A DNA stretch of 64,000 nt from an uncultured Planctomycetia bacterium. GTDB taxonomy: Bacteria; Omnitrophota; Gorgyraeia; Tantalellales; Tantalellaceae. Location of the stretch: the NCBI GenBank assembly GCA_964527765.1, contig CAZGQR010000010.1:1680-65679 (forward strand), given 5' to 3'. Both the position numbers and the translations under genes were made by a program. How positions within the stretch are numbered: the first letter of the stretch is position 1; each line of letters starts with the position of its first letter. Below the pieces are notes generated by a model. That model saw only the letters and a program-made list of their open reading frames with translations. It did no database searches and was not told the origin of the DNA. Positions 1 through 64,000 of this stretch are shown one piece after another.

Positions 1-3000
1 AAAGAGAACGGCATAGAAGCGGCAAGGACCTGCGACCGGGATGAGAGGGACAGGTTGGAAGTGCCCGTATACGGCAATGTCTATCTTCCTTATTACATGG
101 AGAAAGGGAAGTTCGGCATCTCTGATGAGGGCCCGATGGGAAAAGTCCGCGCCGTGTATGAGCACGGGGGCAACGGCATAGCGCTGGCAAGGACTGAATA
201 CATGTACACCAGGGAAACCCCGCCCAGTTTTGAAATGCAGAGGGAAATATACCTCGGCATAGCCGATCTGGCCGATAAAAAAGTAACCTTGAGGACCTTT
301 GACAAGAGGCATGACAAGCAGTGCATCGCCCTTGAAGACGTGAAGACGGCATATGGCTTCGATTATTACAGGACCGAACCCGGCAGAAAAGCGCTGAAGA
401 CCCAACTGAAGGCGATGCTTGTCGCGTACGCGCAGTCAAAATACAGGAATATCCGCGTGATGTTCCCGCTGGTGAAGACCGTGGACGATATGAAGTTCAT
501 GGGCGAAATATTGGAAGAGGTTAAGGGCGAGATCTTATCTGTAAGCGGGGAATACGGGGATATAGATAAAACAACCCTCGACAGCATGCCCGTAGGGATC
601 ATGGTGGAGAGTAAAGAGGCCGTTGAGAATCTTGATGAACTTCTGGATAATAGATACGCAAAGGTAAGCTTTGTAAGCATCGGCACCAATGATCTTATCT
701 CCAGCGTTAAAGGTGTGCCGAGGACCGAACTGACGGACCATCATTTCGACAAGGAGATAATGGAGATAATAGAGAAAGTCGTGAAGGCGGCCAGTGGAAG
801 AGGGCTTTCCGTGGGCATTTGCGGAGATATTGCCCGGCTGGATAAGACGCTCCTGTTCAGTATCTACCTGTATCGTAAGTACGGAACTCTTCTTACCCTG
901 GGAGTCCTGCCCGACCTGGTACCAAGACTCAAGACGGCGGTGGAATTCACGAAGGCCAGGAACTGTTCCGAGATGTTCGCGGACTGGGAAGCCGAAAAAG
1001 TGACGGATTCCGATATCGATAATGCCGTGATGAGCAAGGTGACGGCCAGGATCGACAGGATCAAAAAACACAGATATATAAAAGAAGAAGATAAAAGGCG
1101 TGAATATGAAAATATCTTTAACGATATGGTAGGCCGGGCGATGGGAATATCTGCCGGGGTAAAGCTCGCCATTCCGGAACTCATGAAAGAGTTCATCCAT
1201 GAAGATTGGAGCATGGATACTTCTATTGAAGTTGAACACTATCCCAAGGATGTAGGAACCCCGGGCACTGGCAGCCAGGACTACAGAAAAACCTACTCCG
1301 AAGAAAGAGTGCGGTCGGATGTTTTTACCATCATTACCGAGGAAGGCGGAAGCCGGAGATTTGAAGAAAACAGGGAAGACGGCAGATACGTGAAATTGAC
1401 CCTGGATAACGGCGGTGAACTGCAGATAGACCAGATCGCCGGTCGGGCCACGAAACTGAGAGAGACCTTTACCAGGAGGTTCAACGAGATAAATGATAAT
1501 GAACAGTTTAAGTCCTTTATCAGTAATAATATGCGCTTACTGGACAAACTGCAGATATTCCTCATTGAGGCGGAACCCGGCTCGAGGGAAGCATCACACC
1601 CGCATCTCTTGACATGCGTCGGCGGAGAATGGCAGATCGCTCTCTCCGGAGCGCGCGGAGGGAACTACCAGGCAGTTTATCTGACCAGGGCTTTCTTCGA
1701 GGATATGTCTCTGGAAGATGTGCTTACGGTTCTTTGCCACCAGATCGCCAGAGCGGCCCTTCTTTATCAGTTCAAGGTGCGCCATGTCGCCGACAGGGGG
1801 CTTCCTGAAAAGGACCATCCCAAGGGAGAAGATGCTCCGGCGCAGAGAATTTGCAGTAAACTGGCCAGATGGCTCGATAGCATGATACTGAAAGAGGTCG
1901 AGCAGGTTGCGCTTTCTGAAGAACCGAAACCGGTCACGGAGACCGCGGAAGATATGATAATGATCGGTATTCCCTCAGGTGTGTATAATGCGCTGAGCGA
2001 GAAAGAGATAGAGCGCATTGAAGCGGTCCCGGGTGCGCGCATATCGATCCTGGAAAGCACGCAAGAGGACGGCATGCTTGAGGAGCTGGAAGAGGCAAGA
2101 AAGAAGGGGCCCGCGGTGGCATCCGCACTGATAGACGTCAATGCCGGGACGGAGGATCTATCGGAAATTATTGAGGAATTTGTTAAAGAAGTTAACGATA
2201 AGATCTTTGTTCTCACGCATCCCGAAGTAAAAGGACTTACGCCCCAGACCGTGAAGCAGATAGAGAACCTGCCGGAGCTTCTCAGGGATATTTCCGATAA
2301 TATCCGCTGGACCAGGAGCATAAAATCGCTTGATCTGGCGTCTCTGAGCGTGTATCAGATGAGGGTACAGAGGTCGTATGAGATATTCTATACCAGGCCC
2401 GCCGAGGAGACCAGAAGGGTGAAGTACCTGAAAGATGCCTTAAAGGTAAAAGATGAACATTATCTGCTCCATTATGCCGACGGCGAAGCAGTGCTGTCGG
2501 ATAACAGGGCGAGTATCCTTCCGTGCGGCTTGGAAATAAGGCGCAGGCGCGAAGTGATGGGCGTAACAGACGAAAATGACGCGCAGCATGACAGGTTCCT
2601 GGTCATGGCCCCGAAAGGCGTCGTTACGGATGAAGAGAAAGAAGACTTCAGGAAAAAGCTCATGGAGCGCTGGATGCTCGAGGGAGTGGTGAGCAGCGGT
2701 GATGTGGTAATACTTGACAGGAAAGATGAAGGATATACCACGAGTGAACTCTTCGAGATGGTCCGCTCCGTAAGGCCTGAATCGGTTACCGTCGCGAATA
2801 CCGGTTTCAGGTGCCTGGCAGGAGAGCTTGAGTATGATGATAGTGCCGCCGCAGAGAAAGTCCTGCAGGTAGAGCTTGACCCGAACGCGGCAAACAACAT
2901 AAACCAGTATGAGGTTTTTGTGAACCTCCTGCTCTCGAAAGATAAGGAGAGCCTGGTGAATATACCCGGCCTTACCAGTGACAAGGGAAGATTATTCATC

Positions 3001-3087
3001 TACCTTCCGCAGGCAAAGGCCATAGATCTTGAGGCAGAACTGCGCAACTATGAGAGATATATCAGCGAAGTGCTGGTGAGAGCGTAA
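1..3087 (+). CDS. C-terminal part (>=1,028 aa, 5'-truncated by the window edge) of a giant multidomain protein. It has a PEP-utilizing-enzyme C-terminal TIM-barrel domain near the window start and a C-terminal module paralogous to the C-terminus of the 9,895-aa protein.
   Basis: Frame 1 is open from nt 1, so the 55..3087 ORF in the track is 5'-incomplete. 'GIALARTEYMY...VTLRTFDKRHDK', 'IRVMFPLVKTVDDMKFMGEILEEV' and 'VSFVSIGTNDLISSV' match the Enzyme I / PPDK / PEP synthase PEP-utilizers_C signature (GVGLFRTEFLF ... FFSIGTNDLTQ). The last ~390 aa align with ORF 3577..33264 residues ~9,500-9,895 (YLLHYADGEAVL / YYLVHYADGRQI; NTGFRCLAGELEYDD / NTGFRCLTDGLEYDE; QYEVFVNLLLS / QYEIFVNLLIS). Confidence 0.85.
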   Translation, partial: KENGIEAARTCDRDERDRLEVPVYGNVYLPYYMEKGKFGISDEGPMGKVRAVYEHGGNGIALARTEYMYTRETPPSFEMQREIYLGIADLADKKVTLRTFDKRHDKQCIALEDVKTAYGFDYYRTEPGRKALKTQLKAMLVAYAQSKYRNIRVMFPLVKTVDDMKFMGEILEEVKGEILSVSGEYGDIDKTTLDSMPVGIMVESKEAVENLDELLDNRYAKVSFVSIGTNDLISSVKGVPRTELTDHHFDKEIMEIIEKVVKAASGRGLSVGICGDIARLDKTLLFSIYLYRKYGTLLTLGVLPDLVPRLKTAVEFTKARNCSEMFADWEAEKVTDSDIDNAVMSKVTARIDRIKKHRYIKEEDKRREYENIFNDMVGRAMGISAGVKLAIPELMKEFIHEDWSMDTSIEVEHYPKDVGTPGTGSQDYRKTYSEERVRSDVFTIITEEGGSRRFEENREDGRYVKLTLDNGGELQIDQIAGRATKLRETFTRRFNEINDNEQFKSFISNNMRLLDKLQIFLIEAEPGSREASHPHLLTCVGGEWQIALSGARGGNYQAVYLTRAFFEDMSLEDVLTVLCHQIARAALLYQFKVRHVADRGLPEKDHPKGEDAPAQRICSKLARWLDSMILKEVEQVALSEEPKPVTETAEDMIMIGIPSGVYNALSEKEIERIEAVPGARISILESTQEDGMLEELEEARKKGPAVASALIDVNAGTEDLSEIIEEFVKEVNDKIFVLTHPEVKGLTPQTVKQIENLPELLRDISDNIRWTRSIKSLDLASLSVYQMRVQRSYEIFYTRPAEETRRVKYLKDALKVKDEHYLLHYADGEAVLSDNRASILPCGLEIRRRREVMGVTDENDAQHDRFLVMAPKGVVTDEEKEDFRKKLMERWMLEGVVSSGDVVILDRKDEGYTTSELFEMVRSVRPESVTVANTGFRCLAGELEYDDSAAAEKVLQVELDPNAANNINQYEVFVNLLLSKDKESLVNIPGLTSDKGRLFIYLPQAKAIDLEAELRNYERYISEVLVRA
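60..720 (+). other. PEP-utilizing enzyme (PEP-utilizers_C-like) TIM-barrel domain inside the truncated giant ORF
   Basis: Motifs RTEYMY, VMFPLV...V(D)DMKF and SIGTNDL are in the canonical order and spacing of Enzyme I / pyruvate phosphate dikinase C-terminal domains. Confidence 0.7.
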
Positions 3088-3164
3088 GATAGGAAAGGAG
3101 AACAAGCAGATTTAAAGGGTGCTTAACCCAAAAGAGATACAAAACCTTCCTGTATCTCTTAAAA

Positions 3165-3214
3165 ATGTCCTCGCTTTGGGTCCTCCAAGCAGCCCGGGGC
3201 GAGGGCATTTTTTT
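3165..3214 (+). terminator. Putative intrinsic terminator after the truncated giant ORF
   Basis: Stem CCTCGC(3169-3174)/GCGAGG(3199-3204) followed by T-run 3208-3214. An upstream perfect 9-bp hairpin AGAGATACA/TGTATCTCT lies at 3133-3159. The loop is long, so this is only moderate. Confidence 0.4.
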
Positions 3215-3408
3215 AACTATCTCCTTTGTTTATAAGTAGTTATCTAATATTTTTCATATTTACCAATATTTAACCAGATTACCCAGATATTAAGAGTTTA
3301 AAAACCATAAAATTTATCCGATTTTCTTAAAAAAATAGCAGAAAATATACGATTTTAATAGAAAAAAAGCATGTATGTTAAGTTATAAAAAATTTAGAAA
3401 ACCCACAA

Positions 3409-3439
3409 TTGACATTCTCCCCATGTATGTTATTATAAT
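3409..3439 (+). promoter_or_regulatory. Sigma70-like promoter candidate for the 29.7-kb gene, inside a 489-nt strongly AT-rich leader
   Basis: TTGACA at 3409-3414 and TATAAT at 3434-3439 with a 19-nt spacer, which is slightly long. An 11-mer CATGTATGTTA is directly repeated at 3370-3380 and 3422-3432, flanking the -35. Confidence 0.4.
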
Positions 3440-3576
3440 TATACTTAATAAATAAAACAAAAAGCCAGACACTATTATGTTTTATAGACCCGAAGGCGGA
3501 TCAGCATAAAACAGGCAGGGATTTTTGTTATCCGGGCAATTTTAATTATTTAATAAGTAGCATATCTGAAGGACAT

Positions 3577-6500
3577 ATGAGTAGAAATAAAGCATTCATA
3601 AAAATTGTTTCGTTGGTCGTAGCAGGCATATTCCTCCATCAGCAGGTCCTGTGGGCTGCGGGCGACACGGCAGGTCTCACCAGGACCGTATCCGGTAAGC
3701 ATGAGATCCCGTATGCCGATACCCGCGAGGACGTCCGTATTTCCGATGGGCTTGCCCAGCTGGACGGCACATACACGGGTGAGGCAAAAGACGTTATTAT
3801 CAATATCCAGGACTGCCATTCCTCGCTTTCCGCGCAATATTCGATCGTGGATATCCTGAGAAACCTTCTTCAGGATTATGACATGAAGGTCATTGCCATT
3901 GAAGGGGGATCGGGATATCTGGACACTTCTTTGCTTAAAACTTTCCCGGACAAGAGCATCAAGAAAAAAACCGCTGCTTACCTGATGAAAGAAGGGAAGA
4001 TATCGGCCGGGGAATTCTTTTCCGTGACCACGGATGAGGATATTGCCCTGTACGGCGTTGAGGACAACGCCCTTTACCGGGAGAATCTTGAGATCTTCAG
4101 GGATATTCACGCAAGAAACCATGACAATATCGCCGTACTTGATGTTATTCTGGGCGATCTCAAGGATACCGAAAGCAGAGTATATTCGCAGGAATTGAAC
4201 CGCATGGTGTACAAATCCCGGCTTCACCGTGAAAGCAAGATAAGCTTTGATGTCTATTGGGATTTCCTGGAGAAGATATGCGACCGGACAGGTATTTCTA
4301 CCGACGAATATGCAAGCATCGGGAATTTCAAGGATTCGGTTCACCTGGAAAAGAGCATCGATTTCGGCGAAGCTACCTCGGAAAGAAAAAAACTGATCAA
4401 TGAATTGATGGAAAGCGCGACGAAGGAAGACATGGAAGAGGTGGTCACCAGATCGCTCTCCTTCGAAAAAGGCAAGATCGACCAGTCGGAGTATCACAGC
4501 TGGCTCCTGAGGTTTGCCTTGAGAAGAGGCATGGAAACGGGCGGGTTTCCGGAGCTTTGCAAATTCGCTGCTTATGCCGAGAGTTATCGAAAACTTGATA
4601 TCATAGGCCTGCAGAACGATATTAATGAGCTTGAGGGTAAAGTTCTCGAAAAACTTTTTTCTTCCCGGGAAGAGAGACAGCTCTACAGGCTCGTCAGGAT
4701 GACAGAGCTCCTGAAATCCCTGTTCGAGATAAAACTGACCGGCGAAGACATATCCTATCTGACGGCGAACATTGATGCCATAGACGCGGATGAGTATATC
4801 CGTTTTGCCGGAAGCGGGGAAGATGATACTTTGAATGACGCTGTTTGCCGCGCCCGCAAAAGCATGAAAGAGATCATTTTCGAGGCGAAAAGGGCCCTGA
4901 GGTTCTATGATCTGGCCGAGGAACGCAACCACGCGATGATAGCAAATACCGTTTCCGCGATGAGACGGGAAGATAAACACATTGCCGCCCTCATATCAGG
5001 CGGACATCATTCCGGAGGCCTTACGCGTATCATGAAAGAAAAAGGCCTCTCTTACCTTGTTCTCATGCCGAAGTTTTTCAATGACCGGTCCCGCCCCTAC
5101 GTGGCAGTCCTTACAAGAAAGTCAGGTCCCTACAGGAGGCTTGTTTCTTCGGGTGCTTACGACCTGGCCCTGGAAGCTTATTTTGACACGGGTGATCTCG
5201 GTAAGTTCAAAACAATGATGGCTTTTGCCGTCGGCCAGGCGGCCCTGGAGGGAAAAGATGTCCCGTCCGAGATAAAAAGCTGGATCGACTCTTACAGAAT
5301 GTGTTATGACAGTCTCTCGGCGGCAAGACGCGCGGCTATGGACTCGGAACCGGTAAGCCCCGAGGATCTGAAACAGCGCCTGCAACAGATCAGGGTGGTT
5401 GCTGAGGACGGACAGTCATGCAAGGTCCTGATAGGCGGCAGCGCTTACCGCGTGACCCCCGAGGGCGCAGAGGCAATATCCTCGGAAGAAACAGGTCCAG
5501 GCCTGCGCGGCGCGATGTTATCCGCTATCCAGCGTATATTTCTTCTGAAGGAAGGAATGGCAAAAAAGGCGTTGGGTCAAAAAAACGAGCCGCCCGATCT
5601 TACGGCCGGCCCTGATGCCATGAATCTGGGTTCGATCAATTCTTATGACAAGAAAACCCACAGGGACCTGCGCACCCGCCTGGAATACTCAAAGCAGGTT
5701 CAGATATGGGGCACGGGGATAAAAGATATAAGGTTCAGCAGGAAATACAGGTCAAAACTGATGAAAATAGATCCCAATCTGCCCAACGATCTTCACATCA
5801 TACTCATGGAGCATAAAAGAGCTCCCCCGGGTTCGGTAGAGGAAAGATTTCTTTTCTTTGATCCCAGGACAAAAAGATGGGTATTCTCCCATTCAGGCAC
5901 CAGGAGCCGGACCGGCAAGTTCGCCTATCTAACCAGGAAAGCCTTTGATGACCTGTATCAGACCGATAAGGGCAGGAAATTCCTGAAAAAATTAATGTGG
6001 AACGAGTACAGGCAGGCCACGGCAAAGCTGGAAGGCAGATGGACTGAAGATTATGACAAAGAGAAGACCTCTTCCCTGCGCGCTTTTGTAGAGGAATATC
6101 TTCGCGGTGTTGCACTTCAGACGGCAAAACCATCCGAACATCCTCAGGTGATCGTATCCGCTGATCCGAATAGATCCTTAAGAGAACATGTTTCAGAACT
6201 GCTTAACGTTGAGTCCGCAGAGATCCCGACCGGCAGGTTTCCGGACGGGGAGATAAAAGTGGTGGTAAAGGATCCGGAAGAGATAAAAGACAAAAACTGC
6301 ATGGTCGTGCAGGATATCAACAGCGACGAGGATTTCGTGAGTCTTCTGCTGATCATAGCGGGACTGAGGGACGCGGGAGCGAAAAAAGTCTCCTGCGTGC
6401 TGCCCGAGAAAATGCTGGAAAACAGTATTCTCCTGGATACGGTTTCATCGTTCGTGGATATTTACACCGCTGACAATTTCAAGTATCCTGCCTCATTCAC

Positions 6501-9500
6501 TCCGTACAGGCCGGAGAGGCCGGAGCCGGCCGGGCGCAGGAAGGCAAAAAAGAGCGAAAAAACCTATCTTCTTTTCACGAGAGACTACCGGAAACTCAAG
6601 CAGAAAGTTGCCGGCGGGCTGGTGAAAGCCGGGACCAAGCGCGACATGGAGATCAGCCACGTGAAGGCAAAAACGCTCGAAGAAGGCAGGGCCTCGGTCA
6701 GGATATCCCGGGATACGGAAGGCAAAAACTGCCTCCTGATACATAACACCAGGACCGCCAAGGGGCTGGTGGAATTGCTGATCATCCTGGAAAAGCTGAA
6801 AAGACAGGGCGCGGGCGAAATAGAGTGCCTTATATATTTCCTGGGATATGACCGCCAGCACGAGAATTATAACGTGAAAGAACACGGAGAGAACGCTTTC
6901 AGCGCGAACAGCGCCAAGTTTATCCTGGAGCTCATAAATCAGTACTGCGAGAGGATCTATACCGTAAACACCCATTTTATAAAAGAACCGAGCAGAGAAC
7001 CATACGGTTTTCCGGGGATCGAGGGCCTTGAGATAGTCAACTTGAGCGCTTTCGAGCATCTGGCCAGGTACTACAAGGAAAAGTACGGCCTTGAAAAGGC
7101 GGAACTTATCGGAGGCGATGACGGGGTTGCCGCTTTTCTCAAACCGGTAGCAGAAAAAATGGGCTGGGGGCTGCATTACCCCATAAAGAAAAGGATCTCC
7201 GTTGAAGAAGTCAGGTTCTCGATACCGGACGAATGGAAGCTTCCCGAGAACGGTGGCAAGGGAGCGTTGAAGGGGAAGGACGTGGTTCTTCTTGATGATG
7301 TGGTCGCCGGCGGCTCGACGCTGGTCAAGCTTGCCATCAAGCTCAAGAACGATTTCGGGGTGAAAAGAGTATTCGCGGGGACCGTGCACGGGAAACAGTC
7401 CAACAAGAAGCTGGCTTACTTTAGATCGCTGAAAGATGACCTGGGCCGCCCCGTGTTCGATGATATCATCGCGACGGATACGGTCGTATCCCCGACCAGC
7501 AAGGTCTCCATAGCCGAACTGATCGTTGAATTTCTGGAAGAAAGCCGCGGGATCGAGGAAACCGGACGCGGGGAAGACACCCGGCTGTTTTCTTTTCTGC
7601 CCCTGGCATTCCTGCCTTTTGCGCCGCTGGTACCGGGATTGGGCATCTTTACGCTCATGGCCACGGTCTTGCTTGCTGTTCTCTTTGCCGGAAAAAGCGA
7701 AAGAGTCGACATGTCCCCGGAAGATGCAGCATTACTCGGAGAGATAAGCAAAGAACTGGACAGATGCAGGGACAGCAGATTTGAGCGCACGCTGAACGTG
7801 CAAACTTACAACAAGGTAAAGTACCTTTCCTCCAAAGTCACGGGAGCAGATGACATTCTGCAAAGATTCGAGCGTTATTTTATCCTGACATCGCTTGTAT
7901 GCGCCCTGGATCCCGAAAAGATCCTTCTTACCCCTTTAAAGGAACACAGGGAATTTGTTGCCCTGTTCGTTATGGGATTCAACAAGGGAGAAAAAGAACC
8001 CTATTTTATTACCGCTCCTACCGATTTCAGCGCGGAAGTATGCCATACGGATCTCAAATGGGACAGGGAAATGAGCGTGCTCGGCCTTGTCCACTTCCCG
8101 AGGATGCCGATACCTGATTCCGCCGTTCCCGGAGATTACGTGGTTTTTTCGGGAGAGGAACTGCTGGGCAAAGTAAGCAGCACGAACAGTTATCTGCGCG
8201 GAACTCTGGCAAAAGGTGTTTTGTCGCGGGAAGGCTTCCTGCGGCTGGATCCCCCGGCGAATGAAGAAGAATTCCTGATGAGGAAGCTGGGCGATGCATA
8301 TTCGGATTCCGCACCGGAAAAAACCTATCATGAGCTTCTTATGGGAGAATATGTCAGCACGGTCGCTTTCCTGCTGGGGGAAAGCCAGGAGGAAGGCATC
8401 AATCCGGACAAGAAATTCTTTCTTTTTGATCCGGTAAAGGATATTTTCAGGGATAACGGGATACCTTTGCCCAAGGAGCTGACACTGGGCAGTTTCATGG
8501 AAGCGGTCAAGGGAAAGAAATTTAAATATATCAGGACCGAAGGCCTGCCCCGATATGCATTTTCACCCGGTAACATAAAAACCAAGATCAAAAGCAGGAG
8601 GGATGTTTGCGTTTCCGCCGCAAAGATGATAGCTGAGGAGATCAGAAAAAAGCCGGGTCTTGTGCTTGCCTTGCCGGCGGGCCGCACCCCCGGGGAACTT
8701 TATGAAGAACTGGTAAGGCTGCACGGGGAAGGATTGGACTTTTCGAACGTGAAGATCTTTAATCTGGATGAGTACGCGGGTCTGGGCAGTGAAGACAAGG
8801 GCAGTTTTTACCAGTACATGTGGGAAAAATTTTTGAGCAAGGTGAACGTCAGGGAAGAAAATGTAAGATTATTCAACGGGAAGGCCGAAGATCTTGAAGC
8901 CGAGTGCAAGTCCATGGAAGAGGATATTGAAAATGCCGGCGGTATTGATATCTGTCTTCTGGGCATCGGTGAGAACGGTCATATCGCCTTTAATGAGCCG
9001 GGGTCCAGTTTCTCGTCCGGGACAAGGGTCGTGGAGCTTCATCCTTCCACCGTGGAAAAAAGCAGATGCAAGGCGGGCAAAGCTCTTACCCTGGGCCTGG
9101 ACAACATAATGTCCAGCAGGAAGATAATACTGATGGCCTGGGGGACGTTCAAAACATCGGCGGTCAAAGGTGTATTTTATGGCCCCGCCTCCGAGAGCGT
9201 ACCGGCATCGGTATTAAAACAGCATCGGGATGTCACGTTTTTTCTGGACAAAGAAGCCGCTTTTTCAATAAAAAAAGAAGACCGGAAGAAGTTATCGGGC
9301 CTGAGCCCTCCAGCGGCCGATCAAACCGTTCCGTCCAAGGAGTCACCCGAAGACCGCGGAGACACTTTCCCTAAAAACATTTATTCTTTTCTTCCCCTCG
9401 CGCTTTTGCCGTTCGTGCCGGTTGTGCCGGGCCTGAGCATTTTTATGCTGGCCGGTATGATCCTGTTTGCCTTTTTCGCTTTCTCCGGAACGAGCCCGAA

Positions 9501-12500
9501 AGAAAATAAGGAAAATGTCCTGGTCGAATTCAAATGCAGCAAGGCATATAAAGGCGACGGTGAGGGCGGTATCATTTACGGGGAACGCCGGATAAGCAAG
9601 ACGCTCGATCGCCTGCTGAGCCCAAAAGAGCGTTCTATCTTTGACGGAATTGTAACGGATCTTCTGTATAATCCGAATATTGAGCGGATCGTGCTGAAAG
9701 AGAATGCCGGTTTCATTGCCGACCTGCAAAAAAATGAAAACGGATGGATCATGGAAATCGACAGGTCCGCCCTTCAGCATCCTCTCCTGGCGCAGTATTC
9801 GCGGGAACACGAGGAATACCTTTCTCATATTGACATAGATGCGGACGAAAGTCTGATCACCGAGATATACGGCCAAAGCTACACGCAGGAACAGAAGAAG
9901 ACGCTGGAGACATTGATGCGGGAGACCATGGCCTGGCTGTTTTCGCTTACCAGGCAGAGCAAGGATCCGGATTACCTGGCCTACCTGAAAGGGTCCTCTC
10001 ATCCCGCTCTTGAGGATTACGCGGAGCTGTTGGAGAAAGCCGGGGCAGTCAATGTCAGGGAGGAAAAAAGCGGAAGAACAGTAAGGCTGGTACTGGATCA
10101 TATTCTCGGCGCTTCCGGGAAAGATAATGTAAAAAAACTCTGCGCACACCTGAGGTCCGACGAGGATAACCTGAAACTTTTCTGCACCGTCATGCGGGAC
10201 GTCTTTAACGCCACGGAGTTCAATATCGCTTTATGCATGAATATGCCGCATTACAACGAGATAAGGGAAAAGGTCTATGAAAGCGGGACCGCGGAATTTA
10301 AAGCCATCCCGCTTTTAAAAGTGAGCGACACTCGAAGTAAGCCCGCCGACGAAATAATAGCCGGGCTTTTACTGCTTTTGCCGGAACTGAAAGATGACAG
10401 CATTTTCCCGGTCGTGCAGCAGGCCATGAACCTGATGAATCCTGATTGCCGGGAGTTTATCAGAGAACTGCTCACGCAGGCAAAAACGGTGAGACGTCTT
10501 GCGGCGGGTAAGGGCCCGGCGTACAGGAAGGCGTGCTGCCGGATGCGCTGGTACACGGAGACATTTCTCAGGCTCACACTGATCGTTTTGAGCCGCACCT
10601 ACAAAGACAGGCAAAAACGCGAAGACTCGCTTAAGAACCTTTTTGAGCTGAAAGTAGCCGTGGAAAAAGTGCTTGAAGACGAGAGACTGCCGGGTGAAGA
10701 GGAAGTAACGCTTGAAAAAGAAGATATGGACGTGCTTCGCAACCTTCTTCTGATCCTTGATTTGCAGGCGGGGTGCCTGTATCTTACCCTGAACGAACCG
10801 GAGAAGGCGATCGCGGTCATGGAACCATGTTTGAAAGAAGAACTGGCGGCACCGGACAGACATTCATTCATGGTGTTTATCGCCAAAGGTTATGCCGCGC
10901 TGGAGGATTTTGAGAAGGCGATCGACTACTGCAAGGGCGCGCTGGATATTTATGAGGAGATATCGAATGAAGAAGCCAAAGACCTGTACATGGAAATAGG
11001 CACGTATTACATGGAACAGGAAAAGTTTAATGAGGCAAAAAAGGCCCTTTTAAAAGCGCTGGAACTTGCCGGCGAGTCAGGTGAAATCATTTTTCACGAA
11101 CCGAAGCATTTTACCGGGAAGGACAATTATACCAGGACCACCCTGGGAACGATCTATAATCTTCTGGCTTCCTGTTTCACGCATGAAAACAAAGGTGCCG
11201 AGAGCATGCATTATATCAATAAGGCGGTTTGTTATGCTCCGGGTGAACCCGTACACAGCCGGACATTCCTGCGATTCCTTCTTTTTTACAGTGAGGTCGA
11301 CAGCGTCATGGAAGGCCTGATCAGCCAGGTCAAGCACCACCTGAAGATCGCCCCGAAAGACAGCGCTTTGTACGATATGGTTTTGAGGGGATGCCAAGGT
11401 AAACCTTCGATCTTACGGTCCGTACTGGAAATATTGCTTAATGATGAGACGGTAAGACGCGCGGATGCCCGTCCTTACGTGGTCCAGGAGAAGTTGTCCG
11501 ATGCATTTCACGGACTTTATGGCAACGGAGAAGATAAAAAATACAGGACAGAAGCGATCGGTGTCATCCGCCGCATACTGAGGACCAACAGGAAAAAGAC
11601 CGTTCAGAAAAACGCCAATGCGCTGCTGGAACGGCTTGGCGTGGGCCCCGGGGTCTATGTTTTTATTGATGCGGCCGGGAAGATCCCGTCTTTAATAAGA
11701 AAAGATTCACCCAGGAAGAAATTCCGCCCCCAGAAAGAGGTGGCTCCGCTCGTGGATATGCTTGACAAGATCGTCCCCGAGGATCTGGGGCTTCAGGAAC
11801 GCCGGGACATAATAACGTGCCTCGAGAAGATCATTAATAACGAAAGTCTCAGGAAACGGTCGGAAAGTAAAGAATATTGGGGAGAGCTGCTGAAAAGAGC
11901 GGAAACAAGGATCACGGATATGCTCGAAGGAATAGATACCCGGGATCTGAGCGCCAAGGCATGCCGGGATATGTCAGATTTCCTCGAGGATATCGTCAAT
12001 AACGAAAAGACGCAGGAACTGGTAGAAAAGTCGGGTAACAAGCATTTGGAAACGTTTTTGTACGCCGCAAGGACGAAATTAAAGGAATTCGGATTTCAAG
12101 GGCACGTTGCCGAGTATGCCCAGCGCTGGCCCGGCATTCCCCGTGAAATCGTTTCTTTGGTTTTAAACGGGGTTCTGATCAGAGAGGCCACGCTTACCTC
12201 GAAATGGGCGAGGAAGCTTATCAGAAAAGAATTGACCGCCGGGGCCTTGAAGATCAAGCTTGGGCGGCTGGAAAACGTTCTGAGGGAGCTTAATGGCCGG
12301 ACATCCAGCGAGATATCCTCCCTTGTCGCGTCGGATCCGGACAGGGTCAGAAACGGACAGGAACTGGACGAAAAAGTGATCGATGCTTTATTTGTTGCGT
12401 TTAAGCGGTTTCTTGAGGAAAAGGGCCGAAGGTGGATCCCCGAGACGGGCGCATGGAAGGATACCGATTCGGTCAAGAGCATAGTTAAACGATATCTGTT

Positions 12501-15500
12501 CGAGGAAAAGAACGTCGGCGCCGCCATGAGCGGAATTTTTAACCTGATAGCGGAATGGCTGATCGAGAAGGACAAACGGTACGGCAGGACCGACCGCGAA
12601 AAACTGGTAAAGGCGATATCGCAGGTAAGAGGACGTATCAGCGCCTCAGATCTGGAAGATACGCTTTTTCATTATTTCGATGGGGAATCAAGGGAAGCTG
12701 TTTCAGGGGAATTACCGGTCCAATCCGCGGCAGAAGAGGCGGAAGAACTTCAGCTGGAAGTGGACATCCGGGAGATCCCGCTGTTCGCCGCCTTATCGCA
12801 AGACCGGCAGGAAGAGATCCTCGGGTCCGAAACCCACAGAGAAAGGCTGGAGAAACTGGTAGAGGTTTTGAGCGCCGGATACGAGGGGTCTTCCGCTGAT
12901 GTCAAGGCGGAAATATGTAAATGGATCCCGGTAATTTATATTTCCCAGTTCCAGCCGGCCCTGAATGAATTTGCCGGCATGAGAGCGATCTCGGACGTGA
13001 TCGAAGAAGTTGCGATCAGGGATGGATATGGATGGATAGAGGGCGTGGAAGCGAATATTATCAAGAAGCGAAAGGGAGAACCCGTCAGGAAGGACGAGGA
13101 TGATATAGGGAAGGAGCTGACCAGGGATCTGGTCATGGTTATTATTGAGAGCTGGATAACGGGAAATTTTACCGAAGAGGAGTTGCGGGAGGACTGGAAC
13201 GAGCTGCTCTATGAAGCAAAGGATGAGGTTGAGGAGGCGTTGAGGAGCGGAGACACGGAGAAAGCGAAAAAAATAGTCACGGATGCAGCTGTCTATTCAG
13301 AAATCCAGGAAAAAGAACCAGGACCACAACCGGCAGGACCAGAACTTCCATCTGCGGAACCGGAATTGCTGCAGGCTGAACCGAAGTCCCTGCGACGGAT
13401 AGAACCCCCGAAGGAACATCCGCGGGAAGTTATAGCTGCGGACAGCCGGAAAGAGCTGATAGAACAGACCGTGAGCGATTATCTTGAAAGATATCCCGGG
13501 TGGGAAAAGGTCTTTCGTCTCAGCATATCGGATGTTGTCGCCAGGATAATAAACGGAAAAGACCTTACTTGGCGCAGGGATATGGACGAAAAACAGATAA
13601 TATCCCGGATGGCACGTAAGTTCATCGGGAACTATTTCAGGGAAAAAGGCGCCGAGTATGTCTTTGAATGCGAGTACTGGGACATGCTTCGCCACGATCA
13701 CGAAGAGGCCATAGCTCTGCTTGAAGAGACTTTAACCGCGGATGAACCGGTTGCCGCTCTGGAAAAAGCAATGCTTATCAGGGTCGCGCCCGTGTATCTT
13801 TCACGGTTTCAGCCGGCGCTGAATGAACTTGTGGGGGGAGAAGATGTCTTGTCCGGGCTTGTCGGAAATGTTGTTGAGAAAGTATATGAGCCGGAGAAGG
13901 GTAGCGCTCCCCGCGAAGATGCGGGAGGGGCCCTTATCCGGGATCTGATCATTCTTGTCGTTATCGAATATGTAAAGGAAAATTTCTCCCGGGAAAAACT
14001 GCAAAGCAACTGGCAAGAAAATATCTTTGCCGCGAGAGAAGATATCGAAAGCAGCCTACTGTACGGTTATGAGCAGATCACCAGAGAAGTGATTTCAAAA
14101 GCAGTCGATGTTCCGACGGACGTCGGCGGGCCGGGGAATATCTATTCTTTTATGCTTCTAGCGTTCTTGCCGTTCACGGGTATTGTGCCGGGGTTGAGCG
14201 TTTTGATGCTGTTAACTACGCTTCTTTTCGTCCTTTTCGCCCCGGGCTTTGAGTTCAGGCAAAAAGAATATGACAGCAGATATGCCGAGAGGCCCCTGCG
14301 CTTCGCTCTTTACAGGAAAAATACAGGAGAACGGGCGGCTGCGGTGAGGATTTTCTTTAAAAATACTGCGGGAGGGCACGGCGTCCTGTTTATAGATTAC
14401 CTGACGGCCCGCAGCCTGGAAGATGCTTTGGCGATAATGTTCGCTTTGCTATGGGGCAGGGAAGCCGTAAAGCGCGTCGCTTTCGGACGCGTGTTCATAA
14501 AAGGGATCAAAAAGAAAGAAGTCATCGACTATTTTAAAAAGAAAAAGCTGTTGGGTGCATGGAAGATACCGCCGATGTCCTTCGACCGGCTGATGCGATC
14601 AGGATTGAGCGGCGCAAGCAATACGGTGCCTTCGTCAAAGGTATACTCGGTCAATAGATTTCACCACTGGTTCAAGATAAGAAAAGCCGGGGAAGCGGCC
14701 CTGAAAAGGCTTAAAAAAGGTCGTATCAGATGGGCTGAAGCCACGAAAGCGGCGAAACGCTATTTAGTAAAACTTCTTGCCAAGGAACTCGGGAAAAGGC
14801 CGGGCGAGTTAAATACGCAGGATTTCGGGAAAAGGTCTAAAGTGTTCGGCAACAGGTCCTTAAGCGGTCTTTTGAGGTCATATGTCGGGCCGGCCAGACC
14901 TTCCGGTAAAGGTGCTCATATCAAAGGGCTCAAGGCGCTGAAAAAAGATCTGGGGATAAAAGACGTTCTCGCACGGATCATTACAGAGAAAACTATCCTG
15001 AAAAGATTTAAAAGGGGATATGTTACGTGGTCAAACACCACGAAGAAAGCCAGGATCTATCTTGTAGAACTTGCCGTCAGAGAACTCGGCAAAAAACCGG
15101 GCGAACTGACCACTAGTGATTTCGGCAAACCGTTCAAAGTGCTCGGAGGTAAATACCTGAGCGGGCTTTTGGAATTCTACCAGAGGGTAAATAAATTTTC
15201 CGGCGAAGAGGGCGCGGGCGCCAAGGCCCTTAAGGCGCTGAAGCAGGACCTGGGTATAAGAGACATTGCCGTCGAGATCATTACGGAGAAAACAGTCCTG
15301 CAAAAGCTCAGATGGGGCCGGATCGACTGGACAAAAACCACAAGGAAGGCAAGGCGCCATCTCGTTGAAGTTCTTGCCAGGAAGTGCAGAAAAAAGCCGG
15401 TAGAGCTGCGCCAGGAGGATTTCAAGAAAACCTCAAGAACATTCGGTGATAAAAATTTGATCGGCCTTCTGGAGTTTTATGTCAGGAAAAAATCCATTAC

Positions 15501-18500
15501 CGGTAAAAATTCTTATGGTAAAGCCCTCAAGATATTAAAGAATGAGCTGGGGATAAGAGAAGAGCCGGGAGAGGTTACGGAGAAAACGATTCTGGAAAGG
15601 TTCAGGCGAGGCAATATTAAGTGGGCGGATGCCACGAAAAAGGCAAGGAGACATCTTGTAAAGATCCTGGCCGGAGAAGTCGGCAAAAAACCTGCAGGCT
15701 TGCTCGTTTCGGATTTCGGCAAAGAAATCGGAACATTCGGCAATAAACGTCTGGTCGGCCTTTTGGAATTTTACATGAGGGCCGATAATCTTTCAGGCGA
15801 AGGCTCTACAGTGGAAGCTCTCCGGGCCCTGAAGGCGGATCTTGGTATAAAAGATTTTACAGGTTTTAAGGCGCCAGGGCCAGCAGTATTCGCGATCGGG
15901 GCATTTATCGCGGCGTTTTTCGGCAAGCCCGCGCTTTTGTCCGCGACGGAAACATACAGCTTAAGTAGGCTTGCGCTGTCCGGCTTTGCAGCCCATCCCA
16001 TGCTTGCTCCGCCATACTGGGGATTTTTATTGCCCCTTCTGTTGGTTTTCCCCGCTCTTATCTCATTTCTTAATTATATAAAGCCCGCGCCCGAAAGCGG
16101 CAGTTTACCTTGCAGAATCTATTCTTTTCTTAAAGCGCGATCTGAGACCACGGACCGGTTCTTTGGCGCAGAGAAGATCCAGAAAAATATAGAAGGCAGG
16201 AGGCCGTCTCTTAAGGATATAAAATATGTTTTGGGAATACTGGTCGATCTCGGCCTTGTCGAACTGAGAACAAAATGGCACGATGAAGTATATAGATGCA
16301 AAAATCCGCGCTTAAGCCCCGATAAGCACAGAGCCATAGAGAACGTTCTGAATAACCTCGGCGAAAAATTCGCTCCGGAAGAAAAAGAACAGGCGCGGAA
16401 GGAACTTGAAAGGAACGATGTATATACAGATACCGGTAAAGGGTACAAATTTTCCGCGCATAATATAACCGATGATTCTATAAAAGCATTGCAGTTCTCC
16501 AGCGAGAATCTCGGGGAGTTTACCCGGATCTTGGACGATTTTGTTGAGCCGCCAGGCGCTAAGCTCAGCACCGGAAGGCGGCGGGAACTGAAGCAGAATC
16601 TGGAGGATGTTTTACCCTGCGTTGAAAAGATCAAATCGCTATTGAGAGGACTGGGAAAAAGGCAAAGGAAGAACCCGGATGTAATCTGGATCGCTCACGA
16701 TATACATCTCATGGCCATAGATTGTTGCGAGTCTCTCGGGGCAATAATCGGGAACCTGTCCCCGGAAGGAAAAGATAAACAGGGAGAGGGACAGTACGTT
16801 AAGGCAAAAGCCGTTCTCGCAAAACTCCGCTTGATCGACGTCAGAGACTTGAGTAGCGATATAATCCTGGCGAAGGCGGGCTCTCCGCTGAAACGGAAGA
16901 GGCCCGTTCCCGCTGCAAAAGAGGTCGTAGAGGAGATCGAAGAGTCAGACGACGATGACAGTTTACCGGGCGAGGACAGCAGTTTATCGCGGAAGACCGC
17001 TGGATCTGAAGCCCCCGCAGCCACATTTCCAGAGGAAACCGTTGGGTCCGGGGAGGAAGCCGCTAATGAACCGGACAAGGTTCCGGAAATCTCTCAGGAT
17101 GAGTCACCGTCTCAAAAGTTATTAAAGGCCTATAGGGAAATATTAAGAGAGGGTCATAAGCCCACATTAAAGGAACTTGCCGGGAAGCTCAGAGTAAGCG
17201 CTGAAGAGGCGAAAGATGTGCTCGCGCAGGTGAATCTTGAGCTGGGGAAAGCCGGCATGCGGCATCTTACGGTTGAACCGGACGTAAGGCGCGATCTGGC
17301 GGGTCTCCGGGCGGAAGATCCAGACAGGATGCTGCAGGAATACATAAGAAGGGGCAAGGTTATTGAATATGTGAGAGATGAAAGTACCGGGAAATGGCTG
17401 GCGTACCGGTTGAAGTATATTGCAGGCCGGAGCTGGAGGGTGAGAGGAACATCAGAAGAAAGGATCCCGGTCCCGGGACGCGATCTGGACAAAAAGCAGA
17501 ACCGGACACTTAATAGCGTGCTCAGAAATCAGTTCAAAAAACTGAAACTTTCCGATGATAAGATGCCTTCCTTCTGCGTGATGCTCGGCAAGACGGTCAT
17601 AGGATGGGGCGGAGGAATAGAGAAATGCAATATTCTTCATACCGGTTACAGGAGGAAGAGGATATGGATCGGGGAGCATCTATTCAACGATTTCTTGCGG
17701 CCTAAATCCAGCCAGCGCGCGGCAGCCCTGGAAGAAGAATTAAAACATATTAAGGACAGGGATCATGCGGATTCTCATGATGCCGGATACAAGAAGCTTC
17801 TGGCGCGCGTGCTGGAACATGCCAGGAAACTGGATGAACTGGCCAGGGCCCTGACCATGGAAAAACTGAGGTTCGTTAAAGATCATGTCGCCGGATGGGC
17901 ATTTCGTTCTTCGATCAAGACTCACGTGGAATGCGGGAATTTTAAAGAAGCGCTGGAACTTGCGAGGATACTGGAAAGAGTGACCGGTGATTACCACGCC
18001 AAAGAGATCATCGAGAAGATCAAGTCTTTTATTGACTGGAAAAAGACGAAGGAGCCGGAATTAAGGGCCGCAAGAAGCGAAAGACAAAAAGGTAAAGGCA
18101 AGTTGTCCAAGGCAGAACTAAGGGCATTAGACTCAAATGTCAGGAAGCTGGAAGGTCAGAAGAGAAGGATCGAAAAGGCAAAAAGAAACCTGGATCCATT
18201 ATTCAACGGATTGAGGCAATGGATGCCCAGATATATAGATAAGTCGTATTTCGGGGAACTTGGCGCGGCGGATACAGGTACGGTAACAGCGCTGTCTCTT
18301 CTGAGCATGCCGGTCTTGACGCTGCTCTCCGTTTCAGATGAGATCCAGGGGCTGGTGATCGTGCTTGTGGTGCTGACACTGATAGCTACCAGTACGGGAA
18401 TATTGGTCTATCGTGCGATTAAGTGGGCTATCCGGGGCATGACGGGGCAACCGCAGCGTCAGGGTACGCTGAAAAGCTTATCGGAAAGCGCCCCGGAAGA

Positions 18501-21500
18501 CATGCCGGAAAAGACATCGGAAAGCACGGCAAGCATGCTCGCCGATGAAATATTTTCCATGTATCCGGAGGGGTTTGCCAAAAGCCATGTCGGAAGGGTA
18601 ATAAGGATCGCGGATCTTCTGGTCCGCGAATTGGGCCTGTTAAAAAAACGCGCCGTTAAGGTGAAGATCCTCGCGGCAACACACGATTTCGGGTCACCGG
18701 TAAAACCCGCAAATAAAGAGATGGCCGACAGAGTACGGAGGATATTATTGCATAAAGGCGTAAATATTCCTAAAAGAAAATCAAGAGATCTGGCTGAATA
18801 TGAGCGCTTGCGCACATTATTCAAGGTGAGAAAAGACGAATTTGATCCCAGAGAGATCGAGATCGCCCTTGATGCATTCCAGGCCCCGCACACTTTGCGC
18901 GCTCTTACGGAAACGGGGTTCAGATTTTCAAGTTTTGTCAGGGTAATAATACTTTTTCACCATCACCTTAGAGAGCTGGAAGCTTTCATGGATAGCCAGG
19001 GCTGGCCAGAGGAGGAAAAAGAAGAAATACGCCTGATCGCTTCGGTCCTCGTCGCGGCGGATGTCGTAGAGAACGGCATGAACCTGTTCAAAAGGATTTA
19101 TTTCAAAGGTGCCGACAGAGCGGAGACCTCGCAGGAAACACTGGATTTTCTGAAGGAAAAGAGCGGCATAATGAAACGCGAGGTCATTGGCGCGTATCAA
19201 GCCCTGATAGACCGCAATGACCGGGAATTGGCATCGATAGCGAAAGATGCCAGCGTTTTTACTCCGCAGGAAGAGGAAGCCCTGGAACAGGCCGGCCTTT
19301 TCCCGCAGGCTCAGCGGCGGGCGCCGCCAGAACATTCTTTCAGAGCGGTCTCCGGTTTCCGGGCGAGCATTTTGATGCTCACCGTGGCCCTTCTTGGCAT
19401 GTTCGGCGGCGTGCTTCAGCATATTATACAGGGCGATATCACGGCTATAACATTTTTTGCGGTAGCCGCTTTCTTATATTTCAGTATTGCAGCAATAAGA
19501 TATTTTCTACTTGGATCAGAGACACGCCAGGCCTTGATCAAGGAAGGTGTTTCTCCCAAAGAGGCTAGCAGGCGGTACATTGCCAGGTCCGGAGGGTACC
19601 GACATCCTGCCTTTAGCGAAAACGAATTTCCGTTCTGGTGTCAGCGTCTTGTAAATATACATGAATCCTACCAGAGCCATTTCTGGGGCATGGTCTTTAT
19701 CATGCCGCTTTTTTATAAGATCACACATCTTGGAAAGAGGGGCGCTCTTTTGAAAAGGGAGAGAGAGCTTCTGATGCAGAGCAGTTTCGCCTATCTGGCA
19801 GAGACCTTGAGAGGTCTGAGGGGACAGGAGAAACCCAGGCCCGGCAAGGACCCCTGGAGGAGTACTAGTATAAGTGGCGCTCCGCGGCTGTGCAAGAGAT
19901 GGAACTCCGAACGTCCCAGGGATGCGGATCAGAAAAAAGCCAGGAGAAGAAAGGACAGAGCCGCCAAAGGAACAAAGGTCATAGCCAGAAGGGGATGGAA
20001 ATTCAAATCAGAAATGAAACACGGCCTTTTTCCGTCACAGGTAGAAGCGGAGATAATGGAAAACGTGGGCCAGAGCGTTCTGGACAAGGCGTATTACCAG
20101 GATGCATTTGGCATGTTGAGCAACCTGCCCGGCGAGAAACTTTTATGGACCAATGAAATATCGGCAGACAAGAACAAGAATCTGCATTTTCACCTGTTTA
20201 AGCTGGGGAACCCCTTACCGATCGAAGAATATGAGCTTGAACCATTGTGCAGGGACCGGGATGATGAGAGCGTGATATTCAAGGTGCGCGGATATCCGGA
20301 AGAGAATAATCCTATTGCCGTATTTGCGGTTAAAGGGCGCCTGGACAGTCCGCACAACAGGAGCCTGGTAAGCGCAAGGTGCTGTAACATAGAGGAGATC
20401 ATAAGGAATAACGGTTATACCGTGGATAAGGTTATTACTGCGGGAAAAGAAAAAGAGGTAACAGTTTTCTTTTTTCCCAGAAGGAGGGGGTACGCGCAGT
20501 TCTTTTCAGAAGGGGAACTGGAATTGGTCGGCCCCCTGGCGATGAGCGGAATATGGACCCTTCCGGGCCGTAAGGAATACAAGGATTTCGGTCTTGATAA
20601 TATTCAGGATGTTTTTTCAAAAGTGGGAGTTGTTCGCGAGAAAGGCGAGAGACTCGAGCAAATGTGCAGCGAAATAGAGAGGAATTTCCACGAGACGGAG
20701 GGCACGGGCCTGCTTCCGCCGAGCGTGTACTTCAGGGTTCTGGATTTTGATATGAAGGAAAAGGAAGAACACCCGGAAAAATTGCAGATCGTGGGCGTAG
20801 ATGAAATAGTGAAAAAGGGCGCAGAGGAAGGAATGCCTGTAAAACTTTTGGACGTGTCTGAAACACAGAAAAAGATAGTGGATATCCTGTCCGAGAAAGG
20901 CGTGAGAAGGATAAATTTTGTTCCCGATCTGTCCGATGAAGGCCTTGAAAGCATGGAAAACTGGGGTTCGATCGTAGGTCTTCTTGAATATGCCAAAAGA
21001 AAAGGCATGACCACGGTTCTTTCTCTTCAGGATTTCGTGGCCAGGAGCAGGAAACTTGAGGAGAATCTGCCTTCCATATATCTGGCTGTTCTGCCGTTCG
21101 TGGATAAGATCTCTTTTGAAGTAAACAGCAAGAACGGCCACTTTGAAAAAATGCTGGAACAGATCAAAAGATATTGTTCGACCAAGACCATTGAGATCTA
21201 TACATATGTTACGACCCAGAACCAGTACGAGATAATCGCTTTGGGCGAATTATTCCAGGAGAAACTGTCCGACGTAAAAGAATTTGAATGGGAAGTAATA
21301 CGCGATCCCGAATCGGAGTCGGCGATAAACGAAAAAGATTACGAGAGTTTGACCGCCCAGATGCGCGTGAGATACCCCAATTCCCGCGATCAAAAAACCA
21401 GCATGAAGATCAATTATGTCCTGTTCGGAAGAGAGGCGTCGAGCCTGTATGTGTCCGGCAACGGAAGCCTGGGTACAATGGAAAAAGGCGAGATACGCGC

Positions 21501-24500
21501 ATTTGCCGATCTTCGGGATCAAAACATGCTTGAGACCAAAAATGTCCGGGACAAATTCAGGATTATAATCGACAGGGTACGCGAACTATCCACTTATATC
21601 CCCAGAGAACTTCCTGCAGCGGCCCGTGAACGCGTACACGGAGGCCTCATAAAGGACATAATGAAGATGTACCCGAGGCTCGGACTATCCGATCTTGTTT
21701 CTCACGTTCACAGGGAAATAGAACTTGCGGAGGAGATAGCCGGAAGGATGGGGCTATCGGAAGAGAAAGTGCTTACCCTGAAACTTGCGATACTCGTGCA
21801 CCATCTGGGCCATCGTTCCAGGGTAGGCGAATACAGGGATGAGTATATTAAGATCAGGTCCGCAATGCGGGAAAAGTACCCCGGCGATAAGAGTAAATTA
21901 TGGCATATCCAGGATGCGGTCAGGGATCTATTGGAAGAAAAAAATGTTAAGAACGTTCCGAGAAATATGAGATTCGGAATTTTTTGCAAAGCGATAGGCG
22001 GACTATTAAAGGAAAAGGGGCTTAACAGTAAAGACCATCTTAATGAAACACAGGCGATGATAGTCCGGTCGATATTCAATATGAGGGAATACGCGCTGAA
22101 TGTATTTGAGGGTCTCGATACAAGTCTTTCGGATAAAGCGAGCGAAGATATGAAAGCGTTATTTGAAACCGTTCCGGAAAGCGTAAAGAGGGACGTGAGA
22201 ATGCTGCTCAAGTATTACGGCAGGTACCGGGAGTTCAGAGAGGAACTCCGGGAGGACGAAGGGCTCATCCGCATGGAATCGTCCATTTCTCCTGAAAAAA
22301 TGAAGCAGCTTATTTCGATAATCAGAATATCAAGCACATTTACCAACAGGCTGGACAGGACGGTCCGGGCGGAACTGCGAAGGGAATTAACTGATTCACT
22401 CTCCGAGGCGATAGAATTCATCATTAAGGATATCGAGCTGGAAAAAGAAGAAGGCGAGGAAACCCTGGAGGCCGTCAGTGAGCTGCTTAACGTGCTTAAG
22501 GACTTCGGGAGGGATCCGCGTATTTTGGGCGAGCTGAATAATCTGCTTGACGAGAAGGGCGGGCAACTGAGGTATAAAAACAGCATGTTCTTGAGATATC
22601 TGAACTCCGACGTTGATCTGGCACCGGATAACTGCAAGGGGGTAATAAGAAATTATCATGATTATGAGGAGGGTATTACCATAGGAACATATTACAGGTG
22701 GTCTACATCATGCCTTCGGGCCGGTGTTTTTGCCGGGGTCATGGCCGTAATCACGGGTTATGGTCCGGTGGTATTTCCCGGCGTTTTAGTTGTTCCTTTG
22801 GCTTTGTGCAGCGTTTTATTGCTTTTCTCGAGTTTATGGTTTTTCCTGATAGCGGAAAGGTGCAAGGAAGCCTACGAGGTGGGGTTCGTCGGGAGATGGC
22901 ATGAAATGCTTATTGATGGCCTGGCAATCAGCGCGTATCGACCCGATGAGATCGTTCAGGCGGCGAAGGAACTCGTTGATAAAAATCCTGAAGATGGAAA
23001 GAACAAGGCGGACATATTTCTTGAACAAATGGCCGATCTGACGGGCGAAAAGGTATTGCTGTTCAAAGAACGCCGGATAGCGGAGCTGATCCATAAAGGC
23101 TTGCTTGAAGACGCGGAAAAAGAAGGCAGGGGAGGAGAGTATCTTAAACTGGCGGGAAAATTGTTGAGATGGAAATACCCCGATGACGAAATCAAAGTGA
23201 GGATCAAAGAGCATGTGCAAACGAAAAAGGACCCGAATGAACTGTGGGATATATATGAATTTCTCAGCCTGCATATCACTGAAAAGATCTTCTCGGATGT
23301 CCTGTTCAGGCTGATGACCGTAAAGGTCCTTGATGAACCAAATACCGAATTAGAGAGCCTGGAAAAGGCAGCCAGAGATGAACTTGAGAAACGGCTCAAA
23401 ACAGAATATGCGGAAGCTTATGCCGAAATAAGAAAGTCATTATGGGGCAGGGGTAATGTCAGTAAAAAGAAGATCCATAAGTTTATATCCGAGTATCGCA
23501 AGCGCAGTGAAGCAAGACCGTACAGGGTTTTGAGAAGAAAAGAAAGATATGCGATTTTTCTTGAAGCAGCGGCTGAAAAGATGGGTAAAATTGAGCTGAG
23601 CGACATTGAAAAAGACATAGCCCGGGCGATATTCAAAGGACGTGAATGCACAAAGAAGGACTTTGAGAGAATGGCCTCCCGTCGGATACATAAACAGGCG
23701 TCGGAGCGCGTCATAGCCAGGCGGCGCCCGCATTTCGGCATTCTTGAGATCACGGATTATAACGCGTTTTCCATGTTGCCAACTGTGGTTAAAAAAATAA
23801 TAGAATTGCAGGATCTATATGAAAATCAGGACAAATGCATGCTCTGTTCATCTTTTCCATGTTACCGCTATTATACCAGTGAAAGGTCAGTGGCAAAATG
23901 CCTGAACGAAAGACTTATTGATGACATGCCGATGGCCAGAAAAGAGACCCTCAGGTTCGATAGGAGCAGGAAAGAACAGTTTGAGCTTAAAGGAGACACA
24001 TGGGAATGGAAGGAAGGGGACGGAATAGCGCTTGTAGGGGATATAAGCAAGGATCTGAAAGATGCTATCGGCGAATTACAGGAAGAGCTGAAAAAGAAAT
24101 TCAGCACCGGGAGATTGCAATTAACACCAAAAGATGAGCTCCATTTTACCGTAGCTATAATCAGGGATAATACCGCAGGCCCCGTTAAAGATACGGAAGA
24201 AAAGGAAAGAAAGGCCCTTATAGAAAAAACAAGGAATATCGTGATAAAGGCCCTGGCCGAAAGAAAAGTCGGTTTAAAGGTGAGTTTCAGCCTGAAACAT
24301 GTTGTTCTTAATAATAATGCCGATATCATTCTCATCGGCGAAGTGAGCAATCCCCTGCTGAACTATGTAAGGACCAGCATGAGGGAGGATCTGGATGCGG
24401 TCAAAAAAGATATAATTCACGTGACGATAGGAAGGATATTCGACAGGGACATAGAAGGAGATGAGGTGGGAATACTGACGAATATAATAAAACGGCACGG

Positions 24501-27500
24501 AGATGACAGAAAGTTCTCTTTTGAGGTCGGCGGCGTAAGGAAGGAATTTTCAGATCTGTGCCTGCATATCTTTGACCAGGCACAGGAAGGACAAAAAGAA
24601 AAGTACCGCGCGATCGAGATCCCGGGATACGCACAGCGCCTGATGAAGGAAAAACTGGAAACCCCTGAAAAGAAAAGGCCGATCAGCAGGATCGTAAGTT
24701 TATTCAAGAATATCCTGGATGATGTCAAATTCCTCCTGCGGCCTTATTTAAAGAAGAAGTTAAGGTCGTTCCGGAAGGCGACGAAACAAGCCGGCTCGGA
24801 AAAGACTTCCCGTGATCTAAAAGGCCCGAAAGCCGAGGAAACTAACCCTTTGATACAAAATCTTATAAGGGAAAATAAAATAGCCGAGGTCTTCGTGAAA
24901 GAAGGGCGCCTCGCAGCTTATCCCGTTAACTTGGTTGATGGTTACATGCCCGGGGGGGCGCATGAGGATCTTTTCGGGGACCCGATAGATATCGATGAAT
25001 TATTTAGCGCGGCACAGCAAAAGAACATAATGGACTGGATACGAGAGCATCGGCCCCCCGACGGCAAAGACTGGCAAGTTCGTTTTCGCATATTATTGGG
25101 CGACACTGCGCTTGGATGGAAGGATAACGCAGAACACTCCATCATATCCCATGCCGGATACCACGATAGATGTATCTATATAGGCCAGCATTTGCTCGCG
25201 TCCTTATTTGATTCTCCCGACGATCCTGTCCGAAGAATGCTTTTGGACGAGGATGAATACAGACATCTGACAGACATACATTTTGACTGTCGTGCCGACG
25301 AGGCGGCCTACAAAAAAAGATTGGAAGCTGTTGGCGAACGCATCAGGGAAGTCGCATTAAAGGTCAATATAAAGAAAGTCATGGAGAAAGATGTTCTCGG
25401 CAGGGACCTGGTCGGGTATCAGAAGCTGGGTCCGGAAAATGTCCTGGAAGCCGAGAAGAACGCGAAAGAATTCATCGATACCATTTATAAGATCATACGA
25501 GCCGAGGGTAAAACATTCAGTGACAGGGAAAGCCTGGCCAGGTACCTCAGGCGAAGGTTCGGCATACGTAAGTTCATCATTGCCGGCGGTAAGGGAACGC
25601 GGTTCTCTCCCGACGGTATAGTGGTCAAGCAGAATTTTAAACCGGATAACTACAATACCAATATAAAACAATCCAGGAAGTCGGCTGCTTTCGGGAAACT
25701 TGAAGATGTGGTCGTCATCGATACCGTGACCGCTTTTCACATCCTCAAGGAAGACCTCAAGATCCCGAAAAAGATGAAAAAGGACATGCAGGCGAGGCTC
25801 GGGTCCGTTTTTAGCGATCTCGTCAAAGCCGGGGTCGTCGAGAAGAACAGGAGCCGGGACCTGTGCGCCGCTATAGGCAGGATTATCGAGGAAAGCGCGG
25901 ACCGCACGCGCCGCCCCGACGGCCTGCGGGATCTGGCCATGGTGATGAGCATGGCGGCGGAGGAGGTCAGTAAAATCATGGGAAAGGATAATCCCGTGGC
26001 TGAGTTTTTGGTGGATAAAATATCGTACGCCATCTTCAAGGAAGTCATGGCCGAGGACGGTTATGTGGATGACGATAAAAAGGACGAGCTTTTCGGAGAT
26101 GACTGCATAGTGATCCTTGATTCCGGGGAAGGTCACGGCAGCGCTTACGTAGAAGCGCTAAGAGAACTGGATGCAATGGGAGAATTGAAAGATGCGCGAT
26201 ATTCCGTCATTGTTCATGCTGACACGCCGGGGTGGGGTCTTGATAAATACCCGAATTCGGTCTTTATCTCATATCTTAAGACGGTGAATCTCGTATCGCC
26301 GGAAGCGCGTGAACTGCCCAAGGTCACCATAGCGGTGAAAAATCCCATGGATGGCCGGGCCGGGGGCCGCGCGCGTATTTTCATTGACAAAACGGAAAGA
26401 TTCGGAAATATCCCGATGGCTATTAAAGAGTGGAATAATATGACCCCCGATGAACAGCAGGAATCAAATAAAATGGCCGAGGCCAGGGACCCGTACTGGT
26501 TTACGAACGCCAATATATTGATCTGCGATACGGAATGGACACAGAAAAACAGCGATGTGCTCTGGAAAGAATACCGCCATGAGCTGGGCGAAAAGACCAG
26601 GCAGAAACAGAGGCCCCTGGAGCGCTGGACAAGCGATTTTCTCAATATCGCGGCCGCGGAATACGCAAAACGCGTACAGAGGGACCCCGACACCCCGCCG
26701 TTCACGCGTCTTGTATCCATAGGACAGATCGCCCCGAATGCCAATAAAACGCTCCAGCGCGCGCTCGATTACAGGGATGATCTGCAGGAAGAGATAATCG
26801 CGAAAATAAAGAGGCTGGGCGTTGAAGTGGATAAGGACGTAACAATAGCGATTTCCGGAAATGACGTGGGGCCGGGTTTCGACCTGGATGAGGTCATCAG
26901 GAATATTTTTGGCGACGACGGGAACGAGGGAGCAAAATTCGGGAATACCAGGCTGAAGGGCAATATCCATCTCGGCAGTGAGGTAAGGATAGAAAAAGGA
27001 GCCCGGCTGGACGGCACAAGGAGATGCGTGTCGCTTACCGGGAAATGTGTCGTCAAAAGCGGGATCGAATTGGACGGGGTCGTGTCCCCGAATGGTGCCA
27101 GGAAAATAGAAGATACCTGGATATATGACGAAAATGTCTTTTACAAGCACACAAAAACGCGCATAACAGGATTTCCGTTCCAGGACGGCAGAACCATAGA
27201 GGGGGCAAGGGTCCGGAACGTGAATTTCAGTGAAATCGGACTTATTGCTGATAAGAGCACCAAAGTATATCTTGTCAGGGAAGACAGAAAAGAGGAGCGC
27301 CGGAAAGCCGAAGAAGAAGTATGGCGCAGGATCAAAGCGGAAGGAGGAAGAGAATATCCCGCAGAGAGAGCGGTGGCGTACCTCAATTATGCGCGCGGGA
27401 TACTGGTTCCCGTGTCGAATGAACCGGAGTCCAAGGCTGTCCGCAAGAAGATCGATATCGCCCGTGCATTTGCGGAAGCCGCGCTTGACATAGATAAAGA

Positions 27501-30500
27501 CAATGGGGAGGCGCGCGATCTTCTGGCCGAGATAGAAAAGCTTGAAACAACGGTGATCCTCAGGAATATTTTCGGGAATGAACGCTACGGCCGAAAGGTG
27601 ATAGACCAGATATTCCTGTACGGGGAGATCACTCTGGACGAAACGGCCAGGGTCGAGAACGGGACCATGCTTGACGGCCGCGCGGGTGAGATCGTTCTTC
27701 TTGGCCAGACACGCGTGCAGAAAGGTGTTCATATCAAGGGAGTCAAAGCGATAGACACGCGCTTTGCCGGCAAGAAGTATCTTGATATTTACCATTATGA
27801 ACAACCGGCTCATGAGAAAATCGCGTTCTTTAACTCGTCATTTGCGAATTCCTGTGTCGAATATTCCGGAAAGGTCGAGAACTCAACGGTCATCAATTCT
27901 TATATCACCAGCGGCGCGGAAGTGATCGAGTCCGACGTGAAAGATGAGATCGTGGTCGGCGATGATGAAATAATAGGACGGCGCCTGGATGTTAAGAATG
28001 ATATTCTGTCGACATCGATCGAGGCGGAAGAAGGAGTATGTGAATATACCCCGGGCGCTTACCGTCTGGAAGAAAAGATGCCCAGGGACCGTGATGAGAT
28101 CAAGGGATATCAGGTTTCTTACGCCAGGAGGTTATACGGGAGATTTATTGATGACGAACTTATTTTAAACCGCATGCTGGAAGACACGAAACAGTTCCTG
28201 TACAGTAAAGTGATCGACAGGTTCACACTGCAGCAGATCAGGCGGTACATGATCGCCAAGATAATGGAAAATATCAAAGTGTATTATCAGGAACGCGAGC
28301 CCGATCTCCTTAAGGACTTCCGCCCGCTGGTAAATAATCTCAGGGCTTACGCGGAAATACCCATGAAAGACATAGCGGAACTGGATGCCGGAGACAAAGC
28401 GCGGGCGAGAGAGCTGTTCCGAAAAATGGCAATACAGGCGATCCGTTCCAATATTATAGATTTTTCCATGGATCCGAAAGCCTTTGACCTGGAGCTACTG
28501 TCGTCTGCGGGCAGCGGTGAAGGCAGGAACTTTGAAAAGTTTCTTGATAAATATACCAAAAAGGAATTGGGGATCGACGGCTTCGATCACTTCGAAGAAA
28601 TGGTCTTCGGCCCCCGCAAAGGAACCTTTTTGTTCTTCACGGATAACATCGGAGAGGCAGAATTTGACGCGTTGATATGGGGATTTCTTGCCAAAATGGG
28701 GCACACCGTGGTTGTTGCGGCAAAAGACGGGTTTTCCTTCGCGGATATCGATAACAAGGGAGTGGAAAGCATTGTAGAAGAGCACCCCCTGCTGAGAGAA
28801 TATAGAAATGCCGGCAGGATCAAAGTCGTCAAAAGCGGTTCCTTATCCGAGGGCGTTTTCCCTCATATGTTCGGCGAAGAACTTAGGGACGTTCTTAAGG
28901 ACAAGGGACTGATGGCGATCATTGCGAAAGGCCAGGCAAACCTATTCACACTTTCCGCCCGGAACAGGATCAAGGTCCCGGTTGTCGCAATGCTGCTGTC
29001 TAAATCGTTGACGTCGAATCTGGTGACCGGGATTTCTCCGGAAAAGGACAAGGACAAAAAAATCTTCTGGCCGATCGCAGCGGTGGTTCCGGGAGGAGCC
29101 AGTATAATGGACTACGAAGGGGAATTGGGTAATTTCGAGGGGACCATTGAACGGTTCGGCAGGCTGCACGAAGAGATCAAACGGACCAAAGAGTTGGATT
29201 ATTCCGAAATACCGGAGATAGCGGAAGGCCTCCTGGAGAGCAACATAAAGAGCGGTTTTCTAAAAAAAGAATACCGGAAAGGCGTAGCTGAGGAACCGGT
29301 GGAAAAAGGAGCGCCGATATACAAACTGTTGGACAGGTCGGACGACCCTTACGTCCAAAAGATAAGAAGTATTTTAAAGCTCAAGAAGGCATTCGCCTGC
29401 ACTTTATGCAGGATCCCGTATATGTCCAGAGAAGCCTCCAGGTCCATTACGAAATACTGGGAATTTTCTGTTAATCCCGAACCCGTGTTTGATTCGCAGA
29501 TCATCGCGATCCACCGCAGGCACATAAATCAGGGAGCGGTCAATGAGAATTACTATTTTGACATGTTTCGGATATTGGAGAACCTCGGAGAATGGCAGGT
29601 AAGCTGGCCCAGCAGGACCGGGACCAGGTTCCCGGAACATCTGCACGCGCACATGTTCAGACGGGAACGCCCCATGCCGGTAGAAGAGTATTCACTTGAA
29701 CCCATTTGCCGGGACAGGAAAGGTAAAGGTGTGGTTTATTCCGTAAAAGATTATCCGGACAGGGATCATGCCATAACTGCTTTTGTTGTCCCGGGAAGCA
29801 TGGAAAAGCCCGGTATATTTGCAAAGAGGTGCGCCGATCTTGAGACTATAATAAAGGGTTTTGGATACGATGTAGATAAGTTTATCACCAGAAGCAAGGG
29901 AGGAGAATTTAAGGTCTTTTTCTATCCCAGGATCGGCGGGCTCAGGAGCGATGTGGGGCCCGTTGACGTGAGCGGCATCTGGGTCCTCTCGAGAGAAGAA
30001 CAGTACAGGGATTTCAAGTTAGCGGATGTCTACGATCTTCTCTCGGAAACCACACTCAATATGTACAGTGCCAGTCACCAATCATTGGCTGATGCCGTCA
30101 AGAGACTTTTTTATGAATCCGAGGGCATAGGCCTCTTTCCGCCCAGCATGGACCTGCTTGTGACCGATAGGTGCAATCTGCATTGCAAGGTGTGCTGGGG
30201 GTCGTTCATGCCCAGGCACGAATCCGTAGGCACGGAAAAGCAGAAAAGGATGATAGATATCATGCATGAGAACGGTATGAGGCGTATGATCTTCACGGGC
30301 GGCGAGCCGCTTCTTGAAGCAAATCTGGCGGACCTGTTAAAGCACGCGAAGGAAAAAGGCATAACCACGCAGCTGTTTACGAACGGCCTGTTGATGGATG
30401 AGGCAAAAACCGATGAGATCATGCCGTACGTGGATATGATATCATTGTCGCTTGACGGGTATGATGACCAGACAAACAGCCTGAACCGAAAGCCCGGCCA

Positions 30501-33264: not shown

Positions 33265-33361
33265 AATGATAATACGTAAGTCCAGTTCATTAAACAACTT
33301 ATGATAAAAAAACAGAACGCAGACGTAATGTTAAGGTATAAAATAGTTAGTATGTGTCCAG

Positions 33362-33390
33362 TTGACTTTTCCTATGGTGTGTTATATACT
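33362..33390 (+). promoter_or_regulatory. Sigma70-like promoter for the 8.4-kb gene
   Basis: TTGACT at 33362-33367, a 17-nt spacer, TATACT at 33385-33390. It sits in the 208-nt AT-rich spacer between the giant genes. AGGAGA lies 7 nt upstream of ATG 33473. Confidence 0.5.
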
Positions 33391-33472
33391 AATATCACTA
33401 GTGTAAATTTGTAAAAAGTAAGATTTTGAGTGCGGTAACGCAGCGTGCTCTATATCTGTAAAGGAGAAGATC

Positions 33473-36400
33473 ATGATAGGTGATGGATTCAAAAAATCCC
33501 TGTTCTTCAGGATAGTGAACCTTTTTCTGGTATTTACATTCTCGTTCTACAACATAAGTTTTGCCGTCACGGAGAAGAATGTCAAACCGTCCGATTTTGC
33601 GGATCCCCGGTCAGCTTTATCCGTCGATGATATAGGTATCGCTATCGACTGCGGTACCATAAAAAGTAAATATTCCGGTGATTCCGGCAGGACGGTCGTG
33701 CACATACAGGACGCTCACTGTAATTACGAAGCCCAATCCAATATAAACAGGATGCTGGCACAGCTGACGAAGGAATGCGGGATCAATATCATATCCGTAG
33801 AGGGTTCAGAGGGGATCATCGATACCGCGTGGTTCAGAGCTTTTCCTGATTCGGAGATACGCAAGGAAGTCGCTACTTATTTCATGAAAAAAGGCGAGAT
33901 CACCGGCGCCGAGTTCTTTTCGATCATTTCAGACTATAAAGGCACCATTTTTGGCGCTGAGACACGGGACTATTACGTGAAGAACCTGAAAGCCTTTACG
34001 GAAGTATATCCTTATAAGGATATGATGGAGAAATATTTTATCAACACGCGCACGATAGCCGATCGTTTAAAATCAATAGTTTATCCTCCCAAATTAAAGG
34101 AACTGGATTCCAGGATAAAAGCGTTTGATGACAAGGAACTGGAATTAAGTGATTACGCCGATTATCTTAACAGAACCGCCTCGAAGAACAGGGTCAACCT
34201 GAAGGATTACCCCAATTTCGAGAAGCTGATCCAGACACTTGAGTATGAGAAAAAGATCGATTTTGACATAGTGGACCAGGAGCGGAGCGAATACATCGAT
34301 GCCCTTGGCAAGAAGTTGTCCAAGGAGGAAATGACGGAACTGGTGACCCAGAGTATAAGGTTCAAGAAAGGCCATATAAAAGCGGTGGAATTCTATTTTT
34401 ATCTCAGGGAACTGGCGAAAGAACATGATATTCCCATGATGCAGGAATATCCGAACCTGTTCTATTACTATATCTACACAAAACTCTATGACGGCATAGA
34501 TAACGAGAGCCTGTTCAGGGAGATCGATACCGTCGAGGCACGGCTCAAGGAAAAACTTTTCGGGGACGAGGTCCAGGAGAAACTGGACAAATACGCCTCC
34601 ATGCTCGATATGTACGTGGACCTTGTGAACATCGAGCTGACGAACGAGGATTACGATCTTTTTAAAACCTACTCGAAGGAATTCTCGCTCGGGGATGTAT
34701 TGGCCTTTTTGGAAAAATTATGCGACAAATACAGCCTGAACTACGCCATTGACGGCGTGCCCGCGCAGATCAGCGAAAACCTCCCCAATATGGTCGATTT
34801 CTACGAAATAGCCATGAAGAGGGATAACGCCCTTATCGATAATACCCTCGATCAGATGGACAGGGAAGGAAAGAACAGGTGCGTGCTGATCGCCGGAGGC
34901 TTTCATACGAGGGGCATAAAGGATATCCTTGAGAAAAAAGGCGTTTCTTACGTAGTGGTCACCCCCAAGATAACCAAGGACGTCGAGACCCCTTATATAA
35001 AGGTATTGACCAACCAGAGGACCTCTCTGGAGGATATAATCACCGAAAGCGCCGTCATGCCCGGCCCGGAAATAACGACGTCGCGTGAAGCGATCGCCCG
35101 GCCCAAAGCCGATATGCTTTCTCCCTTGCTCCGCGTGGCCTACACTGTGCCGCTCTATCTCGAGAAGACCGAAGACCTGAAGACCCTTTCGGATACGATC
35201 GGACCGATTGAAGGCAGGACGCTTCTTGAAGTTACCGAGGAATCGTATCGGGAAATGGTCAGCGCCCTTGTAAGGGGATGGCTTGTGAAGGTAAAGCAGA
35301 ATGCGGCTCCGGAAGTATGGGCCAAAGCAGTGGAGAACTGGCCGCTGCTTCTCGGAGTGTACCTGAAGAAATACGAAGAAGCCGCGAAAGAAGAAGGCAT
35401 AGAACCGGCAAAGGGGCTCCGCGTCCCCGAAGTCGTATTGACCGAAGATGCCCTGGGTACCATAAGCGAGGAATTCAGGGGGATATTCAAGGGCGTGGTC
35501 ATAGCAGAAAGGACTACGCCGGGAACGGAAGCGTTGAGAACTTACCGGGGGTACGCGCCTCTTACGCCCGCTCAGCACAAGGGTGTCAATAAGGTGATCG
35601 AAGATCTGTTCAGCTCTGTTGAGAGCCCTCAAGAAACCGTTACACTTGAGATCGAAGGCGAGAAATACCCGATCAAGGTATTCGCGCTCGAAGGTTTCAA
35701 GGAGGCCATTGAAGCATACAATGAAAGTCCCGCTTATGGCGAAACAATACCTCTGGACATAGAAGTCCACCCGGGTCGCGGGCCCTCTCACAGACTGGAA
35801 GGCGCCAGCATGTACATGTCCCTGGACGGTTATAACGCCCTGACAAAAGAGCAAATAAAACGCTTGGCATTACATGAGCTTTATCATATACTTTTTGTAA
35901 GCCAGGGGGAACAGGCTGATGAAGAAGCCGTCATCGGGGCCATGAAAGGCGATGACCTGGATGATATTCGCAAGGAACTTGCCAAGGTTGAAAGAAAAAG
36001 AGCCGAGGAGAAGCTGAAAGTGGAAGAAGATAGAATAATCTCCGAAACACCCGGCGCACGGGAAGTGCTTGACAACATAGGATTTGCCACCAGCGCGGGA
36101 GAAAAGGTCAAGATAGCCGTTGTCGTTTCCGGCAGTGAAGTGGACCAGGAGAACTGGCAGGAAAGGCTTGACCGGACAAGCTCCAACGTTTTTAACCCGG
36201 ACGGAAGTTCGCTTGTCCTTTCACTGCAGGAGAAGATCGGCGACAAGACCAGAGAAGGTAATTTTCTCGGGACACTGCTTGCCTACCGGCATATCAAGAA
36301 AGCGGCCGATAAAGCCGGTATCCCGTATAAGGATTACGTTACCATGATAGGCATGCTTTTCGGACGAGGCGAAAGGATGTCACCCATTACGCAGGCGGAA

Positions 36401-39400
36401 GGCGACCGTAAACCCGCTATTTCCGTTACTCCGGCAACTATGGAGATCAAAGGCAGGGAAGGGTCTTTAGCGGCCATTGAAGAGGCGCTGCTGTATTTTA
36501 CCCCCGTCGTCCAGTATCTCGAAAAAAGAGGGTTCAGGGGCGTCCTGGACAAGTGGGGAGATGAGACAGAGATAGCGTCTATAGACTTAACGAGAGGGCC
36601 CGGGGAAGGCGAGTCTCTCGCACAGCAAGATGTCATGAAAGTCATTTCTGTTTTAAAACTAGATGATATTACCGATCCGCAGGCAGTAGAAAAAGATTGG
36701 GTCATTTTTGACGAAGATGGCAATATGCTGGCCCAGGTATCAAGGAATAAAAATGGAGCAGACGCCCTTCGCAAAGATTTAAAAGCCAAAATGGGCGAAT
36801 TCGGCATAGATCTGGATTATGTCGGCATAAGCCTTGGTCCAGTGGCTGTCTCTTATGATGTGCTGGACATAGCTTCGGAAGTTTTCGCGGAAGAGATAGA
36901 GAAGGAAGGCATTTATTTCGACTTTGATCCCTATTTTCTTATGGCACTTGCAATGGAGGATGATCCCGCCAAGTGGGATGCTGCCGTCAAGGCGGATAAG
37001 GGACTCCAGAAGCTTGTGGACATGGTTTCCGGCTTTTTCGGGAAAGTCCAGAATATAAAGAAAATATTTAGGGAAAAGCATGGAAGGGATCTCAACCTGA
37101 AGATATTGGATCTCGGCGGTAATGTGTACTGGGCCGATATAGGCCAGCACAGCGCCATGAGGGAGAAGTATCTCGCTCTTAACGATAAAGGAGCCCGCGG
37201 CGTTATCGCCAGGAAAGTCGCGAACATCCCGGGCGTAAGGGACGAGAACGGCAATATTATCGTCGATTCCGAGATAAGTCCCGACGTCAAAGTAAAGGAT
37301 TCCGTTATCGTGAACAGCAAGATCACCGGAAAAGGGACGATAACAGGAAGCGTTATCATGGATTCGGAGCTTGATAATGTCAAGATAACCGATGCTTTTG
37401 CCGTCAGGAGCGCGCGTCTGGGCAATACCGTGCTGGAGAAAAAATGCGGCATTTATAATTCGCTGGGCGTGAATGATCTTACTCTGAAGACCATAGAAAA
37501 GATCGAGGACGGAGAAACCAAGACTTACGGCATGCGGCACATATCTGTTTTGACGAGCAAGGGAAAGATCGATATGGAAGTCGCTGAAAATACGGATCTG
37601 AGAGATAAGAAAAACACATATAACGTGCCGATTTTCGGTAATGACATTTCCTTTGAGGACGCGTATAATGAGATGTTCGGCGTAAGTATGGAGGAACTTG
37701 AAAGAAGAAGGACGGAAGAGTTGGCCAAGCTAAACAGGATAAAGGAAAAGACCAAAAAGTTCGAGCAACTAAGTTTCGGCACCAGCGGCCTCAGGGACAC
37801 GGTTGAGAACATGACCGATATGGAGTGTTATATCAATGCGAGAGGCTTTATCAGGTCCCTCATTGACCGGGGCTTACTGGAAAAAAAGGATACCATCTCT
37901 ATAGCCGGCGATCTAAGATCAAGTACCCCCAGGATCATGAACGCGGTCGCGAAGGCGGTAGAGGATGAAGGAAAAACCGGTGGGTACGAGCTTAAGCTTG
38001 ATTTTTGCGGATTTATCCCGAGTCCGACCGCGGCCTTGAGAGGAAGGACAAAAGGCAGTATCAGCATCATGGTTACCGGCAGTCATATTCCTTTTAACAT
38101 GAACGGCGTTAAGTTCTATAAGAAGTCCGGTGAGGAAGTTCTTAAGGGGCTTGATGAGCGGACCATTCTTGAGGGTGTTGCCGGTGTGAGAAAAGAAGAA
38201 TACGCAAGATCATGGGAGGAATCCCTTTTTGACGAAAAAGGCATGTTCAAGTCCTCTCCAGAGTATGACCTTACGGCCAATCAAAGTGAAACGGAAGAGC
38301 AGTACGTTAATAGGTATCTGAATGCTTTTCCCAAGGATGCTCTTGCAGGCGTTGAGGTCGTTCTTTATGAACATTCGGCGGTCGGAAATGACATATTGAA
38401 AAAGATCTACGAACGCTTGGGCGCCAAGGTGATCGCTGTGGGAAAGAGCGAGAAGTTCATAGCTATAGATACGGAGAAGATCACTCCGACTTTGAAAGAT
38501 ATATTGGAAAAGTATTCCAATCCAGTGACGCTTTCAGAAGAGCTTACCAGCGAGAGGGAATGGACAATACAAATGATTACAAAAAGGCCTTTTGCAGTTA
38601 CCTTTACTGATGGCGACAAGGATAGGCCGGGCTTAGCAGATGAAAACGGAAACTTCCTTACAGGCGATAAACTGGGGCTTCTGGTCGCCAAACTGCTAAG
38701 GCCGACTTTTGCCGCTATTCCCGTAAGCAGCAACAAGGGCGTTGTCGAAGAGCTTAGGAAAATGGGAATAAAAGTGGTCCTGACAAAGATCGGATCGCCG
38801 CACGTTATTAAGGCCATGAACGATGAACTTGCCGTGAACCCGGATGCCAAAGCTTTGGGCTGGGAAGCCAACGGAGGATTTTTGCTCGGCAGCACGTTCG
38901 CTATCCCGGGAGGCGGGGAGCTGACAAGACTTGCCACCAGGGATGCCGTATTGCCCCTGGTTTCCGCGATATACCTGTCCAAAAACCCGGGCAAAATCCT
39001 GGGCAAAAAAGGCCCCATGAAGATGTCTGAACTTATCGACACGGAGATCCCCCATATTTACAATTACGCAAGCGTGTACGACAAGTTCCAAGAGCGTTTC
39101 AAGACGGACAGGGCTACCGCGCTCGCCACGATGAGGGCGATAGTGCCGGCACTGGCGCCGAAACTGAACGACGACAAGGTAGTCGCTATTGATTTTGATG
39201 AAGGAACAGCAGAAAGGCGCATAGAAAAGGAAATAAACGGTGAGAAGGTCCTCACCTTCGAGACCGAAAAAGTAAAGATCGACGACCTGTACAAAAAAGA
39301 TGATCCGGATCTGAAAGAATGGTATCGCGTCAAGGAAAAACTCGGGGAAGTGTTCACCTCCGAGGCGGGATTTGCCGAAGTAAAGTCCGTGAACATCCTT

Positions 39401-41875
39401 GACGGCGTGCAGGTGACTTTCAGAAACGGCGAGATCTCGCATCTCAGGCCTTCCGGGAATGCTCCCGAATTCAGGAACTATGCCATGGCCGCCGGGCAGG
39501 AACGCGCCGAAGAGATCGTAGCGGTTGGCGTGGAAGACATTATTCCTGTGTTGGCTGATGAAGTCTGGGCCGCCAGGGCACATAAGACCGTTGAGCGTGC
39601 GTTGACGCCCGGCATCTATACGGTCAGGACGATGCCGCCCAAGGATACACCGGCTGACAGGGTTCTCTATGCTATACTGCAGAGAAGGGAACCCGTGGGC
39701 GTTCTGCCCTATAAACAGCCCAAAGTCTGGGGTGTTAACGGTATCGGTGAATACTGGTACGGCGCCGAGATCGGCGAGAAAAGTTCGGTCGCCAAAGTGG
39801 GCGAAGATGCTGTCCCGATGGCTGAACTGATGCAGTACGCGCCGGAGGAAATACTGGGTGAGGCGGTAACGAGGAATTTCGGGGAAAGACTTCCCTTGGT
39901 GAAGATATTGACACCGAAAGACAGGCTATCACTGCAGTTCCATGATGCCAAGAACGAACTCTGGATAGTGACGGGTATTGACAAGTCCCTGGCGGGAAAA
40001 ACACCTTCGATCATAGTGGGCTTTAGCCAGAAAGCCGTCGATAAATACGGCAGGGACGTAACAAAGGAATACGGCAAGGCTCTTGAGAATTACGGCGAGA
40101 AACTTAACAAACTTATTGATCTGCTTGAGACGCGCGGTTATAAAGATCTGCTCGGGGAGACCAGGAATGTGGTCGTAGCGGCACAGCGTGTCATGGGGAA
40201 AGAACACGATATCAAGGAAGCGCTTGGGCAACTGTATAGCGCGCGCGGTCAGCTTGAAAGCTTTTATAACTACCGCGCAGTCAAAGTCGGAGACGTTGTT
40301 CCTGTGCCGGCGGGGACCTTACACGCTTTGACGGCAGGGATAGAGGTCGTGGAACCGCAGATAGCCGGCCCGACGCAGTCTCTCGAAGACGGAGCAACAT
40401 ACCCGGTGAGATATTATTTTCCCGGATACCAGAGACCCGGCGCGCAGAAGAAACTGGACATTGACAGGGTAGGCGAAATGAACCCCGCGGTCGTAAGAGA
40501 ATCCGAACCGGAGATCATCGCCGAAGGGGTAGAACGCCTTCCGGGCATGTTCGAAAGGAAGGGTCTGGAGGTACACAGGATAACGCTCGAGAAAGGGCGC
40601 GAGCTGAAGGTTCCTGAATCTACCAGTTTTCATACCCTGGTCACGGTGAAGGGTAAAGCCAGGGTTATTATCGGCGAGAAGACTTACGATATACCGAAGG
40701 CCTCTCCCGGCGGAGAGATGCTTATCATACCCGCGACTGTTGCAAGTTATAAGATCATTGCGGATGAACCGTCGCAGGTCATTGATACGTTCACGCCGGT
40801 CGCCAAGACCCAGGAGGTTCCCGTGGCTACGGGCGATAAAGTGCCGGGGACAGACGAACATGAATGGACAGAGGGAATCGTCTATGCGGACTATGAGAAT
40901 GATATGGTCCCCGATACCTACGTTCGGCTCGACATCATCGGTGTCAGGGAAATGCGGGATATGAAACAGGAGCACACGCTTATTGTGCAGAGCGGCAAAG
41001 TTAAGATTACCTCGCCCGTTGAAGAAATACCCCCGTTGGATGAGGGCCAGAGCTATACATTTAAAGCGGATTATCCCGATTATAGAATAGTCAGGTTAAG
41101 CGACCAGCCCGCCCGGGTCAAGATCGATTTCGAGAATACCAGAGCGGAAAATATAGTTTATGCGACTTATGATATGGTCAGGAAGCATATAGATACCATT
41201 AAAGCGGCGCAGATCGACCTGATCCTGCCCCAGGAGATGTTCGTTCCGGGCGGCAAGAATACGCCCGGGTCCGCCAAGTGGGAACAGGAGCAGCTGCAGA
41301 AATTCATAAGCGACAGGATAAGGATCACCACGTACAGCGCGCGCATGGGGCTTGAGGAAGCTGCTGGCAAATCGATCAATGAAGGAGCCGTGGGCATTCT
41401 GGTGGCGACCGAGTCTAACATTAGGGAAGCCGACAGAAATAACGCCAAGATTCAGGATTTTCTGTTCGGGAAAAAAGGAACAGTAAGAGTGCTTGCCATC
41501 CCGGATATCGACAAGGCGGAAGAGCTGGAAGGCAAGGGATGGTATTTCAACAGGGAAGTCGAGGGAACAGCTCTTCTTCTGGCAGCCGTTACCCCTGAAC
41601 AGATAAAGACGAAGGGCGAAGGGAACGCGGCGGATGACCTGCAGAAGCTTATGACACAGCTGACCGGACAGGTGATCCCGAGGGAATATCTGTATTACAT
41701 GCTTTCACATGACGAGATGGGCGACGCGAGAAACAAGCTTCCTGCCGCTTTTAAGGAAGATACTTTCGGCTGGCTGCTCTTTCTGGTGAACAATCTTCTT
41801 CTTAAGATGCCGATCAGGCCTTTTGACGCGACTGACCAGCTTTACCAGAGACGGAAGGTCATGTGGTCCGTCTAA
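33473..41875 (+). CDS. Giant fusion protein (2,800 aa). N-terminal anchor + conserved N-module; NDP-sugar pyrophosphorylase-like + LbH; alpha-D-phosphohexomutase (PMM/PGM); type-I phosphomannose isomerase (PMI); C-terminal region.
   Basis: Uninterrupted 8,403-nt ORF with a good SD. The domain motifs are listed in the sub-features below. Confidence 0.9.
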   Translation: MIGDGFKKSLFFRIVNLFLVFTFSFYNISFAVTEKNVKPSDFADPRSALSVDDIGIAIDCGTIKSKYSGDSGRTVVHIQDAHCNYEAQSNINRMLAQLTKECGINIISVEGSEGIIDTAWFRAFPDSEIRKEVATYFMKKGEITGAEFFSIISDYKGTIFGAETRDYYVKNLKAFTEVYPYKDMMEKYFINTRTIADRLKSIVYPPKLKELDSRIKAFDDKELELSDYADYLNRTASKNRVNLKDYPNFEKLIQTLEYEKKIDFDIVDQERSEYIDALGKKLSKEEMTELVTQSIRFKKGHIKAVEFYFYLRELAKEHDIPMMQEYPNLFYYYIYTKLYDGIDNESLFREIDTVEARLKEKLFGDEVQEKLDKYASMLDMYVDLVNIELTNEDYDLFKTYSKEFSLGDVLAFLEKLCDKYSLNYAIDGVPAQISENLPNMVDFYEIAMKRDNALIDNTLDQMDREGKNRCVLIAGGFHTRGIKDILEKKGVSYVVVTPKITKDVETPYIKVLTNQRTSLEDIITESAVMPGPEITTSREAIARPKADMLSPLLRVAYTVPLYLEKTEDLKTLSDTIGPIEGRTLLEVTEESYREMVSALVRGWLVKVKQNAAPEVWAKAVENWPLLLGVYLKKYEEAAKEEGIEPAKGLRVPEVVLTEDALGTISEEFRGIFKGVVIAERTTPGTEALRTYRGYAPLTPAQHKGVNKVIEDLFSSVESPQETVTLEIEGEKYPIKVFALEGFKEAIEAYNESPAYGETIPLDIEVHPGRGPSHRLEGASMYMSLDGYNALTKEQIKRLALHELYHILFVSQGEQADEEAVIGAMKGDDLDDIRKELAKVERKRAEEKLKVEEDRIISETPGAREVLDNIGFATSAGEKVKIAVVVSGSEVDQENWQERLDRTSSNVFNPDGSSLVLSLQEKIGDKTREGNFLGTLLAYRHIKKAADKAGIPYKDYVTMIGMLFGRGERMSPITQAEGDRKPAISVTPATMEIKGREGSLAAIEEALLYFTPVVQYLEKRGFRGVLDKWGDETEIASIDLTRGPGEGESLAQQDVMKVISVLKLDDITDPQAVEKDWVIFDEDGNMLAQVSRNKNGADALRKDLKAKMGEFGIDLDYVGISLGPVAVSYDVLDIASEVFAEEIEKEGIYFDFDPYFLMALAMEDDPAKWDAAVKADKGLQKLVDMVSGFFGKVQNIKKIFREKHGRDLNLKILDLGGNVYWADIGQHSAMREKYLALNDKGARGVIARKVANIPGVRDENGNIIVDSEISPDVKVKDSVIVNSKITGKGTITGSVIMDSELDNVKITDAFAVRSARLGNTVLEKKCGIYNSLGVNDLTLKTIEKIEDGETKTYGMRHISVLTSKGKIDMEVAENTDLRDKKNTYNVPIFGNDISFEDAYNEMFGVSMEELERRRTEELAKLNRIKEKTKKFEQLSFGTSGLRDTVENMTDMECYINARGFIRSLIDRGLLEKKDTISIAGDLRSSTPRIMNAVAKAVEDEGKTGGYELKLDFCGFIPSPTAALRGRTKGSISIMVTGSHIPFNMNGVKFYKKSGEEVLKGLDERTILEGVAGVRKEEYARSWEESLFDEKGMFKSSPEYDLTANQSETEEQYVNRYLNAFPKDALAGVEVVLYEHSAVGNDILKKIYERLGAKVIAVGKSEKFIAIDTEKITPTLKDILEKYSNPVTLSEELTSEREWTIQMITKRPFAVTFTDGDKDRPGLADENGNFLTGDKLGLLVAKLLRPTFAAIPVSSNKGVVEELRKMGIKVVLTKIGSPHVIKAMNDELAVNPDAKALGWEANGGFLLGSTFAIPGGGELTRLATRDAVLPLVSAIYLSKNPGKILGKKGPMKMSELIDTEIPHIYNYASVYDKFQERFKTDRATALATMRAIVPALAPKLNDDKVVAIDFDEGTAERRIEKEINGEKVLTFETEKVKIDDLYKKDDPDLKEWYRVKEKLGEVFTSEAGFAEVKSVNILDGVQVTFRNGEISHLRPSGNAPEFRNYAMAAGQERAEEIVAVGVEDIIPVLADEVWAARAHKTVERALTPGIYTVRTMPPKDTPADRVLYAILQRREPVGVLPYKQPKVWGVNGIGEYWYGAEIGEKSSVAKVGEDAVPMAELMQYAPEEILGEAVTRNFGERLPLVKILTPKDRLSLQFHDAKNELWIVTGIDKSLAGKTPSIIVGFSQKAVDKYGRDVTKEYGKALENYGEKLNKLIDLLETRGYKDLLGETRNVVVAAQRVMGKEHDIKEALGQLYSARGQLESFYNYRAVKVGDVVPVPAGTLHALTAGIEVVEPQIAGPTQSLEDGATYPVRYYFPGYQRPGAQKKLDIDRVGEMNPAVVRESEPEIIAEGVERLPGMFERKGLEVHRITLEKGRELKVPESTSFHTLVTVKGKARVIIGEKTYDIPKASPGGEMLIIPATVASYKIIADEPSQVIDTFTPVAKTQEVPVATGDKVPGTDEHEWTEGIVYADYENDMVPDTYVRLDIIGVREMRDMKQEHTLIVQSGKVKITSPVEEIPPLDEGQSYTFKADYPDYRIVRLSDQPARVKIDFENTRAENIVYATYDMVRKHIDTIKAAQIDLILPQEMFVPGGKNTPGSAKWEQEQLQKFISDRIRITTYSARMGLEEAAGKSINEGAVGILVATESNIREADRNNAKIQDFLFGKKGTVRVLAIPDIDKAEELEGKGWYFNREVEGTALLLAAVTPEQIKTKGEGNAADDLQKLMTQLTGQVIPREYLYYMLSHDEMGDARNKLPAAFKEDTFGWLLFLVNNLLLKMPIRPFDATDQLYQRRKVMWSV
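33680..34960 (+). other. Conserved N-terminal module (paralog of 3760..5070)
   Basis: VVHIQDAHCNYEAQ ... SVEGSEGIIDT ... FPDSEIRKEVATYFMKKGEITGAEFFS ... LIAGGFHTRGIKDILEKKGVSYVVVTPK. Confidence 0.7.
36100..37450 (+). other. NDP-sugar pyrophosphorylase-like module with C-terminal left-handed beta-helix
   Basis: KIAVVVSGSE ... MLFGRGERMSPITQAEGDRKPAISV is a UDPGP-like G-rich loop. The LbH hexads are IVDSEISPDVKVKDSVIVNSKITGKGTITGSVIMDSELDNVKITDAFAVRSARLGNTVL. Confidence 0.5.
37760..39500 (+). other. Alpha-D-phosphohexomutase (phosphomannomutase/phosphoglucomutase) module with all four family motifs
   Basis: FGTSGLRD (N-terminal GTSGLRG). TGSHIPFNMNGVKF is the active-site Ser loop T(A/G)SHNPxxxNG.K. 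FTDGDKDRPG is the metal loop DGDGDR. GWEANGGFLLG is the sugar-binding GEESGG loop. RPSGNAPEFRNY is the phosphate-binding R.SGTEP..R.Y loop. Confidence 0.85.
39700..40500 (+). other. Type-I phosphomannose isomerase (ManA-like cupin) module
   Basis: RLPLVKILTPKDRLSLQFHDAKNELW parallels ManA LPFLFKVL...LSIQVHP.K..E, which carries the Zn-ligand Gln/His/Glu. VVPVPAGTLHALTAG parallels the ManA C-terminal IPAGTPHAY His ligand. Confidence 0.6.
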
Positions 41876-41927
41876 CGATATGCCGCCGCGCGGTGCAACC
41901 GCGCTTTACGTAAGTATATAAAAATAA

Positions 41928-41959
41928 AAAGGGTAGGTGAATAGCCTGCCCTTTTCATT
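41928..41959 (+). terminator. Intrinsic terminator after the 8.4-kb gene
   Basis: Stem GGGTAGG(41931-41937) / CCTGCCC(41945-41951) with one G·U pair, a 7-nt loop, then TTTTCATT. An additional GC hairpin lies at 41887-41904. Confidence 0.5.
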
Positions 41960-42121
41960 CTATATAAATATATACACCTATATAAATGTAAGTTATATCG
42001 GCATGCGTTTAAACCTTTTATAAGGTCTTTATAATATGATAAGTTGACAGGGTAAGCGAATTTTTGTAAAATAAGTTCGCCTTTCTTCCTGTTCGAATAT
42101 CCGGAAAACCAAGGACGGTTA

Positions 42122-43030
42122 ATGGAAAAAGAATCCTTTTTACAGAAAATTAACAAACAAAAGGTTTCGTATCTCTTCATAGCCTTACCGGCTATATTAT
42201 TCTTCATATTTCAGCTGGCACCGGTTTTCATATCCTTCTTCTGGTCTTTTACCCGATACGACGTTGTGCATTCGCCGCGGTTCGTTGGTCTGGCCAACTA
42301 TAAAAACATACTTTTTAATGATCCCCTGTTCTGGAAAGCGATCACCAATACGGTCATATATGTTATAGGGGTGGTCCCGGTCGGTATTTGTATTTCACTT
42401 CTTCTCGCCGTCGCCATAGATCAGAAGATAAAATTCAAGAATTTCTTTAAATCGATATTCTTCCTGCCGACAGTTACCGCGATAGTTGCCGTGTCGGTTA
42501 TATGGAAATGGCTGTACGCGGGAGGAAAATACGGTCTATTGAATTACATGGTCATTAAGCTGGGTTTCCAGCCTATTGACTGGTTAGCGAGCCCTACATG
42601 GATCTTGCCTGCCATAATGATAATGTCCATCTGGGCCGGACTTGGGTATAACGTGATCCTTTTTTTGGCCGGCCTTCAGACGATCCCGCACATGATGTAC
42701 GAGGCGGCCGAGATAGACGGGGCGGGTTTCTGGAGAAAATTTTTTAACGTGACGCTGCCGCTGCTGAAACCGACCATTGTTTTCGTGACCATGATGAGTT
42801 TCATTTTCAGCTTTCAGGTCTTCGAACAGGTGTATATCATGACGAGCGGACATGGCGACATAGGCGGCGTTTTGAACAGCGGCCTTACGATCGTCGCGTA
42901 CCTTTACGATAAAGGTTTTCAGAAGTTTCAGATGGGATACGCTTCGGCGCTGGCGTATATAATATTTCTGTGCATATTTATGCTTCCAATGATCAACAGG
43001 CGCCTTATGAGGGCACACGTGGAATACTAA
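42122..43030 (+). CDS. Sugar ABC transporter permease (MalF/UgpA-like inner-membrane component)
   Basis: Six or more hydrophobic helices and the EAA-loop motif EAAEIDGAGFWRKFFNVTLPLLKP. Confidence 0.8.
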   Translation: MEKESFLQKINKQKVSYLFIALPAILFFIFQLAPVFISFFWSFTRYDVVHSPRFVGLANYKNILFNDPLFWKAITNTVIYVIGVVPVGICISLLLAVAIDQKIKFKNFFKSIFFLPTVTAIVAVSVIWKWLYAGGKYGLLNYMVIKLGFQPIDWLASPTWILPAIMIMSIWAGLGYNVILFLAGLQTIPHMMYEAAEIDGAGFWRKFFNVTLPLLKPTIVFVTMMSFIFSFQVFEQVYIMTSGHGDIGGVLNSGLTIVAYLYDKGFQKFQMGYASALAYIIFLCIFMLPMINRRLMRAHVEY

Positions 43031-43069
43031 AAACGCGATATGTAATACTGGAAGGAGCTTGCGCGGGTC

Positions 43070-43921
43070 ATGGTCAGACGGGATGCAGATATCAGAAGAG
43101 ATTCATTTACGGTCAAGACGTTCATATATATCTTTCTGATCGCCGGCGCCGTTACCATGGCCGTGCCTTACGTGTGGATGTTCGTGACATCCATCAAACC
43201 CCTGGAGGAAATACAATCCTATCCTCCGAGTTTTATCGTTCACAACCCCACCCTGGAACCGTACAAGGATCTTTTTCACATGGTACCGATGGTCAGGTAT
43301 CTGTTCAATAGTCTCTTTGTCGCGGGTTCCATCACCCTTTTTAATGTCTTTGCGACGTCCCTTGCGGGCTATGCCTTTGCCAAGCATAAATTCTGGGGAA
43401 GGGATAAGCTGTTTTTCATATTTCTCGGGTCACTCATGATACCATGGCAGGTCAACATAATCCCCGGATTCGTTATTGTAAAAAAGCTCGGCTGGCTGAA
43501 CACGTACAGTGGTCTTATCATACCGGCCATGGCATGGTGCGCGTTCGGGATATTTCTTAACCGTCAGTATATCTACAGCATTCCGGATGATCTTATTGAT
43601 GCGGCAAGGATAGACGGGTGCAGTGAATTTATGATATACCGCAAGGTTATATTACCCCTGATAAAGCCGGTCATCGCGACACTGGCAATATTCACTTTTT
43701 TGCAGCAGTGGAACAATTTTGTATGGCCCCTGGTCATTATCCACACGAGCAATATGCGGACGATCCCGCTGGCGCTTGCCGTTCTTACCGGCCAGTTCGG
43801 CGCGAACTTCGGCATGGTCATGGCCGGAGCGGTGATCGCGACATTGCCGATGCTTGTCGTGTACTTATTGTTCCAGAAGTATATAATAAAAGGCATAGCG
43901 ATGACGGGCTTGAAGGGTTGA
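43070..43921 (+). CDS. Sugar ABC transporter permease (MalG/UgpE-like)
   Basis: PYVWMFVTSIKP N-terminal signature and the EAA loop DAARIDGCSEFMIYRKVILPLIKP. The start is set at ATG 43070; an internal start is not excluded. Confidence 0.75.
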   Translation: MVRRDADIRRDSFTVKTFIYIFLIAGAVTMAVPYVWMFVTSIKPLEEIQSYPPSFIVHNPTLEPYKDLFHMVPMVRYLFNSLFVAGSITLFNVFATSLAGYAFAKHKFWGRDKLFFIFLGSLMIPWQVNIIPGFVIVKKLGWLNTYSGLIIPAMAWCAFGIFLNRQYIYSIPDDLIDAARIDGCSEFMIYRKVILPLIKPVIATLAIFTFLQQWNNFVWPLVIIHTSNMRTIPLALAVLTGQFGANFGMVMAGAVIATLPMLVVYLLFQKYIIKGIAMTGLKG

Positions 43922-43933
43922 AGAAAGGAAACC

Positions 43934-45574
43934 ATGAAGAGAGCGACTGTTTTGTCCGTTCTACTGTTACTTTTGGCGTATCCATTATCCGGCTGCGGGA
44001 CGAAAGAAGAGCCCGTTTCGGAAGTAAAATACGAGACCGCAAAGCCGGCGAGCGATACGGCTCTTTTGATCGAGACGGTCGAGGTCCCGTCCGGCGATCC
44101 GCTGGTCTACCTCAAGGCCGTGGATGCCAGGGCATCCAGCTTCGATGAGACCCCCGATTGGGCCCCCGAACCGGATCCCATGGCGCCTGTTGACGGGGAT
44201 ATGCTCACGCGCTGGTCCAGCGATTATAATCCGGGCGATCAATGGATCTATTTTGACCTTGGAGAGGGCAGCGTGGTGAGCGATGTCATCATCAGGTGGG
44301 AAAGAGCGTATGCTACCGATTATGAGATACTGGTTTCAAATGATGCTGACGCCTGGAAAGGGGTTTATCGCGAGAAAAACGCGCTAGGCGGAGTTACGGA
44401 AGCCGTCTTCACCCCCGTAAGATGCCGTTATGTGAAGGTGCTGGGAACAGGAAGAGCCAACAAGGATTGGGGTATTTCCATATGGGAGGCCGAGATATAC
44501 GGCCCGGAGAGTCAAAATCCGCATGCGTCCCTGACGAAGGAAGGTTATCTCAGCAGGGGGGGAGATGAAACAAAGAAAAAAGAAACGGAGAAACTTATGG
44601 AAGAACAAGCCGCTCCGGTGATCCCGATAGGCGAAAAAGAGTTCCAAAAGGGCGTCGTCTATACATCATGGATGGCGGATGAACTGTCCTTCCCGGCGTC
44701 CGATCTGACCCTTGTGCATATCAAAAAGATAGGATTTGATACGGTGTCTATCATGGTCCCTGCTTATCAGGAGAAGATCGATTCCAAGGTGATCTATATC
44801 AACGACAAACCCGGCGGTGATACGCCTACCATGGACGCGCTTAAGCATGCCGTTCAGTCCTGCCACAAACTGGGCCTGCGTGTCATGATAAAACCCCATG
44901 TCGATCCCAGGACGGACGAAGCGCGTATCAACATACTTCCCTCCGAAGAATGGTTCGACAGTTATGAGGAGTTCGTGATCAAGTACGCCCGGTTCGCTCA
45001 GGAAAACGGCGCGGAACTTTTTTCCGTGGGAACAGAACTTGAAGGAACCACTTTTGAAGCGTGGACCGACAGGTGGAACCGGGTCATCGATAAGGTCAGA
45101 GAAGTCTATAAAGGCCTCTTGACGTATTCGGCGAACTGGACGGAGTACAAGGAAGTGCCGTTCTGGGATAAGATGGATTTCATCGGGATCGATGCCTATT
45201 TTCCGCTGGCGGGGAACGACAATCCTTCCCCGGAAGAACTTAAGAATGCCTGGGAAACACACGCCGATGAAATAGAGAAGTGGCTTAACGAAAAAGGATT
45301 AACGGAAAAGGGTGTCCTTCTTACCGAGATAGGATACCCGTCCGCCGACGGCGCGGGCCGTCAACCCTGGGTGGCCGTATCCAAGCAAGAGGACCAGCAG
45401 GAACAGGCTGATTGCCTTGAGGCCATGTTCACGGTCCTGAGCAAACGGCCATGGTTCAAAGGATATTATATCTGGCAGTATTTCCCCCAGGAAAGGTGGA
45501 GCCCGCTGGGATTTACCGTGAAAGGGAAAAAAGCTGAGGAAGTGATCAAAAATTGGTTAAAAGTCAGTGAATAA
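43934..45574 (+). CDS. Secreted lipoprotein: F5/8 type C (discoidin) carbohydrate-binding domain + clan GH-A TIM-barrel glycoside hydrolase (beta-mannanase-like guess)
   Basis: Lipobox LLLLAYPLSGCG. The discoidin-like block is GDMLTRWSSDYNPGDQWIYFDLGEGSVVSDVIIRWERAYATDYEILVSND. The clan GH-A catalytic pair is the acid VGTELEG and the nucleophile LLTEIGYPS. Confidence 0.6.
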   Translation: MKRATVLSVLLLLLAYPLSGCGTKEEPVSEVKYETAKPASDTALLIETVEVPSGDPLVYLKAVDARASSFDETPDWAPEPDPMAPVDGDMLTRWSSDYNPGDQWIYFDLGEGSVVSDVIIRWERAYATDYEILVSNDADAWKGVYREKNALGGVTEAVFTPVRCRYVKVLGTGRANKDWGISIWEAEIYGPESQNPHASLTKEGYLSRGGDETKKKETEKLMEEQAAPVIPIGEKEFQKGVVYTSWMADELSFPASDLTLVHIKKIGFDTVSIMVPAYQEKIDSKVIYINDKPGGDTPTMDALKHAVQSCHKLGLRVMIKPHVDPRTDEARINILPSEEWFDSYEEFVIKYARFAQENGAELFSVGTELEGTTFEAWTDRWNRVIDKVREVYKGLLTYSANWTEYKEVPFWDKMDFIGIDAYFPLAGNDNPSPEELKNAWETHADEIEKWLNEKGLTEKGVLLTEIGYPSADGAGRQPWVAVSKQEDQQEQADCLEAMFTVLSKRPWFKGYYIWQYFPQERWSPLGFTVKGKKAEEVIKNWLKVSE

Positions 45575-45595
45575 TAGCAAAAAGGAGGTCGTAAG

Positions 45596-46186
45596 ATGAA
45601 GAAAGTTCTATTGGCGCTCGTGGTGATGGGTCTCTTCTTCGTTGGAGCGGTTATACACGCTGAAGAGGAAACCGTTATTTTCAGTTTTGAAAACGGGCTG
45701 CAGGGATGGGAGATCCCGGACTGGGCGTATGAAAAACCGGATCACGTGCAGAAAGAGATCAACCCCTCTGACAAGTATGCCTCGCAGGGCAGAAGCAGCC
45801 TGGAGATGGATGTAGAGTTTCCCGGGGGACGATGGACAGGCGCTATAATAGAGATCATGCAGTATTTTGACTGGACCGATTACAGCAAGATAGCGTGTGA
45901 TATCTATCTTCCGAAGGATGCCCCGCTGGGATTGAAAGGTAAGATGATATTGACGGTCGGGGACAGCTGGAAGTGGGTCGAGCAGAGCAAATCTTATGCT
46001 CTGAAACCCGGCGAATGGGTAACGCTGACAGCCGACCTGAAGCCCGGCAGCATTGACTGGAGGAGGGTACAGGTCGATGATGCGTTTCGCCAGGATGTAA
46101 GAAAGCTCGATATAAGGGTGGAGTCAAACAACAGGCCCGCGTATACCGGTCCTATTTATATCGACAATATAAGAGTTATAAAGTAA
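45596..46186 (+). CDS. Small secreted carbohydrate-binding-module-like protein (paralog A)
   Basis: Signal peptide MKKVLLALVVMGLFFVGAVIHA. Beta-sandwich-like motifs FPGGRWTGAIIEIMQY ... DIYLPKDAPLGLKGKMILTVGDSWKWVE ... GPIYIDNIRV. It is a clear paralog of 46226..46936. Confidence 0.55.
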   Translation: MKKVLLALVVMGLFFVGAVIHAEEETVIFSFENGLQGWEIPDWAYEKPDHVQKEINPSDKYASQGRSSLEMDVEFPGGRWTGAIIEIMQYFDWTDYSKIACDIYLPKDAPLGLKGKMILTVGDSWKWVEQSKSYALKPGEWVTLTADLKPGSIDWRRVQVDDAFRQDVRKLDIRVESNNRPAYTGPIYIDNIRVIK

Positions 46187-46225
46187 GACCCGAAGCATGT
46201 AACCTAAAAAAAGAAAGGAAGAAGG

Positions 46226-46936
46226 ATGAGATATCTCCGCATAAGCGCCTTGGGGGCGGTCGTGGCAGGTCTTTGTGTTATTACACTTAGCCTTAATGGT
46301 TGCGGCAGGCGGGAAGAAGGTCCCACGGGAGAAGTTAAAGCGATCGACGCAAAAACAAAGGATAAACCGCAGGAGAAAGAAATGCCCGTGCCTTCCACTG
46401 CACCCATAACCGAAGAGAGGACCTATTACGATTTCGAGACGTCTGATCTGAACGGTTGGGAAATTCCGATGTGGGCTCTTGATAAGACCGATTATGTGGC
46501 CAAGGGTGCCGAGCTTTCCAGGGAAGTAGCCTCTCACGGGGACGCCAGCATGAAAGTCACGACGGATTTTCCGGGCGGACTCTGGTCGGCGGCATTGGTC
46601 GAGATACAGCAATATCTGGTCTTGAGCTCTTACCGGGTAGTGAGGGCGGATATATATCTTCCGGAAGATGCCCCTATAGGGCTTAAAGCGAAGTTGATAT
46701 TGACCGTGGGGAATAACTGGAAGTTCGTTGAAATGAGCCGTAGCGCGCCGCTTATACCCGGGGAGTGGGTCACCATCACCGCAAATATCGAACCCGGCAG
46801 TTACGACTGGAAGAGGGTCGTTCCGGATGAGAAATTTGCGGAGGATGTTCGAAAGATAGCGATACGAATAGAGTCTAACCGGAAACCAAAATATTCCGGA
46901 CCCATATATATTGATAATGTCAGGGTCGGCAGGTAA
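46226..46936 (+). CDS. Secreted lipoprotein, carbohydrate-binding-module-like (paralog B)
   Basis: Lipobox ITLSLNGCG. FPGGLWSAALVEIQQY ... DIYLPEDAPIGLKAKLILTVGNNWKFVE ... GPIYIDNVRV. Confidence 0.55.
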   Translation: MRYLRISALGAVVAGLCVITLSLNGCGRREEGPTGEVKAIDAKTKDKPQEKEMPVPSTAPITEERTYYDFETSDLNGWEIPMWALDKTDYVAKGAELSREVASHGDASMKVTTDFPGGLWSAALVEIQQYLVLSSYRVVRADIYLPEDAPIGLKAKLILTVGNNWKFVEMSRSAPLIPGEWVTITANIEPGSYDWKRVVPDEKFAEDVRKIAIRIESNRKPKYSGPIYIDNVRVGR

Positions 46937-47118
46937 AGACCGGGTATTTGCTTTCGGGTGCCGGGCGCGGATGGTAATATTTCGGCTCCCGACACCCGAA
47001 AGCTGAATTTTTTTTGTTTCTTTAATCAGAACTTATTAAATGTTATTTTAACTCGCGCTTATTGCTTGACTTTGCCGGACTTGCTGAGTGGTGTGTTCAT
47101 TAAACGAAAGGAAAGACC

Positions 47119-48222
47119 ATGGAAAAAGAAAGCAGCCAAAAAAAAGGAACCGCCAAGAGAGGAATAAAGAAGATGATCCCGGGCAGGATGATGCCGTGGC
47201 TGGTGGCAGTGCTGGTCATCGCCGTGATTTTCGGAGTAAAGATCTTAAGGCCGGCGCGCGAAGCCAGGGGATTTCAGAAAGGCATAGGGTATGTTACGTG
47301 GTCGGAAGAAGGATATCTTGGTTCCTTTTCTGACGAGTCCCTGAAGAAAGTCAGTAGCACGGGAACTGACCATGTCGGCATACTCGTAACATGGTATCAG
47401 ACGACCCCCTGGTCCGGAGACATACAGAGGACCAGCAAGACGCCTTCCGACGAAGCGGTTATCCATGCCATAAGAAAAGCGCATGAACTGCGCATGAAGG
47501 TCATGTTAAAACTGCATCTCGATCTTCTTGACAAATCGGACGGAAGCTGGAGAGGAGAGATCGGGTGCATGAGGGAAGCGGAATGGGACGAATGGTTCCG
47601 CAGATACACGAAGTATGTTATGCATTATGTCGATATGGCGAAAAAGGAAAAAGTGGAGATGATCTGTGTCGGTACAGAACTGTCAACTACTGCAACAGTA
47701 AAAGGATATCTCTGGAGGGACCTCATAAAGAAGGTCAGAAGCAGGTATCGCGGGCTGCTGACGTACGCCGCTCACTGGGACAGATACATGGATATACGCT
47801 TCTGGGACCAGCTGGATTATGTAGGCATCAATGCTTATTTTCCCCTGACGGAAAAGATGAAGCCCACGTATGATGAGCTTCTGGAGGGGTGGAGCAAATG
47901 GTTGCCCGAAATAGAGGAATTCCAGAGCCAGGTCGAAAAACCTATTATTTTCCCGGAAAGCGGGTGCAATTCAGCAGATGGAGCGGCTATACGTCCATGG
48001 GAACATATTCCGAACAGCGAGGTAAATCTCAAGCTGCAGGAAGATTATTACAAAGCTCTTTTGGAGACGTTCTGGGACAAGAAATGGTTTTACGGACTTT
48101 ACTGGTGGTATTGGGGTACAAATGTGAAGATGGGCGGAAAATTTAATCGTGGTTTCACCCCCCAAAATAAACCGGCCGAGCAGGTCATAAAAAAGTGGTA
48201 TGCCAAACCGGTCAGGAGATAA
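47119..48222 (+). CDS. Membrane-anchored clan GH-A glycoside hydrolase (paralog of the 43934 catalytic domain)
   Basis: N-terminal TM LVAVLVIAVIFGV. The acid is VGTELSTT and the nucleophile IIFPESGCNS. GLLTYAAHWDRYMDIRFWDQLDYVGINAYFPL parallels GLLTYSANWTEYKEVPFWDKMDFIGIDAYFPL of the upstream GH. Confidence 0.6.
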   Translation: MEKESSQKKGTAKRGIKKMIPGRMMPWLVAVLVIAVIFGVKILRPAREARGFQKGIGYVTWSEEGYLGSFSDESLKKVSSTGTDHVGILVTWYQTTPWSGDIQRTSKTPSDEAVIHAIRKAHELRMKVMLKLHLDLLDKSDGSWRGEIGCMREAEWDEWFRRYTKYVMHYVDMAKKEKVEMICVGTELSTTATVKGYLWRDLIKKVRSRYRGLLTYAAHWDRYMDIRFWDQLDYVGINAYFPLTEKMKPTYDELLEGWSKWLPEIEEFQSQVEKPIIFPESGCNSADGAAIRPWEHIPNSEVNLKLQEDYYKALLETFWDKKWFYGLYWWYWGTNVKMGGKFNRGFTPQNKPAEQVIKKWYAKPVRR

Positions 48223-48270
48223 TATCGGCGGTGCGATAAGCAGTGTCTTTTATGTAAAGGAGCGCTTGTT

Positions 48271-49530
48271 ATGAGGGACCTTACGGTAAAAGAGAACAGG
48301 TTGTCGGAGAAAGAGCGCAGGAATTTGAGCATACTTGACTCGATACGGAGAGGCGGGGAAGTATCCCGGGCGGATATCTCGAAGGTGACCGATCTTAACA
48401 TTGTCACAGTGTCCAATTATGTCAGTAAATACACCAAGAATAAGATCGTTTTCGAGACGGGATTGGATATATCCACAGGGGGGCGAAGGCCGGAACTTCT
48501 GAAATTAAACCGTCAGTATGGTTACAGCATAGGGATAGATCTCGGGGCCCCGCAACTCACTATTGACGCGGCCGTCATCGGAGTGATCATGGACCTGTCA
48601 GGGAAAGTGCTTGCGAAAGAAAAGATAAAAAAAGAAGAAGACTCCTTCGAGAAACTGACGGATAAGGTCCTTGATCTGACGGGAACTCTTGTGAAGAAGT
48701 CCGGAGTCCCCTCTTCGGATATAAAGGGCATAGGTGTGGGCATATGGGGCGTGATTGACAGGTATCGGGCCATGGTAAGGTACGCTGTCGAGAACGAGCA
48801 GATCATCAGTTATGCGAATTTGCTGGACCGGCTGGAAAGCACGTTCAATGTCCCCGCTATCATTGAACATGACGCCACACTGGCGGCTTTCGGAGAAAGA
48901 TGGTCGGGCATAGGCGCGGGCAGTACTGCCGAAAACCTTGTCTTTTTGTGTTCCGATTCGAGCTGTGGTCTTGTTATAAAAGGCGAGCTTTATTATGGCG
49001 CCACCAAGAGTGCCGGTGAATTGAACCTGAACCCGCCTTATCCCGGCGAGGAAACCGGGCCTGATAATTGCTGGGCAAGTTATGATTACGGCTGTTGTCT
49101 CCGTTCCAGGGGGATAGATCTGGGGATACCGTCAACGATAAGGACTCATCTTACCGAACACCCGGAAAAGAAATCCCTTGCGTTGGAGTTGGCCGGAGAG
49201 AACCCGGAAAATATCGACCTTGCTATCGTTATCGAGGCCGCCGGAAAGGGGGATGCGCTGGCTAAGAAGGCCCTGGAAGATGCAGGAAACTATCTGGGGG
49301 CCAAGATCGCTTTTCTGATCAACCTTTTCAATCCCGAGGTGATTATCATAGGCAGGGGCATAGAAAAAGCCGGGGATATATTTTTCTCTGCCGTGAGAAG
49401 GTCTGTGAGGAAATGGGCTTATGAAGAATCGGTCAAGATAGTGAAGATACTTCCCACCAGTCTCGGAGAAGACGTTATCGCCATAGGCGCGGGTGCGTTG
49501 GTAATACAGGATATTTTCGCGAAAATATAG
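48271..49530 (+). CDS. ROK-family transcriptional regulator (NagC/Mlc-like; N-terminal wHTH + sugar-kinase fold)
   Basis: wHTH ILDSIRRGGEVSRADISKVTDLNIVTVSNYVSKY. ROK signature GIDLGAPQLTIDAAVIGV ... cysteine-rich CSDSSCGL...C. Confidence 0.75.
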   Translation: MRDLTVKENRLSEKERRNLSILDSIRRGGEVSRADISKVTDLNIVTVSNYVSKYTKNKIVFETGLDISTGGRRPELLKLNRQYGYSIGIDLGAPQLTIDAAVIGVIMDLSGKVLAKEKIKKEEDSFEKLTDKVLDLTGTLVKKSGVPSSDIKGIGVGIWGVIDRYRAMVRYAVENEQIISYANLLDRLESTFNVPAIIEHDATLAAFGERWSGIGAGSTAENLVFLCSDSSCGLVIKGELYYGATKSAGELNLNPPYPGEETGPDNCWASYDYGCCLRSRGIDLGIPSTIRTHLTEHPEKKSLALELAGENPENIDLAIVIEAAGKGDALAKKALEDAGNYLGAKIAFLINLFNPEVIIIGRGIEKAGDIFFSAVRRSVRKWAYEESVKIVKILPTSLGEDVIAIGAGALVIQDIFAKI

Positions 49531-49549
49531 CCGGAGAAGAGATCTCATA

Positions 49550-50782
49550 ATGGTGATCAGGAAATTGTTTGCGGTAGCGGTGGCTGTCGTTTTTGCGTTT
49601 TTCTGTGCGGGTTGTGCCGGCGGAAAAAACAGCGATGAACTTGTGATGTGGCTTGTGGGCTCAGAGGGGCAGGCCAAGACCGTGATGGAATTAGGCAAAA
49701 AGTTCACGGCCGAGACGGGTGTTAAGGTATTATGCCAGGCTATTTCGTGGGGGGATGCCCACAGCAAGTATCTGACATCCATTGCCGGCGAAGTATCCCC
49801 CGATATAGGGACAATGGGCCTTACCTGGGGTATGGAATTCGGAGAGCTCGGAGCCATGGTCGATCTGCGGGAAGAGTTTCCTGAAGAAGTAGCCGCGATC
49901 GAAAAAAAGATATTCCCGAGTATACTTCAGTCAACTCAACTGGGGGATAAGGTGTTCGGTATCCCGTTTGACCTTTCGGAGCACATCATGTATTACAGGA
50001 CGGATATCGTACAAACTCCGCCGGAGACCTGGGATGAACTTATGGAAGTGCTCAGGGGCCTGAAGGCCCGGAATAAGGGCATGGTGCTTGACTGGGGTTC
50101 ACTTGAATGGATCGGATACTCCCCGTTTTTATGGCAGGCGGGAGGAGATTATTACAATGATGATTACACCAAGGTCACCCTTGATACGCCTGAGGCCGTT
50201 CGGGCTCTGGATTTCTTTGCCCAGCTCTATAAGGAGGGTATGCCAAAAACCGCGATTCCCCTGGAACAAGCTATAAGAACGGGGGATTATCCGATGGCGA
50301 TATCCGGAAACTGGAAAATAATAAGCCTTACACTGGGTGCTCCGGAGGTAAAAGGTAAGTGGGCCATAGCTCTCCTGCCAAAAGGCCCTTCCGGCAAAAG
50401 AACCGCCTTTATCGGCGGAAGGATACTCGGTATATTTTCCAGGTCCAGGATGAAGAGGGAAGCCTGGGAATTTATAAAGTTTTTATTCCGCCCGCAGAAC
50501 CAGATACGGATTTACGAGGCTTCATTGGAGACGGAAGATGCGTATTTGCCGCCAAATATGGAAACCTGGAAAGATCTGCCCATGGATGATGATTTTAAAA
50601 AGATCCTGGAGCAGCAGGCAAGGGATGCCAAAGGGCCTCCGCCGGTCCTGGCGTGGGATTCCAGCACCAGATTTGTAAACCACGCCGTGCAAATGGTGAT
50701 ATTAAAGGGAGCCGATGCAAGCGAGGAGCTTAAAAAAGCCACGGGCAAGATGCAAGAGGAACTGGATAAAAGAGGACGTTAG
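49550..50782 (+). CDS. ABC transporter extracellular solute-binding lipoprotein (family 1, carbohydrate)
   Basis: Lipobox FFCAGCAG. Size and composition are typical of SBP_bac_1 (WGDAHSKYLTSIAGEVSPDIGTMG...). It sits adjacent to the two permeases. Confidence 0.6.
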   Translation: MVIRKLFAVAVAVVFAFFCAGCAGGKNSDELVMWLVGSEGQAKTVMELGKKFTAETGVKVLCQAISWGDAHSKYLTSIAGEVSPDIGTMGLTWGMEFGELGAMVDLREEFPEEVAAIEKKIFPSILQSTQLGDKVFGIPFDLSEHIMYYRTDIVQTPPETWDELMEVLRGLKARNKGMVLDWGSLEWIGYSPFLWQAGGDYYNDDYTKVTLDTPEAVRALDFFAQLYKEGMPKTAIPLEQAIRTGDYPMAISGNWKIISLTLGAPEVKGKWAIALLPKGPSGKRTAFIGGRILGIFSRSRMKREAWEFIKFLFRPQNQIRIYEASLETEDAYLPPNMETWKDLPMDDDFKKILEQQARDAKGPPPVLAWDSSTRFVNHAVQMVILKGADASEELKKATGKMQEELDKRGR

Positions 50783-50812
50783 CTTGTCCGGGTGAAAGCG
50801 GTTTCGAAACAT

Positions 50813-50842
50813 AAAAAAGGAGGCCTTTTGGCCTCCTTTTTT
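50813..50842. terminator. Bidirectional intrinsic terminator between the convergent SBP and OMP genes
   Basis: Perfect hairpin GGAGGCC-TTTT-GGCCTCC flanked by an A-run (50813-50818) and a T-run (50837-50842). Confidence 0.8.
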
Positions 50843-50863
50843 ATGATAAATAGTTCTTATTTA

Positions 50864-51769
50864 TTAGAACAGCAGCTGGACCTTGAGGATATACTCGTCC
50901 TGCATACTTACCCTGTCTTTACCGTTCCAGCGGTTATCCGGATCCCCCCGACCTGCGAATGTCCGCCCATATTGCAGTTCGACGTTCAAACTGAAAGGTA
51001 CATCCGGATAATCTTCACCTCTTTCAACGGCAGTGAAACCCTCTCCTACCAGGTTCAAGATGGGGCCCGCGCGCCAGGTATAGGTGTCCTTGATCTCCCC
51101 GGTGCCGGGATGCGATATCATACAGTCTACTTCACCCTTAAGCATCAGCCAGGAGAACGGGGCGAAGCCGGCTTCCGCGAACAAAGGGATCATGTTGGCG
51201 TATTTGTTCGTGGATATCCACTTGGAGCTCCACTTATATCCCGCTTCGCCGGAAACATAAAATTGTTTACCGTCGAATATACTCCAGGATTTTCCGATAA
51301 GCCCGCGTATTTCCAGGGCGTCCCCGTATTCATTGAGTTCAGGTTGCTTGTTCCTGTCTATGCCGCGCGGTTGGAAAAAAGCTTTGATCTGGACGGCGGC
51401 GGTTACGGGTTTCTGTAAAAATTTGTACTTGGCTCCAAGATTTATCTCCTTGAACCCTTCGTTCTTACTCGTGCCGTTTCCGTCTTTCCACCAGCCCCAC
51501 GTATAAGGCACTCCAAGCAGAAGGTTGAAATTATCCGTCACACCGTATTCGAGTTTTTCTTCGACATCGTAGATCCCCGACCATCCGCCATTCGGCCACC
51601 TGCCTTCATTGTTCTTTGAGTCAAAATATTTGCAGGAATACATGTATCTGGTAAAAGTTTCCATCCAGAATCTGCCCTTGTTAAGCGTCCACGGACCTGC
51701 ATGGGAATCCGCGGTAAAGGTCACCAGGGTAAAAAAACCTACCGTTAATAAAATGGCTATCTTTCTCAT
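50864..51769 (-). CDS. Putative outer-membrane beta-barrel protein
   Basis: Signal peptide MRKIAILLTVGFFTLVTFTADSHA. Alternating amphipathic beta-strand pattern rich in Y/W/G. C-terminal ...KVQLLF, a terminal aromatic as in OMP beta-barrels. The start is set at the internal Met (51769) that follows the A7G7 element. Confidence 0.55.
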   Translation of the reverse strand: MRKIAILLTVGFFTLVTFTADSHAGPWTLNKGRFWMETFTRYMYSCKYFDSKNNEGRWPNGGWSGIYDVEEKLEYGVTDNFNLLLGVPYTWGWWKDGNGTSKNEGFKEINLGAKYKFLQKPVTAAVQIKAFFQPRGIDRNKQPELNEYGDALEIRGLIGKSWSIFDGKQFYVSGEAGYKWSSKWISTNKYANMIPLFAEAGFAPFSWLMLKGEVDCMISHPGTGEIKDTYTWRAGPILNLVGEGFTAVERGEDYPDVPFSLNVELQYGRTFAGRGDPDNRWNGKDRVSMQDEYILKVQLLF

Positions 51770-51843
51770 TTGACCTACCCCCCCTTTTTTTATATAAAAA
51801 TCCTTTATTATTCGTATTCCGGATACGACCGATGAGCGGACGA

Positions 51844-52110
51844 TCAACGGCTCAGACCGAACAATGCCGCAAACCAGGCCATGATGCCTACCTGACCTTT
51901 TTGTTCCTCCAGGATCATCTTAACGTCGCTGGGGGCGAGAACGCCTTTCTCGGTCAGGATAGTTCCTATTTTTTTATGGATCTTGTGTATTTCTTCGTAT
52001 TCCTTCTGGATGTTCAGGGCTTCGGCAATATCTTTTTCGGATGCAAGCCCCTTACTTACAGCGATCTCGCCGAACCGTTTTATTTTTCTTCTTTTTAAAA
52101 AACCAAACAT
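51844..52110 (-). CDS. Hypothetical small protein (88 aa)
   Basis: Clean ORF between the OMP gene and htpX with a lysine-rich N-terminus. No recognisable motif was found. Confidence 0.35.
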   Translation of the reverse strand: MFGFLKRRKIKRFGEIAVSKGLASEKDIAEALNIQKEYEEIHKIHKKIGTILTEKGVLAPSDVKMILEEQKGQVGIMAWFAALFGLSR

Positions 52111-52297
52111 TCTAAGCTTAAAGGGTGAAACGATTTTTGCTATTTTGGCCCGTATATTGCCTATTATTTATTTGCCAAATAGTATATATCGTTTGATAGG
52201 GCAAGTCAAGCGTGAAGCTTGCAGCTGGAAGAAACGTGTTGCTTAAATGAAGGATGTTATATATAATTTTCAGTGTTCAACTCGGAAAGGAGCGACA

Positions 52298-53137
52298 ATG
52301 AATTACGCAAAAACCGCTTTTTTGCTGGTTGTCCTGACCGCGATACTTATGTGGCTGGGAAGCCTGTTCGGAGGAGCCAGGGGAGTGATCATTGCATTTT
52401 CGGTGGCCATGGTCCTTAACGGTGTAAGCTATTGGTACAGTGACAGGATAGTCCTGGCGATGTATAAGGCGAAGGAACTGCCGCGGGCAGAATATTCCGG
52501 CCTGTATGAGACAGTAGAGAGCCTAAGCGCCAGCGCGGGGATACCGTGTCCCAAGGTATGCATGGCAGAGGTTGCCGCACCGAACGCTTTTGCTACCGGA
52601 AGAAATCCGGAGAACGCCGCTTTATGTCTTACAAGAGGAGCGGTAGATCTTCTTGATGAAGATGAGCTGAAGGGAGTTATTTCCCATGAGCTTGCGCATG
52701 TCAAGAACCGGGATACCCTTATCATGACGGTAACCGCGGCTTTGGCGAGCGCTATAATGATGATCGCATACATGGCGCGGTGGGCGGCATTTTTTGGAGG
52801 TTTTTCAAGGGACCGCAGGGATTCGGGTAATATTATCGGGCTTCTCGCCGTGAGCATACTTGCGCCTTTTGCGGCGCTTCTGGTGCAGCTGGCGATCTCC
52901 AGGTCAAGAGAATATGCTGCGGATGCCGGAGGAGCGAAGATAGCAGGGGATCCGAGGGGCCTTGCGCGCGCTCTTGAGGAACTGGCGCGTTTTTCCAAAC
53001 AGCGCAAATTCAACGTTGCTCCGCAGACAGCGCATCTGTTCATAGTTCAGCCTTTAGCCGGGAGCTTTCTTGCCAACCTTTTTTCAACACATCCTCCCGT
53101 GGAAGAGAGAGTCAAGAGGCTCAGGAGCATGGCGTAA
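52298..53137 (+). CDS. htpX: Zinc metalloprotease HtpX (M48 family)
   Basis: HELAHVKNRD (HExxH) between TM helices. Four hydrophobic segments. C-terminal HPP(V)EER typical of HtpX. The start is set at ATG 52298 (GGAGCGACA-ATG) rather than the ORF-track start. Confidence 0.85.
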   Translation: MNYAKTAFLLVVLTAILMWLGSLFGGARGVIIAFSVAMVLNGVSYWYSDRIVLAMYKAKELPRAEYSGLYETVESLSASAGIPCPKVCMAEVAAPNAFATGRNPENAALCLTRGAVDLLDEDELKGVISHELAHVKNRDTLIMTVTAALASAIMMIAYMARWAAFFGGFSRDRRDSGNIIGLLAVSILAPFAALLVQLAISRSREYAADAGGAKIAGDPRGLARALEELARFSKQRKFNVAPQTAHLFIVQPLAGSFLANLFSTHPPVEERVKRLRSMA

Positions 53138-53161
53138 TATGAGATTTTTATAGGAGCGAAT

Positions 53162-53872
53162 ATGAAGGGATCTTTAAGCATATCATTTGTTCTGCCTATG
53201 TTCAATGAGCGCGATAATATTATGAACACCATCAGGAACATAAAATCTCTGGCAGGAGAACTTACCGGAGATTACGAAATCGTCGTAGTGGACGATGCTT
53301 CGAGTGACGGTAGCGGTGATATCGTGGAAAGAATGGCAAAAACGGATAATGCTATAAAATTATTCCGCCTGAAGAACAATACCAGGTTTGGAGGGGCTTT
53401 TGCGGAGGGTTTCGCCAGGGCGACAAAGGATATCATTCTGTACATGGACTCGGATATGCCGGTCAACATTGAAGATATCAAGGCGTCATTCCCTTTGATC
53501 GAGAATGCCGATATCGTTACGGGATACAGCAGGATCAGAAAAGGCGACAGCGTTAAACGCAGGATCATCTCGAGCGTGTATAACTTCATAGTGCAGGCGT
53601 TATTCGGTCTTAATATCAAGGACGTGAATTCAGGCTATAAGATAGTCAGGAGGGATCTTGTAAAAGACTTAAAATTCGTGTCTCGCAGTCCTTTTGTTGA
53701 CGTTGAGATCTTTCTTCACGGCAAGAAAAAACAATGCAGGATACGGCAGTTCCCTCTGGTTTTCAAGTCGCGTTCCGGCGGCAAATCCCATATCGCCCGT
53801 TTTCCCGTCATTTGGGCCACATTTGCCGATATGTTAAAGGTAAAAATTCTCTCACGCCGGAGAGGGGCATGA
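53162..53872 (+). CDS. Family-2 glycosyltransferase (dolichol-phosphate mannosyltransferase-like)
   Basis: ISFVLPMFNERDNI ... EIVVVDDASSDGS (DxD region) ... YMDSDM. Confidence 0.8.
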   Translation: MKGSLSISFVLPMFNERDNIMNTIRNIKSLAGELTGDYEIVVVDDASSDGSGDIVERMAKTDNAIKLFRLKNNTRFGGAFAEGFARATKDIILYMDSDMPVNIEDIKASFPLIENADIVTGYSRIRKGDSVKRRIISSVYNFIVQALFGLNIKDVNSGYKIVRRDLVKDLKFVSRSPFVDVEIFLHGKKKQCRIRQFPLVFKSRSGGKSHIARFPVIWATFADMLKVKILSRRRGA

Positions 53873-54720
53873 AATCGTTGATCATAAACATTGACGACGC
53901 AGGGTCTTCTGACGCAGTGAACAAGGCTGTAAAAAAGTGTTACCTTTCCGGCGGTGTCACGGGAATAAGTTTGATAGCCTGCGGTGAGAGGTTTCGCGAG
54001 GCATGTACCATTCTGCATGATCTCGGGAAGCCCGAAGCAGGGGTTCATCTTACGCTTACGGGAAGATTTACTCCCTGCACGAAACCATCCTCGGCGATAG
54101 AAACTCTTACACATAAAGGGTCTTTCGCCGGGAATTATTGGGGTTTTATGCTGCTTTATGCTCAAAAAAGGCTGAGACCGGAACAGGTATATCTTGAATT
54201 GTCCAATCAGGTAAAAAGAGTAAAAGAGGAAGGGTTCAGGGTAACGCATCTGGATAGCCATGAACATATTCATATGTTTCCCGGGATCCTGGACATCACG
54301 ATAAAGTTAGCTTCGGAATTCAATATACCTTATGTGAGATTGCCGCTGGAAAATACGGCCGTGATAAGAAAACGCTTTTCGATAATAGATTTTTTACGAC
54401 ACGCGGGCCTGAAAGTATTCAGCTCCGGGGCGGAGAAAGTCATGTCCCGAGCCGGCATCAAATGTAATGACTCTTTTTTGGGGCATTTTCATTCCGGCCG
54501 GATAGATGATGACATTCTTGATTTCATGCTGGAGAATCTTGCTGATGGCGTGAATGAACTGGCGATACATCCGGCAGTTTTCCCCCCGCAGCTACTAAAG
54601 GAATCTCAAGCATGCCGGAACGCGCAGAAAGAGCTGGACACTCTCATAAGCGGCAGATGGAAGAGACATGCAGATGCCGGAAAGGTCCGGTTGGTCACAC
54701 ATGGTGAAGCTGCCGGCTAG
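53869..54720 (+). CDS. YdjC/ChbG-family carbohydrate deacetylase (HpnK-like)
   Basis: N-terminus MKSLIINIDDAGSSDAVNKAV...GGVTGISLIA parallels the YdjC family (LIVNADDFGLS...). The ATGA start overlaps the GT2 stop, which suggests translational coupling. Confidence 0.65.
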   Translation: MKSLIINIDDAGSSDAVNKAVKKCYLSGGVTGISLIACGERFREACTILHDLGKPEAGVHLTLTGRFTPCTKPSSAIETLTHKGSFAGNYWGFMLLYAQKRLRPEQVYLELSNQVKRVKEEGFRVTHLDSHEHIHMFPGILDITIKLASEFNIPYVRLPLENTAVIRKRFSIIDFLRHAGLKVFSSGAEKVMSRAGIKCNDSFLGHFHSGRIDDDILDFMLENLADGVNELAIHPAVFPPQLLKESQACRNAQKELDTLISGRWKRHADAGKVRLVTHGEAAG

Positions 54721-54742
54721 AGGTATTTCTGATCGGCGAAAT

Positions 54743-54777
54743 AAAAAAACCGCTGCGCCAGCGCAGCGGTTTTTTTA
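54743..54777. terminator. Bidirectional intrinsic terminator
   Basis: Perfect 9-bp stem CCGCTGCGC/GCGCAGCGG between an A-run (54743-54749) and a T-run (54770-54776). Confidence 0.8.
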
Positions 54778-54803
54778 TCCATCCATTAAAAATGACTGTG
54801 AAA

Positions 54804-55010
54804 TTATTCTTTTGCTTTTAACAGCGCTATCACCGCGATAAGCAGTATGCATGCTGTTCCTGAAAACACGCCGACAGCGGTGAATCCTTTGTCCAGCAAG
54901 GGTACCTGCGTAAAACCGAAGATGGTTTTTTCACCTATAAATCTTCCAACAACCGTGTAGACAAATAGTAATATACCTATAATTGCCAGGATATTGCCGA
55001 TTGCTTTCAT
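54804..55010 (-). CDS. Small membrane protein (68 aa, two predicted TM helices)
   Basis: MKAIGNILAIIGILLFVYTVVG ... AVGVFSGTACILLIAVIALL. It is preceded on its own strand by an A7G7 element. Confidence 0.45.
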   Translation of the reverse strand: MKAIGNILAIIGILLFVYTVVGRFIGEKTIFGFTQVPLLDKGFTAVGVFSGTACILLIAVIALLKAKE

Positions 55011-55171
55011 GTCTTCCCCCCCCTTTTTTTAACAATGGGTTTTTGGCCTACCGATTCTTTAAGCAAATATACCACGTCTTTACGGCAAAGTCAAAAGAAA
55101 CTGCTGTGAGCCGGAGGCGCCAAATCCCCGCGGCATGGTTTATAAAGATTTATCCTTAATTCTGCAGGAAA

Positions 55172-55258
55172 TGGTGCGGGCGAAGGGATTTGAACCCCCA
55201 AGGAGTTTCCTCCATATGGACCTGAACCATACGCGTCTGCCAGTTCCGCCACGCCCGC
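55172..55258 (-). tRNA. tRNA-Leu (anticodon CAG), class II with long variable arm
   Basis: The reverse complement reads GCGGGCG-TG-GCGGAACTGGCAGACGC-G-TATGG-TTCAGGT-CCATA-TGGAGGAAACTCCTT-GGGGG-TTCAAAT-CCCTT-CGCCCGC-ACCA. It has a 7-bp acceptor stem, anticodon loop TTCAGGT (CAG), GTTCAAATCC T-loop, a ~15-nt variable arm and an encoded CCA. Confidence 0.85.
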
Positions 55259-55401
55259 ATTATATCAAGGGTTGACAATTGGCAGATTGGATTATACTAT
55301 AAATTGACGTTGTCGTCAATTGCAGCACAGTGCAGTATTGCCAGGACATAATCACGGGGTTGAAATTTTGACTGGTGTTATAGTATAATAAAGGTAGAAA
55401 T

Positions 55402-55857
55402 ATGGCTCAGAACAACAAGACCATCGTTACGAACCGCCAGGCCTTAAGAGATTATTATATTGAAAAAGCTTATGAAGCCGGGTTACAATTATCGGGCAAT
55501 GAAGTTAAATCCTTGCGGGCCGGAAAGGCCAATTTAAAAGGCAGCTTCGCGAGAGTAGAAAGCGACGAGATCATTCTGCATAACATGCACATAAGTCCTT
55601 ACGAATATTCCCGCGAGGATTATGATCCTTTGAGACCGCGGAAACTTCTGCTGCATAAAGCGCAGATAAAACAGATAAAGGTAAAATTGACCCAGCGGGG
55701 GTATACTCTTGTTCCGCTGAAATTGTATTTTAAGCGCGGTTACGCAAAAGTTGAACTGGTCCTTGCAAGAGGGAAAAAACTGTACGACAAGCGAAGGGTT
55801 TTGAAGGAAAAGCAGGCAAAAAGAGAGATCGACAAGGCACTGCGCAGAAAAAGATAA
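55402..55857 (+). CDS. smpB: SsrA-binding protein SmpB
   Basis: IVTNRQALRDYYIEKAYEAGLQLSGNEVKSLR ... HISPYEY ... RPRKLLLHK ... YTLVPLKLYFKRGYAKVELVLARGKK is collinear with SmpB. It lies immediately upstream of tmRNA. Confidence 0.95.
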   Translation: MAQNNKTIVTNRQALRDYYIEKAYEAGLQLSGNEVKSLRAGKANLKGSFARVESDEIILHNMHISPYEYSREDYDPLRPRKLLLHKAQIKQIKVKLTQRGYTLVPLKLYFKRGYAKVELVLARGKKLYDKRRVLKEKQAKREIDKALRRKR

Positions 55858-55858
55858 G

Positions 55859-56244
55859 GGGGGTGACAGGTCTCGACATGTTCTCGTGATCTGAGGGCAG
55901 CATGCAGAGGTTGTCAGGAGGCCTCTTTAAAAACCTGGCAAAAACACAAACGCAGACTACAATCCAGTAGCCGAAGCCGAGTCAATCTTGGCTGAGGATG
56001 CGTTAAATGTTCCCGCATATGCGGGAGCGAGTCCTTTAGTAAGTGCCTTGGGATACTAATAGGGCTACAATCACGCAAGGTCTCTTGAGGTAATACCTCT
56101 TAACCTCAAGCAGTATAAAGGGGCTGCTCCCGGGAAGTGTCCCGTTTACCGGATTTCCCGGGAAAAGACAAAGGTGAACTAAGCATGTAGATACTCTTCG
56201 GTCGGAGTCCATGGACCCGGGTTCAAGTCCCGGCACCTCCACCA
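55859..56244 (+). ncRNA. ssrA: tmRNA (ssrA), ~386 nt
   Basis: 5' GGGGGUG pairs with 3' CACCUCC-ACCA, including the G3·U tRNA-Ala identity pair. The tRNA-like T-arm is GGACCCGGGTTCAAGTCCCGG. A 5' UCUCGAC box is present. It is adjacent to smpB. There is an internal in-frame UAA-UAG double stop at ~56056-56061. Confidence 0.85.
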
Positions 56245-56258
56245 TTTTTTCCAAGCAT

Positions 56259-56292
56259 AAAGCCGATTTCCATCATGGAGTCGGCTTTTTTG
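56259..56292 (+). terminator. Intrinsic terminator of ssrA
   Basis: Stem AAGCCGA(56260-56266)/TCGGCTT(56281-56287) followed by a T-run. Confidence 0.6.
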
Positions 56293-56390
56293 TTGTAAAT
56301 GACTTAAATCACAGGGACATAGATAAGAATATATGTACACATACCGTCAGTTATGGTCAGGGCAAAAATGGCAGTTTTTGGGAAAAATCG

Positions 56391-56420
56391 TGGTGAAATC
56401 GTGGTGGAATCGTGGTGGGA
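56391..56420. repeat. Short tandem repeat (GAAATCGTGGTG x2.5) near the ssrA/island junction
   Basis: ggtGAAATCGTGGTGGAATCGTGGTGGGAT. Confidence 0.6.
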
Positions 56421-56538
56421 TTTTAAGGGATCAGGATGGACACTATTTGGACGCAAGGTAGGGTGTGAGTTTATAAGGTTGACTTATTGAGAATGGACAT
56501 TTATAATTGTTAAATATCGAAAAACATATGGAGTATTT

Positions 56539-57027
56539 ATGCCAAATATACACGGTTTATATTCATTAAGTGAAGTAGCTCTGAAGCTGAATGTTTCTTC
56601 CGCCTGGATCAATAAGATCCAAAAGAGAACTGGTATAGTTCAAAAAGAGGGGGGTAAAGGAAAGCCGAGTTTTTTTAGTGAAAGAGATATTGAGGTCTTA
56701 AAAAATGTTAAATTATTGAGAGTTCTTGATTATTCTCTGGAAGATATTAGGGATCTGTATAATCAAGAAAAAGAAATGCTGAAGTATATTGTGAGCAAAC
56801 CAATATCGAAAACAAAAAAAGGTTTAGGTAAATATATAATCCATTATCCCCATGAGTTTTCAGAAGAAGACTTCTCTGAATTTAAAAAAGAGTTAAGTGT
56901 CAAGGGGGTAGATGATGCCAAAGACCTTCAGACATACCGAGAGATAGAAAGGCGGATGGAGAAGACTTTTAGTGAAGTAAAGAAAAGAGCAGAGAGATTG
57001 CAGGAAGATTTAAAACGCTTTTTTTAG
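56539..57027 (+). CDS. MerR-like HTH transcriptional regulator (island)
   Basis: YSLSEVALKLNVSSAWINKIQKRTGIV...FSERDIEVLKNVKLLRVLDYSLEDIRDL follows the MerR HTH + dimerisation pattern. Confidence 0.5.
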   Translation: MPNIHGLYSLSEVALKLNVSSAWINKIQKRTGIVQKEGGKGKPSFFSERDIEVLKNVKLLRVLDYSLEDIRDLYNQEKEMLKYIVSKPISKTKKGLGKYIIHYPHEFSEEDFSEFKKELSVKGVDDAKDLQTYREIERRMEKTFSEVKKRAERLQEDLKRFF

Positions 57028-57230
57028 AGACAAGGCCCTACGTCTTATCCTATCGACATAGCAGGGAAACTCTCAACGCATAAATACCCATAAATATAAT
57101 TTTTCTTGACGGAGAAGACCTATTCTTGTATAATAAACGACGTAAATACAACGTGTAAACAGATATTTTTTTGACCACAGAATACACGTTGTATAAATGA
57201 CGTATAAAGTTCTTCAAAAAAGGAGGGGAG

Positions 57231-57638
57231 ATGGACAAGTATTTAAGGAGAGAGTACCACGGGCAACAGATTGATTTGAGTAAAATCAATGAGAAGAAAA
57301 CCTGTCTAGGAAAGAACTATTGGGATTATCGTGAAAAAAATACACCGGGATATCTGGGTGGTAATGTGGAGACCAATGTACTGTTTGTACCATGGATAGG
57401 CAGCGAGAGTAAATCGTATTGTCCGGTTAGCGGGAAATGGGTACATTCAGGTGATCTTGATTCTTATGCTGCGGCTGTAATTTTAGATGATGATAATGAA
57501 ATACAGGACATTGAATTCTATATACAAATATTCGCAGGTTATTGTGGAGGAAGGGATTATAAGAAAGTCAAGAAGGTTCCTGACTTTATTTACCATGATT
57601 TTTGGGAAGAAATGAGCAATGTATTAGTAGGTTGGTAA
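57231..57638 (+). CDS. Hypothetical protein (island cargo)
   Basis: ORF with a GGAGGGGAG SD. No recognisable motif. Confidence 0.4.
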   Translation: MDKYLRREYHGQQIDLSKINEKKTCLGKNYWDYREKNTPGYLGGNVETNVLFVPWIGSESKSYCPVSGKWVHSGDLDSYAAAVILDDDNEIQDIEFYIQIFAGYCGGRDYKKVKKVPDFIYHDFWEEMSNVLVGW

Positions 57639-57753
57639 GTATGGTTGGTTTCAGGATGAATAGTTGATGGAAGAAAGGTAATAACAAGGAATAGGGGTTT
57701 CATGTTGGGGCTCCTTACAACTAAAATGAGCCGGAATAAAATGGGGGTATGCA

Positions 57754-57933
57754 ATGAGTATAGAGAGCATGAAAAGGTTTGCTGACGAGATAAAGAGAGT
57801 AATAGACTACTTTGCCAGTGAATTTCAAATGACATATGCTGAGGCTATTGGAGTTATGCAAATGATAATAATGGATATTCATGCGGAGTCCTGGGAATCT
57901 GAAGAGGAGGAATATATTGAAGAGGATGATTAA
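57754..57933 (+). CDS. Hypothetical small acidic protein (59 aa)
   Basis: ATG 57754 to TAA 57931-57933. The C-terminus is acidic (ESWESEEEEYIEEDD). It is below the ORF-track length cutoff. Confidence 0.3.
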   Translation: MSIESMKRFADEIKRVIDYFASEFQMTYAEAIGVMQMIIMDIHAESWESEEEEYIEEDD

Positions 57934-57982
57934 GCAGTTTTCCGATATATTGAATGACTAATTTTAAACCCAGGAGGTAGAC

Positions 57983-58942
57983 ATGAATAGCGGAACTATT
58001 GTAAACCACAAGATGAATTTGAGTGAACAGTATCTTTTACGCAGCGCCTTGCAAAAGGCCATTAGGTGGGGCGAGGTTAATGATGCTCGTTATTTTGCGC
58101 GAAAAATGATAGATGAAGGGAAACCCGGCGGGGTGTTAAATACATTAGCTATAGTTGCAGCGGAAGATGTCGGGTTAGCTGATCCCACCCTGGTTAATTA
58201 TGTAAGGCAGCGTTGTGATGAGTTCGAAAAGTGGGAGAAAGAATCAAAGATAAAAAGGGTAGATGTTAAAGACCACCAAGTAGCATGTTCTATTATTGAC
58301 CGGGCAGTTGTAGCAGCTGCGCTTAGCTATAAAAGCAGACTTCTGCCAATGGCTTCATTTGCGACTTTATATGATATTTATCGGAATGAAGCCTTTGATC
58401 ATAGCATTGAAGGGTATCAGGATCTATTTCTTGATGCATTTCATCAGGGCAATGAGTCAAGAGCCCTTTACAATGCTTACATAATCAAGGAAATATTTGG
58501 TGCAGACGATTCCATCTTGGCGGCGATTAAAAATGGGAGAGAGGGGCGTAATGCCAGATTAATTGGCGATTGGGTGGAAGTATACACAAGAAAAAAGAAG
58601 GACCGGGACAGGCTGTTGTTTGTGGGTATTATTTTGCTATTATTCCGTGACTTAAGTCATGAGCAGGGGGAATATCTGACGGTCATTGATAGAGAGATTT
58701 CTGAGCCAATAGAAGAAACAGAAATACCCGACAGGGCTTATGACAAGCATACTATACGAGGCAAAAGAATGGGACGAGGGCTTGAACACTTCTTAAATGA
58801 GGCTGGAACAGTGCGTAAAGAGAGATTCCCAAATGATTGGCAAGAGAGAGGGAAACAGGCATATCTTGAGGCCGAGAAAGAAGGCCTCGGGAAAACGTCT
58901 AAAATAGTAAAAGCCATTAGGAGGAAATATGAAGAAAGATAA
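57983..58942 (+). CDS. Hypothetical protein (island cargo, 319 aa)
   Basis: ORF with a GGAGG SD. No recognisable motif. Confidence 0.45.
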   Translation: MNSGTIVNHKMNLSEQYLLRSALQKAIRWGEVNDARYFARKMIDEGKPGGVLNTLAIVAAEDVGLADPTLVNYVRQRCDEFEKWEKESKIKRVDVKDHQVACSIIDRAVVAAALSYKSRLLPMASFATLYDIYRNEAFDHSIEGYQDLFLDAFHQGNESRALYNAYIIKEIFGADDSILAAIKNGREGRNARLIGDWVEVYTRKKKDRDRLLFVGIILLLFRDLSHEQGEYLTVIDREISEPIEETEIPDRAYDKHTIRGKRMGRGLEHFLNEAGTVRKERFPNDWQERGKQAYLEAEKEGLGKTSKIVKAIRRKYEER

Positions 58943-59723
58943 GAGGAATAGTTTCATTATTGATCTGCCATTTGCATGTAAGAGAGCTGTTTTAACTCAA
59001 GCCAGGACCCACAGAGATGGAGTATGTCCTTTTATTGCGGAGTTTGATGACGGCAGTAGAAGCTTCATCAAAGGCCCGTATAAGGAGCGAGAAACGGCAG
59101 CAAGGCATGTTCTCTGCAATGAGATAAAAAGGAGACTGAAATCAGCATACCTTCATCCAATAGACTGCGAGGTAAGGGAATATGACGGTACATATTTTCT
59201 GGTGTGTGAAGAGCTGGGCGCAGCAGATTTAGCCAACACCGAAGAAGTAGAGACAAAAATGGACGGGGTATTTAATGTGCTGAAGTACGATTCTGATAAT
59301 GACCTTGTTCCGAATCCCTTTAAGTACGTGGGCGAGATCAATGAGGAGAACCGGAATACCTGGGTACAGATAATGGTTAATTATTGTTTCCGATGGGTCT
59401 TCGGCATAGGCGATGCGGCTAAGCGGAATTTGATGATACAACGGTCTACTGGAAGAATATATTCAACAGATGAGGCATCAATTGACTCAGTTAACCATGA
59501 AAGTATTTGGCACAGTAAGAGCCCAGGGAAAGATGTGCTTGGCTTAGTCCGTGAGTTTACCGAAGATGAGGAGTCGTTGTCTATAGTAATAGATGAGGTT
59601 AGGCGCTGGAAACGGCATGTAAATGCAGTTTGTTGCGAATTTGGCCTAAATCCAGTAAATATCGAAAGGAGGGTAGATGTGTTTCTCGAGGATCCTGAGA
59701 GAGTGCTAATGTTTGTGAAGTAA
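58929..59723 (+). CDS. Hypothetical protein (island cargo, 264 aa), overlapping the upstream gene by 14 nt
   Basis: ORF with an AGGAGGAAA SD. No recognisable motif. Confidence 0.45.
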   Translation: MKKDKRNSFIIDLPFACKRAVLTQARTHRDGVCPFIAEFDDGSRSFIKGPYKERETAARHVLCNEIKRRLKSAYLHPIDCEVREYDGTYFLVCEELGAADLANTEEVETKMDGVFNVLKYDSDNDLVPNPFKYVGEINEENRNTWVQIMVNYCFRWVFGIGDAAKRNLMIQRSTGRIYSTDEASIDSVNHESIWHSKSPGKDVLGLVREFTEDEESLSIVIDEVRRWKRHVNAVCCEFGLNPVNIERRVDVFLEDPERVLMFVK

Positions 59724-59923
59724 TGGAAATACAATTATGAGAAGGCGGCTCCAACTGAGGGGTCGCCTTTTTCTTTTACCGGGGCTTATACCTTGTTAGA
59801 ATATCCCTGTTTTACCCGGAAAACTCGTTTTAGTATGCCTCTCAGCATAGATTTGGGTGGACAAGGGGGTTTCCCCAGGGAGGGCCAATAGGCGCCCAAA
59901 AACCATACAAAAAGGGGGTAAAT

Positions 59924-60127
59924 ATGGAAAAGCTAATGACAGTTAAGGGCCTGAGCGAGTGGCTCCAGGTGAGCCCTAGCACGATCTACCAGTGGACGCA
60001 TACTGGGTTCATTCCGCACTATAAGATCCCTAAGGGCGTAAGATTTAGGCCCTCTGAGGTCGAGCGGTGGCTCCAAAAACGCAGAAAAAAGGGGAGGGCC
60101 AGCTATAAATTAGATATTTCTTTATAA
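59924..60127 (+). CDS. AlpA-family phage transcriptional regulator / excisionase-like HTH
   Basis: LMTVKGLSEWLQVSPSTIYQWTHTGFIPHYKIPKGVRFRPSEVERWL matches the AlpA/Xis HTH_17 pattern. Confidence 0.75.
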   Translation: MEKLMTVKGLSEWLQVSPSTIYQWTHTGFIPHYKIPKGVRFRPSEVERWLQKRRKKGRASYKLDISL

Positions 60128-60173
60128 TATTACTACCCGGTGCTATAATGTAACAAAATGTAATAGGAGAATT

Positions 60174-60347
60174 ATGCCTAAAATAGAACAATATCTTACA
60201 GCTGAAGAAGTTGCGCAAGCTTTAAAACTCCATCCTTATACTGTTAGACGACTCTGCCGGGAAGATAAGATTCCCTGTTTTAAGTTCGGGGGGCAGTGGA
60301 GATTTAGTAAGAATGAGATAGAAGCTTGGAGAAGAAAGAAGCAGTGA
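60174..60347 (+). CDS. Excisionase-family DNA-binding protein (HTH_17), 57 aa
   Basis: MPKIEQYLTAEEVAQALKLHPYTVRRLCREDKIPCFKFGGQWRFSKNEIEAWRRKKQ. A TATAAT box lies at 60145-60150 and GGAGA is 5 nt upstream of the ATG. It is below the ORF-track length cutoff. Confidence 0.65.
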   Translation: MPKIEQYLTAEEVAQALKLHPYTVRRLCREDKIPCFKFGGQWRFSKNEIEAWRRKKQ

Positions 60348-60366
60348 GAGATTAGCAAGGAGTTAT

Positions 60367-63153
60367 ATGCCTCAAATGTATAGAGGGCCAGAAGATCAGG
60401 CAAGACATGAAAGGATAAATCCTGCTTTAGAAGCAGCTGGATGGGAAGTGCAACACTTCTCCACAGCCAATATTTATGCCTCTAAGGGGGTTGCTGTTGA
60501 ATATTTTCAGATGGGTAAAGGAGTAGGTGAGGCTGACTACGTGCTCTTTGTAAACGGCAAAGCCGTTGGCATTATCGAAGCAAAGAAAGAAGGAGAAACC
60601 CTTATAGGCAAAGAGTTCCAGTCGGGAAAGTATGCCCAGGGTTTTCCCAAAGAATTCCAGTATGTAGATCTGCCCTTACCATTTGTGTATGAATCAACTG
60701 GGTCAGAAACAAGGTTTACCAATCTGTGGGATCCTAAGCCAAGGAGCAGAGAGGTTTTTAACTTTCACAAGCCTGATACAATGGAAGAATGGGTAAATGA
60801 CAACACTGATACCCTCCGGAAAAGGTTGCTGAAACAGGCTGATATTGAGAATAAAGGTTTATGGGATGTTCAGAAAAGAGCTGTAGAAAGCCTTGAAGAC
60901 TCATTAAGAGGAGCTCACCCCAGGGCTCTTATCCAGATGGCGACAGGTTCAGGTAAGACATACACAGCGGTAAATATCTGCTATCGTCTTATCAAAAATG
61001 CCAAAGCAAAGAAAATCCTATTCTTGGTTGATAGAGGCAACCTGGGGCACCAGACATTACAGGAGTTCCAGAATTTCACTGTTCCCAAGGATGGACGCAA
61101 GTTTACGGAACTCTATAATGTGCAGCATTTGACTTCTAATGTAGTAGATGATGTTTCAAGGGTATGCATATCCACCATACAGCGGGTCTACTCGATGCTT
61201 AAAGGGGAGAAGGAGTTAGATGCGGTAGATGAAACAAAGTCAGGCTTTGAGTCAGATTATTTTCTTGCGCCTGCTCCGGTTGAATACAACCCGATGATAC
61301 CGATAGAGACATTTGATTTTATTATAGTTGATGAATGTCACAGGTCGATCTATAACCTCTGGAAACAGGTGCTTGATTATTTTGATGCTTTTCTTGTCGG
61401 TCTTACCGCGACTCCCTCTAAAAGTACTATAGGGTTCTTTAACAAAAACCTTGTCATGGAATATACACATGAAGAAGCTGTTGCCCATGATATCAATGTT
61501 GATTTTAGTGTTTACAAGATAAGAACAAAAATCACAGGGGAAGGGTCAACAATAAACGCTGGTGAGGTTGTCCAGAAAAGAGACAGAAGGACCAGGAGAA
61601 AAAAGTGGGAACAGCTTGAGGATGAGGTGACCTATGATGCCGACCAGCTTGACAGGGCGGTAGTATCAAAAGACCAGATAAGGACAGTTGTTCGTACATT
61701 TAAAGATAAACTGTTTACAGAGATATTCCCAGGAAGAAAACATGTTCCCAAAACTTTGATATACGCAAAAGACGATAACCATGCAGAAGAGATAGTTGAG
61801 ATAATAAGGGAAGAGTTCAACGAAGGCAATGATTTTGCCGTAAAGATTACATATAAGACAGAGGGTGAGACGCCTGAGAATTTGATAAGGCAGTTCCGTA
61901 ATGATTTTAATCCAAGAATAGCCGTTACGGTAGACATGATAGCAACCGGGACTGATATCAAACCGCTTGAGATAGTTTTTTTCATGCGGTCGGTTAAAAG
62001 CAGGAACTACTTTGAGCAGATGAAGGGTAGGGGAGTGAGGGTTATCAGGAATGACGACTTTAAGGCAGTTACGCCTGATGCCATGGCAAAAGAGAGATTT
62101 GTCATAATTGATGCCGTAGGGGTTACTGAGGATGATGACCTGAGCGATACAAGGCCGCTTGAGCAGTCTCCAAGCATGTCATTCAAGAAGCTTCTCACCG
62201 CTATCCGTTATGGTAAGCCAAACAAGGAACTCCTTTCATCATTATCAGGCAGGTTGGTGAGATTGCACAAGAAACTGACGGATGAACAGATAAAAGAGAT
62301 CAAAGAGCTGACAGGAGGCAAGGGGCTAAAAGACTTTGCTTATGATTTTGTGTTGGCAATAGACGAAGACAGGGTATTTCAGCAGGCTCTTGATGAGTAT
62401 GCAGAAAAAGGTGTGCCCGAAGAATATGCTCCTCAAGAAGAAGACTTGGATAGTGCTTCAGAAAAAAGGATGATAGAAGCTATTAAGCCATTTATCGGTA
62501 ATGCCAAGCTTATGGAAAGGCTCCCTGAGATTAAAGCCGAGACAGAACAGATTATTGATGATGTTTCTATTGATGCAGTTAAAGAGGCAGGGTATTCCCC
62601 GATAGCTACGGAGAAGGCCAAGAGTGTTATTAAATCCTTCAAAGAGTTTATAGAGAAAAATAAAGATGAGTTAACTGCGCTTCAAGCTTTTTACAACAAA
62701 GGCAAGCTGCATTGGGATGACCTTAAAGTATTGTCCGAGAAAATCAAAACACCGCCGTATTGTTTGACTCCAGCAGTAATATGGCAGGCGTATAAACAGC
62801 TTGAGGCAAGCAAGGTGCACGGTAAGCGGCTGACTAAGATAGCAGATTTTGTATCACTATTAAGGTTTGAGCTTGAGAAAGCGGATGAGATAGAACCTTT
62901 CTCAGATACAGTTGATAAGAGATTTTCCAGATGGCTCAGTGAGCAAAGAACTATGGGGGTCGAGTTTACTCAGGAGCAGCTTAACTGGCTTGAGAAGATC
63001 AAACATCATATAGCAGAGTCTATAGAGATTATACCGGATGATTTCGAATATGCTCCATTTGATCAAATGGGAGGGCTAGGAAAAGCCTCCACGGTATTTG
63101 GGCCAGAATTTAATTTAATATTAAGGCAATTATCAGAAACGTTGGTTATATAA
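60367..63153 (+). CDS. hsdR: Type I restriction enzyme R subunit (HsdR; SF2 helicase/translocase + nuclease)
   Basis: The Walker A motif is QMATGSGKTYTAV and the DEAH-box is IIVDECHRS. Motif III TATP and motif VI-like QMKGRGVR are present. The length is 928 aa. It is followed immediately by hsdS. Confidence 0.85.
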   Translation: MPQMYRGPEDQARHERINPALEAAGWEVQHFSTANIYASKGVAVEYFQMGKGVGEADYVLFVNGKAVGIIEAKKEGETLIGKEFQSGKYAQGFPKEFQYVDLPLPFVYESTGSETRFTNLWDPKPRSREVFNFHKPDTMEEWVNDNTDTLRKRLLKQADIENKGLWDVQKRAVESLEDSLRGAHPRALIQMATGSGKTYTAVNICYRLIKNAKAKKILFLVDRGNLGHQTLQEFQNFTVPKDGRKFTELYNVQHLTSNVVDDVSRVCISTIQRVYSMLKGEKELDAVDETKSGFESDYFLAPAPVEYNPMIPIETFDFIIVDECHRSIYNLWKQVLDYFDAFLVGLTATPSKSTIGFFNKNLVMEYTHEEAVAHDINVDFSVYKIRTKITGEGSTINAGEVVQKRDRRTRRKKWEQLEDEVTYDADQLDRAVVSKDQIRTVVRTFKDKLFTEIFPGRKHVPKTLIYAKDDNHAEEIVEIIREEFNEGNDFAVKITYKTEGETPENLIRQFRNDFNPRIAVTVDMIATGTDIKPLEIVFFMRSVKSRNYFEQMKGRGVRVIRNDDFKAVTPDAMAKERFVIIDAVGVTEDDDLSDTRPLEQSPSMSFKKLLTAIRYGKPNKELLSSLSGRLVRLHKKLTDEQIKEIKELTGGKGLKDFAYDFVLAIDEDRVFQQALDEYAEKGVPEEYAPQEEDLDSASEKRMIEAIKPFIGNAKLMERLPEIKAETEQIIDDVSIDAVKEAGYSPIATEKAKSVIKSFKEFIEKNKDELTALQAFYNKGKLHWDDLKVLSEKIKTPPYCLTPAVIWQAYKQLEASKVHGKRLTKIADFVSLLRFELEKADEIEPFSDTVDKRFSRWLSEQRTMGVEFTQEQLNWLEKIKHHIAESIEIIPDDFEYAPFDQMGGLGKASTVFGPEFNLILRQLSETLVI

Positions 63154-64000
63154 ATGGGAAAACAATACGATTGGGAAAAAGTTCCTATAGAAAATATTTG
63201 CAAGAAAATACAATATGGGCTTACTTCGAAATCTGGGTGTGAATATAAGGGGCCAAAGTATTTGAGAATTACAGATATCCAAGAAGGAAGTGTTGAGTGG
63301 GATAGTGTTCCTCGTAGTTCGGTTACATCTGGGTTAGAGAAGTATTTCTTGAAACCAGGAGACATAGTTTTCGCTAGGACAGGCGCAACCGTTGGTAAGA
63401 GTTTTTTAATAAAGACATTGCCTGAAAAAGCTGTATTTGCTTCTTATCTAATTAGGATTATTTCAGATCAAGAAAAAGTTGTTCCCGAGTTTTTATGGTA
63501 TTACTTCCAGTCTCCAATGTATTGGAGTGTTATATCAGAGAAGCAAAGGGGGATAGGTCAACCAAATGTTAATGGTAAAATTTTAGGGGCAATAAGAGTG
63601 CCTATGCCGGAAAGTATAGAGATGCAATCTAAAATGGTTGAAGAGCTCGATGCACAATTTACTCGACTAGATTCAGCAGTAAAAACATTGAAAAAACTAA
63701 AGGACAAACTAAAATCTTATAGACAAAGCATATTAAAGGCCGCTTTTGAGAATAGACTTCTTGAGAGTAATGACAAATGGGAGAAAGGTGCTATTCTGGA
63801 TTATTGCAAAAAAGTGAAACAACTTAATCTTAAATCAGAAAACTTCAATCATTTTACATATATTGATATAAGTTCAGTTGATAATGATAGGCAAAAAATT
63901 GTAGACCCTAAGATACTTGCATCGGACGAGGCTCCTTCAAGGGCCAAGCAAGAGACACTGCCAGGTGACATAGTTTATTCAACAGTTAGAGTTTATTTGA
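63154..64000 (+). CDS. hsdS: Type I restriction-modification specificity subunit (HsdS), 3'-truncated by the window edge
   Basis: The ATG starts 1 nt after the hsdR stop. The N-terminal TRD signature is GPKYLRITDIQEGSVEW ... VFARTGATVGKSFLI. A central coiled-coil region is LKKLKDKLKSYRQSILKAAFE. Confidence 0.75.
   Translation, partial: MGKQYDWEKVPIENICKKIQYGLTSKSGCEYKGPKYLRITDIQEGSVEWDSVPRSSVTSGLEKYFLKPGDIVFARTGATVGKSFLIKTLPEKAVFASYLIRIISDQEKVVPEFLWYYFQSPMYWSVISEKQRGIGQPNVNGKILGAIRVPMPESIEMQSKMVEELDAQFTRLDSAVKTLKKLKDKLKSYRQSILKAAFENRLLESNDKWEKGAILDYCKKVKQLNLKSENFNHFTYIDISSVDNDRQKIVDPKILASDEAPSRAKQETLPGDIVYSTVRVYL

Follow-up and report, generated by a model that had tools for sequence, protein, structure and literature searches.

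In type-II PMI-GMP bifunctional enzymes (AlgA, XanB and ManC type), a single polypeptide carries both a mannose-6-P isomerase and a Man-1-P nucleotidyltransferase. Members of this family are cytoplasmic proteins of ~480 aa, in which PF00483 is followed by a type-II cupin and no mutase is present. The 2800-aa protein analyzed here likewise carries an isomerase and a nucleotidyltransferase in one chain, but its transferase is FKP-like, its isomerase is of type I, the two are separated by a phosphomannomutase, and all three are set in a head-tail frame. Membership in the type-II PMI-GMP family was rejected, with the query matching neither PF00483 nor PF01050. Consecutive sugar-activation steps are also fused in FKP, the L-fucokinase/GDP-fucose pyrophosphorylase of Bacteroides fragilis (PDB 9IIS/9IIT; PMC11982464); in contrast to FKP, the query module has no kinase domain, and the identity between them is only 13%.

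The closest systems within the same phylum are the giant and long multi-enzyme proteins of Omnitrophota (Archaeovorin-type; 10.1101/2023.11.21.568195; 10.64898/2026.06.07.730766). According to these two preprints, such proteins have an N-terminal signal or TM segment, contain embedded PGM/PMM and other sugar-phosphate enzymes and pose the same localisation puzzle as the query, whereas the query, with 2.8 kaa, is below the size thresholds of the surveys and has no internal TM segments. As for MARTX toxins, the resemblance is an analogy only and not homology: conserved N- and C-terminal regions frame variable, recombining central catalytic domains, and the effector RRSP has the TIKI fold, as does the head of the query. 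Unlike MARTX toxins, the query has no RTX repeats, cysteine protease domain or T1SS context, and its cargo belongs to central sugar metabolism.

The gene was found in a window of 64,000 nucleotides (the whole stretch of DNA analyzed). It is a 2800-aa ORF at 33473..41875 of the plus strand, which begins with ATG, has a Shine-Dalgarno-like AAGGAG a few bases 5' of the start and remains open across 8.4 kb. Records from two sources and two contigs list a protein identical to its product (P0001), indicating that the ORF is not a one-off assembly chimera. Since parts of the protein are encoded separately in related genomes, an assembly or gene-calling artefact merging separate genes was considered. 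This explanation is extremely improbable in view of the uninterrupted frame, the identical protein listed for two sources, the independent full-length orthologues P0003 and P0039, which keep the module order at 49% and 32% identity, and the presence of all three enzyme modules in 7 of the 120 best matches. We take the ORF to be a real gene, intact along its length, whose product is a modular Omnitrophota protein of head-cargo-tail build.

The first enzyme module (aa 853-1420; 36029..37732, plus strand) is a putative sugar-1-phosphate nucleotidyltransferase, in which a GT-A-like core is joined to a left-handed beta-helix, as in FKP/GFPP-like proteins. The G-x-G-x-R...K nucleotide-binding signature is present as GRGERMSPIT...K980 in the query (G964, G966, R968) and as GKGTRLSPLT in the divergent branch; its G, G, R, P, T and K are invariant among homologues. 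Scores with PF07959 (best E 0.019-0.027) and PF00483 (0.007, one homologue) were all below the curated cut-off, and the profile of the module found nothing in the PDB by sequence. The module is best treated as an unnamed, uncharacterised FKP-like sister family. FKP is its closest solved relative and rejects Man-1-P and Glc-1-P (PMC11982464); for this reason, and given the low identity, FKP specificity is not transferable to the module. The "GDP" in the GDP-mannose pathway proposed for this protein by an earlier, sequence-only reading is thus unproven.

The second module (aa 1427-2030; 37751..39562, plus strand) was assigned to the alpha-D-phosphohexomutases (ManB-like PMM/PGM) and has the four-domain PGM/PMM architecture. 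PGM_PMM_I (2e-11, 44 bits) and PGM_PMM_III (2e-6, 28.3 bits) exceed the Pfam cut-offs; PGM_PMM_II and IV align to the module, yet below the curated cut-offs. In addition, the Arch_GlmM profile matches at 1e-32, and the full-length match to the Brucella melitensis "phosphomannomutase" (PDB 4HJH) reaches 1e-58. The two proteins have the variants TGSHIP..NG.KFY, TDGDxDRP, G(F/W)EANGG and R.SGNAPE.R.Y in common; the query mutase differs in its extra insertions, including one of ~130 aa in domain IV, and in being a domain of a larger protein. The phosphoserine, metal, sugar and phosphate loops (T-(A/G)-S-H; D-x-D-x-D-R; E-x-N-G; R-x-S-G-x-x-P..R) are all present. The corresponding motifs are TGSHIP..NG.K (aa 1535-1547), DGDKDR (aa 1713-1718), GWEANGG (aa 1796-1802) and RPSGNAPEFRNY (aa 1992-2003), with GTSGLR (aa 1436-1441) as a further motif, and Ser1537/His1538, Asp1713/1715/1717, Arg1718, Glu1798 and Arg1992/Ser1994/Arg2001 are conserved in 54-56 of 56 homologues. 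The assignment of mannose as the sugar of this mutase is contextual, being supported by fusion to, or adjacency with, the isomerase.

The third module (aa 2069-2444; 39677..40804, plus strand) is a type-I phosphomannose isomerase (PMI). It matched manA TIGR00218 with 44.8 bits (9e-12; cut-off 116.2) and PF20511 with 20.5 bits (cut-off 22), and a profile of 12 homologues found Bacillus subtilis 1QWR (1.7e-13) and Salmonella ManA (3e-13). In the alignments, LSLQFHD (aa 2152-2158) corresponds to LSIQVHP of ManA, and KNELW and GTLHAL, the latter overlapping AGTLHA (aa 2280-2285), correspond to KTECW and GTLHAL of 1QWR. The predicted Zn ligands Gln2155, His2157, Glu2162 and His2284 are invariant in the 12 homologues, down to 33% identity.

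The five mutase motifs, LSLQFHD and AGTLHA had been listed by the sequence-only reading and were found in the translated ORF, and the module coordinates given there agree to ~0.2 kb with 36.03-37.73, 37.75-39.56 and 39.68-40.80 kb. The family matches of the mutase and the isomerase are far beyond chance. Several Pfam/NCBIfam scores are far below the equivalog cut-offs and large insertions are present, as in domain IV of the mutase, which could indicate that the modules are inactive pseudo-enzymes, or scaffolds that bind carbohydrate, within a structural surface protein. We regard this as very improbable, because homologues of 25-60% identity retain all the catalytic, metal-binding and phosphate-binding residues that were compared and because stand-alone orthologues of normal size exist; the loss of catalytic residues expected of pseudo-enzymes was seen neither in the mutase nor in the PMI. 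The proposed fusion is upheld in that a single polypeptide contains three modules of the expected families, predicted to be catalytically intact, whose chemistry fits three successive steps that lead from Fru-6-P to an NDP-hexose. No description of a natural trifunctional PMI-PMM-pyrophosphorylase was found in the literature. The earlier remark that such an architecture had not been described is accordingly correct for a characterised trifunctional enzyme, but PGM/PMM in long proteins of Omnitrophota already appears in both preprints.

The description of the protein as three modules plus an anchor proved incomplete. About 1200 residues outside the enzymes form a conserved head (TIKI/Ere-like, HExxH) and a conserved tail, which enclose the enzymes as interchangeable cargo. 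A sequence profile of the head gave only noise against the PDB (E above 0.3), so a fold search was required; it indicated a TIKI/erythromycin-esterase/ChaN-like hydrolase fold for aa 36-530 (33578..35062, plus strand), with the core alpha/beta fold of the TIKI/TraB/Ere/ChaN group. The head has D80-x-H82, E110, R450 and GG-x-H478 as invariant residues, of which E110 stands 28 residues after H82, as in Bcr135 and RRSP. The head resembles the solved members (RRSP, HopBA1, EreC, Bcr135) in the core fold, the His-x28-Glu pair and the C-terminal GxxH histidine. It differs in that, of the expected 2His/2Glu residues, the first Glu is replaced by invariant D80, in a ~300-aa helical insertion within the fold and in matching none of the solved members at the sequence level. 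The literature search found no paper pairing Omnitrophota with Tiki, and the N-terminal regions of Omnitrophota giants are stated to "generally lack identifiable domains" (West-Roberts et al. 2023, 10.1101/2023.11.21.568195). In the accessible portions of both preprints, the TIKI/Ere head assignment, the head-cargo-tail frame, the C-terminal motif and the split-gene counterparts were not found.

The head is followed by a middle region (aa 531-852; 35063..36028, plus strand) with HPG (H766) and HExxH (H801, E802, H805; nt 35873-35887). In 34 homologues, with identities as low as 25%, these residues show at least 95% conservation. Pfam analysis of this region in five homologues, at E up to 1, gave faint DUF5700 / PhageMetallopep hints around HExxH (E 0.04-0.1), and we can only infer a metallopeptidase role from the motif. 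The conservation shows an N-terminal unit that consists of the leader and a predicted TIKI/Ere-type domain with the His/Glu/His residues conserved, usually together with the HExxH region. As for the tail (aa 2446-2800; 40808..41872, plus strand), C-terminal alignment revealed the extreme C-terminal motif ...LLLKMPIRPFD..DQL.QRRKVMWSV (nt ~41768-41872), and no Pfam family was matched in five homologues at E up to 1.

Among the 120 best homologues, the head is present in all and the tail in ~60, and the cargo between them is variable (PFK, PGK, PGI, UDPGP, CofD, FBPase, transaldolase, ROK and others). The head occurs in 9593 cluster representatives, always starting ~25-110 residues from the N-terminus; among the head-family matches listed, the source names are Omnitrophota or MAGs labelled "uncultured Planctomycetia". 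The gene upstream (3577..33264, plus strand) encodes a giant of 9895 aa with the same signal-like N-terminus and a head (aa 7-527) that is 28% identical to that of the query (E 3e-59); the 2800-aa protein is therefore homologous, through its head, to an Omnitrophota giant of >9 kaa. According to Pfam, the cargo of the giant includes PRPP synthetase, 6PGL/GlcN6P isomerase, TPR, LigT, ARMT1, DUF4922, radical SAM with an intact CxxxCxxC motif, and HD. A topology argument based on this giant, in which one hydrophobic segment parts PRPP synthetase from 6PGL and enzymes would lie on both membrane sides, was rejected as not robust, because the Pro-rich SFLPLAFLPF.P-VPGL motif in those segments could form a hairpin.

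Directly downstream is a beta-mannan utilisation locus (42122..50782, plus strand), which according to Pfam and the N-termini comprises two ABC permeases, a GH113+F5/8C lipoprotein, two CBM27-like proteins, GH113, a ROK regulator and a solute-binding lipoprotein. The same neighbourhood is found beside orthologues or split versions in three other loci (L001, L004 and L085), so that the mannan locus adjoins in four loci although the large protein has diverged to 38-49% identity. A promoter-like site, TTGACT-17-TATACT (33362..33390, plus strand; a consensus scan match only), lies in the 208-nt gap 3' of the giant gene. A terminator-like hairpin with a 12 bp stem and T-rich tail (41927..41955, plus strand) was detected 52 nt past the stop codon, with a near-consensus promoter (42044-42072) 3' of it. 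These predicted signals suggest that the 2800-aa gene is transcribed apart from the mannan locus, and an operon joining it with the mannan genes in the window was rejected. The link between the trio protein and the mannan genes remains, at the sequence level, one of conserved adjacency.

In related genomes, the corresponding chromosomal position holds the three enzymes as genes of their own. In L004, the nucleotidyltransferase (NT; 47% identity), PMM (38.5%) and PMI (54.6%) are stand-alone genes in the order of the fused protein, and the same genome also contains fused PMM and PMI copies. In L085, an "empty" head+tail protein of 1069 aa, whose C-terminal half corresponds to the tail, is followed by NT (58%) and a PMM-PMI fusion (48%). 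There, the head-tail gene is set apart from the NT gene by a terminator-like hairpin; a promoter-like site close to the consensus, with no terminator, lies 5' of the ABC permease. None of the stand-alone trio genes in related genomes has a signal peptide. That the trio also exists as neighbouring individual genes, with its order kept, is evidence independent of the fusion that these enzymes work together, and supports a functional trio that may connect Fru-6-P, Man-6-P, Man-1-P and NDP-mannose. The genomes that show this synteny are fairly close relatives (head identity 65-71%), and their common gene order could be inherited.

Taken together with these genes, the cassette would act as a mannose hub interconverting Fru-6-P, Man-6-P, Man-1-P and NDP-mannose, and could connect the mannose set free from imported mannan with glycolysis and with an activated donor of mannosyl groups. 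We consider this overall reading, of a head-cargo-tail protein whose cassette is a mannose hub, somewhat more probable than not. A GH130 mannoside phosphorylase, as a catabolic source of Man-1-P, was not found within the 64-kb window. Through the head-tail fusion, the three steps would take place together at whatever site the head specifies.

This destination depends on the leader, in which the sequence-only reading saw a signal-anchor. The sole strongly hydrophobic segment of the protein is aa 14-32 (Kyte-Doolittle 1.81), with K7, K8 and R13 ahead of it, and the hydrophobicity scan found no internal TM segments. A single hydrophobic segment after basic residues is thus confirmed; the anchor is not, since the n/h/c layout ending in S-F-A before V is that of a cleavable Sec signal peptide. 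By rules, the signal peptide spans aa 1-31 (33473..33565, plus strand; MIGDGFKKSLFFR / IVNLFLVFTFSF / YNISFA, followed by VTE). The SPase I layout KK..R / IVNLFLVFTFSF / YNISFA before V is kept in 112 of 120 homologues (rule-based check only). Its hydrophobic core of ~12 residues is followed by a polar c-region, ...N-(I/V)-(S/A)-F-A, which is conserved across the family and has S/A at -3 and A at -1. Mean charge over the 112 homologues is ~+2.2 in the n-region and ~-0.7 in the first mature residues. The leader resembles the bona fide signal peptides of neighbouring genes, and its hydrophobic stretch is unusually conserved for a cleaved signal peptide. In sequence, then, the leader has the appearance of a cleavable Sec signal peptide rather than of a signal-anchor.

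It follows that export to the periplasm or beyond is the most literal prediction, to which we give roughly even odds. The topological paradox pointed out by the sequence-only reading stands, and it had been raised for giant proteins of Omnitrophota in both preprints. Export conflicts with the requirement for NTP and sugar phosphates, and with the lack of signal peptides on these enzymes where they are encoded by genes of their own.

With a probability somewhat short of even, the leader only anchors a cytoplasmic metabolon to the membrane, where the cassette, by substrate channelling, would make NDP-mannose for envelope glycans or feed mannan-derived mannose to glycolysis. All cargo enzymes of the family use phosphorylated sugars or NTPs, the stand-alone copies lack signal peptides, the radical-SAM cluster of the sister giant needs cytoplasmic Fe-S assembly, and the leader is conserved like a functional helix. 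The 2026 preprint (10.64898/2026.06.07.730766) also deems such tethering compatible with the sugar-metabolism modules of its TM-only class without signal peptide. However, the query N-terminus resembles a signal peptide, unlike that class, the positive-inside rule opposes tethering, the short core, polar c-region and -3/-1 residues are typical of cleaved signal peptides, and the coexistence of fused and stand-alone PMM and PMI in the L004 genome fits two compartments.

A secreted or host-delivered array, whose enzymes would be active in the periplasm, extracellularly or within prey or host, is unlikely. Its scaffold would be analogous to MARTX toxins, in which conserved arms and exchangeable central effectors are combined with a built-in processing peptidase. 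Host sugar phosphates and nucleotide sugars might, for example, serve as substrates, with GDP-mannose run back to Fru-6-P. Such delivery would agree with the conserved Sec-type leader, with an extreme C-terminal motif conserved as in sorting or secretion signals, with a head fold common to the injected effectors HopBA1, RRSP and PMT, and with a conserved HExxH that could free the cargo. The literature also proposes an extracellular location, type II/IV secretion genes nearby and a predatory or epibiotic lifestyle of Omnitrophota. However, the cargo enzymes are of housekeeping type and not toxins, non-secreted proteins such as TraB and Ere have the TIKI fold as well, and the Fe-S- and NTP-dependent cargo of sister proteins would be hard to supply outside the cytoplasm.

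With its 2.8 kaa, three enzymes that are easy to assay and an interior free of membrane segments, the protein provides a tractable handle on the function and membrane side of the Omnitrophota giants. The natural series from fused, through fused plus separate genes, to an empty frame plus separate genes offers ready-made controls for the contribution of the head fusion. The analysis also points to an unnamed FKP-like nucleotidyltransferase family, whose stand-alone forms of ~550 aa are annotated as hypothetical proteins, and to a very large unannotated family of TIKI-like N-terminal domains (~9600 protein clusters). If the enzymes are exported, this would overturn the assumption that sugar-nucleotide metabolism in bacteria is strictly cytoplasmic. 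It is a rather doubtful but far-reaching idea that the head-tail frame serves the whole phylum as a scaffold for export or delivery, loaded with interchangeable metabolic cassettes, its TIKI-type and HExxH peptidases freeing cargo to work outside the cytoplasm of the producer, either in the periplasm on host metabolites or inside host or prey; if true, the scaffold would be a metabolic counterpart of the MARTX-type modular toxins.

The open reading frame at 33473–41875 was confirmed as the coding sequence of a 2,800-aa protein on the plus strand, with an ATG start and AAGGAG a few bases 5' of it. G+C is even (0.49–0.51) over this gene and its neighbours, and a 100% identical homologous protein (P0001) is recorded from two sources. 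All the motifs quoted for three fused enzymes of GDP-mannose synthesis in the sequence-only reading were found in the protein, and its kb ranges for the modules agree with the positions found here.

The phosphohexomutase module (PMM, aa 1427–2030) matched PGM_PMM_I and PGM_PMM_III above the Pfam cut-offs, domains II and IV being aligned below cut-off, and matched the NCBIfam model Arch_GlmM at 1e-32. Among solved structures, the Brucella "phosphomannomutase" 4HJH is the nearest (1e-58); both have TGSHIP..NG.KFY, TDGDxDRP, G(F/W)EANGG and R.SGNAPE.R.Y, which are unusual variants of the motifs. The phosphoserine, three metal-binding Asp, sugar-loop Glu and phosphate-loop Arg/Ser/Arg are kept in 54–56 of 56 homologous modules. 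The type-I phosphomannose isomerase module (PMI, aa 2069–2444) is marginal when searched alone (PF20511, 20.5 bits at a cut-off of 22; TIGR00218, 9e-12); with a profile of 12 homologues, B. subtilis PMI (1QWR) is matched at 1.7e-13 and Salmonella ManA at 3e-13. In these alignments, Gln2155 and His2157 fall on LSIQVH, Glu2162 on KTECW and His2284 on GTLHAL, and all four residues are invariant among PMI homologues down to 33% identity.

For the nucleotidyltransferase module (NT, aa 853–1420), sequence methods were nearly blank (glgC 0.079; PF07959 0.02–0.03; PF00483 0.007, with one homologue), and the PDB profile search returned no match. The signature G-x-G-x-R..P.T...K is invariant, reading GRGERMSPIT here and GKGTRLSPLT in a divergent branch. 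The earlier description of an NDP-sugar pyrophosphorylase with a beta-helix stands at the level of the fold; "GDP" and "mannose" come from the context, not from the module, because FKP, its closest solved relative, refuses both Man-1-P and Glc-1-P (PMC11982464) and shares only 13% identity with it. The commonest form of this family is a stand-alone protein of about 550 aa, none of which carries a Pfam domain. Named entries read "hypothetical protein" and come mostly from Omnitrophota MAGs, two being labelled Spirochaetales and two Pacearchaeota.

The three modules are carried as cargo between a head and a tail. Among the 120 best homologues, aa 1–520 are covered in all 120 and aa 2500–2800 in about 60, and the middle is variable: all three modules occur in seven proteins, NT and PGM without PMI in at least 22, and PGM and PMI without NT in nine. 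Alternative cargo in other members includes PFK, PGK, PGI, UDPGP, NTP_transferase, CofD, class-II FBPase and transaldolase, as well as ROK, HAD, epimerases and methyltransferases. The head (aa 36–530) had no match in Pfam or PDB by sequence. Its predicted model (pLDDT 85) had top structural matches only in the TIKI/TraB/erythromycin-esterase/ChaN superfamily (HopBA1 9.5, Bcr proteins ~9, TraB 8.9, EreC 8.8, ChaN 8.3, RRSP 7.7). The invariant residues are D80-x-H82, E110, R450 and GG-x-H478. Since they include the catalytic His-Glu pair of the superfamily, spaced 28 residues apart as in Bcr135 and RRSP, the head is probably an active esterase or peptidase. Behind it, HPG (aa 765–767) and HExxH (aa 801–805, window 35873–35887) show at least 95% conservation across 34 homologues, with identities as low as 25%. 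Family matches in this region, which may be a zinc peptidase, are only faint. The tail ends in ...LL.MPI(K/R)PFD..QL.QRRKVMWSV-COOH (aa 2766–2800, window ~41768–41872, plus strand), kept in about 60 proteins of widely differing length; this motif resembles a signal for sorting, docking or secretion.

In an exhaustive HMM search, 9,593 cluster representatives carried the head, 6,279 of them at E <= 1e-30. In the best 150 of the 9,593, it always starts 25–110 residues from the N-terminus, and these proteins range from about 420 aa (the shortest may be fragments) to 6,030 aa. A scan of GTDB species genomes confirmed 394 copies; all 80 of those listed belong to Omnitrophota or to MAGs labelled "uncultured Planctomycetia", and the source names on homologues of the protein are Omnitrophota. 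Many of the GTDB-representative MAGs with the head module (loci L006, L008, L011, L013, L018, L019 and others) are titled "uncultured Planctomycetia bacterium". Such titles are probably a labelling issue in TPA assemblies, as the head module is otherwise seen only in Omnitrophota.

Comparison of related loci revealed a conserved order: giant gene, a variable element X and a mannan ABC/GH113 locus. In the window and in L001 (orthologue P0003, 49% identity), X is one fused protein. In L004, the place of X is taken by a head..PGM-PMI-tail protein of 2,968 aa (P0022, 38% identity), followed by separate NT (583 aa), PMM (570 aa) and PMI (386 aa), in that order, with 47%, 38.5% and 54.6% identity to the respective modules. 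None of the three has a signal peptide, and the stand-alone PMI is nearer to the PMI module studied here than to the fused PMI of L004 itself. In L085, from a related Omnitrophota genome, X consists of the leader, the head (65% identical to aa 17–676) and the tail (30% identical to aa 2446–2800), nothing else; its true start reads MFTKGRISVLAKTVSMFLVLAFSLYNVSLA, then VPE, and HExxH and HPG are absent. It is followed by a terminator, a stand-alone NT (552 aa, 58%) and, after 16 nt, a bifunctional PMM-PMI protein (L085 9676–12525, 949 aa, 48%) without a signal peptide, upstream of the mannan locus; no published description of such a fusion was found in the literature. The series shows that the NT/PMM/PMI cassette moved into or out of the head-tail frame, and it is Rosetta-stone evidence that the three enzymes act together.

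Downstream of the gene lies a complete-looking beta-mannan utilisation locus (42122–50782, plus strand), syntenic in L001, L004 and L085. It encodes two ABC permeases, two GH113 proteins (the first a beta-mannanase lipoprotein that also has an F5/8C domain), two CBM27-like proteins, a ROK regulator whose N-terminus has an HTH, and a solute-binding lipoprotein; no ATPase, kinase or GH130 was found in the 64-kb window. Because the fusion gene has its own promoter-like site and a strong terminator-like hairpin 52 nt past its stop, and a near-consensus promoter precedes the mannan permease gene, the link to mannan use is one of conserved adjacency, not co-transcription. Further on, smpB is directly followed by the tmRNA gene (55402–56244; tmRNA 55859–56244). 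From about 56 kb, G+C falls from ~0.49 to 0.38–0.44 and the genes include a MerR-like gene, an ORF with MgsA_C and the R subunit of a type I restriction system (60367–63153); by its appearance, 56245–64000 is a genomic island that entered at the tmRNA gene.

Immediately upstream lies a 9,895-aa giant (3577–33264, plus strand). It shares the leader and the head (28% identity, 3e-59) and does not have a RRKVMWSV-type ending. As cargo it carries PRPP synthetase, 6PGL/GlcN6P isomerase, TPR, LigT, ARMT1, DUF4922, radical SAM and HD domains. Among its ~10 strongly hydrophobic internal segments, a Pro-rich motif, SF(L/M)(P/L)LA(F/L)LPFxx-(L/V/I)VPGL(S/G)(I/V)(F/L).L...., occurs three times (aa 1339–1369, 1937–1967 and 3524–3554; window ~7591–7683, 9385–9477 and 14146–14238). 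The motif may span the membrane as a helix or form a hairpin in it, a choice that decides whether the flanking enzyme domains share one side of the membrane. The plus-strand frame 1–3087, open from base 1, encodes the C-terminus, with a PEP-utilizers_C/HpcH domain, of another large protein that runs off the window, so that at least three large multi-enzyme genes stand in tandem.

The N-terminus had been read as a signal-anchor. In it, a basic n-region (K7, K8, R13) precedes a hydrophobic core of 12 residues, the only strongly hydrophobic segment of the protein; the polar c-region that follows, YNISFA, places Ser at -3 and Ala at -1. This layout is found in 112 of 120 homologues (mean charge +2.2 before the core and -0.7 after it) and is akin to that of a CBM27-like protein encoded nearby, which has an ordinary signal peptide; by classical rules, it would fit a cleavable Sec signal peptide instead. 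With signal peptide or anchor alike, the bulk of the protein is predicted to lie outside the cytoplasm. Against export speak the substrates (sugar phosphates and NTP), the separately encoded NT, PMM and PMI without signal peptides, the intact radical-SAM CxxxCxxC (aa 8866) of the giant with the same head, and the unusually strong conservation of the leader sequence; the odds of export appear roughly even. The same puzzle was raised earlier by West-Roberts et al. (10.1101/2023.11.21.568195) for giant Omnitrophota proteins that contain PGM/PMM, TPI, GPI, FBPase and aldolase domains, and a 2026 preprint (10.64898/2026.06.07.730766) leaves it open.

In the literature, no published work was found that assigns the head to a TIKI-like fold or describes a head-cargo-tail frame with a conserved motif at its C-terminus, the unnamed family of FKP-like nucleotidyltransferases, or the series of fused, split and empty frames. 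The fusion belongs, as one cargo variant, to a very large modular Omnitrophota family, the general existence of which is already published. The proposed three-step pathway is plausible and is strengthened by the gene order; "GDP" is a supposition from context, and flux could run in either direction because all steps are reversible. The protein would form a mannose hub, in which Man-6-P made from mannan-derived mannose may be converted to Fru-6-P by PMI or to NDP-mannose by PMM and NT.

What the first reader, a model, noticed from the sequence alone, without database searches (positions are those of the whole stretch)
56245..64000. tmRNA-integrated AT-rich genomic island carrying a Type I R-M system in hsdR-hsdS order
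The island starts immediately after the ssrA CCA end. Its composition shifts to AT-rich. It encodes MerR-like, AlpA-like and Xis-like HTH proteins, four unknown ORFs (57231-59723) and hsdR (60367-63153) followed by hsdS (63154->). This is a classic mobile defence-island signature. The R-then-S order is less common, so hsdM presumably follows S beyond the window. No integrase is visible within the window. The unknown ORFs between the regulators and the R-M system are candidates for additional anti-phage cargo.
Basis: partly seen in the sequence, partly recalled or inferred. Interest (0 to 1): 0.55.

Follow-up and report, generated by a model that had tools for sequence, protein, structure and literature searches.

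The report
Defence island inserted at tmRNA gene
A mobile-element-derived island of at least 23 kb sits directly after the tmRNA gene of an uncultured Omnitrophota bacterium and carries a complete Type I restriction-modification system, a Gabija system and an integrase; this is an ordinary kind of bacterial defence island, but it also holds an uncharacterised two-gene cassette with a kinase-like protein.

Summary

- **tmRNA and composition.** ssrA lies at 55859-56244, directly after smpB. GC drops from 0.49 in the host to 0.40.
- **Beyond the window.** Identical metagenome contigs extend the sequence. hsdR-hsdS is followed by hsdM, two unknown genes and Gabija (GajA/GajB). Next comes a phage-like backbone: sigma factor, PD-(D/E)XK nuclease, an ATPase, an HTH_17 excisionase-like gene and a 378-aa tyrosine integrase ending about 22.96 kb after the CCA.
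- **Relatives.** Related Omnitrophota keep the upstream gene order, but none carries these genes after ssrA.
- **Attachment sites.** Five relatives repeat the ssrA 3' end (TCCCGGCACCTCCACCA) downstream, flanked by conserved arms with ATCGTGGTG repeats. The 174 nt after the CCA in the window is one such arm, so the island does start at the CCA end.
- **Open point.** The distal ssrA repeat was not found in the 24 kb available. By analogy with one relative it should lie about 7 kb past the integrase.
- **Gene order.** R-S-M order is also seen in the two closest annotated homologues inspected.
- **Unknown ORFs.** None matches a known defence family. Two of them (57983-59723) form a conserved cassette associated with mobile elements: an MgsA_C-like protein plus a PI3K/HipA-like kinase fold.

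This is a new member of a known kind, of moderate interest.

The parts
55402..55857 (+). smpB (host, context)
   Evidence: PF01668 SmpB on the identical contigs. 79-81% identical to SmpB of Omnitrophota MAGs.
55859..56244 (+). ssrA (tmRNA gene), the integration target
   Evidence: ARAGORN. Rfam RF00023, 156.8 bits, model positions 1-374.
56228..56244 (+). att core TCCCGGCACCTCCACCA (attL core, the last 16-17 nt of ssrA)
   Evidence: The same 15-mer recurs downstream of ssrA in L007 (3 copies), L012 (2), L015 (2), L018 (2) and L021 (5). Similarity of the displaced copies to ssrA begins exactly at this block.
56245..56418 (+). Island-borne P' arm of attL. It holds a replacement intrinsic terminator for ssrA (56259-56288) and three direct 11-nt repeats AATCGTGGTGG (56386-56418).
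   Evidence: It is conserved after a core copy in L008, L012, L017, L007, L018 and twice in L021. The two diverged copies in one tandem array in L021 show that it travels with the islands. Terminator. Repeats: (3 found, 0.82 expected).
56479..57027 (+). Promoter-like site (TTGACT-17-TATAAT, 56479-56507) and MerR-family HTH gene (56539-57027), the first gene of the island
   Evidence: Promoter scan, 11 of 12 matches. PF13411 MerR_1, E 2.2e-7.
57231..57638 (+). ORF u135, unknown
   Evidence: No hit in Pfam, NCBIfam, PADLOC or PHROGs. Not conserved next to the u319/u264 pair elsewhere.
57754..57933 (+). ORF u59, unknown, with an acidic C-terminus
   Evidence: No family hit.
57983..58942 (+). u319: a stand-alone MgsA_C-like helical protein, first gene of a conserved pair
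   Evidence: PF12002, E 1e-6. At least 164 clusters of homologues. AlphaFold2 pLDDT 93. The N-terminal ~130 aa match MgsA/RarA C-terminal domains, Foldseek probability 1.0.
58929..59723 (+). u264: a small protein with a PI3K/PIKK/HipA-like kinase fold, second gene of the pair (overlaps u319 by 14 nt)
   Evidence: 49-72% identical partners follow the u319 homologue in 5 of 6 other contexts. AlphaFold2 pLDDT 76, pTM 0.78. Foldseek top hits are VPS34/PI3K (E 1.5e-5), HipA and CtkA. GDAAKRNLM...YSTDEA aligns to mTOR GDRHPSNLM...HIDFG (E 0.8, sub-threshold).
59924..60127 (+). HTH_17 DNA-binding gene (67 aa) upstream of hsdR
   Evidence: PF12728, E 2e-13. The MAD1 model gives 49.8 bits against a cut-off of 80.
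60174..60347 (+). Second HTH_17 gene (57 aa), 19 nt before hsdR
   Evidence: PF12728, E 3e-17.
60367..63153 (+). hsdR, Type I restriction subunit (EcoAI/EcoEI-like)
   Evidence: ResIII, EcoEI_R_C, HSDR_N and Helicase_C. PADLOC REase_I, E 1e-47. NF008521, 382 bits.
63154..64000 (+). hsdS, cut by the window end. The full gene is 411 aa with two target-recognition domains and ends at coordinate 64389 of the extended sequence.
   Evidence: PF01420. Full length on L002 7048-8283, Specificity_I, E 9e-55, two stretches.

Best explanation
The region is the proximal third of an integrative genomic island that recombined into the 3' end of the single-copy tmRNA gene of an uncultured Candidatus Omnitrophota bacterium.

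**Attachment sites.** The crossover core is the last 16-17 nt of ssrA (TCCCGGCACCTCCACCA). The island supplies the 174 nt that now follow the CCA. That stretch holds a replacement terminator for ssrA and ATCGTGGTG repeats that probably bind the recombinase or an accessory protein.

**Gene content.** Coordinates continue the window numbering.
1. MerR-like regulator, u135, u59 and the u319/u264 cassette.
2. Two HTH_17 genes, then a complete Type I R-M system, hsdR-hsdS-hsdM (60367-65864).
3. Two unknown genes on either side of a conserved ~130-nt non-coding landmark.
4. Gabija gajA-gajB (67752-71532).
5. A phage-like backbone: sigma factor, about nine small ORFs, a PD-(D/E)XK nuclease and a 484-aa P-loop protein.
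6. An HTH_17 excisionase-like gene and a tyrosine integrase (78072-79208).

**Function.**
- The R-M system methylates the host's own DNA and cuts unmethylated incoming DNA.
- Gabija adds nuclease- and helicase-based immunity.
- The stretch between the non-coding landmark and the sigma promoter is a cargo-exchange hotspot.

**Shown.** Gene content, composition, the position next to ssrA, absence from relatives, the integrase, and the att architecture in relatives.

**Inferred.** The 378-aa integrase uses this core and these arms. The distal attR (repeats, ~40 nt, core) lies after the PadR/efflux genes that follow the integrase. The repeats are protein-binding arm sites.
For: **Extension of the window**
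- Contigs L001, L002, L003, L005 and L088 are identical to the window over their overlaps.
- L097 is identical to L002 over 5466 nt.

**Gene content**
- Gene calls and family hits.
- HsdM scores 666 bits, GajA 925 bits and GajB 834 bits.
- The integrase matches PF00589 (49.6 bits) and phrog_1 (E 7.5e-23). Its sequence shows RRINET, HYFRHRF and LEYYSH, the expected Arg, His-x-x-Arg and Tyr.

**Foreign origin**
- GC is 0.40 against 0.49 in the host.
- The upstream synteny M48-GT2-YdjC-tRNA-Leu-smpB-ssrA is conserved in 12 or more relatives, and none of 18 island proteins is found after ssrA in them.

**Attachment sites**
- The 15-nt core is repeated downstream of ssrA in five relatives.
- Three displaced cores are preceded by a conserved ~70-nt block with two ATCGTGGTG repeats.
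- Cores in eight places are followed by the conserved ~170-nt arm that ends in the same repeats.
- L021 has two diverged copies of that arm in one array.

**Element family**
- L008 has the same arm followed by different cargo, the same landmark and the start of the same backbone.
- L086 has the same sigma backbone (90% nt identity) with other defence cargo (SIR2_2, HD_4/Zeta_toxin) and its own Xis-Int module.
Against: - No copy of the ssrA core (up to 3 mismatches) or of the ATCGTGGTG repeats lies in the 24 kb that follow the CCA, including the 1 kb after the integrase. The distal boundary of this copy is therefore unseen.
- The integrase stop codon runs straight into a PadR promoter region that is 97% identical to the one in L012. 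The integrase is thus not next to an att site, which is not the usual layout.
- No island-free contig of this species was found, and no circular junction. The island is identical in at least ten samples, so present-day mobility is unproven.
- The relatives whose islands show both arms (L012, L007, L021) carry no integrase. The link between the 378-aa integrase and these arms is circumstantial.
Confidence: 0.75

Rival explanations
1. Nested insertion. The 174 nt after the CCA and the PadR/RND-efflux genes belong to an older, integrase-less ssrA island like the 7.45-kb one in L012. The 22.8-kb defence element (56411-79220) inserted later into that island with its own, still unidentified att site at the end of the ATCGTGGTG repeats.
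For: - Against L012, homology stops at 56410 and resumes at 79221, and L012 has 207 unrelated nt in between.
- L008's related element starts at exactly the same point.
- The window has three repeat units where the relatives have two.
- The integrase abuts the right-hand junction.
Against: - The two junctions share no convincing direct repeat. There is only a 9-mer, GGTTGACTT, which forms the -35 region of two promoters.
- Two independent elements (this one and L008's) both pair the arm with the same backbone. That is simpler to explain if arm and backbone are one element.
- The 207 nt of L012 show no trace of the island, so they support neither a deletion nor an insertion.
Confidence: 0.25
2. 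The element is a phage satellite (P4-like or PICI-like) that depends on a helper phage rather than a plain integrative island. The defence genes would sit in its cargo hotspot, and it would be induced and packaged by a helper.
For: - It has no capsid, tail or terminase genes but does have a phage-type sigma factor (phrog_1740), a PD-(D/E)XK exonuclease (phrog_1218 and phrog_69) and an Xis-Int pair.
- The sister element L086 carries a D5_N/DUF5906 primase-helicase of the P4 alpha type.
- A variable hotspot lies between conserved landmarks.
Against: - The 484-aa protein in the replicase position has no family hit in this copy.
- No capsid-redirecting or packaging gene was recognised.
- IMG/VR holds no relative of the integrase and no contig with the arm repeats.
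- No helper phage is known for Omnitrophota.
Confidence: 0.25
3. The region is a chromosomal variable region or defence hotspot that is no longer mobile: a decayed island, fixed in the population and maintained by selection for immunity.
For: - It is identical in every assembly of this species recovered, at least ten samples. No empty site was seen.
- No distal repeat was found.
- Relatives show many integrase-less islets between core repeats.
Against: - The integrase and the adjacent HTH_17 gene are intact open reading frames with the catalytic residues present.
- The strong compositional contrast argues against long residence.
- This reading concerns the present state only and does not contradict an origin by integration.
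Confidence: 0.3

Closest known systems
Dehalococcoides ssrA-specific genomic islands (McMurdie et al. 2011, PMC3146451)
   Same: - Both are islands integrated at the 3' end of the single-copy tmRNA gene.
- Both have short direct repeats of the ssrA end as boundaries: 20 bp there, 16-17 nt here.
- Both form tandem arrays downstream of ssrA.
- In both, additional conserved nucleotides lie next to the repeat.
- In both, only some islands carry an integration module: 16 of 31 there; here only this one, and probably L008's.
   Different: - Those islands use a serine recombinase module next to attL. This one has a tyrosine integrase far from ssrA.
- The cargo there is reductive dehalogenases. Here it is anti-phage systems.
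- The host phylum differs.
Defence-carrying integrative elements and satellites with cargo hotspots (P4-like satellites, PICIs; pipolins, PMC11551731)
   Same: - A small integrative element without virion genes.
- An integrase plus an excisionase-like HTH gene.
- A replication-type gene.
- A hotspot between conserved landmarks that holds different defence systems in sister elements: Gabija here, SIR2 in L086.
   Different: - No hallmark P4 (alpha, psu/sid/delta), PICI or pipolin (pPolB) gene was detected in this copy.
- It carries a sigma factor, and its integrase is not adjacent to an att site.
- The comparison with P4 and PICI rests on general knowledge and was not tested here.
Type I R-M systems of the EcoAI/EcoEI-like HsdR lineage with R-S-M order (Gemmobacter aquarius and Polymorphobacter plasmids)
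   Same: - HsdR is 43-44% identical over its full length.
- The gene order is the same: R, S, M.
   Different: - Here two HTH_17 genes precede hsdR.
- The recognition sequence is unknown.
Gabija (GajA OLD-family ATPase/TOPRIM nuclease plus GajB UvrD-like helicase)
   Same: Both genes are adjacent, overlap by a few nucleotides, and match the PADLOC models over their full length.
   Different: Nothing notable was seen. It lies outside the window.
HipA and PI3K/PIKK-type kinases (for u264)
   Same: - The predicted fold is similar.
- A catalytic-loop-like D-x4-N motif and a downstream D are present.
   Different: - No Pfam hit.
- It is only 264 aa.
- It pairs with an MgsA_C-like helical protein rather than with a HipB-type HTH antitoxin.
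- Kinase activity is untested.

Membership tests
tRNA/tmRNA-integrated genomic island | Lies directly at the 3' end of a tRNA or tmRNA gene | tested here: met
   ssrA ends at 56244 and island-type sequence follows.
tRNA/tmRNA-integrated genomic island | Composition differs from the host | tested here: met
   GC 0.399 against 0.491.
tRNA/tmRNA-integrated genomic island | Encodes a site-specific recombinase | tested here: met
   A 378-aa tyrosine integrase at L097 10385-11521, matching PF00589 and phrog_1. It lies outside the window.
tRNA/tmRNA-integrated genomic island | Direct repeat of the target gene's 3' end at the distal boundary | tested here: inconclusive
   Absent from the 24 kb available. 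Present in five relatives, including L012, whose island shares 97%-identical PadR/TolC genes with this locus. The sequence of this genome ends before the predicted site.
tRNA/tmRNA-integrated genomic island | Absent from the same site in related genomes | tested here: met
   None of 18 island proteins was found in 10 kb after ssrA in the relatives, while the upstream synteny is kept. No island-free strain of the same species was found.
Type I restriction-modification system | HsdR with nuclease and SF2 helicase domains | tested here: met
   HSDR_N, ResIII, Helicase_C and EcoEI_R_C. REase_I, E 1e-47.
Type I restriction-modification system | HsdS with two target-recognition domains | tested here: met
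   411 aa with two Methylase_S stretches.
Type I restriction-modification system | HsdM N6-adenine methyltransferase in the same operon | tested here: met
   492 aa with HsdM_N and N6_Mtase; MTase_I 666 bits. It overlaps the hsdS stop.
Gabija | Adjacent GajA (ATPase plus TOPRIM) and GajB (UvrD-like helicase) | tested here: met
   GajA 925 bits (AAA_15 and OLD-like_TOPRIM). GajB 834 bits.
MADS (methylation-associated defence system) | MAD1 HTH and the other MAD proteins above the family cut-offs | tested here: not met
   MAD1 model: 50 bits against a cut-off of 80. MAD5: 42 bits against 400. The Type I models score far higher.
Prophage | Capsid, tail, portal or terminase genes | tested here: not met
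   No structural PHROG or Pfam hit among the backbone proteins.
P4-like / PICI-like satellite | Integrase, regulatory HTH and a primase-replicase | tested here: inconclusive
   An integrase and HTH_17 are present. The 484-aa P-loop protein has no family hit. The sister element L086 has a D5_N/DUF5906 primase.
PI3K/PIKK/HipA-like kinase (u264) | Kinase fold with catalytic D-x4-N and a metal-binding D | tested here: inconclusive
   Foldseek E 1.5e-5 to VPS34, on a model with pLDDT 76. The motifs align to mTOR at E 0.8. No Pfam hit.

The most novel reading that the evidence does not exclude
The overlapping gene pair at 57983-59723 is an undescribed functional module of integrative elements. It joins a stand-alone MgsA_C-like helical protein to a minimal PI3K/HipA-like kinase. 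It could be a kinase-based abortive-infection or toxin-antitoxin system, or a host-takeover or maintenance function. The pair stays together across unrelated islands at 49-72% identity and matches no PADLOC model.
Probability: 0.3. Interest if true: 0.6.

Novelty: new member of a known kind. Interest (0 to 1): 0.4.

Why it matters
- **Immunity in an uncultured phylum.** It documents how Omnitrophota acquire and exchange immunity genes. The single tmRNA gene serves as a landing pad for a family of islands with defined core and arm sequences.
- **Annotation aid.** The conserved landmarks (core, arms, ~130-nt spacer, sigma promoter region) can be used to delimit these islands and their cargo hotspots in MAGs.
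- **A candidate for testing.** The u319/u264 pair is a concrete, testable candidate for a new function carried by mobile elements.
- **Otherwise expected.** Type I R-M plus Gabija on an ssrA island is what one would expect.

Tried and rejected
- **Junction at 56410.** I first took the 174 nt after the CCA for host DNA, because L008, L012 and L017 share it while their downstream genes differ. I dropped this once the core repeats and the duplicated arms in L021, L018, L012 and L007 were seen.
- **Short att repeat.** I searched for one between the two junctions defined against L012. Only promoter-like 9-10-mers turned up.
- **Deletion remnant.** I tested whether L012's 207-nt spacer is a remnant of the integrase end. 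The local alignment score equals the shuffle mean.
- **Contig breaks.** Several contigs break inside the tmRNA 3' part (L002, L003, L005, L110). I considered this as evidence of excision. It is better explained by sequence shared among co-occurring species.
- **Metagenome scan.** A scan with the L086 integrase found only two short contigs of a different, tRNA-Ser-type element.
- **Viral-contig scans.** Scans for the arm repeats, the integrase and u264 found nothing. Only distant, shorter u319-like genes without the kinase partner were found.
- **MADS.** Rejected on scores.
- **Prophage.** Rejected for lack of structural genes.

Full report
**1. The observation**

ARAGORN and Rfam agree on a full-length tmRNA gene at 55859-56244 (+), ending in CCA. 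smpB ends two bases before it.

GC drops from 0.45-0.50 to 0.33-0.36 just after 56245 and stays near 0.40 to the window end. The host part of the window is 0.49.

The ORFs are as described:
- a MerR_1 protein at 56539-57027;
- four ORFs at 57231-59723;
- two HTH_17 proteins at 59924-60127 and 60174-60347;
- hsdR at 60367-63153, with HSDR_N, ResIII, Helicase_C and EcoEI_R_C;
- the start of hsdS at 63154.

**2. Organism and extension**

SmpB is 79-81% identical to SmpB of Candidatus Omnitrophota MAGs. The exact HsdR and SmpB proteins occur on metagenome contigs that are base-for-base identical to the window. One of these is JGI 3300029258 Ga0309772_1000424.

L002 and L097 overlap each other without a mismatch. 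Together they extend the sequence to 80,283 in window numbering. L002 position x corresponds to x+56106, and L097 position x to x+67687.

| Feature | Coordinates (window numbering) | Evidence |
|---|---|---|
| hsdS, 411 aa, two recognition domains | 63154-64389 | |
| hsdM, MTase_I 666 bits | 64386-65864 | |
| Membrane protein, 281 aa | 65866-66711 | |
| Esterase-like protein, 251 aa | 66903-67658 | |
| Gabija gajA, 925 bits | 67752-69788 | |
| Gabija gajB, 834 bits | 69775-71532 | |
| 111-aa secreted-type ORF | 71644-71979 | |
| Phage-type sigma factor (phrog_1740) | 72214-72816 | |
| About nine small ORFs | following the sigma gene | |
| PD-(D/E)XK exonuclease | 75206-75946 | |
| 484-aa P-loop protein, no family hit | 76348-77802 | |
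| 56-aa HTH_17 gene | 77900-78070 | |
| 378-aa tyrosine integrase | 78072-79208 | |

The integrase matches PF00589 and phrog_1. Its sequence shows the RRINET, HYFRHRF and LEYYSH motifs. No virion genes were found.

**3. Is it an island?**

The upstream gene order is conserved in a dozen related genomes: peptidase M48, GT2, YdjC, a 68-aa gene, tRNA-Leu(CAG), smpB, ssrA. None of 18 proteins encoded after ssrA in this genome is found within 10 kb after ssrA in those relatives. What follows ssrA differs in every relative.

Two sister elements define the family:
- **L008.** It has the same 170-nt segment after ssrA. Then come a TrkH-like gene, a 116-nt non-coding landmark 87% identical to 66757-66872, a different 250-aa gene, and the start of the same backbone.
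- **L086.** It shares the sigma region at 90% nt identity. Between the same landmarks it carries SIR2_2 plus a 1067-aa protein, and HD_4/Zeta_toxin upstream. It has a D5_N primase and an unrelated integrase (27% identity), followed by a tRNA-Ser-like 3' fragment.

The family therefore has a conserved backbone, a cargo hotspot and exchangeable integration modules.

**4. Attachment sites**

Comparison with L012 first suggested junctions at 56410/56411 and 79220/79221. That would have left the 174 nt after the CCA as host DNA.

A search for the last 15 nt of ssrA changed this reading. The block recurs downstream of ssrA in L007 (3 copies), L012 (2), L015 (2), L018 (2) and L021 (5).

- Three displaced copies (L012:18282, L007:8912, L021:17629) are each preceded by a conserved ~70-nt block. 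It holds two ATCGTGGTG repeats and TTTGAGCAYGAAA. The flanks differ on both sides.
- Core copies in the window, L008, L012, L017, L007 and L018, and two in L021, are each followed by the conserved ~170-nt segment. It contains an intrinsic terminator and ends in two or three of the same repeats.
- L021 holds two diverged copies of that segment in one array. They are 84% and 78% identical to the window's copy.

The segment therefore travels with the islands. This is the layout expected of an attP made of a P arm, a core and a P' arm. After integration it is split into attL (ssrA core plus P' arm) and attR (P arm plus core).

Calling the repeats arm-type protein-binding sites is an inference.

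**5. The unseen distal end**

No core copy (up to 3 mismatches) and no repeat unit occur between 56419 and 80283.

Right after the integrase stop codon the sequence becomes 97% identical to the PadR-TolC genes of L012. In L012 those genes are the first genes of a 7.45-kb integrase-less island bounded by ssrA and a P arm plus core at 18237-18296. SmpB of that genome is only 70% identical to SmpB here. This segment has therefore either moved recently between species, or the co-assembled L012 contig is chimeric.

The simplest reading is a single element of about 30 kb whose attR lies about 7 kb beyond the integrase. The rival reading is a 22.8-kb element nested in an older island. I could not decide between them.

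**6. The R-M system**

It is a complete Type I system. The two closest annotated HsdR homologues I inspected are on Gemmobacter and Polymorphobacter plasmids (43-44% identity). Both have the order R-S-M, one of them with a DUF262 gene inserted. The order therefore appears typical of this lineage, at least among these two, and is not a peculiarity.

The two HTH_17 genes just upstream score below the cut-off for the MADS MAD1 family. They are best regarded as unassigned regulators.

**7. The unknown ORFs**

None of the four hits PADLOC. u135 and u59 have no relatives in any context examined.

u319 and u264 overlap by 14 nt and form a conserved pair. In five of six other contigs carrying a u319 homologue (49-62% identical), a u264 homologue (49-72% identical) follows directly.

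The contexts are integrase-bearing islands. Some contain D5_N primases and a relative of the 484-aa protein. One is rich in nucleases and methylases.

- **u319.** The model has pLDDT 93. Its first ~130 residues match the C-terminal domain of MgsA/RarA, and the rest is a helical domain with no match.
- **u264.** The model has pLDDT 76 and pTM 0.78. It resembles VPS34/PI3K kinase domains, HipA and CtkA.
- **u264 motifs.** GDAAKRNLM...YSTDEA aligns to GDRHPSNLM...HIDFG of mTOR, but at a sub-threshold E of 0.8.

I take the pair to be a kinase-containing module of mobile elements. Whether it is defence, a toxin-antitoxin system or a backbone function is open.

**8. Verdict**

This is a genuine ssrA-anchored, integrase-bearing defence island, and a new member of a known kind. 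The closest described analogue is the set of tandem ssrA islands of Dehalococcoides (PMC3146451).

Interest is moderate. The att architecture in Omnitrophota and the u319/u264 cassette are the parts worth following up.

Noticed in passing
window 55859-56244; L006-L025: ARAGORN predicts tmRNA tag peptides in this Omnitrophota clade that end in ALGY, ALAY, ALAF, ALAI or ALAV instead of the usual ALAA. The predicted tag start also varies between relatives, so some of the predictions may be wrong.
   Followed up: no
L097 11534-12596 versus L012 11218-12280: The PadR and TolC-like genes right after the integrase are 97% identical to those of L012, whose SmpB is only 70% identical and whose upstream genes are 47-73% identical. 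This means either recent transfer of an efflux island between species or a chimeric co-assembly contig. L012 GC is 0.427 upstream and 0.455 downstream.
   Followed up: partly
L021 11094-17843: Five copies of the ssrA 3' core occur in 6.7 kb, with two copies of the P' arm, one P arm and a 200-nt unit duplicated after two cores. This is a tandem array of integrase-less islets carrying GT2, radical-SAM/methyltransferase, a flavoprotein oxidoreductase and DedA-phosphatase genes.
   Followed up: partly
L002 10634-10772 (66740-66878 in window numbering); L086 4785-4922; L008 12854-12969: A ~120-140-nt non-coding block (81-87% identical) containing AAGTTGACATAATC precedes the first gene of the variable hotspot in three elements with unrelated cargo. 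It is probably a conserved promoter or regulatory region, or a recombination landmark.
   Followed up: partly
L086 15571-17570; L092 1300-1565: A sister element with the same sigma backbone has a different integrase. It is followed by a fragment resembling a tRNA-Ser 3' end (..CCCTCTCCGCCA) plus a terminator. In L092 the fragment CTGCCTCTCCGCCA occurs twice, about 195 nt apart. The integration module therefore appears to have been swapped to another target gene.
   Followed up: partly
L002 9760-11552 (65866-67658 in window numbering): Two genes with no family match lie between the R-M system and Gabija. One is a 281-aa protein with N-terminal membrane helices. The other is a 251-aa protein with a GXSXG motif (AHSLG) and weak DUF676/Tle3 esterase hints. 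They are possible further defence cargo.
   Followed up: partly
contig ends at window 56107, 56125, 56317-56686 and at L002 ~12809: Several independent assemblies break inside the tmRNA 3' part or the P' arm, and two break at the same point inside gajA. The likely cause is sequence shared with co-occurring relatives, not excision.
   Followed up: partly
L111-L137 (IMG/VR contigs): Distant u319-like genes (27-37% identical), apparently shorter, occur in 35-50-kb viral contigs without a u264-like partner.
   Followed up: no
L010 4683-5402: Another relative has a distantly related tyrosine integrase (23% identity) about 1.1 kb after its ssrA, so a different island family uses the same target.
   Followed up: no
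window 56386-56418 versus 56234-56244: The repeat unit contains TGGTGGA, the reverse complement of the tmRNA 3' end TCCACCA (flags the 2-mismatch match). This may be coincidence or may relate to recognition of the core.
   Followed up: no
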